Notes under the pieces: model-generated
What the model was told of the DNA's origin: nothing
Database searches by the model: none
The model's input: only the letters and a program-made list of their open reading frames with translations
Origin: Yuukianura sp. NJ FZ-2021
Taxonomy: Eukaryota
Length of the DNA stretch: 64,000 nt
Direction: 5' to 3'
Assembly (NCBI GenBank): GCA_046563655.1
Contig: CM102283.1
Span: forward strand, 372,001 to 436,000
Part shown: one piece after another, positions 1-64,000 of the stretch
How positions within the stretch are numbered: position 1 is the first letter of the stretch
Layout of the letters: the number at the start of each line of letters is the position of its first letter
Made by a program: the position numbers and the translations under genes

Positions 1-1
1 T

Positions 2-475
2 TCAATCTTTAAACAACTTATCACTACTCCAACGAGGGGAAACTCAACACTAGATCTTATTTTCACCAATTGCCCAGAAATTGTGACAAGCACAGTAGTC
101 ATTAATCCTGGCATTTCGGACCATCTTTCAACTCATGTAACGGTCACCCTTAAAAAGCCGAAACTCCCCAAAGTAAAAATCAAATACGAAGACTACAAAA
201 ACTTCGACTACGAAGAATTTGGGCTAAAGCGTGTGTTTACTTCATTTGACAAAAACAATAGAGACTTAGAATTGCAATTTCAAGAACTTATCTCCAAAAT
301 CGGCAAACATTTCACAGACACGATCCAAACAAAGACTATCTCATTAACACAACGAACGATACCACTCCAATTATCAGAGAAAACAAAATCCCTCATCACC
401 CAGCGTGATTTACTGATTAATTCGTTGAACTTGTCTTTAGTTCAGAAAGAAAACCTATATTTCAGTCTCTCCTAG
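2..475 (+). pseudogene. Non-LTR retrotransposon ORF2 fragment (C-terminal part of the APE endonuclease), CR1/L2/Jockey-like
   Basis: Frame from position 2 reads KQLITTPTRGNSTLDLIFTN...PGISDH, the PTR..LDL..N and SDH motifs that close LINE APE endonucleases. Truncated at the window edge and downstream. Confidence 0.75.
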
Positions 476-485
476 AAAAACAGCG

Positions 486-1690
486 TTATTCTATCGGGGT
501 ATCCCTCTGCTTTCCCCGATTTAACCTCCCTGACCTCTTTGTTAAGTCAAGTAGGGAGGACAGAGGGATGTCTGCAAGGTCTGTTCTATCTAGGAATGCT
601 TTCCCAAACAGAACAAGCCTAGTACGGGCGTGCCCCTCGCATCCCAACAGAAAATGGTCTCTACTTTCCTCCTCCTTCCCACAGACACTGCAGGTTGGGG
701 AGCCCGCAAGTCCTATTCTGTATAGGTGCTTTGCTAGCAAGCAATGTCCGGTCACAATCATAGCCAGTAGACGCAAAGATCCTCGGCCGAGGCTTAGACA
801 GAACTTTGCCGTTTTTTTGCTGAAACTAGTCAGCAGCGTTTTTGCGTCTTTGCAGTCCTGGCTGTTTCTCCACCTTTCCTCGTGGCACTGCTTCCCCCAT
901 CTGCTGATAGCATTGTGTACAGTGCTCACAGGTACAGGTAGAGTAGGCGCAGGACCAACAAATGGTATTTCCGTTGCTTCCTTAGCTAATCCATCGACAG
1001 TCTCGTTCCCTTCGTACCCGCTATGTGCTGGTATCCAGTGTACTGTGACTTGCCTGGTGTTGGCCAATGTGTTGAACGCGTCAAAGCATTCTCTAACCAT
1101 GCCAGCTTGTGGCCAAGGGCTAATTAGAGAGTCTAGAACGCTCTTTGAGTCTACGTAAATGTGCGCGGGGAAGGCATTTCTTTGAAGTAATAGTCTTCTC
1201 GCCGCACCTAAAAGGGCAAAAACCTCCGCCTGGGGCACGCTAGGGTGCTCTCCCAGAGGTAGTTTGTACCCTTTTGCTGGTCCATCCGGTGGAACGATGT
1301 AAAACGCTGCACCAGATTTCCCGTCAATGCGTGAACCGTCAGTGTAGCAGTTTATCGCATCACCCGGAGGACCATGTTTTGCCTTTTCCTTCCACTGCTT
1401 CCTTGAGATCACTTCTATTTCAAAGAATCTCTTAGTCGGCAGTGTGTTATATCTCTCGCAAGGAAATCCAATTTCTGGGATATCGCATGCGAATGATTCG
1501 CAAACTTGTGCGTGAGTTTGGGTCTTCAGAAAGTTGACCCTAGCGGAAATCCAATCACTAGAGATTCTAAGCCGGTGCATGGTCCGGAGTACAACCTCCT
1601 TAAGATGGATGTCTAGCGGTCTTAGGTTCAATAGAGCCTCCATGGCTGCTGTCGGTGTAGATTTCATCACTCCGAAAGTCGCCAACAGGG
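486..1690 (-). mobile_element. 5'-truncated non-LTR retrotransposon (LOA/I/R1-like): RT connection region, RNase H and C-terminal CCHC
   Basis: ORF 486-1685: STPTAAMEALL, YTDGS, QAEVFA, IYVDS, WIPAHSGYEGNETVDGLAK (RNase H) and CSVC..EESRDHFLLGC zinc knuckle. Confidence 0.88.
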
Positions 1691-1966
1691 CAGCTCTTTG
1701 AACCTTGACAACATCATGGCCTTACCAATCGAGCTTCGGTCAATGCTGTCCAACGCATTTCCAACTAAAGTACGTGCCACTTTATTCAAATTCCTTATCG
1801 AGTCTCAGCGTATCTCGGAATTGAAGATGTTAGAACAGATGGACGATGGCCTAGAATTGCTACTCCATATTTTTAACACATCTTAATCATTTTATAAATT
1901 TAAATTTTAAAATTAATTTCTCAATTTCACATTATTTACCATTCGCATTATAATTACTTTTCAACC

Positions 1967-2057
1967 AGGAGGAAAGTAACAAGTAACACATAAAACGTAG
2001 CTCCCGACAAATTGATTTTTAGCGGTGAAATAATCGTCCTACCTGCCAGTGTCATAC
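1967..2057 (+). repeat. About 91-bp dispersed repeat, inverted copy at 39358-39449
   Basis: aggaggaaagtaacaagtaacacataaaacgtagctcccgacaaattg...ccagtgtcatac matches the reverse complement of 39358-39449 with about 3 differences. Confidence 0.85.
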
Positions 2058-3885
2058 CCAACCTGCTCCTCGTGTTTAATAAATCCTTGGCTGGAAATGC
2101 TTTATTGAGCCATGTTTCCTTCCATGTGTGACAAAATGCGTCTTTTGTCATCATGGGGTCTTTCCCTGGGGAAAGCCTATAGTTACTCCCTCCACACGAG
2201 CATAAATTTACAACTGGCATACGAGAAACAAAAGGGAAAAGGCCGCTTACTTTCAGAAAGCCTTTGATCAGATTCTGCACACAGCCCCAAAAATCCCGCT
2301 GCTTCCAACAGCAGCACCCACAATTCCAACAAATTCCGTGTCCAAAACCATATGATTCATACGAAACCAACAACGCAAAGAATCCACGGCGTTCAACTAA
2401 AGCCCTCTATGTACAGTCCAACCGGAAAATCAAACTCAGTCGACGGAAACAGATGGGACGGTAGCAGTAATTGAATTCTCCATTTAATACACTAACCAAA
2501 ACACGAATTACAAAAACAATTAAATTCAATCTATTCCAACTCGCAGGTAGTCAAAATTAAAAAATGCTTATTCCCTCATTCGTTTTCCTCAAAAATTCTA
2601 AAAAAAAAACAACTTCTATAAAACTTAAGTTTAACTTAGTTTGAAATTTTGCGTTCAAATGCATTGTAGCGCTTTCTCTTGATCAAGGAAGCGACAGGTG
2701 AGCGTGGTTCCTTGCACTTTTCATAGGATCCTAAAAATCGCAAATTTTCCCATGAGTTTTAAAAATTTAATATTTTTTCTTGGCTCGAATTCGAAATAAG
2801 TTTTCCTCTTTAAAAAAATTGTAGAGGAACTTGTAGGATGTTAACTTTGTGAACAAGGCAAAGAGACAAGAAAGCTGAGAGGTGTAATTAGACACACGAA
2901 AGGAGGAAGGAGGAATGCAATTGGCATTCGGTTCTCTTAAGTGCCACAATTCCAAAGTCTCTTCCTTTCCAAAAACACTTTTTGTTCTTATTCGGATTTG
3001 ATTTCCCTGGAGGAGAAACCGGTTTTTAAAAAGAAGTTCAAGAAGAAAGTCCTTCCTTTGGCTACTTGTGCGTTAATCACAGTAATTGACTCAAATTCTC
3101 TTCCGTCCTTCCTTTCAACAATCAGCCTTCACACGTACACTCATCTCCACCTTCTACAGTCCAATTACTGTAAACATAATTACAAAGAAACAAGACTCAA
3201 AATACACCACCCCTATGATCTCTCGCAAAAACTAAAAATTTTTAAAATTTCAAAAACAAGTATGTTAAATTTTAATTTTTAATTCCCCGTGAAATATTCA
3301 CCAAAATTCAACTCTGTTTTGCAAAAGTTCAACCTACCCACCAGATTCCAAGTTTTGAAAAGTGACAAGTACCTAAGTGCCATAAAGTCATAAACTGAGC
3401 AGGTCAATTTGAATGCGAAAATGAACCACATTGTGCAAACTCAAGTTGGCAAAATGGAATGTTTGCAAATTGTGGAGGTGACTTTAGGTGAAAAACGAAG
3501 GGGGCTTAGAGCCTGCCTCCTTTGTTTGGACATTGGTTGAAATTCAATTAAAATGTTGAGGAGCAGCGTTTTCATTCCCCTCATAAATGATTCCCTCTGC
3601 AGACTTTGTGTTTTATTGTTTTATTCCTTTATGATTTTATTCTCCAAGAGAAGTTCGTAGAAGTGGGTTCGACTTCTTCTTTAAGTCGTTTCATCACACT
3701 AAAACTTCATTCCACTCCCTACAACTCACTTCGGCAAAAACGGAAGAAGGAGAGGCCGAAACGATCATAAAAGTGGAAGAATAATGCAACACTCATAACT
3801 GATCGCATGACATCCAATTACGACATAACCCAAACACAATGCAGCTACACGAATATGACCTACAGTTACTCCAACTTCGGAAAAA

Positions 3886-4287
3886 TTTTGATTCAGTGGT
3901 AAAATTCTGAAAATGTTTGTGCGGACACTACATGGACCCCTGATAACAAAAAGCAAAAAAAATTTGACCGGAAATCAAAAACCGATTCTTAAAAAACCTA
4001 ACCTAACCTAACCTAACTTGACACTAAATAGACTCTAACTTTTTTGTTGTTCACTTTTTTGGAAAAATTCTTTCAGAATCGTGTTCAGCATACTTGAATT
4101 AGCCTAGAAACCGATTTTCATGCAATTCGGAGAAAAAAAAATTTTTTTTTCAAAATTTTGAAAAAAAAAAATCGAAATTTTTTTTTGATTTCCGGTCAAA
4201 TTTTTTTCAGTTTTTTGTTATCAGGGGTCCATCTAGTGTCTGCACAAAAATTTTCAGAATTTTCAGAATTTTACCACTAAATCAAAA
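3886..4287. mobile_element. MITE-like element with about 95-bp imperfect inverted arms and an internal (AACCT)n tract
   Basis: 3886-3980 (ggacccctgataacaaaa...ttgaccggaaatcaaaa) is inverted at 4183-4287. TSD not resolved. Confidence 0.65.
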
Positions 4288-6865
4288 GTCTACCCCAACT
4301 TCAAAAAATCATTTTCAAAAAGTCTAGCAAATGGCAAAAAAAACTTCAGCGACTGTTAGACGCCGTGAAAGTGGCGGGAGTTGTAAAACGATGAGCCCAG
4401 AAAGTGCAGATTCATTTGAGATACAGAAACTCCACGTCCACATCTCTTGGTAGGTTACGCTAGCTAGGTTACTCGACATCTCTGCAGAGAAAGCTCACTT
4501 TCTCCACGTCCCAGAAGATGATTGATTTTTCTAGGTCGAGACTCCGCAGTTCCCGAACCAAGAAAATGAAAACTGCTGGAGGTCATTGACCTCTTTGGCC
4601 CCTGGACCGAGAAAAAGCCAGTCGATGTGACACGGGACACGAGAATCAAATCAAACCTAACCTAAGACTCATCCTCATTCAGCCCACCAAACGAAGTCCC
4701 ACGGAAAGAAATGAAACAAAAGAACAACACAATCCAGTCGTCTCCAAAGTCAACAAATGTTTAGAGAAAAGACTTTCTCTCTCTCTCCTCTGAACAAACA
4801 AAGACAATCAAGCAGAGACGAAACTAAACGAACTTCAAATACACAGCTTCATCAAAATCAAAACAAGAAAAGAGACCACGGTCTCACAAAATACGGAAGA
4901 AATTTCATCACAAAACTGAAGAAAAAATAAACTAAACTGAAAAATGTGAAAAGAAATAAAATTCTGGGACATTTCAGGCTTGAGTGAAAGGAAAAATAAA
5001 AAACACGCACAGTCAACATTTTGTTCTCAAATTCTTTTCCGCATAACATTTTTCTGAATTGTTCCAACTCAATGGATCAGAATTTCAAGTTTCTGGCTTA
5101 TTTTGAATTTAGATTTTTCAGAATCCTTTTTTCTTGACTCTTTTTTTCATAACAATGAAGTGCTAATTTCTGTGACACTTTTTCTTGGCAAATTCTCTCC
5201 TAAATTTTCTTGTTCAAGTTTAATTTGCACATTCTATGTCGTTGGCTTGCTTTTCTCGGAAAAAGTGACTCACACGCCCATCCATTATAATCTTACACAG
5301 TAATTTGTCTCTTGCATCTCTGTTGAATCATGCTCCAATTTCACTTCCATGATTCACTCTCACTGATTTTAAAATTTTGAAGAAAAAAACTGTCGTCCTC
5401 TACTGTATTATTAGTACAATGGAAATTCTTCTCCATATTCAACCACACCTTCCAAAATTGATTCAAAGTACGCAGTCTATAAAAGTCTAATTGAGTCGCT
5501 CACAAATAGTAATTAATTACACGTTTTCAACTTTCGTCACAAACTGTCCGAAAAACCGAAAAAGCTAACCGGACCTTTTAGTCGCAGTGTTTAAAACTTT
5601 AAAATTCCAATTCCAAGTTCTACAAGTTATACAAAACTAGAATCGTTTTTAGTTAAAATATAATAACATATTGTTCCTGTTCTCCAACAAAGTTATTTTG
5701 AAGTGGCCTTTCGTGAGGAGTTGAGAGGGTTGGCATGAATTTGTATTATGCTATGATATTTCTATTTCTACTACTATATAAAATATTTTACTCATCCCAT
5801 GTGCTAATTCGATGGTCTCCACCGTATCTCCTCCAGATCCACTTCAGGAGCTCACAAAAAACTAGAAACCGGTCCAAGGAGCCTTTAAAATCCGAACATC
5901 CTTCCAGAATAGGTCCAGAAAATACCCAAAAAGAGCAGTGGCATGGCTCAGGCATTGCCTCGAGGCATCTCCATCAAATTGGAACTTCAGAAATCAAGTA
6001 GTTTCATTTTTTTAGAGAAGGTTTTAGCTTAAGAAGGAACAATTCTGAAGATTCTGAGGAAGAGGAGGGTTGGAGTGCAGGTGCAATTATGGGTTATTAA
6101 TTAAGGATATCACTTTAAATCGGTTCCAGGTCATAGCCGCCAATCCAAAAGCGGCCAATCAAATAGGAGCCAATCAATAGCGGCCAATTTCTAAAGCGGC
6201 CAGTCCCTTAGGGGCCAATCCTAAAGCGGCCAATCCCTTAGCGGCCAATTCTGAAGCCGCCAATTTCTAAAGCCGCCAATTTCTAAAGCGGCCAATTTCT
6301 AAAGCGGCCAATTCCTTAGCGGCCAATCCTAAAGCGGCCAATTTCTAAAGCGGCCAATTTCTAAAGCGGCCAATCCCTTAGCGGCCAATTCTGAAGCCGC
6401 TAATTTCTAAAGTGGCCAATTTCTAAAGCGGCCAATTCCTTAGCGGCGAATTTCTAAAGCGGCCAAATTCCAAAGCCGCCAATTCTAAAAGTCGACAAGC
6501 CGCCAAATCCAAAGACACAAATCTAACAGTCCATAGTTTATGTACAAATAATCTAATACTTATACTAATCCTTGTTATAATGCTTGCTTAAAAAATTGTC
6601 TAAATTTTGCACCATAAAATGCTTCTTCAGCTTCTGAAGTAGGTGGTTGAAATGAAGTCTTCCTTTATTCCACAGAATTCTAACTGAGGTTGAGTGTGCT
6701 AGTGGTTAGAGCACAGTGCTGAAAAATTGCCTGGAATGGCAGGCTTAAGTTCGAGGCCCAGTTGGGTAGGGATTTTTTTTCTTATTTGTCGCATTTAAAA
6801 AACTTTATGTTAGGTCAAGGTTATCTCACCATTACATTTCAGTTTGGAATGTTGCTCAAAATGGG

Positions 6866-7569
6866 TTGTTACAGATCGTATTGCAGCCAAAGTCCATCTT
6901 GACTGACTTCGAAATGGCATGTCTGAAGGCCTTCAGCTCTTCCTTTCCAGCGGCAGAACAAAGGGGTTGCTACTTCCACTACACGCAATGTCTCTGGCGC
7001 AAGTTGCAAAAAATTAACGACCTCTTAAGCAATTACAACTCGGATTCCGATTTTGCATTGCAAGTTCGCCAGCTCGGATCTCTGCCATTTGTTCCAGTTG
7101 ATGACGTCACGTCCAGTTTCGATAATCTTTCCAACACACCATTCTTTGTACAGAATGAAGAAACACTTCGACCTTTAATGGATTACTTTGAAGACAACTG
7201 GATCGGTCGGCCAGGAAGAGCACGCAGGTGCGAACCTGTCTTCAAGTACTCCTTGTGGAACTGTCATCAGGCAACAGCAGACGGCATCCCGAGAACAAAC
7301 AACGCACTGGAAGGCTGGCATAAACGTTTCAGTACACTACTCGGAGCTGACCATCCTAGTATTTGGAAGTTTATTGAAGCAATACAGGATGAACAAGTGT
7401 CACGGAATTGAAGCTAAATCAATTACAGGCTGGAACTTCAATTCAAAATCAACGAAAAAAGTACAGGGATTTGCAAAAAAGACTCTTGAAAATCGTTGAG
7501 CGTTATGGTGAACTTACCGTTTCTGAATTTTTACTCGGTATTTCCCATAACATTAAGTTTCATGTTTAG
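6866..7569 (+). pseudogene. MULE transposase, C-terminal half, frameshifted near 7410
   Basis: ILTDFE, GCYFHYTQCLWR, YFEDNWIG, PRTNNALEGWH and HPSIWKFIEAIQDEQ are Mutator transposase motifs. N-terminal half absent. Confidence 0.85.
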
Positions 7570-8116
7570 TTAATTAGCTAGTTTTTGGTATTTGGATTTC
7601 AGCAACATTTGTTCGCTTTTGTTCGTTGTCGTGTCTCACGACAATTTATGTTAGACTAAGTGAAAAAATTCAACTTTAGACTGCATTTCTTATTCTTAGT
7701 GCTTAGTAAACAATAAATCAATGAATCGGTTACTCTACTGTGATCTTTGAAGTGGCGGTTTTTCGAATTGTCGGTTTTAGGATTGTCGGTTAAAGGATTG
7801 GTGGTGATTGGAATTGGCGGCTTTAGAATTTGACGGCTTTAGAATTTGACGGCTTTAGAATTGGCGGCTTTAGAATTTGGCCGCTTTAGAAATTGGCCGC
7901 TTTAGGATTGGCCGCTAAGGAATTGGCGGCTTTAGAATTTGGCCGCTGTAGAAATTGGCCGCTTTAGGTTTGGCCGCTAAGGAATTGGCCGCTTTAGAAA
8001 CTGGCCGCTTTAGGATTGGCCGCTTTAGGATTGGCCGCTAAGGGATTGGCCGCTTTAGAAATTGGCCGCTATTGATTGGCTGCTATGGGATTGGCCGCTT
8101 TTGGATTGGCTGCTAT

Positions 8117-11100
8117 TGTTGGCGGGTAAACCGACAGTTCATGATTTTAGGCTAATTTTAGTTTACATTTCTCGTGCATTTCAATTCTTAGAATAAGGTT
8201 ATTAGGTTATTTTTACTTAAAGTTACAGGCAGTAGAGACACTCGTTTCTTCCCTTCTAAACTTCTAACTTACACACACTAATTTACATTGTGTTCTCATT
8301 CTGGTGTTTCTTTACATTACTAAGGATTAGGAATACTCATTCCTCCCTTTACAATTCAGTTTGTCTTTCTTAGTTTATAAATACTAGTGACACACAGTCA
8401 CTCAGAGTTCAGTCTACTTTCAGCTCAGTAACCATCTTCTTTCATTCTTACAAACATTCAATAAAATACAATAACGTAAATTCTCGATGTCTTGATCTCT
8501 CTGTGGCTTCACCACAAGTCATTCACTTGCTCTCCCACATTTCTCATCTGAGGTCACGGAGGTCAACGAACATTTTGGTGCCGAAAGGCGGTTACTGCCG
8601 AAAGCCTGGACCCAGACTAATACCACTTCACATTCAACATGGCGGAAGTCCTCTCTCTCGTCCTTAAGCGGACAGCCCAGAAGCACAAACTGGCGAAAAT
8701 CCTACGGGACGTAAGTAACGTCGACTCTCCGCCTACACAGTTTGAACTCCACAAACTACTGGATCAAACTGAAAAGATCGAAGGTACTGTTCAATCCATT
8801 CAAAATGAAATCCTAACGTATATTTCTAACGAGGATGATCTAATGCCTCAACTTGAAGCTTCAGAACAGATTGATGACATGATTGTTAAGATCCATGGTC
8901 TTATCAATGGAGAGTTAGCGAAGCTGGATTCCCACACACAGAGTGGATCCACCCAGACCTCCGCTCCGTCAGTCGCTCATCCATCGTCTAAGGTCAAGTT
9001 ACCTTAGCTTGACCTTCCCACTTTCTCTGGCAGTTACGAAGACTGGCCATCCTTCCGAGATCAATTCGAGGCTTCCATCGTCAACAATGGTGGTTTGTCT
9101 GGTTGCGAAAAGCTGCAGTATCTAAAGTCATCTCTCAAGGACGATGCACTAAAGATAGTCTCGCCATTCGTAATCACTAATGCTAATTTTCAGGATGCTT
9201 GGGATTTGTGTATCGAGCGATACAATAATACGCGCGAGATCGCATTTTCATTGTTGCGAAAATTGTTTAATCTTTCTAAACTATTTCAGGAAAATGCGAC
9301 TTCACTGAGGAACCTGGTTGATATGTTCGACCAGTGCGTGAGACAGTTACGGAACCTTAACCGTAACGTTGACCAATGGGACGATGTTCTGGTCTTTACC
9401 ATAATGGAAGAGTTGGACCCTGACACCAAGAGGGAATTCCCCATCCAACTTTCAGGAACGAACGTTCCTACCTACAAGGAGGTCAAGGACTTTCTTGAAC
9501 AACATATTCGTGGTCTCCAGAGCATCTCATCAGCGTCAACAAAACAACCTCAGAAGTCGTCTGACCGTAAGAAGGTCCATGCAGTGAACACTGCAAAATG
9601 CGTTCTTTGCTCAGAGCCACACCCATTATTCAAATGTGGAAAGTTCAATGCCATGACCATTGCTCAACGGATGGACACAGCAAAGGCTCAGCACCGTTGC
9701 TTCAACTGTCTTGGGATTTCTCATACTCCCAAGAATTGTCACTCCAAGTCTCGCTGTCGTGTGTGTCAAAAGCCACATCACACTCTTTTGCATGTCAACA
9801 ACGAATTTGTTCCTTTCACAAACCAGGTAACTAATCCTAATGCTCATTTGACTAATCCGTCTACTTCTGTTCCCACAGCCACAGCCAGTTGCAACCACAA
9901 CTCCGGCTACGGTGTCCTCCTTGGAACGGCAGAAGTCTACGTAATGGATGCTACTGGAGCCTACCAAACCTGCCGTGTCCTTTTGGATCCAGGAGCTGAG
10001 GTTTCCTTTAGCACCGTTCGGTGCTGTCAGCGACTTGGTCTCTCACAGACAAAGTCCAACGTCACCATCAACGGAGTTGGTGCCACTACAGTTGGTAAAG
10101 CAAAGGGAAAAACCATGTTGCAAATCAAATCTAAATGTAATGATTTTACGTTGTCGGTGGAAGCTCTTGTTCTTTCCCAGGTCACAGGACAACTGCCCTC
10201 CTTTAGGTGCGGTGACACCTGGAAAAAATGGACCCACCTTCAGAATCTGACCTTGGCTGACCCCAGATACATTGACCCGAGGGAAGTTGACATTCTACTT
10301 GGGGCTGAGGTCACACACAGAATCTTCACTGGTCAGACTCTTTCTTCTCGGGTTGATCAACCCGCTGCATGCTCGAGCCACTTCGGTTGGGTGGTCATGG
10401 GACCTGTCCATACTCCACCAGTGCAGTCTTATACGGCCCACTGCCACACAGTCTCTCTGGATGGAGCCATCCAACGCTTGTGGGAGCTCGATCACGTCCC
10501 AACTCGGATGCAGTTGACACAAGAGGAGAGTGACGCAGAGAACCACTTTACAACTCACCACTCTCGTACACAGGATGGAAGATACATTGTTCCACTTCCA
10601 TTCAAACCCAACATTTCGGAACTCGGATCATCACGATCGATTGCATTACGGAGACTCCACCACACTAAACGTCGGCTGGATCGACTCCCGCAACACAAAA
10701 GTGAGTACGTAAAGTTCATAAATGATTATCTCAATTTAGGTCATATGGAACAAGTCCCACCATCGGAAGAAGGAGAACAATTCAAGGATGGATCCATCCA
10801 GACGTACTACTTCCCACATCACTTCGTTTTGAAGGAGGATAGTACAACAACCAAACTTCGTGTGGTTTTTGATGGTTCGTGTGAATCAAATTCAGGTTTG
10901 TCACTAAATAAGTGCCTAATGGTAGGGCCAACTATTCAACCTGATTTGTTTACGCATCTAATCAAATTCCGATTGGATCCAATCGTTTTAAAGGCTGACA
11001 TAACAAAAATGTATCGCCAGTTCTCAGTTTTAGAGTCAGACTCCAACTTCCAGCGGATCCTTTGGCGGCCAACTCCTGATCAGCCTATTCGGGAGTACAG

Positions 11101-14100
11101 GCTATAAACAATTACGTATGGAACCTCTTCGGCTCCATTCGGTGCCATTCGGGCCCTAAACCAACTTGCTATGGACGAAGGAGATCACTTTCCTTTGGCC
11201 AGGCAAGCAATAATTGAACGTTTTTATGTAGATGATTTTTTAGGTGGTGACTCATCAGTTCCAAAAGTGGTGGAAACTTACCACCAATTGACCAAACTAC
11301 TCGCTCGTGGACAACTGTCAATCACTAAGTGGACTTCAAACTCTCCGGAAGTCCTACAGGAGATTCCTTCGCACCTGGTGGAGATCTCCACTCAATCACT
11401 GGCGGATGGATCAAGCACAAAGGCATTGGGCGTTCAATGGACTCCAAATTCTGATCTTCTCCATTTCACTGGATTTAGGTTTGACCAAACCTCGGTAATA
11501 ACAAAACGTACCATTTTAAGTGACATTGCAAAGTTATTTGATCCACTGGGGCTACTCGCTCCATTTGTCGTGTCGGTAAAAGTTTTCTTTCAGAGTCTTT
11601 GGACCTTGGGCATTGGTTGGGATGATAACCTGCCCGAGGACTTGGTAGAAAGGTGGACCCACCTTGGCTCGTCATTGTCATGTCTTAGTGACATTGCCAT
11701 TCCACGTTGTGTGATTACACCAAATTACCAACGAATGGAATTACATGGATTTTCGGATGCCTCCGAAAGAGCCTGTTGTGCCGTGGTCTACCTCAGGACA
11801 TTTAATAACGATCTGCCAATATCACGAATTCTTACTTCCAAGACAAAAGTAGCGCCTGTCAAGGCACAGAGCATACCGAGGCTCGAACTTTGTGGTGCTT
11901 TATTATTATCGAAACTAATCTCTTTTCTTTTATCTAGTTTAGATCCAAACTGTCATGTCTACTGTTGGACTGACAGTGAAATCACTTTGCGATGGATCTC
12001 ATCTTCGTCTCGTCGCTGGGTCCCCTTCGTGGCCAATCGGGTTTCGCAAATCCAAGAGCTCACACCAGTCGAATCTTGGCATTTCATCCCTGGGACACTC
12101 AACCCTGCCGATTGCGGAACAAGAGGGATCCCTCTTAATGAGCTCGTGGATAATCAGCTCTGGTGGAACGGACCGGATTTTCTGTCAGAACCACAATTAC
12201 CTTCGTTCTCCAGTTCACAATCACTCTCATCTGAGCATCTGAAGGAAGAACGTAAGGTCAAGGTCCTAACCATTCAAATGTCTTTTCCCATTCTGAACAG
12301 GTACTCATCATTTCTGCAACTCCTTCGTGTCATCGGGTCACTTCTCGTGTTCATGCTTAGAGCTAAGCAGAAGTCGGCACCGATGCTACGATCAGTCGAC
12401 TTTTACCGAATGGCTATTCGGAAAGTCATTCAACTGTCGCAACAGGAATACTTCCAGGAAGAAATCCAGTCTCTGACTAAAAAGGGTAAAGTCAAACAAT
12501 CCAGTTCGCTGCTCTCTCTTTCCCCATTTTTGGATTCGGATGGATCTCTTCGTGTCGGTGGTCGGCTCCACCTGGCATCGCTCCCAGAAGCTGCCAAACA
12601 CCCTCTGATCATACACGGAAAGTCCTCAGTCACTAAACTACTCGTCCAGCATTACCACCACAAGCATCATCATGCTGGGAATCGTCTTCTGCTCTCACTT
12701 CTACGCCAGGATTATTGGATTGTCCACGCACGAGATTTGATCAAATCTGTCATCTCTCGCTGCCTCAGATGTAAGCTGTTGAGACAAAAGACGGCAACAC
12801 AACTCATGGGTACACTGCCTCAACCAAGAGTCACGATGTCACCTACGTTTCATCACACTGGTTTGGACTACGCTGGTCCATTTACACTCCAATCTGTCAA
12901 AGGACGAGGGCAGAAACAATTCAAAGGCTACTTCTGCATCTTTATCTGCCTCTCTACGAAAGCCGTTGATGTGGAATTCGGAACCGAACTATCCACCGAA
13001 TCCTTCCTTGGAAGTTTCAAACGGTTTGTCTCGCGACGGGGTAACCCACTACATTTGTATTCTGACTGTGGCACAAATTTTGTAGGTGCTAACAACGAGT
13101 TGATGGATTTGGTGAACTCTCACCAGTTCAACTCGGAAGTTTCGTCTTATTTTGCAGAATCACAGACTCATTGGCATTTCAATCCTCCGTCTGCTCCTCA
13201 TCATGGTGAAATCTGGGAGGCAGCAGTACGTTCTGTTGAATTCCATTTGAAGAGGATCATTGGGACCACCACTTTAACGCTTGAGGAATTTGCTACAATT
13301 CTTTGCCAAGCGGAAACAGCGCTGAACTCCCGACCTCTTCTACCGATGTCCAGTGACACATCCGATTTAGGTGTGATCACACCTGGCCACTTCCTCGTCG
13401 GCAGACCTCTCCTCGCCGCTCCTCAACCAGATCATGCTGATGTCAAGGTCGATCGCCTCTCACGTTGGCAGTTGCAGGAGAAGCTATTCCAAACGTTCTG
13501 GAAGGTCTGGTCTCTCGAATACCTAACATCCCTCCAACAGCGAGTCAAGTGGACTAAGAAGAACAACAACTTAACAATCGGAGATCTCGTGGCCATCAAA
13601 GATGACAATTTACCCCCTCTAAAATGGAAACTGGCTCGTGTCATCAACGTTCACCTGGTCCAGACGGACTAGTTAGAGTCGTCACTCTTCGTACGGCCCT
13701 CGGAGAACTCCAACGTCCAATCGTCAAAATTGTCCCACTTCTATCTAACGACGAGTTATCTTCAACTTAGTTTTGTATTTTACTTCATCTTAATTCATTT
13801 TAACTTTATTTTATCTTAATTTTAAGGCTAATTTAGGTTAAGTCATCTTTTCATTTAGTTAAGATCTTAACTTTTTAGTTTTAAGTTTTTGACAACATTT
13901 AATTGTAATTTTAAGTTAACTGATCGATTTATCAATCAGCATGTCACAAAGTTTCCCACACATTTGTAAGCGGTTTGCTGAGGCGCCTTGGCTAGAATCG
14001 CTTGAGCTGTAGGAGGTCACGCAAATTGGGTCTCCTCTTAGTTTTGACGGAGGTTGAGGGTGACGTTTCGCACTGCCCGAGGACCCATCCGACCTGCAGT

Positions 14101-14637
14101 AAGGGTGATTTTGGCCGAGGACTTGGTAGTCCTTGCAGATGTACATAACGTATTTTTTCAGACACGATCGTGTCAGGGGTGGCGGCATGTTGGCGGGTAA
14201 ACCGACAGTTCATGATTTTAGGCTAATTTTAGTTTACATTTCTCATGCATTTCAATTCTTAGAATAAGGTATTAGGTTATTTTTACTTAAAGTTACAGGC
14301 AGTAGAAACACTCGTTTCTTCCCTTCTAAACTTCTAACTTACACACACTAATTTACATTGTGTTCTCATTCTGTTCTTTACATTACTAAGGATTAGGAAT
14401 ACTCATTCCTCCTTTACAATTCAGTTTGTCTTTCTTAGGTTATAAATACTAGTGACACACAGTCACTCAGAGTTCAGTCTACTTTCAGCTTAGTAACCAT
14501 CTTCTTTCATTCTTACAAACATTCAATAAAATACAATAACGTAAATTCTCGATGTCTTGATCTCTCTGTGGCTTCACCACAAGTCATTCACTTGCTCTCC
14601 CACATTTCTCATCTGAGGTCACGGAGGTCAACGAACA
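8117..14637 (+). mobile_element. BEL/Pao LTR retrotransposon 1 (full length, inactivated)
   Basis: LTRs 8117-8572 and 14188-14637 (TGTT...AACA, about 6 differences by eye), 5-bp TSD gctat, PBS tggtgccgaaa at about 8576, purine-rich tract before the 3' LTR. Confidence 0.95.
8639..13770 (+). pseudogene. BEL gag-pol polyprotein (Gag zinc knuckles, protease, RT, RNase H, integrase) with two premature stops and a late frameshift
   Basis: KVKLP*LDLPTF (stop 9005-9007), LLDPGA, KLRVVFDGS, EYRL*TITYGT (stop 11105-11107), FYVDD, LHGFSDAS, IPRLELCGA, GLDYAGP, SDCGTNF; frameshift at about 13650. Confidence 0.93.
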
Positions 14638-14653
14638 GCTATGACCTGCTACG

Positions 14654-15650
14654 GTTCCAGCTAAACCAGGTCCCAGGACTGAAGTTGAGAACCTGCTCAG
14701 AGATATTGCCAATATCAACACTGCAGAAAAGTTAAGCGACTTACTAGAGTCTTCAAATTTCGCCAGGGTCGATGACAGGGACTTTAATGCGTTATTTGGC
14801 GGGTTGTTCAAAGCAGTTCGATATGAAACGTAAGCTTTAGCAGAATTCAGAAAAAGTTGCATCAAATGGAACCAAATATTTACTTCGATTTTCTCAGATC
14901 CGATGTAGCCAAAAAGCAGCTACTATAGTTGCGCCAAACAATTTAGACCCGAACTTTTGGTTTGAGAGAAATACATCACAAACTCACACCTCTGTCAATT
15001 TTGCACCCATTCTTCTCGTCTCAACCCAGAAGTGAAGAATGAAATACTCAAAACAATAGCAAAACAAGTTTCGTTTCCTTTTCGACAAATTCCTTGTTAT
15101 CATTGTCAGACACTTCCGAAGTATTGGAATGGTTGTCAGCTTTCGCCAAAGTAATTATTATAGATTTAATTATTCAGATTTTACCAATTACAACCGTCTC
15201 CATTCTCCTGTAGATTCTTCAGGTATTTATGGGGGTTCGCGATATACCTATGTTCGGGTACACTGATATATATGGTATACCGAGAAACTAAAGAAAATCT
15301 TTCCCGCCAAAAATTCAAAACAAGAAGAGAAATAAAAACTATATGGGTGAACGGGGTGAAGTTTGAGATGTATTTCTCTCAAACCAAAAGTTCGGGTCTA
15401 AATTGTTTGGCGCAACTATAAATAGTGTTGGAATGCAGAAGCTAATGAAGACTCTGCGTCATTATTGTCGATTCCTCAACGTGGGGGAACTGATAACGGC
15501 TGTCAAGTTTTTCGTGTTTCTAAACACGCCTGCATCAAATCCTACTCTGCAAATGCTACTGAGACTAATTTCCACACAGGCCAACTCCATGACACTGTCG
15601 GAGTTGATTTACGTAAGCTTTCTTTTGGAAAAAATCGGGTCATCTACGGT
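14654..15650 (+). pseudogene. Two-exon fragment of a host gene, probably FASTK-family helical-repeat protein; exon 2 interrupted by a MITE
   Basis: Exon 14654-14829 (VPAKPGPRTEVENLLRDIA...), GT-AG intron 14830-14897. Exon 2 is in frame after MITE removal (SDVAKKQLL|NSVGMQKLMKTLRHYCRFLNVGELITAVKFF...ELIYVSFLLEKI). Family assignment is from recalled similarity only. Confidence 0.5.
14926..15418. mobile_element. MITE with about 65-bp TIRs and TA TSD (Tc1/mariner-type)
   Basis: TA|tagttgcgccaaacaatttagacccgaac ... gttcgggtctaaattgtttggcgcaacta|TA. Confidence 0.9.
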
Positions 15651-15680
15651 TGTTCTACCTAACCTTTGCAAATGGCGGAA

Positions 15681-16555
15681 AAATTGCATAAGTGTGGAGT
15701 AGTACTTTTGTCAAGAAAAAATTAGTTTTTTTGCATTAACTGTTTGGTTTCAGTGTACTGAGTAAGAATTTGGCCGCGGAGGCCAAACTTTTCACTGTTT
15801 TCAATTTTTTTCAAAATTTTGAAAAAAATTTCGGAAAAATTTTTTCCCCTCGGATTTCGACGAAATTCATTTTCTTCACTAATTTAAGGGTGCTGAATCC
15901 GAAAATGCAATTAGATTTTGCCTAAAGCAAGAAACAAAAAAGTTTTGAATTTTTAAACCTGCGGCAAAACACAATTTTCCGGTGAAAAGGGCTGGAGTAA
16001 CGGAGATGTACCACGAGTTAAGCTTCCATATCAAATCCCGTATCCCGCCCTACCTAGTAGAACTAGACAGTAGAACCTACAGACGTAAACACTATTGCGT
16101 GCTAAACCAAACCTATCGCGGCGCCGGTCGGCGCGGTAACCTATGCTAAGCTAGCCACAATTAATCAGTATTGCGAAGTATGTTAGTGTAATTTGGGAAT
16201 GGCCTCGAGTGGATATGCGAGGGGGTTTTACGGCTCCCCTTCCTTTTTTACCCGAAAAAATGGGTTTTGTGTTGAGTTTAAAAATTCCTAACTTTGTTGT
16301 CTTTTGCTTTAGGCAAAATCTAATTGCATATTCGGATTCAGCACACTTAAATTAGTGCAGAAAATGAATTTCGTCGAAATCGGAGAGAAAAAAAAATTTT
16401 CGAAATTTTTTTTCAAAATTTTGGAAAAAAATTGAAATCAGTGAAAAGTTTGGCCTCCGCGGCCAAATTCTTACTCAGTACACTGAAACCAAACAGTTAA
16501 TGCAAAAAAACTAATTCTTTCTTGACAAAAGTACTACTCCACACTTATGCAATTT
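15681..16555. mobile_element. Foldback-type non-autonomous element with about 290-bp inverted arms
   Basis: aaattgcataagtgtggagtagtac...gaatttggccgcggaggccaaac is inverted at about 16260-16555. Termini and TSD not clean. Confidence 0.8.
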
Positions 16556-17554
16556 AGTCCAAGTCAAAATTCCGTGCAGATTGTTGATTCTTCAAATTTC
16601 TCCGTTGCCCCGACAAACACCGAAATTGACGAAAAATAAACCGAGCAGCATTGTACCCAATTGTCCCCAGTATTAGTTGCATTTTAACTAAATTATACTT
16701 TACGCATTAGCCAATGAGCACCCATGGCATAATTAAATTAAGAGTTATGCCCAACTCCGCATAGCCAAAATTTGAATGGTAAACACTCGTCTCTTTTACA
16801 ACAACCTACCATCTATATTATTTGTTCTTTGTTCTGTGTTTTCATTTGAGTGTAAAAAATTCAATTGTTTGAAAAGTTTAGTTGATTAACGGCAATATCT
16901 TTTGGTTATTTACAATTACAATTAAAATGAGTCCCAAGTCTGTTGAAGAGAAAAAGTTGATACTCAACGTTAAAGAACTCTTTGACAAAGAAAAAACTTT
17001 GTTCGAGAATGCAGTGAACATGAATAAGCTCAAGAAAGAAGACATACCGATTAAGTACAGCGACGTTTGTAAACGGACAGCGCAAGCCCTAAAGGTAAAT
17101 ACCGTACCGAAACTTTTATTCCTTGGTTGTACTAGGTTGTTATAAATTGTTTTATTGACTTTATTGGTACTAATAGGTTAGTGAAAGGATGGTCTCCAAA
17201 TTAGCAAGACAAGTTACTTGCTCAAGAGAACTCCAAGGATCCATCGCGAGATATTCATATTCTCTGGTTACCAGTCGCTCACTGTGAGCTCAATCCGATA
17301 GAGTTGATTTGGGCTGCAGTCAAGGGTAATTTGTGTTTAAATTCTAATTTAAAAAAATTTATCTTCATATTTTTTTATTTGATTTTTAGATGCAGTAAGA
17401 AAAAGGAATAGAACTTTTAAAATGAAAGAACTGCTTCCCATCGTCCAAGAAGTGATACAATTACCTGAGATTGACCAGTTCTGGCAAAGCTGCTGTCGTC
17501 ACGTAATTGCTTTGGAGGAAATGATTATGCATGCTGAAAAAATTGCAGAGGATT

Positions 17555-20500
17555 TGAAAGATATTGTGCTTTCTTACTGGGATCACTGGAATCACCGATT
17601 CTCAGTGTCCTAAAAAACTAATTAAAGATTGGAAGTGGCAAGCAGAGTTAATTGATTTGTGTTATTTTATTTTTCACAATTCTTACTCCAAAACAAACAG
17701 AGTCCCGCTCCTGCCTCTCCTACTTCCAGTTAGCGTCTCTTCTTTCTTCTTATTAATTTTTTACGGCAAAAAGGAGCGTCACACATAAACATAAGTCAAC
17801 GGACAAAATTACTAAAAATAGTCAAAATGACAATGAGAATACCACTGTACATGTTTGCTTAGGAAATTCTATTCTTAACCTAAACACAACAAATACGATA
17901 CTCAGGATTTCCAACATCATCCCACCTTTCTTTCCTGGGAAGTGAAAGAAACCATTGCACCTTCATCATATGGTTATGTTAACAACAATAAAATTAAAAT
18001 GAACAATGCTTAAAATTACTCACTTAACTTAACAATTATCAAATTTAAAATAGTATGATACATGGAATTGCGGAAAATTCAAATCCCTAAAAATTGATCA
18101 TACCGTTGAGGCTTCTTAATTACTCTCCCTCGTCTGGTCGTAACTTCCGGTTCTTCTTCCACTTCGTGTAGAACCTCTGCTGCCTTTGGCTTCGGTTTTC
18201 TGACGGAAGTAGATTCCAAGACGACATCGGGTCCGACACCCAGACACACAGGGGGCATGGGCAACTCCTCAGTTACTTCCAGGGGGTACAAACGCTGGAT
18301 TGGCCTAGTTAGCGGACCAACTGCCGTTTGGAGTTTGACGACTCGAATCACCCCGTCCTTCCCTGGCACCAGTTCGACGATTCTTGCCAAAGGCCAATTT
18401 AGTCGCTTGGAGTTATCGCTCCCGATGAGAACCACATCTCCTATTTTGGCCTCGCGAGTCGGCTTCTCTTTTCCACGTTGTATAAGCAGCGACAAGTATT
18501 CCTTGCGAAATCTGGATTTGATTTCTTGACGGACGCGAGTTAGATGACGAAGTTGACCCTGCAGTTTCGTGACTTCAGCCTCATCTACTTCTGGAAGTTG
18601 AGTCTCCGTAATTTCTTGAAGAAACATTGCAGGCGTCAGCGGAATAAGGTCGTCAGGATTTTCTGTGGCTACAGTCAGCGGCCGAGAATTGACCACAGCT
18701 TCTGCGTCACACACACACGTTAATAATTGTTCAAATGTTAGAGTGCTTTTACCCAGAATCCGCTTCAGAATGTCTTTCATGGAGCGAACCAATCGCTCCC
18801 AGAAACCACCCCACCACGGCGCTGAAGGTGGATTAAATTTCCACTGGATCCTTTTGATTTTGAACTCTTCTTGAATTCTACTCCAGTCCAGCGTAGCGAA
18901 TAGGTTCTCTGCACCTCTAAAGTTGGATCCATTGTCGCTGTAGATGACACTTACTCGTCCTCTCCGATCAATGAATCGTTGGAGCCCGAGAAGGAAACAT
19001 TCGGTACTCAAAGAAGTTAGAAGTTCAAGATGAACGGCACGGTATACGGCACATGTTGCTAGTAGAATGTAGACTTTGCTACCGTCCTTGAGGTAGAGGG
19101 GCCCTGCCAAATCTAGTCCTGTTACTTCGAAGACTTTCGCCGTCTTCACTCTATCCTCTGGTAACATTGGTAGTGATGTATCTCCGTATGGTTTCGAATT
19201 GAATCGTCGGCAAGTGACACACTTTGAAACCACTCTGCTGACGGCTCTTCTTGTCTGGAGAATCCAGTACTTCTCCCTGACCTTGGAAATGAGGAATTGA
19301 ATGCCTCCGTGACTGTTGTCTAAATGAAGTTGTCGAATCAGCTGATCCACAAATGGATGAGAATTTGGAAGAAGGAGTGGTTGACGAAATCCAATTGAAT
19401 CATCACGGTGTAGAAGTCTTGTCTTCACTCTCAGGAATCCTTCTGTGTCCTGGACAACTTGAATTCCACTGATGACTGAACTTTTGTCAGGAAATGCTTC
19501 ATTTTGGACTTTTTTCACCAGTCTGAGTTCAGCATCTTCTATCTCTTGAAATGAAAGTAGTCCTCTGAGCCTTGATTCCTTTCTGCACCTACAATTATGA
19601 ATGAAACGGGAAACGAAGGCGATTACTTTCAAATTTCTGTTCAATGAGGAGAATGTTGAGAGGTAAGACGGACAAACGCTCTGAATTGCTACTGCTGAAC
19701 TTGTGATGCACTTTTTCATTTCCGATCTCACAAGTCTGTAATCTGCACTGAACTTTTGACACGGCCAGTCCCCTATGTCTTTCTTTAACCACTCTGGTCC
19801 ATCCCACCATTTGGATTTTTGCAATTCCAGTGCTGAACACCCTCTCGAGGGTAAATCCGCCGGGTTGAGAATGCCTGGAACAAACTTCCAATCGGACGAC
19901 TTGGTTAAACTCAAAATGTCACGAACCCGATTACCCACAAATGTCCCCCAGCAGTCGTTGTCTTTGATCCAGGATAAAGCTGTGGAGGAGTCGCTCCAGA
20001 ACGTCTTCTTAACTTTTGCCAAATCCAAAGCGACTGAGACGGATTCAGTTAACCTCGCTCCAATCAGACAAGCCATTAGTTCAAGTCGAGGAATTGAGAC
20101 TGTCTGAATTGGCGCTGCTCGAGACTTTGCTTGTAGTAACTGAACACTTACACCGTTTTCATCCTGACATCGCAGGAATACCACAGTAGCAAAGGCGAGT
20201 TTTGAAGCGTCACAAAAACAATGAAGTTGCCAGGATTTGTGTATGGAGGTTCCACCAGTGACGTTCCTTGGAATCTGAATGTCCGAAACACTGCTCAACT
20301 CCTCCCACCACGACAAAAACTTCCTCGACACTTCACCGGAAAGTTCATCGTCCCATCCCACCTTATTAACCCATGTTTCTTGTAACATTATTTTGGGAAG
20401 GACAAGCACTGGGCACAAATACCCAACTGGATCAAAAACTTTTTGCACACTGGAAAGTATGATCCTTTTTGTTACCTTGGTTATTGGATCTGCTTCCTGA

Positions 20501-23500
20501 AATTCACAAAATAGAGTATCAGAACGTAAATTCCATTTCATACCGAGTACTGGAGTGGCAGTTGACGTGTAGGCATAACCACTGCCGGTTTCCAATCCGC
20601 ACCCATCGTCAGTAGACGAGCCGATTCTGGATCCCTCCACAGCAGTAAATGCCCACTGCCGAAGCTCCATTTTCGCTTCACTCATGATCTCCGTAGCTTC
20701 TTCTTTAAAAGTTTGCAATTCCTGAACGGAATCAACAGATGTGACACAGTTGTCCACATAAAGAGCCCGGAGTAGATGCTGAGCACTCTCACGACGATGA
20801 TCATTGATGGTTGAAATGTGGTACTGGATAACAGCTGCTAAAAGAAAGGGACTGGAATTAACACCAAACACTACTCTCTTATGTCGAAATACGACTTGAT
20901 TGGCTGCGTTCACACTGTCCCACCACAGGAAACGCAAATAGTCACGATCACTTTTCAGTACTTCGATCATCAAAAAAGCTTTTCTGATATCCGCGACGAC
21001 CCCAATCTGTCCAATTCGAAAACGTAAAAGTACTGCGGGTAGGAGCTCGAGCAGGTTGGGTCCTTTCTCTAAACAGTCGTTTAAAGATGGCGATCTACCA
21101 CTGCGACATGAAGCGTCAAACACTGGTCGAATGGGAGTTGTCAGACTCTCGGGCTTGATCACTGCTCGATGAGGTAAATAATATGATGAACTGTTCACTT
21201 CACACTCAGGGACAAGTTCGATCACACCTTCATTTAACCAAGACTTAAACACCTGATCATAAAGATGAAACATACCCTTGGAGTTTAACTTGGCAGTAGT
21301 GTTGATCAGTCGTTTTTCTGCGACATATCGATTGTCTGGAATCTTCTGGACCCCACTAATCCACGGAAGGGAGACGGAGTACCGCCCATCATCAGAGCGA
21401 GAAATTGTGGACAAAAATTGATCCATTGTCAACTTCTCCTTCTCCTCTTTTGAAGTGGCCGCAGCACGGTCTTGGATCCCCAGTACATCCAGTTCCCATA
21501 ATCTTGTAATGTCGCAGTTGGAAACATACATCGACGTGACCGTCATTGCAATCGCAGACTGAACATTGTTCGTAGCTCCGACAAGAGTCCACCCGAGCTT
21601 CGTCTCGATCGCAGAGAGTCCGTTTTCTAGTTGTTCAACGCGACCTGTTAACATAGAACCATAGCAATCAGCACCAATCAGTAAATCAATTTGTGGTGTT
21701 CCAGTCCCCAGGTCACTTATCCAGATCTTCTTTTCCTTGAGAGCATGGAGCCACGGACCGACTGAAAGACGTGGAATATTTCCACAAATGTTGTCGTGGT
21801 CCAGAACGCTCAGTTGATGACTGGATTTTCCTTTTGGATTTTCCAACTTCAGATCATAACTCCGGTGTATTCTATTTTCAGTGGAGCAACCAAACAAGAT
21901 ATGACGAAGTTGTATAGAACCCGTGGGCTTTAGTTCGAGGAGCTCAGCAGTCTTTTTTAAAATGTACGAACGCTGAGATCCACTGTCTATAATTGCCCTC
22001 AAACTAAAACACTTGTCACCATTGTTCACTTTAACAATCAGAGTTTGAAGTACCACTTCTTTAGAGCAGTCCAAACTTGAAAACGCTGATTGTGTAACAT
22101 TTGATGGTTTCTCATCCTTCTTCTTTGCGCCAACCTCGGGACACATGATGGATAAATGTTTCTTTTGACACAACAGGCACTTAACAAACTTACGACAAAC
22201 TTTTGTTGCATGACCAACTTTCAAACACTGTCCACAAGCTTTCTTTGCTAGGACACGAGCCTTACGTTCATCCAAGGTCAAAGTAGGAGCTTTAAAACAC
22301 TGTTGGCTGTCATGCGGCTTTTCACAAAACAAACACAAAAGACGTTGCTGCTGTTGACCTGAGAACAGTCCTGCAGCTGTCGGCGTTGCTTCCGTTGAAT
22401 CGGTTGGAGTACCCCTTCGCTCAAATTTTAGCGGCTTCTTTGAAGATGGAGTGATTCCAAAACCGGTCTTTGCTAGGCAACGCTGCTCCTCACCTTCTAC
22501 CTCCTGTCTTAGGAACGCCATTAAATATTGTAGCTCGTTCATTGGAGGATCTTCATTGGCACCGTCACGTCCATAATTGCTACTGCGCTGCCAGGCGGTG
22601 AGGATGTCCTCTGGTAGACTCGATTCTACCATTGGGTACAGAAATGTAGCGGTCTGGTCACTGCTGACTCCAAGAGTCTCTAAAGCACGAAGATGGGATT
22701 CTAATTTGTCGTAAATCTTGAGAGGAGTTACCTTGTCTCGTCCGCTGACTGAATTCTCGACTACCATCTTCAGCAGCTCCCGGACGTAAACTTGTTTTAG
22801 TAACTTCTTTCTCCCAAAGCGACGTTGTAGTTCCTCAACCGCTTTCTTGTAGTTGGCTGCACTTTGAGGATAACTGTTGATTACTTCTTGTGCTCTAGAT
22901 CCAGCCACAATCGATTGATACAAGTATTGGAACTTGTCACTGTCGTCGATTTCAGGATCTAAATGAACTTTTTCAAACTGAGCCCAAAATCCTAACCACT
23001 CACGCAAGTCCCCGTCGAATTTTTTAATTTCAATTTTGGGAAGCTTGTATTTTCGGTTGGCGGATTGAGCCGAACTTGTTGAACCAGGACTGGTTGGGAA
23101 AACCACATCACTTTTCTTGTTGACAAAGGTGTCAATTTTCTGTTTGATGGTAAGGTACCGTTCTTCGTAATCTTCTACGGTCTTACGTTCAGCCTCCATC
23201 GCTTCCTCCGATACGTCATCATCGTCCAGTTGAGAGTTCCGAACGTGGCAGTCAAGTTCTCGAACCTGACTCATCAGCGTAATCAATCTCTCCAACTTGA
23301 CCTGAAGAACATTCAAATCGGGCGTAGACGACTGGAGTAACTTCTCGAGGTCCGTCATTAAAATGGTCATTGACCGACGATGGATGCCTCGTTCCTTTTC
23401 GTGTCTTCCCATGTCGTAAATCACGAACAATCACAACACTCAAAGTACTGTGAATAAACACGATAAAAATGCCAGTTACAACTGGTCAAAGGGTCACCAA

Positions 23501-23865
23501 ATGAAAGATATTGTGCTTTCTTACTGGGATCACTGGAATCACCGATTCTCAGTGTCCTAAAAAACTAATTAAAGATTGGAAGTGGCAAGCAGAGTTAATT
23601 GATTTGTGTTATTTTATTTTTCACAATTCTTACTCTAAAAACAAAAACAGAGTCCCGCTCCTGCCTCTCCTACTTCCAGTTAGCGTCTCTTCTTTTTTCT
23701 TATTATTTTTTACGGCAAAAAGGAGCGTCACACATAAACATAAGTCAACGGACAAAATTACTAAAAATAGTCAAAATGACAATGAGAATACCACTGTACA
23801 TGTTTGCTTAGGAAATTCTATTCTTAACCTAAACACAACAAATACGATACTCAGGATTTCCAACA
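17555..23865 (-). mobile_element. BEL/Pao LTR retrotransposon 2 (full length)
   Basis: LTRs 23502-23865 and 17555-17916 with few differences, 5-bp TSD ggatt, PBS tggtgaccc (minus strand), PPT ggaaagaaaggtgggatga. Inserted in the Tc1-like transposase ORF. Confidence 0.95.
18079..23430 (-). CDS. BEL gag-pol polyprotein, uninterrupted (about 1780 aa)
   Basis: KLPKIEIKKFDG, three Cys/His knuckles, IIDSGSQRS, RPVFDAS, LYVDN, HCFCDAS, IPRLEL, GLDLAGP, SDNGSNF, APWWGGFWERL. Confidence 0.93.
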   Translation of the reverse strand: MFVIYDMGRHEKERGIHRRSMTILMTDLEKLLQSSTPDLNVLQVKLERLITLMSQVRELDCHVRNSQLDDDDVSEEAMEAERKTVEDYEERYLTIKQKIDTFVNKKSDVVFPTSPGSTSSAQSANRKYKLPKIEIKKFDGDLREWLGFWAQFEKVHLDPEIDDSDKFQYLYQSIVAGSRAQEVINSYPQSAANYKKAVEELQRRFGRKKLLKQVYVRELLKMVVENSVSGRDKVTPLKIYDKLESHLRALETLGVSSDQTATFLYPMVESSLPEDILTAWQRSSNYGRDGANEDPPMNELQYLMAFLRQEVEGEEQRCLAKTGFGITPSSKKPLKFERRGTPTDSTEATPTAAGLFSGQQQQRLLCLFCEKPHDSQQCFKAPTLTLDERKARVLAKKACGQCLKVGHATKVCRKFVKCLLCQKKHLSIMCPEVGAKKKDEKPSNVTQSAFSSLDCSKEVVLQTLIVKVNNGDKCFSLRAIIDSGSQRSYILKKTAELLELKPTGSIQLRHILFGCSTENRIHRSYDLKLENPKGKSSHQLSVLDHDNICGNIPRLSVGPWLHALKEKKIWISDLGTGTPQIDLLIGADCYGSMLTGRVEQLENGLSAIETKLGWTLVGATNNVQSAIAMTVTSMYVSNCDITRLWELDVLGIQDRAAATSKEEKEKLTMDQFLSTISRSDDGRYSVSLPWISGVQKIPDNRYVAEKRLINTTAKLNSKGMFHLYDQVFKSWLNEGVIELVPECEVNSSSYYLPHRAVIKPESLTTPIRPVFDASCRSGRSPSLNDCLEKGPNLLELLPAVLLRFRIGQIGVVADIRKAFLMIEVLKSDRDYLRFLWWDSVNAANQVVFRHKRVVFGVNSSPFLLAAVIQYHISTINDHRRESAQHLLRALYVDNCVTSVDSVQELQTFKEEATEIMSEAKMELRQWAFTAVEGSRIGSSTDDGCGLETGSGYAYTSTATPVLGMKWNLRSDTLFCEFQEADPITKVTKRIILSSVQKVFDPVGYLCPVLVLPKIMLQETWVNKVGWDDELSGEVSRKFLSWWEELSSVSDIQIPRNVTGGTSIHKSWQLHCFCDASKLAFATVVFLRCQDENGVSVQLLQAKSRAAPIQTVSIPRLELMACLIGARLTESVSVALDLAKVKKTFWSDSSTALSWIKDNDCWGTFVGNRVRDILSLTKSSDWKFVPGILNPADLPSRGCSALELQKSKWWDGPEWLKKDIGDWPCQKFSADYRLVRSEMKKCITSSAVAIQSVCPSYLSTFSSLNRNLKVIAFVSRFIHNCRCRKESRLRGLLSFQEIEDAELRLVKKVQNEAFPDKSSVISGIQVVQDTEGFLRVKTRLLHRDDSIGFRQPLLLPNSHPFVDQLIRQLHLDNSHGGIQFLISKVREKYWILQTRRAVSRVVSKCVTCRRFNSKPYGDTSLPMLPEDRVKTAKVFEVTGLDLAGPLYLKDGSKVYILLATCAVYRAVHLELLTSLSTECFLLGLQRFIDRRGRVSVIYSDNGSNFRGAENLFATLDWSRIQEEFKIKRIQWKFNPPSAPWWGGFWERLVRSMKDILKRILGKSTLTFEQLLTCVCDAEAVVNSRPLTVATENPDDLIPLTPAMFLQEITETQLPEVDEAEVTKLQGQLRHLTRVRQEIKSRFRKEYLSLLIQRGKEKPTREAKIGDVVLIGSDNSKRLNWPLARIVELVPGKDGVIRVVKLQTAVGPLTRPIQRLYPLEVTEELPMPPVCLGVGPDVVLESTSVRKPKPKAAEVLHEVEEEPEVTTRRGRVIKKPQRYDQFLGI

Positions 23866-24495
23866 GGATTTTCTGGAGTTCAATCGAGAGCGGATTATCA
23901 TTAATCTTGGAGAAAGTTCATCGGAATCTGATACCAGCTCCGATGAAGAATAATTTGTTTGTTGTAACGCCCTCCGACGCTAGAACAACTGAAAAACAAT
24001 CCTCACCAGACTCTCTCTGAGCCCACAGGCTCCCAGAACCAAATAACCTCCAAGAAATCACCACTGCAAAACCATCGGCGAATAATAAATATATGTATAT
24101 ATTTATTGAGTCGATGAATAATATACACTGAAACAACTGCTAAATACTGATCATAACTACTGATCGCTCCAACTCACTCAATAGCCAATCCAAGACTAAA
24201 CTCTATCTACAGAAACGCATCTCTCTCTGCCTCGCTACATCTCAAAACTCCTGCGACTCCACTCGCCGCATCTCTCTACAATCTCAATAAGATATAATCT
24301 TATGGCTACGAAGCCTACGCAGCAGACGCCAACACATTCCTCTCCAGATGATGGGTGACGAGCCTGACGAACACGGCCGACATCCATCAGCGACAACTCC
24401 AAAGGCGACTGCGCCTCTCGAATCTCTGCAACTCCGTGGCCATCATCCTCATCCATGGTCATCAGCGGAGTCTTCATCGTGGTAATCGTCAACCG

Positions 24496-25899
24496 CTAAA
24501 TCCGATTCCTCCCGAGTGCTCCATCCAAAACGACAGGCACTTTCACATTGTCACTCACTAAATCACTTTTCACTTGAATGGAAGTTGTCAAGACAACTCC
24601 CTTTGTATCCACATCATCAATTTCACTTTTTAAATTCATGTTCGGCAAAATTCTTTCTAAAAAACTGAGTCCACTACACTTCCACAAACTTTCAGCACCT
24701 CCTTCCTTCACTTTACGGGACAGTGAGACCCTCGGCTGAACTCGTGGACAATGAGCAGAACTCAAACACAAATAAGCGGAGGCCAATAAATTGACTCCCA
24801 TAAAGTGCCACAGATTCTGAGCTCCACCTTCCTTCACTTTACGGGACAGTGAGACCCACAACTCAGAATTTGTACACAGAAAACCACCGCACTTCAACCA
24901 AACTATAACCAATAATTTCACATAATCACTTTTGCACGAACTTTTAAGTTTTTCACTTTTTAAATTTTGAGGGAATGAGACCCTGAAGACAACAATGCAT
25001 GTAGCATAAGAAACGCTGCGAGCCAGCCATGCCAGGACAACGATCTTCATTTCAATTTTAAACTCATTTTCCATTTCTTCTTTCTTCACCCTTAGTACCG
25101 CAGCACTGTAACTCTCACTTTTGAAAACTTGAGTAACGCCGCACTTCAGCACTGCCGGGCTAACGTTCTCCTTAATTTTCACACTCAACACTAACACTTT
25201 TCGTAAAAGCTCACTTTTTGGAGCTTGAGTAACGCTGCGAGCCTCGCCATTTGTGGCTGGGACAACGTGCTCTGTCTTGGTAACTTTCATACCGAAGACT
25301 TTCTTTAGAAGCTCTCTTTTTGGAGCTTGAGTAACGCTGCGAGCCTTGTCACTTTGGACCGGGACAACGTACTCTTGAGCGACGTCGGAAGATTGAGGCC
25401 TCGTTCCCGAACATCTCTCTTCAATGAGGACTACTTTCAACCCCTCATTCTGCGTCAGTATGCCACCCCCGTGGTCATACTCTTCTTCCATGGTAACACG
25501 ACACACTACACAATTCACTTCACTTCTCACTTCCCGGATCCTTGGCGGGATGAAGCACAGTACCGCCATGCGCATTAGCGAATAACTGTCTTCGGGAGAG
25601 TCCTCGTTCACTGTACAATCTTCATCTTCTAATGGCACTGGATCCCGTGAAAAGGCGTCCCCTTCCGCAGACATCCAGCCATATTGATGCTTCTCTGGAA
25701 CTCTCCATGACTTAATCACCAGATCCTCCAAAATCCTCTTGTTTTCCTTCTTCTGCCACACGAAACCACTATTTACAAAATCGAACTGACTAATATACAA
25801 TTCCATATTTACACCACAACACTGAACTACTTCGTCCGGACACAACTTTACACTAGGGTGAATGATGGACGAAATGTCATTCCCCTTCTTCAGTTTAAA
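24496..25899 (-). CDS. ORF2 in the -1 frame (about 467 codons): repeat-containing protein of unknown function, possibly derived from a dead retropepsin
   Basis: Open for about 1.4 kb; about 34-aa repeats (ARSVTQAPK.ELL.KV) and VSLSRKVKEGGA twice; no D(T/S)G, YxDD or integrase motif. Confidence 0.55.
   Translation of the reverse strand, partial: FKLKKGNDISSIIHPSVKLCPDEVVQCCGVNMELYISQFDFVNSGFVWQKKENKRILEDLVIKSWRVPEKHQYGWMSAEGDAFSRDPVPLEDEDCTVNEDSPEDSYSLMRMAVLCFIPPRIREVRSEVNCVVCRVTMEEEYDHGGGILTQNEGLKVVLIEERCSGTRPQSSDVAQEYVVPVQSDKARSVTQAPKRELLKKVFGMKVTKTEHVVPATNGEARSVTQAPKSELLRKVLVLSVKIKENVSPAVLKCGVTQVFKSESYSAAVLRVKKEEMENEFKIEMKIVVLAWLARSVSYATCIVVFRVSFPQNLKSEKLKSSCKSDYVKLLVIVWLKCGGFLCTNSELWVSLSRKVKEGGAQNLWHFMGVNLLASAYLCLSSAHCPRVQPRVSLSRKVKEGGAESLWKCSGLSFLERILPNMNLKSEIDDVDTKGVVLTTSIQVKSDLVSDNVKVPVVLDGALGRNRI
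25855..25899 (-). promoter_or_regulatory. Predicted -1 programmed ribosomal frameshift signal
   Basis: Minus strand: U_UUA_AAC heptamer (25893-25899) in the Gag frame just before the UGA, 6-nt spacer, then stem AGGGGAAUGA / UCAUUC(A)CCCU. Confidence 0.75.
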
Positions 25900-26639
25900 T
25901 TTTCTGATACATTTACATCTTCTGCACAATCACTTTCCTCTCCATATTCGCCATATCCTTCTGAAACTTTTTCCAAATCAGCTGATCCACTAGCCAAAAT
26001 CACTGGCGTTGGACACTGATACTGCTTATGGCCGTAGCCAGAGCAACGATAGCATAATATGTCTTCGTACTTCTGCGGAGTCACATATTTAATCACTTTT
26101 CCCTTTCCACGGGTACTAACACTTTTACCATAATTGCCACGACCACCACTTCTCCCAAAAATTTTTGTCGAGCGGAAGCCAACGGTGTTGACTCCCATAG
26201 GTCTTCCGTAATTTGCATGATTTTGGTGGCTCTCATGTGCCACCATAATGTCACTTGTCACTTTTCTTGAATTAGAAATTTGTGATCGCACTTGGTCACA
26301 TTTCACACATTTGTTGTTCACTTGGTCACATTTGTCACATTTCTGGTTCACTTCAACCACTGAGTCACTCAACTTTTTTAGATTACACATTGACACTGCT
26401 GCCGCCTTCTTCATAGTGGCAGAGTCTGGAACTACCAACTTGATTGGTGCTGAGACGAGTTGCACGCTTTGCAGGGCCGAAATCAGCGCCTCTGTCGAAT
26501 GTGCACTTTCACTTTCACTAGAAGCCACCGCAGCGACTCCCTCTGTCACTTTCTGAACTACATCCTGCATGCTCTCCACGACTTTGTGCAATACCACATG
26601 CACAATTTTTGCTACATCTTCTTGTGTGTAAGTTGCCAT
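25890..26639 (-). CDS. Short Gag-like protein (about 249 aa from ATG 26639) with one CCHC knuckle
   Basis: RG-rich segment followed by CYRCSGYGHKQYQC (CX2CX4HX4C). First ORF after the PBS. Confidence 0.7.
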   Translation of the reverse strand: MATYTQEDVAKIVHVVLHKVVESMQDVVQKVTEGVAAVASSESESAHSTEALISALQSVQLVSAPIKLVVPDSATMKKAAAVSMCNLKKLSDSVVEVNQKCDKCDQVNNKCVKCDQVRSQISNSRKVTSDIMVAHESHQNHANYGRPMGVNTVGFRSTKIFGRSGGRGNYGKSVSTRGKGKVIKYVTPQKYEDILCYRCSGYGHKQYQCPTPVILASGSADLEKVSEGYGEYGEESDCAEDVNVSENLN

Positions 26640-27720
26640 GGCCCAATCACCCGCAGGAGACGGCACTGTATCACTAAACACGCACACTGAGGCGAACTAC
26701 ACAATGAATGAAATGTTCTGCCGCAGCAAAAACTAGATCCGTCTTCGGTACCAAAATGGTACTAATTAATCACTTCTTTATCTCGGAACTTCACAAATTA
26801 CACTGATTCTTGGTCATTCGTGACCTTTGACATGAGCGGAGGCCACTGCCAGTGACTCCCAGATGAATAAATTGGCGAAAGCCGCTGTTAGCGACTCTCC
26901 AATATGAATCACATGAATGAACACTTTTTTTATGTACAAAACTCACAAATTTTACTCACTTTTATCTTTCCTGACCTTTGGTGACCTCCAGGTCACTGGA
27001 TCTGCTCACAAACGGTCGCCATGTGTAACGCCCTCCGACGCTAGAACAACTGAAAAACAATCCTCACCAGACTCTCTCTGAGCCCACAGGCTCCCAGACC
27101 CAAATAACCTCCAAGAAATCACCACTGCAAAACCATCGGCGAATAATAAATATATGTATATATTTATTGAGTCGATGAATAATATACACTGAAACAACTG
27201 CTAAATACTGATCATAACTACTGATCGCTCCAACTCACTCAATAGCCAATCCAAGACTAAACTCTATCTACAGAAACGCATCTCTCTCTGCCTCGCTACA
27301 TCTCAAAACTCCCGCGACTCCACTCGCCGCATCTCTCTACAATCTCAATAAGATATAATCTTTTGGCTACGAAGCCTACGCAGCAGACGCCAACATTGTG
27401 TTCTAGTTCCAATTTATTAACTCGTGTGTTAGTTCAGAATTTAGAAATTTATAGTGCTTTACCATTCAGAAGGGGTGCAACGTGGTTAGTTTTGCCTTAT
27501 CGTAACCATGAGGAAAAAAACGAATTTTGAAGTAAACAATCTGCACGGAATTTTGACTTGGACTAGGTTAGGTTAGGTTAGATCCATATGAAATGTGACA
27601 AAAGTGGTCAAAACGTTTACAAGATCTGCGGCTGGGCTTGACAAAACGTCTCCAGCTGACCTGCGACCTGCTGATGTACTTGAGAGAACAGCAGTCTACT
27701 TATATGGCGAGTCAGTCAAG

Positions 27721-28130
27721 TACTACTGTTCCTAGCAACTTAACTTGAACAAAACGTTGGTGTTTTTCTACTGGGCGATCAGCGAAAAAAACGAACGCTT
27801 TTGCAAAAATCTCACATCGCCCCAACGACATGTGAGATTGTTTGAACAATAAGAGAAGGTTTATTAACTAAAAAAGTTAAAAATATGTCAAATGTATTTA
27901 AAACGGACTTTTAAAAATGCAGGAAACGCTCACAATTAATTTTCCAGTTTCTTTAAACGTCATTTGTTAAATTTATTTGAAACATTTTAAACTTCGGTAG
28001 TTATATTGTTCAAACAATCTCACATATCGTTGGGGCGATGTGAGATTTTTGCAAAAACGTTTGTTTTTTCGCTGATCGCCCAGTAGAAAAACACCAACGT
28101 TTTGTTCAAGTTAGGTTGCTAGGAGTAGTA
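27721..28130. mobile_element. MITE with about 125-bp inverted arms in an intron of the SAC3-like gene
   Basis: tcctagcaacttaacttgaacaaaacgttggtgtttttctactgggcgatcagcg is inverted at about 28005-28124. Confidence 0.85.
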
Positions 28131-28824
28131 TTTCTCCCCAAAAGTTGGCTGAAAACTAAAGAATGCATTTAATTTTCAGAATCTTGACACGCAGAGATGA
28201 GCAGTTTACAACTATTTACGACTTTATATTTGATCGTCTGCGCGCTATACGGCAGGATTTGGTTATTCAACGTATCACGGACTCGTCAGCAATAAGAATC
28301 CTAGAGTCAATGGTTCGCTTCCACATTTATTCTGCATGTCGGTACTCGGTAAGATTCAAATCGTTTCCAATGTAACTTAAATTCATCTGAAATCATTTTG
28401 TTCACAGATGTAGACACGAACCACCTACCACCTTTGACCCGAATGCCAACCGGAAGCATCTCATGGACAATCCTAAACGTTTGTTGTCTCTGTACGAGCT
28501 CAATTCCTACTGGAAACCACGTCGTGCTGAATTTGAATCACTCTATGTCATTCTCTGTCCAGAATCTGGAGAAGTACTTCGGAGAGCTCTAGCCATGAGA
28601 GGTCAAGATGATCTCAAGTTAGTAAGGTCGTAACAGTTGTCATAACTTACAGTTACAGTACTAATTTTTAACTTCATGTATGTTCTTAATTTAGGGACGA
28701 CAAGAACTATCAACGTGCAACTCAAATGTCCTTGTGCTACCAGTGTAACAACTTCGTCAAGTATTTCAGACTGCTCAAACTACTGCCGTCGTTGATGTGT
28801 GCTGCTGCGTTTGAACATACAAGG

Positions 28825-29217
28825 TAGTGCTTCAAGTTCGAACTTTAGAGTTCGAACTTTCGAACTCGAACCTAGATGTTTTTCCAGGTTCGAAGTTCGA
28901 ACTTACATATCAATATTGGCAAATATCCAGTAATGCATGGATTTCAACCAAATCCGAAGCATATTGCCACTGAAAGTAGTAGCTTTAGTCCACTTTAACC
29001 CTATTGTTTTAACTTAGTTTTTGAAAAAGAATTCAAATACAGAGGGAAATGCACTTCGGATGTGAATTCCGAAATTTATAACCCTCACCATTTTTTCCAC
29101 CGCCCCTTGCTTTTTGCACGTAAAAAAAGGTTCGAAAGTTTGAACTTGCTCTTCAGAAAGTTCGAACTTAGGTTCGAAGTTCGAACTTTTCATTTTGGGC
29201 CCGAACTTGAAGCACTA
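28825..29217. mobile_element. hAT-type MITE inserted in a coding exon
   Basis: 16-bp perfect TIR tagtgcttcaagttcg, 8-bp TSD atacaagg (28817-28824 and 29218-29225), internal ttcgaac repeats. Confidence 0.92.
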
Positions 29218-29445
29218 ATACAAGGAAGCTTCGTCTGTAAGTTTAATCCATTGGAGCCTTGTCAATAATGTTCTAAACTTTGTATGTGAAATTACGTTGA
29301 ATAACAGCATACATAGACAAAAATTTACAACTGGCGTTGAATTGTGTCAACAGAAAATCTTCCGAGGTCATCTCCAAAGGTTTTGGGTCATCAATTTGCA
29401 AGTATCCTCTCCTCAATCTTCAACCACTTTTACTCTATCCTACAC

Positions 29446-30259
29446 CAAGATTGCTATAGCGACCATTTGTACTAAAATGGCGTAGAAGGTTATGTCATAC
29501 CTCCGATTTAAAAAAAAACAAGAAAAAACAACTTTGGTACGAATTTCATACGAATCACATTTGATTCAGATGGCGAGAGGCAACGAATCGCAGAAAAAAT
29601 TCAAAACAAACAATATTTCTTAAGAAGGAATCACACATGGCAACGGTGGGTCTCGTTTCGCCTTAAATTAATTAACTTTGACGCCTAATTAGAAGTCACA
29701 GGTATAACGTAGAAATGTCTACAAGGGCTCTAAAAATTCGTCATTATCTGTAGAATGCAGAGCCTTGAACCAAACTTGAATTTTTGTTGTGAAGTGATAC
29801 TAAAAATTGAATACAAGGTTCAATTTTTTCTACGCGTCGAATGATACCAAAATTCGGGAATTTGGTCAAGGCGGCTTAAGCGCCATGGTCTTCCGGATTT
29901 TTAGACACCTCAAACACATTTCTAGGTCTTATAATGAAATCTAATTAGCAAAAGTAGATGAAATTCTGAGGCAATTTACAAATTTGCAAATGTCGGCAAT
30001 GAAATTAGCCGTTTCCATGGGAACATGTTGATTGTTTTGTTCCAGCTTATTTGATGTGTTGTACCCGGAAAAACTTTGATTCGTCAACCATTCAAAACAG
30101 TGCCGACTTTTGCACGTTTGAGCAGTGATTTTGCTTGGTTACTAACGGCAATGACTGACACCAAATCGTAAACAAACGCTGCCTCTTACCCGTCCTTAAA
30201 CCGTAGTTATGACATAACCTGTTACGCCATTTGTATAAATGGTTGCTATAGCAATCTTG
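29446..30259. mobile_element. Non-autonomous TIR element with 9-bp TSD inserted in a coding exon
   Basis: TIR caagattgctatagc(g/a)accattt, TSD atcctacac (29437-29445 and 30260-30268). Introduces an in-frame TAG four codons in. Confidence 0.9.
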
Positions 30260-30901
30260 ATCCTACACTGGACCAAGTTGAAACTGATCTACGATTACTC
30301 AATGTCCAAGTAGTACAAGACTCCACGAAGAATCGAGTTGCCGTTTTTGGAAAATCCTCCGTTTTTGATCAAAATCTGGTAAGAAGATAAATGGAGGAAG
30401 AACACCGACTTTTTTAAAAATGAATTTAACGCTTTTTGCCAAAAGGCTTTTGGAAATCATAAACTTTTTGTTTTGTAAAGTCACTTTTTATTTTGATTTT
30501 TTTCTTAGGTGGATTCTATTACTAGTAGCGACCTTGAATCTCTCTGCGGAAGTAGCTGCATCATGCAACCTGCTCAGATTGACGCTGCTGCAAAGCTCAT
30601 TTGTCCTCAAGTCACCATCATCTCCAACACTGTCACTTCCAGGTCAAGGTCAGATCCAGATCCTCCGTCGTCCTTGAAAGAAGTGTCAAAGGTCACGCGA
30701 GACTGGTTTAGTAATAGTAGTGACGAAGAGAAGTGATTATTGGAGTTCATTGTTCTCAACTGACCATGATGTTGACCTTGATCATTTCAAGGTCAACATC
30801 GAAAGCCTTTTGTTCCCAAGTGATAAACAAGGCGAGTAGTAATAGACAAATTCAACTTGGAAATATTTCAAGTTCATAGTCATTGTACGTCAATATTTTT
30901 C

Positions 30902-33900
30902 TGTTCTGGCGTTAGCGTCAGAATTATTTTCTCTTTAATTTCAACACTTCTCCTATAGATTTAAGTGTAGTATTAAGAAGTGGAAAGAGCAGGAGCTTAG
31001 TTATGCGCATTACTTGCTCCGCCTATTCCTCCACGTCAGCTCCACGTCTTCAACAATAGTACATAGCATAGAATACATACACAATTCAATCAGTCTTAGA
31101 ATTCTCTACCAATTCAATTCGATCTTTCAATTCAACTTTCAATTAATTGTTTTTCTTTTCATTTAAGTATTTAATTAAAAGTAATTGGTTTATTTGACAT
31201 TACTGGATTGATCTCAACATCGTTCACATCATTTCAAATCCATTCTCACTTGAATTCTGCACATCTTATGGCCGCGATCAACTACATGGTGCCGAAAGAC
31301 GGTTCGTTGGATCTTTGGTAACCGGTATCAGTAACCAACGAGCATTAATCAATTGACCTAACATTAAAGGTTGTAGGTGTGTTTAACTTTCGCCATTTGA
31401 GTGAGTAGTTTCAGTATGTCAGACAACAATACAGAAGGAATGGAGACTCGGTCTAAATCAAAACTTAGATCTCAAACAGAGGAGGATCCGGTGACACCAC
31501 CAGTGTCAACTGAAGTCAATCCACAAACTGCTCCAAGAATCCCCGTACCAGTCGTTACTAAGTCGAAAACTACCGAGTCTGCATCATCCTCCAAATCAAT
31601 CGCTATTCCAACGATAGATCCTGAAATGACCAGACTACGCATGATGCACAAGGGACTCGATATCAACATTCAATTCCTCTTCAACAAGGTCACTGAATAT
31701 GCAGATGACCCGAGTAAGGCCACAAAATCAGTCATCGCTTCCGACAGAAGAAAACTAACCAAACTGGAGTCGTCTCTCTCCGAGTTGAGTTCGTCTCTCT
31801 TCGCCTGCTGTCAGAACGATGCTCAAGTCATGGCTCAAGCTACTGCTGCTAACGTGAGCAACGAAATGATTGACCAAATCAATGATGTCTTGTATTCAAT
31901 TGAGTCACAAGCTGCCGCCTCTGCCACTGCTGGGTCAAGGGTCAAGCTACCAAAACTTGAACTACCCACATTTGATGGAAGGTATGAGAAGTGGCCAGCC
32001 TACCGTGATCTCATAACCACTTACATCGTTGAAAACAATCAACTCTCGGGATGTGAGAAGTTCGGCTACCTCAAACCTACTCTCAAGGGCGAGGCTGAAC
32101 TAATCATTCGCAACTTCAGCAGTACAAACAACAATTTTGAAGAAGCATGGAATTTGGTGAAATCCAGATATGAGAACAACCGGGAAATTGTGTTCTCAAT
32201 TCTCAAACAACTGCTGAGCACAAAACCAATCACCAATGAGAATTCCCAGAATCTCAGGAAACTAATTGACAATTTCAACGAGTGTTGCAGATCCTTATCA
32301 AATCTAAAGGAGCCTGTTAATTCGTGGGATTCGATTTTAGTTTTTCATCTAGTGGAACGTCTCCCTCCAGAATGCAAAAGGGACTGGGCAAAGTCTCTCA
32401 AGGGGACCAATGTACCAAAATTGGCAGAAGTCATGGAATTTTTGGAAGATTACGTTAGAGGTCTGCTTGCGTCTACCACCACAACAACCAAATCAAATTC
32501 AGAGGGTGGAAAACCAGCAGAGAAGAAGGCTAATGTGGCATCCAAGCCTACCGTATCGGAATCAAATCAATCGGTGTCATCATTGCCTACTGAATCTTCC
32601 AGACCAACTCAACCTCTGCGAAAATGCCCAATGTGCCAGTCCACAGATCATGGTCTCTACAAATGTGGGGATTATCTGAAATTGTCAACGGAGGAACGTT
32701 CAAAATTCGTGGGAAGTAAGTCATTGTGCATAAACTGTTTAAAATCAGGTCATTGGGGCAAGGACTGCAAAGGAAAGTTCCGGTGCCTAAAATGTAAAGG
32801 CCGTCATCACACCACGCTTCATTTTGAAAAATCAGATGACAACAAATCTACTGCTCCATCAACTTCATCTCAAGGGTCAACAACCAATTCACTTCAATCA
32901 TCGTCTGCTAGAGTCTTACTCTCTACGGCAGTGGTTGACGTCATGGACTCTGATGGTGAGTTGGTTCAATGTCGTGTTCTGCTTGATCAGGGCTCTGAAT
33001 CAAGTATGATCACAAATGATTGTGTCAAACGACTTGGTTTAATCAAAACTAAGTCCAACGTTTCAATTACTGGAGTGTCAGGTGCAAGTGTCGGTAAGGC
33101 ACTTGGTGAGGTAAATTTCATTGTCAATTCTCGGGTAACTAATTTTCATGTAAATGTCAATGCTCTAGTGCTTAACAAAATCACAGGTACAATTCCCTCA
33201 TTCAAATGTGAGAAAATGGAATGGAGTCACATCTCAAATCTGCGATTAGCTGACCCCCATTTTCTGGAGCCAGGAGACATTGACATTCTGATGGGTGCTG
33301 AGTTTGTCGCTTACCTTAAGACGGGGAAGAGATCAGAAGGACCGCTTACTCAACCAATTGCTGAGGAAACAAAATTCGGGTGGGTTGTATCTGGTCCAAT
33401 TAACTTTCCTTCTAGGTCTGTTTCATCTCATCACATCCAAATTGTGACCGAGGATCCAATTCCAAAGTTTTGGGAAATTGAGGATGTACCAAATCGTCCT
33501 CACCTCACCAAAGACGAAGATGACGCTGAAAAACACTTTGTTCAAACTCACACTAAAGGAGAAGATGGTAGACTCCAAGTAAGTTTTCCATTTAATCCCA
33601 AGATTGAAATTTTAGGTGGGTCTAGAACCATGGCATTACGGAGATTCTATAATCTCGAGAAGCGACTAAAGCAATTTCCGGATCTGAAACCCGAGTACCA
33701 TCGCTTCATGGAGCAATACGAAGAACTGGGTCACATGGAACCAATTCCAGACTCCGAGTGTGGTGAGAAAATTGGTAAAACTAACTACCTTCCTCATCAT
33801 TTTGTACTGAAGGAGACTTCCAGTACTACCAAACTTCGTGTTGTCTTCGATGGCTCAGCAAAGACAACAACCGGAATTACTTTCAACGAGTGTCAATTGG

Positions 33901-36900
33901 TAGGTCCAACGGTGCAAAAAGACATTTTTGCGCACTTAATCAATTTTAGGTCAGACCCGATCGCTCTTAAGGCGGACATTACAAAGATGTACCGTCAATT
34001 TGGAATTTCAAAATCTCATCAGGACTATCAAAGGATTTTCTGGAGAACGTCAGAGTCAGATCCAGTCAAAGAGTACCGTCTCAAAACGGTCACTTACGGC
34101 ACTAGTTCAGCGCCATTCCTTGCGGTAAGGTGTTTGAATGAAATTGCTAATTCCAATTCTCAGGCATTTCCAAAGGGGGCGGAGGTCCTTAGGGAAAGAT
34201 TCTACGTTGATGATCTCCTTGGAAATGCAAAGTCTACGGCCGAGGGAGTTCAAATCTACAATGAGCTCTCCAAGTTATTGGAATCATCCAATATTGAAAT
34301 CCGGCAGTGGGACTCAAACGACTCTGAACTACTCAACTTCATTCCAGAAACTCTACGTGGTAAAAATCCTAGTGTAAAATCAGATTCTAATCATGTCCGA
34401 GCTTTAGGTGTTTGTTGGAATTCAACCGATGACGTCTTTCATTTCTCTGGATACACACCAGTAGCCGAAGAAAAAGCTACTAAACGCTCTGTACTTTCGT
34501 CCATGAGCCGTGTCTTCGACCCACTCGGTATGTTATCTCCGTTCACTGTGTCAATTAAACTCTACTTCCAGAAACTTTGGACACCAGTTGAAACCGATGG
34601 AAAGAGTCACATCCTAACGTGGGACCAAGAGATACCTCGAGCCTTACTTCAACCATGGATCGACTTTGAACAAGGGGTAAAACTAATTGAGAATGTTAGA
34701 ATCCCCAGGTTCCTGTTTTTAGGCACTGCTGAGTTCGTGGAGCTCCACGGATTCTCGGATGGATCCGAATCTGCTTACTGTGCAGTTGTCTACGCCCGCT
34801 CGATTCGTGGAAACGAAATCTACACTAACATCATCGCTGCCAAGACGAAGGTAGCTCCAATCAAACAAATCTCAATTCCTCGTCTGGAACTCTGTGGAGC
34901 CCTTCTCCTGACACGACTGATGACTCAAGTCACTGAAGCTCTGAAACTCCAATGTCCCATCACTTGCTGGAGCGACAGTGAAATTGTACTACATTGGCTA
35001 CGAAACCGGTCTCGTAAGTTCAAAACATTCGTCGCCAATCGAATTTCAGAAATCCAGGACGTACTCCCTGCCGAGTCATGGAGATTTATTCCTGGTAAAA
35101 TCAACCCTGCTGATCTTGGGACACGAGGAATCCCAGCAGAGGAACTAATCAACTCAAATCTCTGGTTCAAAGGACCGTCATTTCTATGTGAGTCTGTAAA
35201 ATTACCTAATTTTGAGTCGGGGGAAGTAAGTGAGCCTGACTTGGAATTAAAAGGTGAAAAAGTAATGGTCAATTTGGGTTTAATCAATTCATCCATGTTT
35301 GAAAGGTTTTCTAATGTCATTCGGCTTAAACGAGCCATGGCGTATGTCTTACGATTTATTAGCAACTGTAGGAATTCAAAAACTGGAAATCGTTCAACTG
35401 GACCACTTTCAGCTACTGAAATCCACCATGGATTCATAATCTCCATCCGGGAGGCTCAACGAGAGTGTTACGGCAAAGAGATCAAGAAACTGAAAGTCGG
35501 AAAAGAATTGTCTAATCGTAGTCAATTATCCTATCTCAGCCCATTTTTGGACAAGGACGGTATCCTAAGAGTCGGTGGAAGACTCAAAAACTCACAAGAA
35601 CCAGAGGAGAAGAAACATCAGATGATTCTGTTTGGAAATCATCCATTGACCAAACTCATCATTTGGAATTACCACATCAAACTGCATCACGCCAGTTATC
35701 AACTACTGTGGAGTAGCCTAAGACAGCAATTTTGGATCATTCGAGCCCGTGTCACTGTTCGTCAGCAGCTCCATCAGTGCATAATGTGCAAAAGGCTCCG
35801 TGCCAAAACTTACAATCAGCTGATGGGAAATCTACCAAAACCACGAGTAACCCCATCACCACCATTTAGTCACACTGGCCTTGACTTTGGAGGACCAATG
35901 AAAGCATCAGAAACCAAGGGTAGAGGTAAAAAACAATTTGATGTGTACTTTTGTGTTTTCATTTGTTTTAGTACCAAAGCGGTTCACATTGAACCGGTAA
36001 CAGGCCTCGACACTGAGACTTTCATTGGCACTTTGAAGCGGTTCGTAGCACGACGAGGATTACCGACTGCAATCTACTCTGACTGTGGAAGTAACTTCGT
36101 CGGAGCCAAAAACGAAATGTCTGAATGGGTTAGTCTATTGGAAAAGTCTAATGATGAAATTAGCGATTTTTTAGGCAACCAAGGGATAGAGTGGAAGCTG
36201 AACCCACCAAACGCTCCACACATGGGTGGACTCTGGGAAGCTTGTGTCAAATCTACCAAGTTTCATCTTAAACGTACCGTGGGAACTCAATGTCTGACAC
36301 TGGAAGAGTTCTACACCATCCTAGCCATGATCGAATCAGTTCTCAACTCCAGACCACTCTATGCCATGTCAGATGATCCGGATGATTTTCAAGTACTCAC
36401 TCCTGGTCATTTCCTAATCGGTCGTCCTCTCACTGCCATACCGGAACCAAGTCTACTCCACCTCAAGGAGAATCGTTTGTCTCGGTGGCAGCATGTCCAG
36501 TTCATCTTGGAACACTTTTGGAAGAAATGGAGTATTGAGTACGTTCATACTCTTCAAGAACGGAGGAAGTGGGATTCACCTACTGAAAATGTCAAAATCG
36601 GAGAATTAGTGCTGCTGAAAGATGACAATCATCCACCACTCAAATGGAAGATGGCCAGAGTCACTGCAGTCTTCCCAGGAAACGATGATCTTGTCCGCAC
36701 TGTTGAAGTGAAGTACACTACATTCGATGAGAAGACCAAGAAGCCAAAACTACATACATTCAAACGACCAATTGTCAAAATCTGTCCACTTCTATCTCCA
36801 GATCCGTAACTGCAATAATTTTATTCATTTTAGTGTATTCTTAATTTTAACTTTTCAATTTACCACTTAAAGTAGCGTAATTGTAGAGTTTTAGATTAAT

Positions 36901-37605
36901 GGGTATTTTAGGTTAAGGTGCAACACCAGAACAAGGCCACTTTCGAGTAATTTCAATTCTATTTTTGATACAATTTCAGATCTGAACATCAATTTCTATA
37001 TCTTTCAATCCTGGAGAGGCATTTGGTGTAGGGTCTAGCAAAGGCCAATAATCCAGTTCCGCTTGGCTGGAAAGGAGACCTAGTCCACCTCCTGGGTCAC
37101 CAAATCACCAAACTGCTTATCCTCTTCTCAATCCACTTTCAACTCCTTCAGATTTGAACTTGTAACTTTTTCAATTCTATTTTATTTTGATTTGGACCCT
37201 AGTGTCCAAATGGGGGCCGGTGTTCTGGCGTTAGCGTCAGAATTATTTTCTCTTTAATTTCAACACTTCTCCTATAGATTTAAGTGTAGTATTAAGAAGT
37301 GGAAAGAGCAGGAGCTTAGTTATGCGCATTACTTGCTCCGCCTATTCCTCCACGTCAGCTCCACGTCTTCAACAATAGAACATAGCATAGAATACATACA
37401 CAATTCAATCAGTCTTAGAATTCTCTACCAATTCAATTCGATCTTTCAATACAACTTTCAATTAATTGTTTTTCTTTTCATTTAAGTATTTAATTAAAAG
37501 TAATTGGTTTATTTGACATTACTGGATTGATCTCAACATCGTTCACATCATTTCAAATCCATTCTCACTTGAATTCTGCACATCTTATGGCCGCGATCAA
37601 CTACA
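30902..37605 (+). mobile_element. BEL/Pao LTR retrotransposon 3 (full length, young)
   Basis: 385-bp LTRs 30902-31286 and 37221-37605 (2 substitutions by eye), TSD ttttc, PBS tggtgccgaaag at 31287, tgggggccgg before the 3' LTR. Confidence 0.96.
31401..36809 (+). CDS. BEL gag-pol polyprotein, uninterrupted (about 1800 aa)
   Basis: VKLPKLELPTFDG, three zinc knuckles, LLDQGS, KLRVVFDGS, FYVDD, LHGFSDGS, IPRLELCGA, GLDFGGP, SDCGSNF, APHMGGLWE. Confidence 0.95.
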   Translation: MSSFSMSDNNTEGMETRSKSKLRSQTEEDPVTPPVSTEVNPQTAPRIPVPVVTKSKTTESASSSKSIAIPTIDPEMTRLRMMHKGLDINIQFLFNKVTEYADDPSKATKSVIASDRRKLTKLESSLSELSSSLFACCQNDAQVMAQATAANVSNEMIDQINDVLYSIESQAAASATAGSRVKLPKLELPTFDGRYEKWPAYRDLITTYIVENNQLSGCEKFGYLKPTLKGEAELIIRNFSSTNNNFEEAWNLVKSRYENNREIVFSILKQLLSTKPITNENSQNLRKLIDNFNECCRSLSNLKEPVNSWDSILVFHLVERLPPECKRDWAKSLKGTNVPKLAEVMEFLEDYVRGLLASTTTTTKSNSEGGKPAEKKANVASKPTVSESNQSVSSLPTESSRPTQPLRKCPMCQSTDHGLYKCGDYLKLSTEERSKFVGSKSLCINCLKSGHWGKDCKGKFRCLKCKGRHHTTLHFEKSDDNKSTAPSTSSQGSTTNSLQSSSARVLLSTAVVDVMDSDGELVQCRVLLDQGSESSMITNDCVKRLGLIKTKSNVSITGVSGASVGKALGEVNFIVNSRVTNFHVNVNALVLNKITGTIPSFKCEKMEWSHISNLRLADPHFLEPGDIDILMGAEFVAYLKTGKRSEGPLTQPIAEETKFGWVVSGPINFPSRSVSSHHIQIVTEDPIPKFWEIEDVPNRPHLTKDEDDAEKHFVQTHTKGEDGRLQVSFPFNPKIEILGGSRTMALRRFYNLEKRLKQFPDLKPEYHRFMEQYEELGHMEPIPDSECGEKIGKTNYLPHHFVLKETSSTTKLRVVFDGSAKTTTGITFNECQLVGPTVQKDIFAHLINFRSDPIALKADITKMYRQFGISKSHQDYQRIFWRTSESDPVKEYRLKTVTYGTSSAPFLAVRCLNEIANSNSQAFPKGAEVLRERFYVDDLLGNAKSTAEGVQIYNELSKLLESSNIEIRQWDSNDSELLNFIPETLRGKNPSVKSDSNHVRALGVCWNSTDDVFHFSGYTPVAEEKATKRSVLSSMSRVFDPLGMLSPFTVSIKLYFQKLWTPVETDGKSHILTWDQEIPRALLQPWIDFEQGVKLIENVRIPRFLFLGTAEFVELHGFSDGSESAYCAVVYARSIRGNEIYTNIIAAKTKVAPIKQISIPRLELCGALLLTRLMTQVTEALKLQCPITCWSDSEIVLHWLRNRSRKFKTFVANRISEIQDVLPAESWRFIPGKINPADLGTRGIPAEELINSNLWFKGPSFLCESVKLPNFESGEVSEPDLELKGEKVMVNLGLINSSMFERFSNVIRLKRAMAYVLRFISNCRNSKTGNRSTGPLSATEIHHGFIISIREAQRECYGKEIKKLKVGKELSNRSQLSYLSPFLDKDGILRVGGRLKNSQEPEEKKHQMILFGNHPLTKLIIWNYHIKLHHASYQLLWSSLRQQFWIIRARVTVRQQLHQCIMCKRLRAKTYNQLMGNLPKPRVTPSPPFSHTGLDFGGPMKASETKGRGKKQFDVYFCVFICFSTKAVHIEPVTGLDTETFIGTLKRFVARRGLPTAIYSDCGSNFVGAKNEMSEWVSLLEKSNDEISDFLGNQGIEWKLNPPNAPHMGGLWEACVKSTKFHLKRTVGTQCLTLEEFYTILAMIESVLNSRPLYAMSDDPDDFQVLTPGHFLIGRPLTAIPEPSLLHLKENRLSRWQHVQFILEHFWKKWSIEYVHTLQERRKWDSPTENVKIGELVLLKDDNHPPLKWKMARVTAVFPGNDDLVRTVEVKYTTFDEKTKKPKLHTFKRPIVKICPLLSPDP

Positions 37606-37949
37606 TTTTCCACTTTTCGTTGGTAAATCTTAGTATGTGTGTTCATACTTAGAAACTAAGGTGATCGGAAAGTAATAACCAACGAATTTTCATTAGCAAG
37701 AGATGTGGTGTGACTTCATGTGTTGTTGCAATTAACATTTTGTTGTTTCTAATTACTTTCTGGTGAGAGGTGGTAACGACCTTAGTACCAGTTTCAAACC
37801 TTTGATTTGATTTATTAACCACTGGTACCCTGCGTTGCAGGTAATTACACCATGGATGGTAAATTGAGTAATTGTTACAGCTATTAGCATATTATATTTG
37901 TGATTAGCATTAGGTTTCCGTTGAAAAGTAATCAATCAATCAATTAGTT

Positions 37950-39449
37950 TATTTGACATTGGCAGTTGCCCTATCAAGTTACACATTGTTTCGAGCTGAA
38001 CTTATAGAACTCTTTTGCGACACTAACAGTGTTTTCAGTTGGAGCCTCCGGGTATCCATGGATTAGCAAGTTGTTTTTCCTTATTTTATCAGTGAGCCGG
38101 GAGTTTTGTTTCTTTAGCAGATCGATTTTGTGCTATTGTCGTTTATTTTCTGCTTGTAGGTCCTCAATCTGTGCTTGATACATATCCAGCTTTAGTTGAA
38201 TTGTGTCGAATCTGGAGTCAATTTTCGATCCAATTTTCGATTCCACCTGATGCAACAATTTTGTCATCATTTCCATTAAATCGCTATTTGAGACGTTTGA
38301 TCTTTTGGGGTTTGGCGTTTCATCAAAGCTTGAGTCAGTTTCTGCGGCACGCTTGCTTGCCTTATTTTGTGGAATAAACGGTAGCTTGGTTTGTGACATT
38401 TTCTGCGATTCAGGGGAGCGTGAGACGGGCATGGACTTTTGATGTGTTGGGGTTTCAGGTTACCCTACTGGGTTACCTTTGACCTTTGGTTACCCTGCTG
38501 GTTATCTCGGGTTACCCTACTGAGTTACCTCAGGTTACCCTACTGGGTTACCTTAGGTTACCCTACTGGGTTGCCTCAGGGTACCCTACTGGGTTACCTT
38601 AGGTTACCCTACTTGTTGCTACTTGTCGCAAATGAACAGTGGGGAGAGCAGTTGAAATGATTGTCTTTGTATTTGATTTATCAATTACTAAATTTAAACT
38701 TAATATTGAGGAGATGAAAGTGAAATTGAAATTGTTGACTGATTGAATGAATTGAAAGATGTGACTATGACTTGTATATCTATATTAATTCTATTCTGTT
38801 GCTGTGTTGAGTTTTTTTTTTGTTGACCGTTAGACGCTACTTATATCCTAAGGCAAAGTCAACACTCTTCCTATTTTTAGGCTACAAAGTAGATGCTATT
38901 CTAAAAGTCTATGATGTTTTGTTATTTCTAAAATCTATGTGGTAAGAAGCCACAACACTACTGGGTTACCTTAGGTTACTCTACTGAGTTACCTTTTGCA
39001 GCTGAGGAATGGTTGTCAGTGGATTAGATGATATTCCTTGAACCAGGGTTTTTAAGAGCTCGGGGTGGATTGACTATTTCTCTGACACGGCAGGTTCTAC
39101 AGGTTCGGACTTTTAATCGATTAATTAGCTGGTGAGAGGATCTTGGCAGTGGTTCCAGCAGATTACGAGTGTGGGAAGGTCGGTTTGTTGTGGTATTCCG
39201 CTACTGAATTGATTTTACCAGTAGAAGTCCTAAAAACGGTAACATCAGCTGATTCAGAATAGTGGATATTGTTTTTACCGTTAAGTGTCGTTAATCGTTT
39301 CCAGTCGGTGAGTGTTTGACTTCAGTTGATGCAGTAGTGAATTTTGAGTGTTTTGATGTATGACACTGGCAGATAGGACGATTATTTCACTGCTAAAAAA
39401 TCAATTTGTCGGGAGCTACGTTTTATGTGTTACTTGTTACTTTCCTCCT
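37950..39449 (-). mobile_element. Degenerate 5' part of a LINE: long UTR with about 23-bp tandem repeats and a broken ORF1
   Basis: ORF 38133-38432 is coiled-coil-like and continues after a stop/frameshift as RKNNLLIHGYPEA (ORF1 RRM entry motif). ttaccctactgggttacc repeats at 38457-38995. Boundaries approximate. Confidence 0.6.
38614..38957. mobile_element. Solo LTR (344 bp)
   Basis: Ends tgttg...caaca flanked by 5-bp TSD ctact, interrupting one unit of the tandem array. Confidence 0.75.
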
Positions 39450-40528
39450 ATCGCTTAACACATAAAACGACTGGATCTGAGATTTATCATGTTGAGCCTT
39501 GGGCCACAATCCAAGGATCTCTGGGTTCCCTTCGCTGAGCCCTTAAATTTCCCTCTGAAGCTAACGTTGAAGTAGAGTATTAGACTGTTTGGAAAAGAGA
39601 GTCCAAAGTAAAGCCTTGGAGGCATTGTTTGGCAAAAGTTGTTCAAAGATGAAGCTCCTTCTTCCAGGAAGCTGCTTTGGGAAGAGCGTGAAGGCATAAT
39701 TATTAAGCTCCACTTTACACCAACTTAAAACAAATCCGATTAAAATTAATTCACAAAAACTACAACCAAATCTTCTCTCGAGGCTTCTGAAACACTTCCT
39801 TCCATAACTTCACTTTCAGTTCAACACTGCAGAAGGCCCAAAATGATAAAAAACAAAAACAGCGCAACAAAGTTGTTTTCAATTTTAGCTTTGCTGTTTC
39901 ATCCAGAGTTTTACAGCAATTGAACAAACAGCTTGTTAGGCAAAAAAATAATCTCATAAAAAAACAAAAATTCTCATAAAAATGCAAACTAAAAAAAACA
40001 AAAATGTTTTCGAATTTTCTTTTTCTGAAACCATAATTATCTTAGTTTGAGGACTTCAAATTGAGATCCTTGTATGTTCACAGTTGGTAACTAATTTTGT
40101 GCCTTTTTGCATATAATTTAAGTGCCTATGACCTTGATAACCTTGTTTGACAGCTCCTAATAAGGGTGGTAGAAGAAGATTGCCTGCTGACTAACATCCT
40201 GGCACCAGCAGTGTCTTATCTACTGAACAAGAATCCTCGTCGATGATAGGTCGAAGTTGAAAGCGATTTTTGAAAAATGTTGGAAAAGCATCTTGTGGAT
40301 TGTGAATTATAAGAGACAGGACTTAAGACATGGGCCAAAGGAGTTAAGGTTGGGTTCCTGACATGTGTTGAAGGAGTCTCTTCAAAAACCCAATCTGCAA
40401 AGGCTTTTCAACCTCTCTCTTCTGCTTCAAGAAAAAGGTGGTCTTCGTTTTTCAAAAAGACTTTTTGAAAAAGGCACAAAAGAAATCCATTTCTGGAGGA
40501 ATTAATCAGACTCACACTCTCTCTTTTA

Positions 40529-42095
40529 TGGAGGGATATTAGTAGCAAAACTACTTTTTACTTTCCCCGCCAATTAAAGTTTCCTAATTAAAAAAGTTAA
40601 CTTTCCCCCATTTATTTAATTGGCGAAAAGTTAATTTTAATTGGGGAAAGTTAAATTGGCGAAAAGTTTATTGGGGAAACTTTAAACGGCGAAAAGTTTA
40701 TTGGGGAAACTTTAAACGGCGAAAAGTTTATTGGGGAAACTTTAATCGTACTTACTACTTTAATCGTAAAAAGTCTAAGCGTACGGTAAAAAGCGTACGC
40801 TTAGAAAACGTACGCTTAAAACCAATTGGGGAGAAAAAGTCTAAGCGTACGGAAAAAAGCGTACGCTTAGAACCAATTGGGGAGAAAAAGTCTAAGCGTA
40901 CAGTAAAAAGCGTACGCTTAGAAAAATACTGATATAACTAGATATAACCTTACTCGAAACGATCAAAATTTGCATTTTATAAATTACAGAATATATTGAT
41001 TATATTGAATACAAAATAGTAATTATATTTATTATAAAATATGAATCTTACAAAAACTTTATTTCTCATATGCTTCGTGATGCCATTATTTAGACTAGAG
41101 CTAGTGAAGACGGTTCCAGGTTATAGCCGCCAAACCAAAAGCCGCCAATCCTAAAGCCGCCAATCAATAGCGGTCAATTTCTAAAGCCGGCAATTCCTTA
41201 ACGGCCAATCCTAAAGCCCCCAACGTCAATAGCCCCCAATGATTAAAGCCGACAAAATTACAAACTGCAGATTATACGTTAAGGTCAAGGTAATCACAGA
41301 AAGTAGTAATTCACGCGCGACCTAACCAAACCTAACCTAGGTTAATCAAGCATAACACAACCTAAATAACCTAAGCTGATTAAATAAAAAAACCAGTTTT
41401 TAGGTTTATCGGCTTTAATCATTGGCGACTATTGACGTTGGCGGCTTTAGGATTGGCGGCTAAGTAATTGGCGGCTTTAGAAATTGGCCGCTATTGATTG
41501 GCGGCTATAGGATTGGCGGCTTTTGGTTTGGCGGCTATGACCTGCTACGAGTGAAGACATCATTTAAATTATGGCGCCATACATTTTTCAAAACCGTAGC
41601 AAAGCATATGAGAAATAAGATTTTTGTAAGATTCACATTTTATAATAAAAATAAATAATATTCTGTAATCAATATAATCAATATATTCTGTAATTTATAG
41701 AATGCAAATTTGGATCGTTTCGAGTAAGGTTATATCTAGTTATATCAGTAGTTTTCTAAGCGTACGTATTCGTAAGCGTACGCTTTTTACTGTACGCTTA
41801 GACTTTTCTCCCCAATTGGTTCTAAGCGTACGTTTTCTAAGCGTACGCTGTTTACCGTACGCTTGGGCTTTTTCGCCGATTAAAATTTCCACAATAAACT
41901 TTCCGCCGTTTAAAGTTTCCCCAATAAACTTTTCGCCAATTTAAGTTTCCCCAATTAACTTTTCGCCAGTTTAAGTTACGCCAATTAAAATTAATTTTTC
42001 GGCAATTAAATAATTGGTGAAAGGTAACTTTTGGAATTGGCGAAACTTTAATTGGCGGGGAAATGTTAATTAGTTTTGCTACAAATATCCCTCCA
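40529..42095. mobile_element. Foldback/MITE element with about 550-bp internally repetitive inverted arms and TA flanks
   Basis: TA|tggagggatatt...aatatccctcca|TA; subrepeats ggcgaaaagtttattggggaaactttaa and aagcgtacgctta are mirrored in both arms. Confidence 0.85.
41111..41549. mobile_element. Mutator-family MITE related to the element at 6121, nested in the centre of the foldback element
   Basis: Same termini cggttccagg...cctgctacg and gccgccaat subrepeats; TSD agtgaaga(c), 8-9 bp. Confidence 0.9.
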
Positions 42096-43784
42096 TACTC
42101 TTCTACTCCTTCCGCTCCACCAATTCTCACTAACTCCTTGCCTAATTTTCACAATCGACCTCTCAAGACGCTTCCAGCTCCAGAAAAAAAGAGAGATTCC
42201 AAAATTTACTGCAGCTTCCCAAATCCACCCAATTGGAATTTTGAGAAGGATTTCAAACAAAAATCAATTCTAAGATGATCCACTTCTCCAACCTCATTTA
42301 AATACCAAAAATCCATCATTCCCAAAAACCCATCCACACACTTTCACTTCTCATCGCTTTCGCTTCACTAACAGCAGCGCAGCAGCAGCTTCCAGCTTCC
42401 ACTTTACTTCAACACACCGCTCAATTCCGATTTAATCCAAAAGCGTTTTCGTTTTCAATTCCAATCCAGAAAGACTCCAAAACTCATTAACTACTGCACA
42501 GTAGACACAGAGAAAATGAGCTCCTCAAAACAAATTCAAACCCCAACAGAAACAAAGTGAAATTTTAGAACGGGAACTACTAATTAACTAATGTGTGGGT
42601 CCAAATAATCCGAATTCGGTTTTCTCAATTATCGCCACGTGAAATCTGAGAACCGAGAACGCTCTTCCAAAATCCCTTTTCACTTGGCCCCTATATGCAT
42701 CCTTGACTAAATTAAAACAAATAAATACACTTATTATTCTCTGTTTGTACAAGGCGCTTTAAAATTCAAGTATGTTATTCTCCAATTTCAAAACGGAATT
42801 TGAAATTTTGAAAATCCCGGTCTCCCCTCACCCTCCATTTTTCCGAGTCTTACTGACCACTGCACCTTGAAATTGACCAAAGTCCATTTCCACTTTTCCT
42901 TTCTCTTTTCTAAAAAAAACGCCCTTTCTAAAAAAGTGTTTCTGGAAGGGTGAAACGGTTTTGATTAGAAATCACCTGCTCGGCTGACTTTGGACACTGG
43001 ACTGCTGCCACCAACATCCTGTTCTACTTTTTCAAAAAAAGTGATGTTCTGTTCTAAAAAGTGATGCTCTGTTCTAAAAAGTGATGTTGAACATTCACTC
43101 CTGTTCTAAACATGTTGTGAAGGGCCAGGTGATTTTCCATTCTGCCGAAAATTGACCAATTATGGTCAGAAATGGAAGGCGGGAAGAGCGGAGCGTGAAA
43201 TTGGTGGGTTTCTGTTTCCATTGTCATTTCCTCTCTTCTTCATCTCTTCTCCAGGTAAGGAGGGAGATTCAAAAAATTGTTCAAGTTTTGCTTCAGGTTC
43301 TGAACAGGAGAAGTGTTGGAAGAAAAGGAGATGAGCTCAGCAAGAAGTGAGTGACAGCCTTTGAATGTCTTGTGCAGACTCTGAGAAGATGACTTATCTT
43401 TTTCTAAGCCTAATCTCTGTCTTTGTTTCTCTTGTCATCTGGGCAGAGTCAGTGGGAATCATCCCAACACCACCATTTTCTATTGTTCCCGCTCTTTTTC
43501 TTCATTTTCAAAATGTGGGAAATTTGACTCTGATCCCATTGTGCCCAATCCAAATATTTCCATGTTGGGGTTACACAACAATACAAAAATCTTTAACTGT
43601 TCAACAGCCTCCCCAGCACAAACGTTTTTTTAAACTTCCGTTCAAGTGCCCCTGAATTTACTTTATTCCAACCCTTATGCTTTCACATTCCAAGAAGGAT
43701 ATTTAAAAAAACTTCTTTTTTTAAGAATTGCTCTTTAAAAAAAGAAAGAAAAGAAAATAGGTTATTTTAAAATCGAAAACTTAC

Positions 43785-43864
43785 GCCTGGAGTTGAAGCT
43801 GACGGTCCATAGGGATACTGTGTCCAACCTAAACTGGATTCCTCTGTCGTATCCAACAGAACCA
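43785..43864 (-). CDS. Eph: Eph receptor tyrosine kinase, exon encoding the start of the ephrin ligand-binding domain
   Basis: 80-nt exon flanked by ttttgcag and gtaagt, encoding (V)VLLDTTEESSLGWTQYPYGPSASTPG, close to the insect Eph sequence VVLLDTT....L.WT.YPYGP...TPG. Confidence 0.88.
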
Positions 43865-44669
43865 CTGCAAAAAAAAACACAATACAAAATCACTCAATTA
43901 CGTTACAAAAAAAGAAACATGTTTTTGAAATTCTATTGTTTTATTTCACTTTTTGTTAGCCATTGACCCCAAAAGCAAAGACAAAAAACCTATCGTATGG
44001 TCTGCTCGTTTGACGTTGCCATTTTCCTGTTTTAGAACAAGGAGAGGGAAATGATAGCTCCATCCAATAACATGAGAAAATCCTTAGTAGGTCTAAATCC
44101 CAAAAGAGACAGAAGAAGCAGAGGGAAAATAGAAGATTTAAACTTATATGAGTCCGGCGCCTGTGAAAACTGATGCGCGAAACTTTGACCTCACAGAAAA
44201 CACGAGTTCTCTGATTCGAGTTGACGCATTGACTTCTGAAATAAGGGCCCGCTTCCCCACTTTGGCCCTTATCTAGGTTTAGTGAGGCTGGGTATGTTAT
44301 TTGACGAATTGGCTATTAAATAATTTTCAGTTCTTTTCGTCAATGTCAATTGAAAAAAGTTTCAAAGCAGTTGCAACAGCTTTAATGAGGGTACGAAACT
44401 ATTTGAGTAATTTCCAAAGTTTTATGTGAATACAATGAAAAAATACTCTGCACTTTCGCTACTTTGCTAAATACGAAGTTTTTATGGGAAAAAAGTTACT
44501 TGCACCATCGATACTTTGTTAAGGCCATTTCTAATTCCATTTTTGACATCGAAATCTGCAGACATTTTTGATTCCGAGTTTTGGCGAAATTTATTTACTT
44601 TTCTCGTCTCCAAGGGAAAAAAAATTCAAAATCCGAGGTACGCCATTCTTCGTTGGGACTACACAATTA

Positions 44670-44958
44670 TCTACTTACCTTGCACTATGCTCACGAGTTA
44701 TTTAGTGAACTAAAAAACTTGTGAACAACTCGACTACTGAAATCAGAAAATGTTCACTAATTATTTAGTGAACCACCATTGTGTTTACCAGTTTCTACTT
44801 ACCTTACACTATGCTCACGAGTTATTTAGTGAACTAAAATGTGTGGACAACTTGATTACGAAATTACAAAATGTGCACTACTTATTTAGTGAACTACTAA
44901 TGTGTCCACAAGTTATCTAGTTACCTTACACTATGTTCACTGATTATTTAGTGAACAA
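44670..44958. repeat. Tandem repeat, about 125-bp unit made of two about 62-bp subunits, about 2.3 copies
   Basis: ttatttagtgaac recurs about every 62 bp; ctacttacctt(g/a)cactatg about every 125 bp. Confidence 0.8.
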
Positions 44959-44969
44959 AAATGGGTGAA

Positions 44970-46148
44970 TGTTGGAGTTCTAAGCGAACTCCTTTTTGAA
45001 ATTCGGTGGAAAAAAGAATCGGGCGAAAACAACAAGATGAGATTTTTTGGGGCTTTCGCCCTTTTATTATAAAAGAAAAAAACTGAGAAAATGTTGGGGA
45101 CAATTTGGTGTTTCGATTGGTGTGAGAATCAGACTCTGATGACTACTTGTTTGCAAGAGAGCAGAAAACTGACTGAGGTTGGTGGGGCAGGAGAGTCTTG
45201 ACATGGGCTGCTGAGTGACCTTGGTCACTCGTGAGTCCATGAACACAAAATGCCTCACCTTGTGACATGGACCATGTCACAAGGCATGGCACTAAGACAG
45301 GCTTTGGAGCCTGTAAGACTCAGGAGGAAGGAAATGGAATTTTAATTTAATTAACTGGAGGGGTTGACCAAGGTCGAGCGGTTGTTGGCTTGACCTTGTC
45401 AATTCCTCCAACACTCCCGGCCCTTGGTGGATTGAAGATCCACCAAGAATTTTTTGAAAACTAATGTGGAAATGGAAAATGAATTTTGAAATGGAATAAA
45501 GATTGAAATTGGAAATGGAAATGGAGTGTTGGAGAAAAGGCCAACCAGTGGAAAGGAAAATTGTAATTTTGTGAATTTGTAAATAATTAATTAGGTAAAT
45601 TTAAAGTAAATTTAGAGTTACGTTACTCGAATGGGAAAATGAAAAGAAAACTTAAAGTTATGGTGACGTGTTGGAGGTTGAGCTTAGGCGTCTTCGGTTG
45701 CTTCGGAGTCGGAGTGACCTTGACCTTGGCTGTTGGATTGGAATTGGTGGAGAGTGTCGTGGTGAGGTTGATTGCAGTGTCTGCAGAAGACCTTGTAGAA
45801 GCATTCTGCAGTGGTGTGTCCGTGGCGGAGGCACAAATTGCACAATTTGCATTTGTGCACAAATGACCATTTCTCATTAAGAGAAAGATTTTGAAATTGT
45901 GGACAGTGGAAGAGGCGGTGTTCTCCAGAACACTTTGGACATTTGGTTGGTGGTTTGCCTTTGGTGGCATGGTGAGTCGTTGAACTCTTCGGTGCTCCCG
46001 AATTGGCGGTGACCTTGGGTGGCTCTGAAAGAGCACTGGCACGGTGTTCCAGGAAGTCCAGGAATGCGGAGAGAGTTGGGAGGTCGTCATCGTTCTCGGA
46101 GAGAAGTGATGAGGGCTGTAAGCCACTACTGCCTGCCGCAAATCTCAA
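44970..46148 (-). mobile_element. Truncated BEL-type element: Gag-like zinc-knuckle ORF fragment (45684-46148) and 3' LTR (44970-45413)
   Basis: LPTLSAFLDFLEHRA followed by CPKC...H, CNLCL..GH...C and CRHC...HHDTLH; LTR-like tgttggag...ctccaaca preceded on the minus strand by gggccgggag. Confidence 0.75.
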
Positions 46149-46176
46149 GTTGCCCCAGGTATTTATGACTGGATGG

Positions 46177-46306
46177 CAAAAAATGCAGAATGCTTTTTTG
46201 CCATCGTGTCAAAAAACGCAGAATGCTTTTTTGCCATCGTGTCAAAAAATGCAGAATGCTTTTTTGTCGTCGTGTCAAAAAATGCAGAATGCTTTTTTGC
46301 CATCGA
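46177..46306. repeat. 39-bp tandem repeat, about 3.3 copies
   Basis: caaaaaatgcagaatgcttttttgccatcgtgt units. Confidence 0.85.
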
Positions 46307-46334
46307 AAAAATTAAGTCCATATTCCATTTAAAC

Positions 46335-46575
46335 TTAAAAAAAGTTAGGTTCCTACTCTATTTAAACTCCTCGCATAATCAAGCATTCTTCTCTCACGGA
46401 TGGCTCAACTTGTTGCTCTCTGCTCTTTAAGTCATTGTCTCATTCCACCTTCTGCAGAATGGTGGAAATGGAACAGTGACTCAAGGAGCAGAGAGCAACA
46501 AGTTGAGGCATCCGTGAGAGAAGAATGCTTGACTATACGAAGAGTTTAAATAGAGTAGGAACCTAACTTTTTTAA
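46335..46575. mobile_element. Palindromic MITE (about 240 bp) with TTAA at both ends
   Basis: Near-perfect palindrome centred on ctgcag (46452-46457): aagttaggttcctactctatttaaactc / gagtttaaatagagtaggaacctaactt. Confidence 0.8.
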
Positions 46576-46894
46576 TTTTTTTTTTATTACGGCTACTGGG
46601 AATCGACGCCAGGCTCCCTCGATTTGATGCCACCACATTATCGATTGCGCTAATCCACTCACCATTGTTTAATTCAAAGTAAATTCAATATATACTCTGA
46701 AATAATCAAAATGTTCATGTAAAACAGGGTTTGAAACAAAAACGTTTTTAACATTAGAAACTGTATATATCATAAAAGCTCGGCTTGAATTCCTTCCCGG
46801 TTATCGTATTGCAGACTAATAGTCATATTGATCATAGTTCGAAATTCAGCCTTCAGTGATCTTTCTTAAGCCAAACTGAAAACATCTATCTACA

Positions 46895-47383
46895 ATGCGG
46901 CAGAGGTACGTGTTTAATCACGAACACTACTACAATACTTTGAGGGACCAAATTGGCCACGGAATTCCTGTGTTTCATGGGGTACGACAGAGAGGAGGAG
47001 GCATTGGTTCCATCCTAGGAGGAATAGCAAAATACGCTTTGCCTATAATCATAAAGTGGATTATGCCCCATGCAAAGGAAGCAGCAGTAAAAACTGTGAG
47101 TGGGATTGCGAAAGGACGTCAGTCAGTAAAGCACGCTCTGAAGGAAAACAGCCTCGGATTTTTGAAAAACGTTGGTGCCGATCTTTTGAAATCAGCAGTT
47201 GGATCTCAAACAGGGAAAGGCGTGGGAGTTAAACGGAAGCGTACATATACGAAACGGAAGCCATCCAGGGGAAGAAACAAAGCGTCAAAAAAATCCAAGA
47301 AACCGAAGGCATCGAAAAAGAGAAAGGCTTCAACGAAGGCAACAAAGACTGCAAAGAGAACCAAATTGGATATATTTGCATAA
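46895..47383 (+). CDS. Polinton conserved basic protein (core/pVII-like)
   Basis: QRGGGIGSILGG motif, QTGKG, Lys/Arg-rich tail ending DIF; immediately upstream of the MCP. Confidence 0.75.
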   Translation: MRQRYVFNHEHYYNTLRDQIGHGIPVFHGVRQRGGGIGSILGGIAKYALPIIIKWIMPHAKEAAVKTVSGIAKGRQSVKHALKENSLGFLKNVGADLLKSAVGSQTGKGVGVKRKRTYTKRKPSRGRNKASKKSKKPKASKKRKASTKATKTAKRTKLDIFA

Positions 47384-48679
47384 TGTCGCTACTACAATCT
47401 CGATCTAAACCAGCCCTTCGTGGAGAAGTTGATCTGTTCTCAATCCCATCAACAGACACAGCTTGTGACTATAGTATGTACGAAAAGTATCAGCCAGTAG
47501 TAAACGTTCAGGACGCTTCAAACAAAATCGAATTCAAGATTCCAGGAAATAGTAACCATTATCTGGATTTGACTGACAGCTTCCTACGGATCAAGCTAAA
47601 AGTGACGCAGAAAGCCGGTGCGAACCTAGGTAATGATTCGACAGTTGGTACCGTGAACTTATTTATGCACACGCTCTTCTCACAACTGGACATTTACTTC
47701 AATGAAAAACTAGTGTCCACAAGTAACAATGGCTACTCATATCGTGCTTAAATAGAAACATTACTTTGTTATGGAAAAGACTACAAAAGTTCTCAAGGTG
47801 GGTGTGCTTTGTACTACGAAGATACAGTTGGAGGAATTGCGGACTCGACAAACACTGGATGGGAAAAGCGAAGAAGCTACATCAGCGAATCCAAAGCGGT
47901 GGAACTGATCGACAAATGGAGATTTAACCTAGCAAATCAACATCGCTACATATTGAATGACGTGAATGTTCGTATTTGTCTGACGAGATCTTCCGATGCA
48001 TTTGCCCTTTTCTCCAAAGCGAAGGGGGAGGAAGGCGTAATCAAATTCTTATCTGCAACGTACTACATCAGAAAACAACTGCCATTTCCAAGCATTATCT
48101 TGGCTCATCAGAGACTTTTAGAAAAAGGTGAAATTGCACAGTACCCTTTCAAATCCACCGAAGTAAAATACTTTACCATTGCTCAAGGAAATTCATCTGC
48201 CCTCGAAGAAAACCTTTTTTCAAATAACTGTCCCAATCGGATTATAATAGGATTTGTAGATAGCCTGGCTTTCAACGGAGATTTCAATTCCAATCCGTTT
48301 CGCCCATTACAACATTAAGTCCATTTCGATTTCAGTCAACAATGTGTCTATCCCTATACGACCGTTATCCTTAGACTTTCACAACAACGAATGTCTTTTG
48401 GCATACTATCTTTTATTTACGAGCACTGGAATTGCTGGGCACGACGTTGGACTCTCCTTCGCACGTGACGATTACAAAGAAAGCAACGCGCTGTTTACAT
48501 TTGACATTCTTCAGCCCACAGGGAACGACGCATTGCTTCATTTGGAGAAATCTGGAAGTGTGAAAATTGAAGTCCAGTTTGCCTCAGCATTAGACAAATC
48601 AATACATTGTGTCATACTTTCGGAACAACAAGGTGTCTTGGAGATTGACAAATACCGACAAGCAGTCATCGCACAATGA
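47383..48679 (+). pseudogene. Polinton major capsid protein (double jelly-roll, PY/hexon-like)
   Basis: EVDLFSIP, IEFKIPG...YLDL, NLFMHTLFSQ, YRA*IETLL (stop 47749-47751), PNRIIIGFV...AFNG...NPF, frameshift at about 48300, LEIDKYR. Confidence 0.9.
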
Positions 48680-49236
48680 ATACCACCGAAATCTTGGAAA
48701 TTCTGAATAATAATCTCAAGGAATCATATCAAACTGCAGTTCTACCATCTGACAAGTTAGGGGTTATTAAATCTGATCAGTTTGCTATTGTTGTAAATTC
48801 GCAAAGTTCAAAGGAACCAGGAATGCATTGGATCAGTATGTTTAAAAAGCGTGGAGGCAAGGAGGTAGAGTTTTTCGACAGCTGCGCAATGCCGATAGAG
48901 TTTTACAGCCCCAGCTTTGTCAGTTTCCTTTACTCAAAATCTGACGTCATTCGATTGAGTAATCTCAGAGTACAACCGGGGCATAGTGATGCGTGCGGAC
49001 AGTTTGCACTATATTACTTGTTACACAGAGTCAGGGGAGAATCGTTTGAAAAGATTCTGAGCAAGTTTGACGAATTTCATCTAGATATAAACGACACTAT
49101 TGTTAGAGATTTCGTATCAATGAATTTGCAACACGATAGTGAGACAAGTTTGAGAGTGGTTAGTCAAAACTTAGAAGCAGGCAAAATTATTCAGTGTTGC
49201 GAAATTTTAGGAGTTCTACTCAGCATGTCAATCTAA
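48676..49236 (+). CDS. Adenain-like cysteine protease
   Basis: IVVN...PGMHW, EFFDS, Q...ACGQFALYYL: His/Asp/Cys triad and oxyanion Gln. Confidence 0.9.
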   Translation: MNTTEILEILNNNLKESYQTAVLPSDKLGVIKSDQFAIVVNSQSSKEPGMHWISMFKKRGGKEVEFFDSCAMPIEFYSPSFVSFLYSKSDVIRLSNLRVQPGHSDACGQFALYYLLHRVRGESFEKILSKFDEFHLDINDTIVRDFVSMNLQHDSETSLRVVSQNLEAGKIIQCCEILGVLLSMSI

Positions 49237-49307
49237 GTTTGTTGTAGACGTAATTCATTTAACCCAATTATATTCTTTGTAAGGCTTTCTTATTGTATTA
49301 AAGAAAA

Positions 49308-50237
49308 ATGAAATCGGACATCCAAGTGTCATACAAGCGAATTGGAAGCTCTGGTTATTTGGGCGGCAAGAAGCATTTGAGTAAGTTAAACGGCATTTCG
49401 GAATCTTCCGCATTGAAGTTCTTACAAAGTCAAGATTCTTACACACGTCATAAAGGCCGAAGGTGCAAATTTCGTAGAAGGCGAGTAATATCTCCTGGCT
49501 TAAACTATCTTTGGCAGGCTGATATTGTTTTCTTGCCAAAGTACACTGATGAAAACGATGGCTACTCTTGTCTTCTAACAGCAATTGATGTCCTGTCAAA
49601 GTATGCATTTGCTGTGCCCATGAAATCAAAGAAAACTAGCGAAGTTATCCAAGCATTTAAAAGTATCATCTCTTCGGGGAAGGGGCGGCCCGTAACGCTA
49701 GAATGTGATCAAGGTTTAGAATTTTGGTCAGCTGCATTCCAGTAGTGGGCAAAGTCTCTTGGTATATTGATGTACAATAACTTTTCAGACTTTGGCTCAT
49801 CCGTTATTGAAAGGTTTAACAGAACAATATGCACGGCTATTTCAAGACATCTTACTGAAAGTGGTCAAGCGAGATACATTGAAGCCCTGCCTTCTCTATT
49901 GAAGACGTATAACAGCAAAATACATTCGCGAACGAAAGTGGCGCCATGCAACGTTAACAAATACAATGAAATGGACGTCTGGTTGGAATCTTATAAGGAC
50001 TTGTATTCAAAACCTATATCAAAAGCAAGTCTTAAACTATACGATCGCGTTCGCCTTGATAAAACGAAACACATATTCGGCAAGGGTTATTGGCCTGCTT
50101 TTACGAGCGAAATTTTTGAAGTCTCTGAAGTCATCAATTCCATTCCCGTGACGTACCGTGTTAGGGATCTTTCCGGTGAGCAAATTTCTGGGATCTATTA
50201 CAGTCAAGACCTCAGCAAGATAAGTTCAAAAGAGTGA
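49308..50237 (+). pseudogene. Polinton retroviral-type integrase with one premature stop (49743-49745)
   Basis: WQADI, LLTAIDVLSKYA, CDQGLEF, IERFNRT, FGKGY..FTSEIF, PVTY..DLSGE.I.G.YY. Confidence 0.9.
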
Positions 50238-50238
50238 A

Positions 50239-50983
50239 ATGGGATTCTATATTACATTACCGTCGAACGGCTCACGTTATTTTTCTGACAATCGAACAAG
50301 TAACTACAGGATTAAACTTCCGTCAAAAATCAAACTTGAGCCTTCCTTATATGAGGTCGGGCTAACTGAGTTGACTTATGTGTGCTCCATAAAAACTCTA
50401 ACCGGAGCTGAGAAAGACAATCTCATTGAGTATAATGGGGCGAAGACTGCCGGGAAAGTAGAGCTTCCTTTACTTCATTACAGTACCGTGGAGCATTTAG
50501 TTCACACGGTCAACGCATCTTTTGTAAAGCACAGCGTCCCTTCCAACTTGAAGTACTACGAAACAAGGTGCTGTGATCCTGGAAGTAGAAGCCGGATTTA
50601 GTATCGAAATAAGTGAGAAACTTTCCTACATTTTGGGATTTAACGGTACGCTTGAATTTAATTCAAATCAGCAAAATACCTACTTCATAGCCGATTTTCC
50701 ACCGGATATACTCGGAGGGCGATATCACATGTTTCTATACTGTGACATAATAGAGTCTCAAGTCGTTGGATCTTCCCTTGTCCCTCTGCTTCGTATGGTA
50801 AACATAATTGGAAACGAAGGACAAGCAGTCACTCAAACTTTCGCTCATCCGTTTTATCTTCCGATTTCAAGAACCGAGTTTGACATCATCTCTATTGTAC
50901 TGTGCGACGAGTTTGGGGAGGAGTTACCAATTGACAAAGGTCAAGTGACTTTAACTCTACATTTTAAGAAGATATCAACCTAA
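50239..50983 (+). pseudogene. Polinton minor capsid protein (penton-like, PX), frameshifted at about 50570
   Basis: FYITLPSN..F..N, YEVGLTEL, FLYCDIIESQVVGSSLVPLLR, I.L.DEFGE, VTLTLHFK. Confidence 0.88.
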
Positions 50984-51717
50984 TGGAAAACAATACGTAC
51001 GATTTCGATCAAATTCAACTCAAACATCCATTCACATTTATTGTTGCGGGTGGCACCATGTCTGGAAAAACAACATTTGTTTGCAAGATAATTCAAAACC
51101 TCGACATGATGGTGTCACCTAGAATCGATGACGTAATTATTTTCTATAAGGTATATCAAAGCGGCTATGACGTCATGAAGTCAATGGACGCTAGAGTTAG
51201 ATGTATAGAGGAACTAAAGTTGGACGAAGTCTACGCCAAAAATACATTGCTAGTGATCGATGACCAAATGGCAGATTCATTAAAAGACAAGTCTGTCCAA
51301 GAACTTTTCACTTGCGGCGTGCATCATAGGTACGGCAAAAATCAGTTTGGAAATGTAAATCTGGAACGATGAATTTGCATAGAATTGACAAAACGTTTTT
51401 TTTTAAATTTCAGGTCAATATCCGTCATCTTCCTTTCGCAAAATTTGCTGCCGCAAGGAAAATATGCAAGAGATATTTGTCTCAATACACATTACATGAC
51501 GATTTGCAAGACCCCCTCATTTCCTTCACAAGTGATGTACCTCAGTAGACAACTCAATCCAAGGAAGCCAAGTGCAATTTTAACCGCTTACGAGGAGGCA
51601 ACACGACAGCCGTATTCATACTTGTTTCTAAATTTGCACCCTAGTTGCCACGATAATTTACGAATACAGTCCGGAATTCTTCCAAAAGAAGAGCATATTA
51701 TTTACTTACCAAGTTAA
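50983..51717 (+). CDS. Packaging ATPase (FtsK/A32-like), two exons 50983-51329 and 51414-51717
   Basis: HPFTFIVAGGTMSGKTT (Walker A), LLVIDDQM (Walker B), GVHHR|SISVIFLSQN restored by an 84-nt GT-AG intron, PYSYLFL. Confidence 0.9.
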
Positions 51718-51731
51718 GTGTTTCCTTTACA

Positions 51732-52079
51732 ATGACAAACCGCTTAGTTTGAAACAATACGTTCCTCGAAAAGGTTAAAAAGTGTAAAGCTGTGCGCCGA
51801 AAAAAGTTAATAAAAAAGGCGTCAAAAGACAACATTGAAGCATTGTCCGAAATTGCTCTAAACACGTTAATAGGTAATGTGCCATTAACTAAACAACACA
51901 AACATAAACTCAAACGGCACAGGAGTTGTATTCGAAATCTTGCCAAAAAGTTCTCCATTAAAAAAAAGAAGGAGTTCTTAATACAGAAAGGTGGATTTAT
52001 TCCATTGTTGGTGACACCAGCATTGTCTATACTTGGCGGCCTTGCTGCGAACGCATTAAGTCATCTTGTAGGTTTATAA
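51732..52079 (+). pseudogene. Polinton small basic protein with hydrophobic C-terminus (early stop at codon 7)
   Basis: EIALNTLIGNVPLT...KL, QKGGFIPLL followed by an amphipathic tail. Confidence 0.7.
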
Positions 52080-52917
52080 TGTCCAAAAAAATGAAATTGA
52101 TACCACATCTGGAGTACGAAAAACTTGTTGCAATTCAACGAGCTCCTCAGCTTTTACATAAATCTACATCAGTTCAACTATTCGACAGGAATACTATTGA
52201 ACAAGATTCTTGTTCAATAGTATGGTGAAGGGACTCCACACAAACTTTTCGGCTCTAATGAACACTCCACTTCAGGTTGAAATTTCTAAACCAGCAACAC
52301 TCCCTCCGACACCCAAAAGTTCAAGATCGGACCCTGCAAAAACTGTTAACCGAGATGCGGAAACCGCCGTAGACTAGGCTTTATTCAACACTCACCCAGC
52401 TAAGTTCCTACCAAAAAAGTATCAGATGCCCGGCTTGAAAATAATGCAGGTTCTTTCTACATCTGCATTTAATGACATATCCTGGGATGAGTCAGGACAA
52501 GTGTTCTTTAAGGGTGTAGCCAGAAGTGGGGCCAATATTATTGAATTACTGACATATGTTTTGAAGCCTCCGGCAAAGGTCACTCCACCAAAAGGAATTC
52601 GAACATTTATTTATATTTTGAAGAAAGTTCATATACCAAAGGAATTGCTTGGAATTCATATACGAAGCAAACTAAATTTGACTACGATAGCACTTCTTGC
52701 ACAAAATACTCCAATGGTTGGACAACCTTTGGAAGAAGCCGACGAAGAGGAAGAGGATGAGGAGGTGGAAGAAGAGGAGGAGGCTGAACAGGAGGAGGAT
52801 GGGGTGGAAGATGATGATAACGAGGAAGAGGATCCTCCACGAGACGACGGGGATGCATCAGGTGATGATTATCAAGCGCCAGTGGCCAAGTCATCTGCTG
52901 CTTGGAGCTTCTACTAA
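52079..52917 (+). pseudogene. Polinton conserved protein of unknown function with acidic tail, disrupted
   Basis: MSKKMKLIP start; ISWDESGQVFFKG...GANIIELL...PKG...F...L...IPKELLG motif; Glu/Asp tract; stops and frameshift in the 5' half. Confidence 0.65.
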
Positions 52918-52948
52918 TCAGTCTTTTGTTTTAGCTTCGAGGCAAACA

Positions 52949-53641
52949 ATGTCGGAAAGTGAACCAGTCGTTAGAGTAGAAGTGGTTAACATGCCTCTTG
53001 TGGTGTCGACAAACGAAGGACCTGATTTCGAAGAGTTCGTAACCCTTGAAAGCAGACTATCCAGCTTCAATTCATCTGTAATACATTGCTTTCCTCCGGT
53101 CGAGAATCTAGCCACGGCTGGCTTCTTCTACACAGAGTTTAGGACGCCGTAATATGTTTTTATTGTGGACTATGTTTAAGTTGTTGGAGTGAGCACGACT
53201 CACCATGGTTAGAACATCGTATTCATTCTCCAAACTGTGCGTATCTAATCCTACAGCACCCAATCACAAATGTAATCAATAAACTATTACTGAAGTAAAT
53301 ATTTATTCACAACTACATAATTTTTTGGAAATTTATTTTTTAGACTTCGTCAACAACAGATCTCTGTGACATGACCCCGGGTGATAGCATCGAAACAGGT
53401 TCAAAATACAAATAAAATTGATGTGAGTTAAATGAATCCACTGTTCTAAAGTACGTTTTTATGCATAGAATTGAACAAGCTGAAGTCCATTATGCAGTGC
53501 AAGATTTGCATGACACGTCAGGCCTCCTATATGTACGCTCCGTGCTGTCACATGGCAACATGCCTGGAATGCTGTACCACCCAATCAAAATGTCCTATAT
53601 GTCGTTATGCAATAAGTCTGATCATTAAAGTTTTCATTTAA
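52949..53641 (+). pseudogene. iap: Inhibitor of apoptosis (one BIR plus RING), three exons 52949-53271, 53344-53398 and 53469-53641, one frameshift at about 53140
   Basis: RLSSF...LATAGFFY / DAVICFYC...W...DSPWLEHRIHSPNC (BIR, CX2CX16HX6C); CKIC...PCCHMATCLEC...CPICR...KVFI* (IAP-type RING). Both introns are GT-AG and frame-preserving. Confidence 0.85.
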
Positions 53642-53721
53642 AATTAGGACAATAGCTATGAAAGTAACAAGAAATGACAGCATATGCTTTGTATCAAATC
53701 AACAACAAATAGATAATAGAT

Positions 53722-54560
53722 TTATTGTTTATCTAATAAGTAATGACCGTATGGTAGAGTGGAAATTCCGTCGTCAAAAATATAACGTTTAGAATCAAAC
53801 GCATGCAGTGCGGCTTTAGTTGTTTCGATATTATAAATCTTGTGTTTGTAGGAGCGCATTGAGTTTGTTGTACATGATAAAATTTGCTGTTTTAATAAAA
53901 CCTGCTCCAACATTGCAAACGATATTGACCTTTGCTGTATTCTCTGTGGTATTCCTTTCATGGCACATTTCTTAAAAGACGCTGCATCGTAGTCTTCACC
54001 TACGAAACAGTAGGACTTCGGAGCAACTCCAACAAACTTTGTAAGTATCCGGCCTTTAACCTCGTCTTTCATTTTCCCCGTGACTCCAGCGTTTACTGTT
54101 GAATAATGCGGATGGGATGTGGGCAAGTTGCTTGTATCAAACAGCTCCAAGTCTGCTTCAATGTCTTTGTATATGTCGGAGGTACGAATCACATATGCAA
54201 GGCTGTCAGTGTCGGTCATCAGTAGTTTTGCATTTGAACCCCATTTTGACTTAACATAGTCATAATGGAAACGGGCCATATGTAGTTTGCTTAATTCCAG
54301 AACGGAGAACCCGGTGTAAATAGCTTTGTTAAGAGTTACGCAGGACTTCTGCATTCTGAAGCATGCTAAGTTTTTGCTCAAGATGTCGTGAGACAAAAAT
54401 TGAGATTTTCATATGAGTCTGGCAGCGGTTTTACGGTCGTTCACGACTCTGACGTTCATTCGTTTCCTCACAGATTCCATGCCCTTCCCAAACACTGCAT
54501 TTACGCATAGCTTGTAGAACATCTTCTGAAACTCATTTGATGCATTTCGTCTATGTTATT
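53722..54560 (-). pseudogene. Protein-primed family B DNA polymerase, C-terminal fragment
   Basis: FYKLCVNAVFGKGMESVRKR (motif B), stop at about 54410, IYTGFSVLELSK, TDTDS (motif C), GKMKDE, KSY, DSKRY...TLPYGHY. Confidence 0.92.
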
Positions 54561-55592
54561 TCGATATATTTCGTTATCAAAAAATATTGACTGCCAATTG
54601 CATTTGTAGAACAATTTTAAACATTGTTTTCTAATTTTTAAAAACGTTTTTAATAGGAACCTGTCAGCTGCACTCCCTCTCGAGGATTTTGATAAGCAAG
54701 AAAAATTCGAAGAAAAAGGTTGCTGAATCATGAAGCACAAATACTTCCTTCCTATTTTTATATTTGACATTATTTCGTATTTTATTTTAGTCTTTTAAGA
54801 ATTGAAAATTGATTTGAGTTGTTTTTTTAAATTAGTTTTTATAATTTTTATTAGAATGTTAAGAAATTTTATATATTTTAAATTGAATTTTACAATAAAT
54901 AGTAATAAGCGTAATGTACAGGGATCAGACATATTTAGTTCCCATGCCCGTAATGTTAACAAAAAAAATATTTGCGGGGTTTTCGTTGCTAAATTTTTAT
55001 TTATTTTCCCACGGCGGGCGACTTTTTAAAAATATAGTTTTTCGTCAATACTTCGAGGGGTTTTAGCACATATTTTTGACAACGCTGGTAATGTAATAAA
55101 TGTTTAAGGCATAACTCAAAAAACTGAAAGTATATTTTTGGAGTGATTTAGAATGTAGATTGGGCGTGGTTGTTTTTGTTTGTTGCAGTTGCCAAGATTG
55201 GTTCAGTTTGGAAGCAAAGGTAGCCAGCGGCTGAATTGCAGAATGCAGACCCCCTTGACCTTTGTGCCATGGGGCAGGGCCTATCACGGCCACGCTCCAA
55301 CTAAGGAAGTACTTTCCAGCATGACTTGTGCTGACAGGATTCACACTGCGTCCAATTGATTGTGATTTGCATGCGCAGAATGGAATTGGATCTGAGATTG
55401 GATTCATTCACTATCAATCGATGTGTCAGGTGGAAGCCATTCACCTTCTGCTTTACTTGGACATACTTTATGTCTCCTTCCAAAACTGCATCTACAGCAT
55501 AAAAAACCCTGCATTTCACAGGAACATACTGGACTCGGAACAAACTTCGGCAGAACAATGCACCTCAACCAACAACAGGATCATAGTTAACA

Positions 55593-55629
55593 TTATTAAA
55601 TAGCGAAAGCTATTTAATAATCTTATTCA

Positions 55630-55660
<31 letters not shown>

Positions 55661-56612
55661 GAGCCTCAATAACTCAGAAACTACTGGACCAATTTCATCC
55701 GGGTTTTCATCGATTGATATGTCATGGTGTATACCTGTTCAATTTTATCATATCATCCGGATAGGTGACCTTTTACCGGGTCAAAGGTCAAGGTCATTGA
55801 CCTTTTGAATATAAAACCGGGAAAATGACCCTAACAAAACCATGGGTCTCTGACTCCTCCAAGGGGGTCAAAACCGGGATCAAAGGTCAACATATTAACA
55901 TGCAGTGTAAATGGGCAAAGCTGGCCTGCTACCTTGCCCATTCACATTAAAGGCAGGTATCCTTGGGGGGGGGAAGTGGGGACAACCTCCCCCACTCCCC
56001 AGGGGGGGAGGGCGGAAAAGTGGGAGGAACCTCCCCCTACTCCCCCGGGAGGGCGGAAAGTGGGGGGGAGCCTCCCCCACTCCCCCGGGTGGGGGGGGGG
56101 GCGAAAAGTGGGGGGAACCTCCCCCTACTCCCCCGGGGGGGCGGAAAGTGGGGGGGAGCCTCCCCCACTCCCCCGGGTGGGGGGGGCGGAAAGTGGGGGG
56201 AACCTCCCCCTACTCCCCCGGGGGGGGGGCGGAAAGTGGGGGGAAACCCCCCCACTCCCCCGGGGGGGCGGCGGAAAAGTGGGGGGAACCCACCCCCGTG
56301 CTCCCTGGGGTGCGGAGCGAAAAAGTGCGGGTACACCCCCATTCCTTCCGGAGGAACGGGAAAATAGCGGAACACACCCCGCGCTCCCTGGGGTGCGGAG
56401 CGAAAAGGTGGGGGAACACCCCCACTTCCCCGGGGGGGGGCCTAAAAGTGGGGGAACCCACCCCAACTGTGTGGAAAATGGTGGGGAATCTAGAGGAAAC
56501 GAGGAAGAATACGGGGAAAAGAGTGAGTACCCACCCCCTACATGCCCCACCTGGGGGAAAACCATCTATTGGCTTGAGCTATTTCGTTATGCGCGGTTTA
56601 CAACCGGTTTAT
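55593..56612 (+). mobile_element. Helentron-associated non-autonomous element (HINE/DINE-1-like)
   Basis: 5' hairpin ttattaaatagc-gaaa-gctatttaataa, (GTCT)7 microsatellite, aactactggacc core, 3' subterminal gctattt, short hairpin cggtt-tac-aaccg, then a T-rich flank. Confidence 0.75.
55965..56560. repeat. GC-rich minisatellite, about 38-41-bp unit, with G-runs and C-runs
   Basis: Repeats of ggcggaaagtggggggaacctccccctactccccgggggg, degenerating towards the 3' end. Confidence 0.9.
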
Positions 56613-56892
56613 TTTTTATTCTTGACGTTATTGCTTGGACGCTGAAAATTTTTTTGAGGTTTCATGATGAAACATTCCGCATGTAACGTCAGCAACCATG
56701 ATGTCCAAAACGTCGAACATAACAATAATATGTCCATAATTTTTCATAACAATAACGACGCAGTCCACGCAAGTCGATAATGACCACAAAAGCATAAGAA
56801 ATAACGTCCATGACGTCCACACGTATAACGTCCGCAATGTTAAAAATTTTGGCATGAGGAAGGCTAAAGTTGGCAATTTGTGAAATAGGATT

Positions 56893-57298
56893 CAGTGATG
56901 TACTGTCTTCCGGAAGATTCTTCCATGGAAGACGTCTTCCGGCTTCATTCTTCCGACTTCCGGAAGATTTGAAGACGGAAGACTGGAAGACGAAAAATTC
57001 TCTGGAAGACGGAAGCCGGAAGACTGGAAGACTAAAAATTCTCTGGAAGACGGAAGCCGGAAGACCGGAAGACGAAAGATTCTCTGGAAGACGGAAGCCG
57101 GAAGACCGGAAGACTGAAAATTCTTTGGAAGACGGAAGACGGAAGATCGGAAGACGAAAAATTCTCTGGAAGACGGAAGATGGAAGATCGGAAGACGAAC
57201 CAATCTCTGGAAGACGGAAGACGGAAGACTGGAAGACGAATCAGCTGTTTCTCTTCGGAAGACGTGAAGACTGGAAGACGGAAGACAGTACGAGACTG
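56893..57298. mobile_element. hAT-type MITE filled with GGAAGAC heptamer repeats
   Basis: TIR cagt(gat/ctc)gtactgtcttcc, 8-bp TSD ataggatt (56885-56892 and 57299-57306). Confidence 0.88.
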
Positions 57299-57990
57299 AT
57301 AGGATTTTGGTTTTACGAAGAATGAATCTGTGTAATTAGTTTTTTCCTTGCTTTGTACAAAAATTAACCAAGAGTTGATTACACATCTTAACACTGAGCA
57401 ACCATCCTGACATGACGCTTCCAAATCATTGTTCCCCAATTCCATGTACTTCGACAAAATAAATTTTACAATCATTTCATTTTACTCATTTTTCAATTCC
57501 AGTTTTCAATCATTTCATTTTCCAATTTAACTTTTCCATCATTTTAAATTTCTGACTCACATTTTGTAACATTGGATTCAACATATGCAACAGCAGATGG
57601 ACCGTGTCAAGTTTCAGTTATTTTCCTTTTGCTTTTTATATTTTTCATTCCATTGGAGTTTTCATAAACATCCGCCTGAAATACACATTTATGATGTGCG
57701 AATGCGCAGAGCATACGGAAGGTTTTTGGGAGTCTAAACGGAAACGATTTTGCAAACTGTGAAAAAAGCTTATTTTTGCAATTTGGGTTGACTTATTTTA
57801 GAGCCGCGTTCTCCTGTTAGACTATTTTTTGTCTCTATTTTTGTAAACTGGAGTCTAAAAATGTTAAGCAGTTCCAGTTCGCATGATCCACTTGATGAGT
57901 GTGATGATGCAATATGTATGTCAGTGCCACATGACCTTTGACCTAAGTGGTCATAACTCCTGCACATTTTTAATTCCGTTGTCCCATCCA

Positions 57991-58077
57991 TCTAATTTAC
58001 ATAAATTGCGATCTTAAAATTGTCAGTGTCTGTGCAAGACACTGACAATTTTAAGATCGCAATTTATGTAAATTAGA
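57991..58077. repeat. Perfect inverted repeat, 41-bp arms and 5-nt loop
   Basis: tctaatttacataaattgcgatcttaaaattgtcagtgtct-gtgca-agacactgacaattttaagatcgcaatttatgtaaattaga. Confidence 0.92.
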
Positions 58078-59354
58078 CAGTATGTTGCAAGAGGACATTA
58101 ACGTCTTCCACAAAATGTCTCAAAAGAGACGTTTTTGCGTAGGTTCGACTTTCCGCCTGATCTTAGAAAAGAGGAAAAGACGTTTTAAAAAATTTTCCGT
58201 TTGATAAAAGTTGCATTTTAAAAGTGTTTGCGTCAATTGGTTCTTGATAATTTTCTGCTTTTGTCATCTTCTCAAGACCCGCTGTCCACTTCATTCATTT
58301 GTGGGCTCAGACTGCATGCTTTTAGTTGGAGCATGTACCTTTTCGGGGGAATGCGCATGCGCATGTACCTTGCTATGGATCTGTCATGTCATGGGGCTCA
58401 AAGTGCACTTGAAGTTTCTTGAATTGCAAGAATTGGGATTGCCCTCAATGAATTTCGAGTTGAGATTACCTCACCCGTCAATTTACACAGAAGGATTTTG
58501 ACATCACCCAACAGCACACTTCCGTTTCCGCCATCCCACAACTCCAAGCACATTCTTATTTGCTCAAGTTCTGTCATTTTTTGAAAAAAAAGTTGTATTT
58601 TCAGAAAACTAGTTTTTGTGCTTATGTAATTTTGATATTTTAAAAAACAAAGTTGAGTTAAACGTTTCTGAGCAAAGGTTGAGCTTGTTTGGGAAAAGTT
58701 GAGTTTGAAGGATGAAGTGTCATTCCCCCGTAGTGGGTAGTTGCATTGTTGCACATTGTTATGCTAGTGAGGTTGTACATGTACAAAAAACATCGTTCAT
58801 GAAGTACATTTTGTTGCTAAAGGTAAATGGCTCCGTAGCTTAGGTTACATCCTCACACTCCCAAAATATTCCAAACACATCTTTTTATCATAAAACGTGA
58901 CAAGAGACACTTGCTCATCCTCATCTCCACTCACTTTCAATTCAATTCCAACGCACTATAGGAAAAACAACTCCAATTTATGGCGCATAAACAACTAGAC
59001 AAAAAAATCGGGGTCAAAGTTGCGCAATTTAATTAACACAATTTTTTTTTAAACTTTTTTTTTCAATTTGAATTTGTTTTAGCTTATTTTAATTTTGGTA
59101 ACTTCACTTAAAATGGCATTTGAATCGGGATATTGAATCGGTAGATTCCGTTGACTTGGAAAGTTTAAAAGTCTTCCTGAATAAATAGCTTTTCCTGTTT
59201 AATTTGTTTGTGAGTAGCCTAAAGTAATGGATTAAATACAAGGAATTGAAGAGGAAGGTTTGTGTGAGTGTGAAAATCTGCGAGGTCATCAGACGGCTTG
59301 TTTGTACATGCGAAAGTTCTGTTGCGCATGCGTTACATCCACGCACTCACTCAC

Positions 59355-59457
59355 CTGGAACGGATTCATTGATAAAAATTAGCAACAACAAAGAACAGTA
59401 AACCCAAAAAACAGCAAACACTTCATGGTTTTCAATAATTGTCATTCTGTCCGTCAT
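59355..59457 (-). CDS. Candidate first coding exon (signal peptide) of the Eph gene
   Basis: MTDRMTIIENHEVFAVFWVYCSLLLLIFINESVP ends at a strong donor CAG|GTGAGT in phase 1, compatible with the exon at 43864. No homology evidence. Confidence 0.5.
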
Positions 59458-62400
59458 TCCTTTTTCGAAATTTTATTTATTAAGTTTTTATTAGTGCCAA
59501 TAATTTTTGCTAATTTTCGAAATTTGTGAAACCAAAGGTTAGTGCATGTGCGATTTCACAGTTTGCACAGTCCACTTTAAGCCAGAGCATAAATAACGCC
59601 ACTCCTTAACTTTTTGGTTGAGTGAAAGTACTTGGACTGCGACTTTTAACAATTTTTCAATTTTTGCCTCCCGGGGCTGTTTAATTTTTTGAAATTTCCC
59701 AAAATGAAATTTAGATGTAATGAAAAATGAAATATCGCTTCCTTGGTTAACTGCAAAGAACAAAGGTTGAAATTGGAGCTTAAGGGGAACGTAATTTAAG
59801 TGTAGTATTTAAAAATGGAAACTATGAAAAAGAGAAAATGTGCAAATCAATTGGAGTTTTGTGAGTCAGAGGATTGGGTGGCATAAAATGCATCTCCAAT
59901 TGCAAATGTGGTACTTAATTCATCGATTGTCGAACCTTCCCACACTTTTTAAAGCAAATGCATGAGGATCAAAGTGCCTCGTCATCTCCATTCTCCACCC
60001 TTGAGCACTTTCCATTTTATTTGCAATCCGACCTCTCTCTCCATGGATTTCGCACGTAGTTTCAATTTTTTTTTGTTATAAAGTTCCTACCTCTCCACCC
60101 ACTACAGTTCCCACCGCATTTTTGAATTAATTCCACATGTGCATGGGGTCATTGACCTTTGAACTTCCGCATTTCACATGGTCTCCAGAGAACGCATGTC
60201 AATTAGCACACACACAGTCTCCACGCCTGTCAAATTAACCAATTTCTGGGCTCTCATGCTGTCTTTCCTTCCTGCAGCCATGAAACGTCAACCACTTTAC
60301 TCGTATGCACAGGACAAAAAATCAGCAGACTGAAAAGATTGATGCTTTTTTTTTTAATTTTGCCGCCCAATTTTGACAGTAACCGATTTTGCATATACAC
60401 GCAATTTTTAAATTTTTAGATGAAAATTCCTGTTGCTTTTCAAGCCAGTTTGACAATGAATCATCATTCGGTATTATGCATAATAGCATATTGCCCGAAT
60501 GGAAATTATTACAGTTCAAAATTTCGATTTGTTCAAATCAGCGTCTCTTGCATTTGCCAAAGTCAAACTTTAAATTTTCCCACGTCTCAGCTCTTAATCA
60601 AACTGAACTGCTGTGCTAGACTGTGTGGCGTGACATAGCGGAATTCTAATGTGGTGCATAAATTCGACCGAATTTGCAAATTTAAAAAAAAAATTTAGCA
60701 GGGTTGCCTAATCTCGTCGGATTTGAAATTCCAAAAGGTCACCGTCGAGGTCACGCTCACTGGCTCACTTTAAGCAAGATCTGAATTTTCTTTGTTCTTG
60801 ACCCTAAGACTATGCCGAGACGCAGTTGACGGCCATTCACTTCTTTTATTTGAAGTGGTTGATGTCAAACCGCGCTTTTTTTGGAAAAGTGACAAAAAGT
60901 AAGAGTGATTGTGCAACCGAATATGGCCTTGTTTCTGTTGACTGTTCTCAGCCGACTGTGAAACTGTTTGCGCGTGCGCCTACGAAGGAATTGAAAGGAC
61001 GTCGAGTGTGAGTAGTTTTAAGGAGGTGGTTGCTTAATGTGCAATTACGGTGCTCGTCCCTTGAAAAGGTGTCACTTGACCACGGTCGTTGCGGTCACTT
61101 GTCAAGGGTCCTCCACGTACCCTATGTCACGTTAGTTTTTAGTTGGCTACTTAAACCTAACGTATATCACGGACCTCATTAGTATTTTGAAAAGCCAATT
61201 CTGAAAATTGGCATTCAATTCCCATCTGAAATAATTGCACAAGAGATGCACCTCTTGCAGTTCAACTCGAATTCAGTTTCAGCAACATTTTTCTTCAGCA
61301 ACACTTTTCGTCAGCAACATTTTTCGTCAGCAACATTTTTTTTTTGTCAATGATAAATTACGTATTACGTTTAGCTTGCAATTTACAAACATTGCTTAAT
61401 TTTCGGATTTTTGGAAATTCATTTAAAAAATTTCAACAGTTTTTGTATTCTGCTCTTTGAACTTTTGGTGTTAATTGGGTCCGTTATGCGGAAAATGTGG
61501 GTTGTTTTGGCTTGTCGTAACACAAGAGATGCAATTAATTTCCGTTTCCTTCTTGACACAGGACGAAACATGTCCATTTTCCCGCTTCCTCTTGCGTCTA
61601 TTTACCTTAACGCAACGGTAAAACCAAGCTAACAAAAATTTCAAACTTTTGGAATTTTTGGAAACCGGAAAATCATAACCCCAACACTCAAATTATACCA
61701 ATTTCAAACTCTTTTGAGAAACATATGCACAATTATATTTTTAAAGTTGGAAGTGCCTCTTCCATGTTTTTGTTGTTTGTTGCTCAATGACTTGAAGAAA
61801 TATAAAGACATCGGCCATCAAGATATGAGCGGAAACTCATGCAAGCACTTTTTCATCACACAGGACGAAATTTTGAAATTTCCCGGGCGATCCGACAACA
61901 CTTTTCTCCCACACTCACCCAGCGCAACTTCCGTCCGACATGAAATCCGCCTCCAAGCTATTCTAATCCAAGTTCTCAGCATGACCCACCCGCCAATTAA
62001 GCTTTAGTTTCAAAATTTCGAAAATTAAGCAGAACTCTTTCATAATTTTGAAAATTATTCTGATTTATGTTACACTTTCATAATCATAATTCTTGTTTGG
62101 GATGAAACAATTGGACTAAATGAGCGATTGAGGTTGAGGCGTGTCAATGTCGATTTGTGCGCATGTCCTTCTGTCTTCAATTAATCTTCCTAATCTCCCT
62201 CCCAAGAGTATCCGCCTCTTCCAATAATTGAAAAAGTAAATTGGTTGTGCAGGTCAAACTTTAGTTTTCTTGGCTCCACATTTCCTTCCTTTGAATAACA
62301 AAAGTAACAATAGAAATGTCCAAGGACAAACACATCGCATGATCTCCATCACTGATGCAACAAAACAGGCCAAATCTCTAACAAAACCTAAGTTTAACAA

Positions 62401-62479
62401 AAGTTTTTTCATTCAAAGTTTACAAAACCTTTAGGTTTTGTTTATGTTAGCGCAAATTCTGTTTTGGAGATTTTGGCAA

Positions 62480-62645
62480 CTGGCAATTTCGAAAAGACAA
62501 CAATTATGAAAATAAAACTGGTAATTTCGAAACGACAACACTTTTGAAAATAAAAGTTGCAATTTCGAAAAGACAACACTTTTGAAAATAAAAGTTGCAA
62601 TGTTTAAAAGCAAACTGGCAATTTTGAAATTAAATTTGCAATTTT
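62480..62645. repeat. About 39-bp tandem repeat, about 4 degenerate copies
   Basis: gcaatttcgaaaagacaacacttttgaaaataaaagtt units. Confidence 0.7.
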
Positions 62646-63279
62646 GAGCATACAGACAGATCGGGGCGGGAGAGGAATTAAAATTGGCAAAACTTGGAGA
62701 ATTTTTGTGTCGTAAAAATGAGAGTTTTCGGAAGATATACGATGAGCATGGCGGTAAAATTTTGCATTCGGAGGAAGATTTTATGGCTCAAAATATTAAT
62801 TTTTTGTGTGAACGTTCGTAAAAGGCTTTTTGGAAAAGTGGTTTCGTTTTTTTTGGTTTGTCGGCAAGTGGAAAAGTCTGCACCAGCAGATGGAAGTCGT
62901 CTCGGTTTGATGCCTTTTTCTGAATCATCTTCCAGATTCAAACATTCAAATTCCAATTCCTCTGTTGCCAAAAACTGTTATGGCTTTTTTTTGCTTTTGT
63001 AGAAAAAAAAATGTTACAAAAAATGTTTTTGGTGGTTATTCAACCCCTCCGTCCGTTGAAATTTCCACGAAATGACTAATTCTTTAGCCTTTTGCTAAAC
63101 TGTCTATATGTCTTCAACCAAATACCTAAGCAGATTATTTTCCAAAAAAAAAGGAGTCCAGTTTCAGCCTAAAAATTTTTGTTTTTAGAATAGAAAAATA
63201 AAACTGCTGGAAAAAAAACTACTTTTTGGACATGTTTTTGAAAAAAGTGACACCATTTTTGTTTGGTTTCTGTTTAGAT

Positions 63280-63894
63280 ATGAGTATCTCGAGCGGAAGC
63301 GACGTGACGATTCCCATCCAGGACTCCCCACCACCTCCCCCATCGCCCTACGCAAACGCAAAAGACCACTTTGACGCTGAAGCTGGAGCGTCACGAGGAC
63401 ATGGCATTGACAATAAAAGTTTCAGCGATGGCCCATCGTCACTCAACGAATTAAACGGGAACAAGAAGTCAATGAAGAATCAAACTGAGATTCCAATGGA
63501 CCACTACGCAGAATCAGGAAGCGACTGCTCTCCGAAGGTCACCGAGGCAGTGAACACAGAGTTGGTTCACGGGGTCAATGTCCTGGACACGATTCCACAC
63601 AAACCCCAGTCAGAATTTGGTCCATATGAAAAGTTTCCAGAGTACTTCATCTCCGTCAACCAGCACAAAAAGTTTTTTGCGTACGTTTCAAAATTCATTC
63701 CAAAAACTAAAATTTCAAAAACTGATTCCAAGTCAAAATTTTGAATTTACTGGTACTTTTGGACAGGCGCGGAGAGAAGCTGTCAGTGACTAAGGACAAG
63801 CGACGGAATTCCCGGAATTGCAAAAAGTATTTGTGCTGGGGTCTTGGCGGGCTTTTGGTTGCAGCGCTCATTACAGTGGCTGTGCTAGCAGCAG
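63280..63894 (+). CDS. 5' coding exons (63280-63680, 63767-63894) of a type II single-pass membrane protein; continues beyond the window
   Basis: ATG just after a ttag acceptor; intron 63681-63766 joins EYFISVNQHKKFFA|RGEKLSVTKDKR; basic stretch then TM segment YLCWGLGGLLVAALITVAVLAA ending at CAG|GTCAGT. Confidence 0.75.
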
Positions 63895-64000
63895 GTCAGT
63901 GTTCAACCAACGTAGTTTGTTGCGTAAACAATTTTGGACTTGCGCAGTTTGTTGTATTTAATACTACAAAGCTTTAAAGTTTTGAAGTGTTATGAGGTGT

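Follow-up and report, generated by a model that had tools for sequence, protein, structure and literature searches.

The window, i.e., the whole 64,000-nt stretch analysed here (contig CM102283.1 of Yuukianura sp. NJ FZ-2021), contains a Polinton/Maverick element running from 46107 to 54555, where it breaks off. Its genes are ordered as basic ORF, major capsid, protease-like gene, rve integrase, minor-capsid-like gene, ATPase, two small ORFs, iap and, on the opposite strand, PolB (Table 1). The left end of the element is inserted into a zinc-knuckle ORF (45684-46208, minus strand), which we take to be Pao/BEL-like. Of the two ends, the left one alone is present in the window copy, which is a decayed fossil with stops or frame changes in most of its genes and PolB cut down to its end. 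Both terminal inverted repeats (5'-TGATGA) together with 6-bp target-site duplications were found in two of the ten sister stretches, where the elements measure 15.2 and 15.5 kb. The element ends at window position 46107 and in L066 and L070 begin with TGATGA rather than with the AG-type ends known from Polintons. TTAGG repeats were seen at two of the ten contig ends that were read, and suggest that the host is an arthropod. Elsewhere in the window, three Pao/BEL LTR retrotransposons (9323-13672, 18079-23412 and 31416-36809) have LTR pairs that are 97-100% identical, and two of them hold a single ORF of about 1780-1800 aa. At 23963-27323, 300-nt direct repeats (99%) flank two ORFs on the minus strand (436 and 249 aa), neither of which had a Pfam match. 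Inverted arms made of 15-16-nt tandem repeats form palindromic elements at 6121-8116 and 40562-42063.

Table 1 Features of the Polinton/Maverick element in the window (positions are those of the window)
Feature	Positions	Strand	Evidence and remarks
Left end, terminal inverted repeat	46107..46211	+	begins TGATGA, as do the TIRs in two complete copies
Long palindrome, two 114-nt arms	46331..46580	.	arms 89% complementary; common to most family copies
Basic 162-aa ORF, probably core-protein-like	46895..47383	+	single ORF in sister copies; no Pfam match
Probable major capsid protein gene	47383..48679	+	in the window, stop near 47750 and frame change near 48300
186-aa ORF, probable cysteine protease	48676..49236	+	no Pfam match
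rve integrase	49308..50237	+	PF00665 above cut-off; window stop near 49743; single 309-aa ORF in several sisters
Probable minor capsid gene	50239..50983	+	frame change near 50550-50600; single ORF of 248-252 aa in several sisters; no Pfam match, label tentative
Packaging ATPase exon 1	50983..51329	+	Walker A, Walker B and G-x-H-H; Pox_A32 (PF04665) above curated cut-off
84-nt phase-2 GT..AG spliceosomal-type intron	51330..51413	+	TGA at 51370; alignment gap, copies, metagenome loci, tree
Packaging ATPase exon 2	51414..51717	+	S-I-S-V...Q-N motif to C-terminus; first Met at residue 28
Two conserved small core ORFs	51732..52917	+	115 aa and about 290 aa in sisters; both broken in the window
iap-like gene, three exons	52949..53641	+	BIR and RING (PF00653, PF13920); window frame change near 53140
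iap intron 1, 72 nt	53272..53343	+	GT..AG in 8/8 aligned copies
iap intron 2, 70 nt	53399..53468	+	GT..AG in 7/8 aligned copies
3' remnant of protein-primed PolB	53722..54555	-	part of the last exon; element breaks off here

The probable major capsid gene forms a single ORF of 432-442 aa, without an insert, in several sister copies. It gave a feature match of 0.98 to Atlas clusters in which 15-30% of the members carry PF21738 (DJR-like), with a recognition value just under the bar and a blank Pfam scan. The protease-like and minor-capsid-like ORFs were also blank in Pfam; both have the expected size and position and are conserved in relatives, and from its position and motifs the former is a probable cysteine protease. 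The palindrome lies just inside the left TIR and could possibly serve as an origin or packaging signal. At the other end of the element, L067 (6000-8100) and the right arm of the copy in L070 contain an apparent multi-exon gene located between PolB and the right-hand TIR; its middle part is strongly acidic and its end resembles PC4 (PF02229, E 0.0017, below the cut-off).

The ATPase gene is interrupted by an insert that begins with GTACGG and ends with TTTTTTTTTAAATTTCAG (TTTCAG), with AG before it and G after it. Its GC content is 0.30, compared with 0.39 in the flanking coding DNA, and it lies in phase 2 relative to the ORF starting at 50983. The initial annotation had read it as an 84-nt insert with an in-frame TGA that splits a conserved GxHHR-xISV motif, and every detail of that description proved right. 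Its further proposal that removal of the insert restores an uninterrupted ATPase is borne out by the frame, as 115 whole codons 5' of the insert and 100 codons 3' of it (stop TAA, 51715-51717) are read in one frame. The ATPase assignment itself is also seen with an uninterrupted relative (P0002), which matches PF04665 above the cut-off. Against PDB sequences, the ATPase profile gave no more than weak P-loop matches (E at least 0.008).

The boundaries of the insert were located with the read-through protein, in which the TGA was written as X and which served both as query and in the alignment. The query found 32 homologues among 157 candidates, with the springtail Orchesella dallaii as the sole named source. 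When 17 homologues (43-65% identity) were aligned with it, all 17 were continuous through the site and left one large gap of 28 columns right after G-x-H-H. Seven GT and five AG dinucleotides lie near the site, and the gap fits the pair 51330/51413 only; the chance that a random insert of the same composition has GT..AG ends is ~0.003. The donor is GTAC in the window and GTAA in seven of the nine other copies in the same genome. A YTRAY word resembling a branch point is present at about -25 to -29 in 6/10 copies, which is a weak signal. None of six inserts folded beyond its shuffles (z -0.5 to +1.75; +0.98 for the window insert). An Rfam scan of 46000-55000 placed no intron family on the insert, and its hits were limited to below-threshold hairpins near 46160-46560. 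The window insert matched six places in the genome, all of them ATPase copies of its own family, in a search that skipped common words.

A DNA search of the genome recovered ten full copies of the ATPase gene at 76-100% identity and one fragment. All ten carry the insert at the identical nucleotide; it is therefore not unique to the window copy, and such uniqueness was part of what the initial annotation had named as refuting an intron. The lengths are 84, 82, 77 (four copies), 61 and 70 nt (three copies), covering all three classes modulo 3, and the window insert alone is divisible by three. The GT donor is kept in 9/10 copies (L008 has CT) and the CAG (YAG) acceptor, preceded by a tract rich in A/T or pyrimidines, in 10/10, and in every copy the insert contains a stop in the read-through frame. 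Compared with the window copy, indels occur within the insert in all nine other copies; outside it we found a 2-nt deletion common to two copies and an interrupted 5' part in one of those. For L009, identity to the window is 36/69 within the insert versus 261/347 and 255/304 in the exons. Comparison of the window with ever more distant copies (Nei-Gojobori) gave dN/dS of 0.006/0.054, 0.018/0.236, 0.038/0.936 and 0.076/2.5, i.e., ratios of 0.03-0.11 that are low in both halves of the ATPase. This combination of low dN/dS with synonymous saturation and a freely changing insert shows that both halves have been kept as protein, under purifying selection. The near-identical pair L009/L010 (dN 0.012 vs dS 0.022) reflects decay after insertion. 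Exon 2 opens with 27 conserved residues, which include invariant S, Q-N, Q-G and L-N columns, and no in-frame ATG occurs between the last stop of the insert and exon 2 in any of 13 rows. Because the first Met is residue 28 and the insert offers no ATG, the conserved start of exon 2 is reachable only by removal of the insert.

The same phase-2 site was found occupied outside this genome. Among the best 80 of 377 related metagenome stretches, six loci from three metagenomes carry an insert there, and the other 74 gave one continuous match through the site. The inserts are 63 nt (L081), 57 nt (L083), 70 nt (L088), 67 nt (L094) and 62 nt (L099) long, with L102 carrying the start of the same insert as L083, so that the range in the genome and the metagenomes combined is 57-84 nt. 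GTAA starts the insert in 6/6 loci and YAG ends it in the 5/5 whose end is on the contig, and the interiors of the five distinct inserts are visibly different in sequence. The comparison across family copies and relatives that the initial annotation had called for thus returned one intron position throughout the genome copies and these loci. An IMG/VR scan yielded four loci at 21-22% identity, which were uninformative.

Protein databases appear to hold the same interrupted genes in pieces. A search among shorter proteins gave 15 matches from 18 candidates, ten of which are 115-117 aa long and end exactly at G-V-H-H-[R/K]. Such truncated proteins (P0035-P0045, P0048; sources JGI/ENA/Logan) are pieces called by prokaryote-style callers; four of the ten equal loci that we saw in DNA, and six are further lineages. 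The warning that the gene would be miscalled is therefore realized in these entries, which record half of the protein. A spliced protein of the intron clade was not found among the 32 homologues, the best full-length one being ~65% identical and outside the clade.

To place the inserts in the phylogeny we used a maximum-likelihood tree of 33 ATPase rows, seven of them intron-bearing. Thirteen rows were left out (L095, L119 and all 11 rows of the distant own-genome families), and the tree was therefore rooted at its midpoint. The seven intron rows make up one side of a 100/99 branch, and the ten truncated proteins group with them (87/96). Sister to the intron clade are the uninterrupted P0002/P0003, followed by L082/P0004; L082 is the closest relative shown to be uninterrupted in DNA, and P0002/P0003 may stem from DNA or RNA contigs. 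Since the intron-bearing ATPases form one clade inside uninterrupted relatives, the simplest history is that the intron was gained a single time, by the clade's ancestor. Distant Polinton families of the same genome (~30% identity) are continuous at the site in the 16 cases read directly, and L024-L061 have no intron-sized split there. Three near-identical members of a distant ATPase family (L043, L044, L045) share a frame change near probe residues 127-134, with a gap too small for an intron. The genome contains 77 matches to the second half of the ATPase, and its many Polinton families are clustered on C1, C3, C4, C5, C8, C9 and C10.

Introns of this kind are not restricted to the ATPase. 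PolB contains five inserts at the same sites across eight aligned copies, 55-105 nt long with a GC content of 0.26, and GT..AG ends were found in 39/39 scorable insert-copies (one cell was left out as the alignment breaks there in one copy). Uninterrupted PolB proteins of relatives map onto the sister copies in pieces, and the PolB exons align over the full length of 1100-1260-aa PolB ORFs in relatives. One exon found 430 homologues, several with PF03175; a Pfam scan of three exons gave no match. When the joined PolB of the intron clade was searched for among longer proteins, the best matches were at 53-56% and none came clearly from the clade. In several copies, each of the capsid, protease-like and integrase genes and of the small core genes consists of one ORF without inserts. 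Introns from HSP70-family genes of the host resemble the element inserts, with 73-99 nt and GC 0.24-0.33, in a tiny sample of five clean calls out of seven (the two set aside, of 204 and 80 nt, were GC-rich and scored low). The suggestion that ATPase and iap introns together make the element dependent on splicing holds for the family, where the iap introns are present and PolB adds its five inserts; it does not hold for the decayed copy in the window. In three relatives (L084:7263-7653, L085:6527-6923, L087:2931-3321) iap has one apparent intron, as judged by eye, and the ATPase is uninterrupted, as is PolB in L085. Because the iap intron occurs in relatives with an uninterrupted ATPase, spliced accessory genes may predate the introns of the core genes.

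A second, only distantly related Polinton family of the same genome also has introns in PolB. Seven of 15 other own-genome elements inspected carry them at up to three sites, R-G/G, N-L-Y/G and D-T/D (the slash marks the intron), with C3_7466k having the D-T/D intron only; PolB is continuous in four of the 15, and the remaining four are partial, broken or without a match. The sites of the second family (C3:7747001-7767000, L175/L176; L185-L194; L201/L202) lie within catalytic motifs, and presence or absence varies among its members. At R-G/G, codon and phase are identical to those of PolB intron 3 in the window's family. A PolB tree was made from one shared exon and includes six of the 15 other elements and three of the seven with introns. 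In it, uninterrupted PolBs from metagenomes are the neighbours of the window's family (98/94), and the second family is placed elsewhere, together with uninterrupted elements of its own genome. On this topology, parallel gain at an AG/G site would be more economical than one gain followed by several losses.

We considered how else the insert might be explained. That a dead copy picked up a neutral insertion or a nonsense lesion, with GT..AG ends by chance, would suit the window copy: its PolB is truncated, and stops or frame changes affect both capsid genes, the integrase gene and iap. However, the insert is present at the identical nucleotide in all ten copies and in five distinct outside lineages, and dN/dS remains at 0.03-0.11 on either side of it while dS saturates. 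Moreover, copies with TIRs and target-site duplications contain the insert and so must have moved with it. Because the insert is conserved and the two halves are under selection, we exclude such a lesion almost entirely. Another reading is that the gene has been split into two separate polypeptides, of 116 aa and of 73 aa from an internal Met, that assemble. Prokaryote-style callers annotate exactly these pieces, and in most members a TAA directly follows the H-H-R/K codons; this TAA is, however, the GTAA donor read in phase 2, and a split gene gives no reason for the conservation of GT and AG. In the second piece, the 27 residues that precede its first Met are conserved without an in-frame start in 13/13 rows, and the reading fails because these residues would stay untranslated, which makes a split gene extremely improbable.

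Removal at the level of translation was also weighed. In phage T4 gene 60, the ribosome leaves at a take-off codon with a stop next to it and resumes at a matching landing codon. Take-off and landing codons are likewise both AGG in 9/10 own copies, with TAA next in 8/10, and bypass of the insert by ribosome hopping from AGG to AGG could account for this pattern. The codons nevertheless differ in all five metagenome inserts (take-off and landing being AAG and AGG, CGG and AGG, CGG and AGA, AAG and AGA, AAG and AGG) while GT..AG is kept, no folding beyond shuffles was seen in the six inserts, and the PolB and iap inserts would need the same removal in other phases; we give hopping next to no chance. 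A recent introner-type or self-splicing mobile intron seems very unlikely, even though dinoflagellate Polinton-like elements are known to harbour introners (bioRxiv 10.1101/2025.03.18.643946). The absence of an Rfam intron family and, in the search that skipped common words, of any match in the genome beyond the family's own ATPase copies argues against it, as do the lack of a hairpin, the short length (57-84 nt) and the different sequences at one site. By class, a group I or II intron requires a catalytic structure of several hundred nucleotides, compared with 84 nt, no Rfam match and z +0.98 here, and for an introner the look-alike copies at unrelated sites and the terminal repeats are absent, with six matches that are all ATPase and no fold. 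An old, eroded introner origin is conceivable, and the insert would still be a spliceosomal intron in that case.

The insert is thus very probably a GT-AG intron of the major-spliceosome type that lies in the A32-like ATPase gene for packaging in a Polinton/Maverick family and would be removed by the spliceosome of the host. On the same explanation, the ancestor of the element clade acquired it in a single event, and the clade has kept it since. The element would be transcribed in the host nucleus, where the spliceosome would remove the ATPase intron, the five PolB introns and the two iap introns, and the spliced ATPase message would yield a normal protein of about 216 aa. An unspliced message would run into a stop at or soon after the donor and give the P-loop half alone. 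Introns in essential replication and packaging genes would in this way commit the element to expression in the nucleus and by splicing. Most simply, they would be tolerated, near-neutral passengers.

A bolder and rather unlikely interpretation is that the ATPase intron is a regulated switch, alongside repeated intron gain by the Polinton lineages of this host. With the GTAA donor read in phase 2, the P-loop half is followed at once by a stop in 8/10 own copies and 6/6 metagenome loci. Retention of the intron would then produce a 116-aa dead or dominant-negative motor, with the capsid and integrase genes independent of splicing, and control of splicing by the host could choose between copying as a transposon and packaging as a virion. 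The retained intron of the P element offers a comparison for a switch of this type. With regard to repeated gain, two PolB lineages separated by uninterrupted relatives share the exact site R-G/G-G. If this interpretation were true, these Polintons would offer a natural system in which intron gains in animals can be counted.

Vertebrate and Caenorhabditis Mavericks resemble the elements described here in having pPolB, an rve integrase, an A32/FtsK-like ATPase, TIRs and a 6-bp target-site duplication, and probably also a protease-like gene and two capsid genes. According to the accessible text of the reports, intact vertebrate elements have no introns, said to agree with Kapitonov & Jurka 2006 (PMC8097293, Barreat & Katzourakis 2021), and in Caenorhabditis the core genes are intronless with introns in cargo genes only (Widen et al., bioRxiv 10.1101/2022.07.12.499685). 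Intronless core genes are thus a trait described for Polintons, though not a defining one. Unlike those Mavericks, the present family holds six inherited introns in two core genes, one in the ATPase and five in PolB. In a search of openly accessible literature, no paper was found that describes spliceosomal introns inherited in the core genes of animal Polintons; older descriptions and Repbase entries may mention introns.

Introns have been described in related elements of other hosts, again as far as the accessible text of these sources goes. Full-length proviruses of dinoflagellate Maverick/Polinton-like elements likewise contain spliceosomal-type introns, which are introners, i.e., repeated, transposon-derived and mostly acquired after integration (bioRxiv 10.1101/2025.03.18.643946). 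Unlike them, the introns here are non-repeated and mutually unlike, at a position fixed in the clade, between exons under purifying selection and in an animal host. In mirusviruses, too, essential viral genes contain GT-AG introns of about 80 nt, which have been interpreted as pointing to expression in the nucleus and as a ratchet that keeps the virus trapped there (PMC12768974). They belong to another realm and to protist hosts, and their introns are enriched in virion genes and often accompanied by homing endonucleases (PMC12768974), whereas in the present family the capsid genes are spared and the introns are tiny and carry no gene. Cryptophyte Polinton-like viruses are alike in having introns within Polinton-like elements, but these are self-splicing group I introns of 309-376 nt in a small gene and not spliceosomal (PMC12220804).

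These observations bear on how Polintons are surveyed. 'Intact' Mavericks are often defined by intronless ORFs, according to the accessible text of one such survey (PMC8097293). Since animal Polintons are mined as intronless, an intron-bearing lineage would be scored as degraded and drop out of surveys, and the ten truncated database proteins show this loss happening. That the intron is real, and that it marks a splicing-dependent Polinton clade, appears well supported by the sequence comparisons. The introns would then be evidence at the sequence level that a replication gene and a virion-packaging gene depend on the nuclear spliceosome for their expression, a point relevant to the question of where Polintons replicate, and their nesting among uninterrupted relatives would give datable intron gains.

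Follow-up and report, generated by a model that had tools for sequence, protein, structure and literature searches.

A pseudogenised three-exon inhibitor-of-apoptosis gene, probably a conserved accessory gene of one Polinton/Maverick lineage

Between the acidic-tail gene and the convergent polymerase gene (pPolB) of a decayed Polinton/Maverick element in Yuukianura sp. NJ FZ-2021 lies a compact stretch, here called iap, that would encode a BIR and an inhibitor-of-apoptosis (IAP)-type RING if two short introns were removed and one broken frame were mended. The locus raises the question of whether such a gene is cargo of the element or a late arrival in one copy, whether its exons are joined in working copies, and what its product would do there. 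The window, by which we mean the whole stretch of DNA analysed, comprises 64,000 nucleotides (GenBank assembly GCA_046563655.1, contig CM102283.1, positions 372,001 to 436,000, forward strand), and positions below refer to it unless a related locus is named.

The iap gene and the element around it

Read from the sequence, iap in the window consists of three exons with a total of ~183 codons, and a first-pass annotation that had described a BIR and RING gene with GT-AG introns of 72 and 70 nt and a frameshift at about 53140 matches the sequence base for base; its placement of the gene, with the acidic-tail gene before it and the convergent pPolB after it, is likewise what is seen in the window (Table 1). 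The ATG at 52949 opens a frame (frame A) that extends through 53140 and is closed by a stop at 53150-53152, and the frame that carries the rest of the BIR starts at 53143 with a stop directly upstream at 53140-53142; the two stops together thus place the break at 53141-53142. Because exon 1 ends on a whole codon and exon 3 requires one upstream base, the RING comes into frame only by way of exon 2.

Both of the domains that had been named from the letters are matched by Pfam, the BIR in two pieces: 52949-53140 matches BIR profile positions 1-32 with 13 bits, which alone is below the cut-off, and 53143-53271 matches positions 35-69 with 46.6 bits (E 5e-12, cut-off 22.9). Alignment with intact relatives identifies the two pieces as halves of one domain, which abut with exactly one column missing. 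The third exon matches zf-C3HC4_3 at 53471-53638 (40.6 bits, E 2.3e-10, cut-off 27). The BIR zinc ligands, spaced CX2CX16HX6C, and all eight C3HC4 ligands of the RING are readable in the translation. With its frame broken within the BIR and its host element decayed, the window copy of iap is a pseudogene.

Table 1. Positions of the genes, exons, introns and motifs discussed, in the window and in two related metagenome loci (L001 and L002)
Feature	Position	Strand	Remarks
Peptidase_C5-like ORF	48649-49236	+	weakly resembles adenovirus protease (14.5 bits; cut-off of 21.3 not reached)
rve integrase gene	49302-50237	+	rve 46.3 bits; in-frame stop at 49743-49745
packaging ATPase gene	50983-51717	+	two exons; Pox_A32 23.5 bits, cut-off 22.8
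ATPase intron	51330-51413		84 nt, GT..AG
small gene (118 codons in L002)	51753-52079		basic middle, hydrophobic Gly/Ala/Leu-rich C-terminus; counterpart at L002 779-1135, 76% identity
acidic-tail gene	52079-52917	+	frameshift near 52220 and in-frame stop at 52376-52378
pyrimidine-rich AG motif	52924-52934	+	15 nt ahead of the iap ATG
iap, whole	52949-53641	+	stop codon at 53639-53641
iap exon 1	52949-53271	+	35-residue leader and single BIR; frame broken at 53141-53142
iap intron 1	53272-53343	+	72 nt, GT (53272-53273)..AG (53342-53343), in-frame stops inside
iap exon 2	53344-53398	+	55 nt (18 codons + 1), open, acidic Ser/Thr-rich linker
iap intron 2	53399-53468	+	70 nt, GT (53399-53400)..AG (53467-53468)
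iap exon 3	53469-53641	+	C3HC4 IAP-type RING to the C-terminus
pPolB C-terminal fragment	53722-54408	-	DTDS motif, convergent with iap; remainder of gene absent
L001 iap exon 1	545-865		
L001 iap intron 1			73 nt
L001 iap exon 2			55 nt
L001 iap intron 2			71 nt
L001 iap exon 3	from 1065		
L002 ATPase intron	412-474		63 nt, GT..AG
L002 iap exon 1	2030-2347		
L002 iap intron 1			55 nt
L002 iap exon 2			58 nt
L002 iap intron 2			61 nt
L002 iap exon 3	from 2522		

The element that bears iap is a Polinton/Maverick (adintovirus-like), carrying pPolB, an rve integrase and an A32-type ATPase. Its rightward block of open reading frames (ORFs) begins at ~46.9 kb in the window, with iap at the 3' end of the block. 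The homologue of the polymerase fragment in L001 has 162 longer relatives at E<=1e-10, of ~1150-1300 residues, many of them with PF03175. In the window this gene is cut off near 54552, where the two aligned contigs that reach so far (records 6 and 18) also stop. The ORFs at the position expected for capsid genes contain one stop and one frameshift, and neither those at 47233-48679 and 50224-50983, in which the double and single jelly-roll capsid genes were sought by Pfam, nor the 118-codon gene gave a Pfam match. No inverted-repeat pair brackets the element within 44000-58000, which, since this copy has lost its polymerase end, bears on the copy and not on the family. The gaps between iap and its neighbours are small (28-45 nt upstream and 25-80 nt downstream), so its promoter would lie inside the upstream gene, or iap would be read from a longer rightward transcript.

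Several repeats flank the element. Just to its left, 46331-46444 and 46467-46580 form a 114-nt inverted repeat (89% complementary, 22-nt spacer), which may be a hairpin-forming small element. A few hundred bases past the point where pPolB is cut off begins a very high-copy repeat (54876-55192), with a summed contig depth of 12671 in sequencing run X1 as against ~500-1600 in nearby bins and with dozens of contigs that have loose ends at 54925-54931 and 55038-55087. Further on, 55835-56686 is a Pro/Gly-rich tandem repetitive stretch, open in several frames on both strands, and probably represents low-complexity repeat sequence, not a gene. The wider neighbourhood is rich in other mobile elements. 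Two retrotransposon polyproteins are encoded by ORFs without interruption, of 1783 and 1802 codons (18079-23430, - strand, and 31401-36809, + strand). Each contains a Pao peptidase (154 and 157 bits), DUF1759 and DUF5641, and the two may be Pao/BEL-type elements that were active recently. Remains of other mobile elements are an ORF with a MULE transposase domain (6770-7411, + strand, 28.3 bits) and one with an RNase H domain (486-1721, - strand, 48.7 bits).

Relatives, divergence and the proposed role

Scanning JGI metagenome contigs with an alignment of short single-BIR ORFs yielded three loci. The first (L001) contains the end of the acidic-tail gene, iap, and a convergent pPolB that lies 25 nt beyond the iap stop; the second (L002) contains the ATPase gene, the 118-codon gene, an acidic-tail gene with its 288 codons unbroken, and iap as far as the beginning of the RING. 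The gene order is common to the window and these two elements, and the BIR exons are intact in both, with 71.2 bits (BIR) and 41.6 bits (RING) for the exons of L001 and 69.3 bits (BIR) for exon 1 of L002. The third locus (L003, 1045-1188) holds just the second half of a BIR followed by GT, with no alignable first half in the sequence upstream, and may be a truncated copy or one with an extra intron. A scan of IMG/VR gave 44 pattern matches, none of which (0/44) was confirmed.

Amino-acid identity between the window and these relatives is 69% for the pPolB fragment (L001), 69% and 89% for the ATPase exons, and 48-49% for the acidic-tail gene (L001 and L002). Within iap it is 40% for the leader and first BIR half (L001), 68% for the BIR core and 64% for the RING exon (L001). 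Divergence of iap has accompanied that of the element, under constraint and at a somewhat higher rate than in the core genes. Substitution rates (calculated with an in-house Nei-Gojobori script) between the two metagenome loci give, for exon 1, pS 0.656, pN 0.173 and dN/dS 0.13 over 106 codons, with synonymous sites near saturation, and, for the shared part of exon 3, dN/dS 0.05 over 31 codons. Compared with its relatives, the window copy shows saturated synonymous sites (pS >0.75), and the pN values for exons 1 and 3 are 0.22-0.33. On the evidence of these comparisons, iap is shown to have been under purifying selection in the lineage.

The likeness of the RING exon to IAP RINGs is well beyond chance. 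Searched against the PDB, its best 10 of 26 matches are all IAP RINGs (cIAP1, cIAP2, XIAP and ML-IAP), and the RING of cIAP1 (PDB 6hpr) aligns with 46 bits, to the second-last residue and with identical ligand spacing. For the BIR of L001, the best single-domain solved relatives are DIAP1 BIR2 (PDB 1jd4, 56.2 bits), NAIP BIR2, ML-IAP and XIAP BIR2. The 43-residue BIR piece of the window had no match in a word-based protein search and 1968 matches at E<=0.001 in a full HMMER search, where proteins with several BIRs ranked top by summed score. Among the matches listed, the highest identities (71%, 62% and 58%) belonged to three short single-BIR ORFs on ENA contigs, and a sea-cucumber XIAP-like protein shared 55%. 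In its domain arrangement iap resembles ML-IAP/Livin (BIRC7), which also has one BIR followed by a C-terminal IAP-type RING (53 bits for the BIR, 36 bits for the RING). That protein is a cellular vertebrate protein of ~300 residues, whereas the element protein would have ~183 residues with a linker of 18-19 residues. DIAP1 and cIAP1 differ in that their matching domains are parts of larger proteins with two or three BIRs.

We consider it probable (roughly 0.8) that the pseudogenised three-exon iap of the window represents a conserved accessory gene of one Polinton/Maverick lineage, spliced and anti-apoptotic in working copies. In such copies the gene would be transcribed into a nuclear pre-mRNA from which the host spliceosome would remove the two short introns. 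By homology, the BIR would bind a caspase or a death activator bearing an IAP-binding motif (IBM), and a RING dimer would recruit a host E2 and ubiquitylate the protein held by the BIR, with the result that the cell would stay alive during replication of the element. Both the anti-apoptotic function and an infectious phase of the lineage, which the first-pass annotation had also proposed, are what we infer.

The domains found would also serve in a BIR-guided E3 ligase with another purpose, that is, a real gene of the lineage whose product alters innate immune signalling or marks a restriction factor or a protein of the element for degradation. Cellular BIR and RING proteins such as cIAP1/2 and DIAP2 act in NF-kB/IMD signalling. 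Within iap, identity between the window and L001 is no more than 40% over the leader and the first half of exon 1, and the acidic linker varies freely between copies. On the other hand, the closest solved single BIRs (DIAP1 BIR2, ML-IAP and XIAP BIR2) bind caspases or IBMs, and to our knowledge the viral IAPs studied so far are anti-apoptotic. We therefore give a non-apoptotic ligase a small but real chance, and prefer the anti-apoptotic reading.

Predicted exon joins and the intron pattern

A second alternative does without splicing altogether: the lineage would make a BIR-only protein of ~110-136 residues, and the RING would be a separate ORF or a relic. Its appeal is that every family entry in the protein collections (8/8, of 109-136 residues) is such an ORF; in the protein collection searched for a full-length annotated iap protein none was found, all six matches having 109-131 residues. 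However, these ORFs are automatic calls. All eight continue beyond the BIR with a Val codon where the exon ends in the alignment and then run into unrelated tails of differing length, which stop within ~30 codons, and tails of this kind are as would be expected of a gene caller working from exon 1 alone. The RING, moreover, is conserved, both between the window and L001 and, in its shared part, between the two metagenome loci, and in neither L001 nor L002 does the RING exon have an in-frame upstream ATG, so that it would be translatable there only after splicing.

The intron pattern argues in the same direction. The GT of the exon 1 donor occupies the same alignment column in all four sequences of the DNA alignment, and every iap intron boundary in the window, L001 and L002 is GT..AG (3/3), although in the window the donor of intron 2 is weaker than those of the two relatives. 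Exon 2 is open and 3n+1 long in all three, even though its peptides, acidic and Ser/Thr-rich, are poorly conserved (22-40% amino-acid identity) and the introns vary between 55 and 73 nt, with lengths that in L001 and L002 are not divisible by three. The preservation of the splice dinucleotides and of the phase of exon 2 while intron lengths change counts against a BIR-only product, which we regard as very unlikely. Among the contigs described below, a diverged copy shows the same partition: it is 83% identical over 52209-52713, then aligns only at 53141-53275 and again from 53465 on, blocks that correspond to the BIR core and the RING exon and that end within 4 nt of the predicted exon ends. 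Taken together, the three-exon structure of iap is well supported by comparison, with the exon joins themselves predicted.

The ATPase gene has an intron as well. In the window and in L002 it interrupts the same codon with GT..AG boundaries (Table 1), and joining the exons restores conserved ATPase sequence across the gap. What looks like a premature stop of the window ATPase gene in an ORF list is thus part of this conserved intron and no lesion, and the lineage has introns in a core gene as well as in the accessory one. The proposal that iap is expressed via the host spliceosome is supported by comparison between copies, through the conserved intron positions. A further acceptor that had been noted ahead of the iap ATG (ending at 52934) fared less well: the motif is present, and no other ORF start within 46400-53700 is preceded by such a motif, but neither of the two relatives that reach this position (L001 and L002) conserves it, and we rejected splicing of a leader onto the iap ATG through this acceptor.

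Cargo of the lineage, earlier work and meaning

The behaviour of iap across copies was followed in contigs of four DNA runs (three from one sample of one organism and one from a second organism, in two studies), aligned to 46000-55500 at 80% likeness. The runs gave 542, 366, 517 and 166 aligned contigs in all identity classes, and this spread of identities indicates a multi-copy family. A contig of 2060 nt covers 52252-54309 with 23 differences, links the end of the acidic-tail gene, iap and the end of the polymerase gene, and is unbroken at the place of the frameshift; in another, the RING exon (to 53595) is followed directly in the contig by the polymerase gene (from 53735). Where the window has its frameshift, contigs from all four runs are one letter different in length, so the copies they represent are unbroken at that point. 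In run X2 the unbroken state accounts for 58.4 of 132.7 depth units and the remainder agrees with the window, a split from which it follows that the break is probably a true feature of one copy and did not arise in assembly. The near-identical copies that are unbroken at this place could suggest that the family was active in the host not long ago.

The first-pass annotation had allowed that sister copies might lack the gene, and had proposed looking for an intact iap at the same place with conserved intron boundaries. The sisters do not lack it: L001 and L002 carry iap between the same neighbours, and both the place and the intron boundaries are kept. An origin of iap as a host-gene fragment that entered this single copy once it had integrated, or as a chimera of the assembly, might be suggested by the decayed and truncated state of the element copy and by the many other mobile elements of the region, but the same gene between the same neighbours in the two metagenome contigs, the near-identical and diverged contigs in four DNA runs of two studies, and gaps to the neighbours of just 25-80 nt leave this explanation almost no credence. 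The same neighbours, the intron positions, the intact BIR exons of L001 and L002, and purifying selection together support the view that iap is cargo of the element lineage and did not enter this copy after integration. This context is limited to three elements of one lineage, the polymerases of which are 69% identical, and iap may be confined to a sub-lineage.

The IAPs of baculoviruses, entomopoxviruses and iridoviruses are likewise virus-borne BIR and RING proteins directed against host cell death; their genes are not known to contain introns, and most have two BIRs. IAP cargo has also been described in adintoviruses (animal Polintons), so that the novelty implied when the gene was first noted does not hold. 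Adintovirus homologues of Bcl2 and IAP have been observed (Starrett et al. 2021, PMC8502044), and maps of leafhopper adintoviruses draw an IAP ORF (2026 preprint, bioRxiv 10.64898/2026.07.28.741253). As there described, the published adintovirus IAPs resemble the present gene in being accessory IAP-type genes that accompany pPolB, integrase, ATPase and capsid-type genes; by description, the present gene differs in having two conserved introns and in lying downstream of, and convergent with, pPolB.

The exon-intron structure is another matter. In the available portion of PMC8502044 the word intron is not used for adintovirus genes. Vertebrate Mavericks (Barreat and Katzourakis 2021, PMC8097293) share the core gene set and have accessory regions beside the core modules, and intact ones are reported to be without introns, in agreement with Kapitonov and Jurka 2006, in contrast to the conserved iap and ATPase introns of the present lineage. 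No spliced genes of animal Polintons were found in the available sections of PMC8905726, PMC8097293, PMC8502044 and 10.64898/2026.07.28.741253, nor in those of PMC3671162, PMC10748475 and PMC11071296, and none was described by the papers listed in a literature search for spliced Polinton, Maverick or adintovirus genes. IAP cargo in Polintons is thus already known, and the conserved exon-intron structure may be new.

A wider reading, which we hold tentatively and to which we give slightly less than an even chance, is that these copies belong to an animal Polinton/adintovirus lineage with conserved spliceosomal introns (one in the ATPase gene and two in iap) that depends on nuclear transcription and the host spliceosome, that iap was possibly captured as animal genomic DNA, introns included, and then kept by purifying selection, and that the family has been recently active. 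Because ORF-based annotation misses the gene, all eight family entries consisting of exon 1 only, IAP cargo in Polintons may be under-counted. The conserved introns of iap and of the ATPase gene, as far as comparison goes, point to nuclear expression through the host spliceosome. The place, structure and protein sequence of iap have been kept despite saturated synonymous sites, which shows that selection acted on it as the element's own gene while the lineage diverged, and such selection is in keeping with a virus-like existence for which it matters whether the host cell lives or dies.
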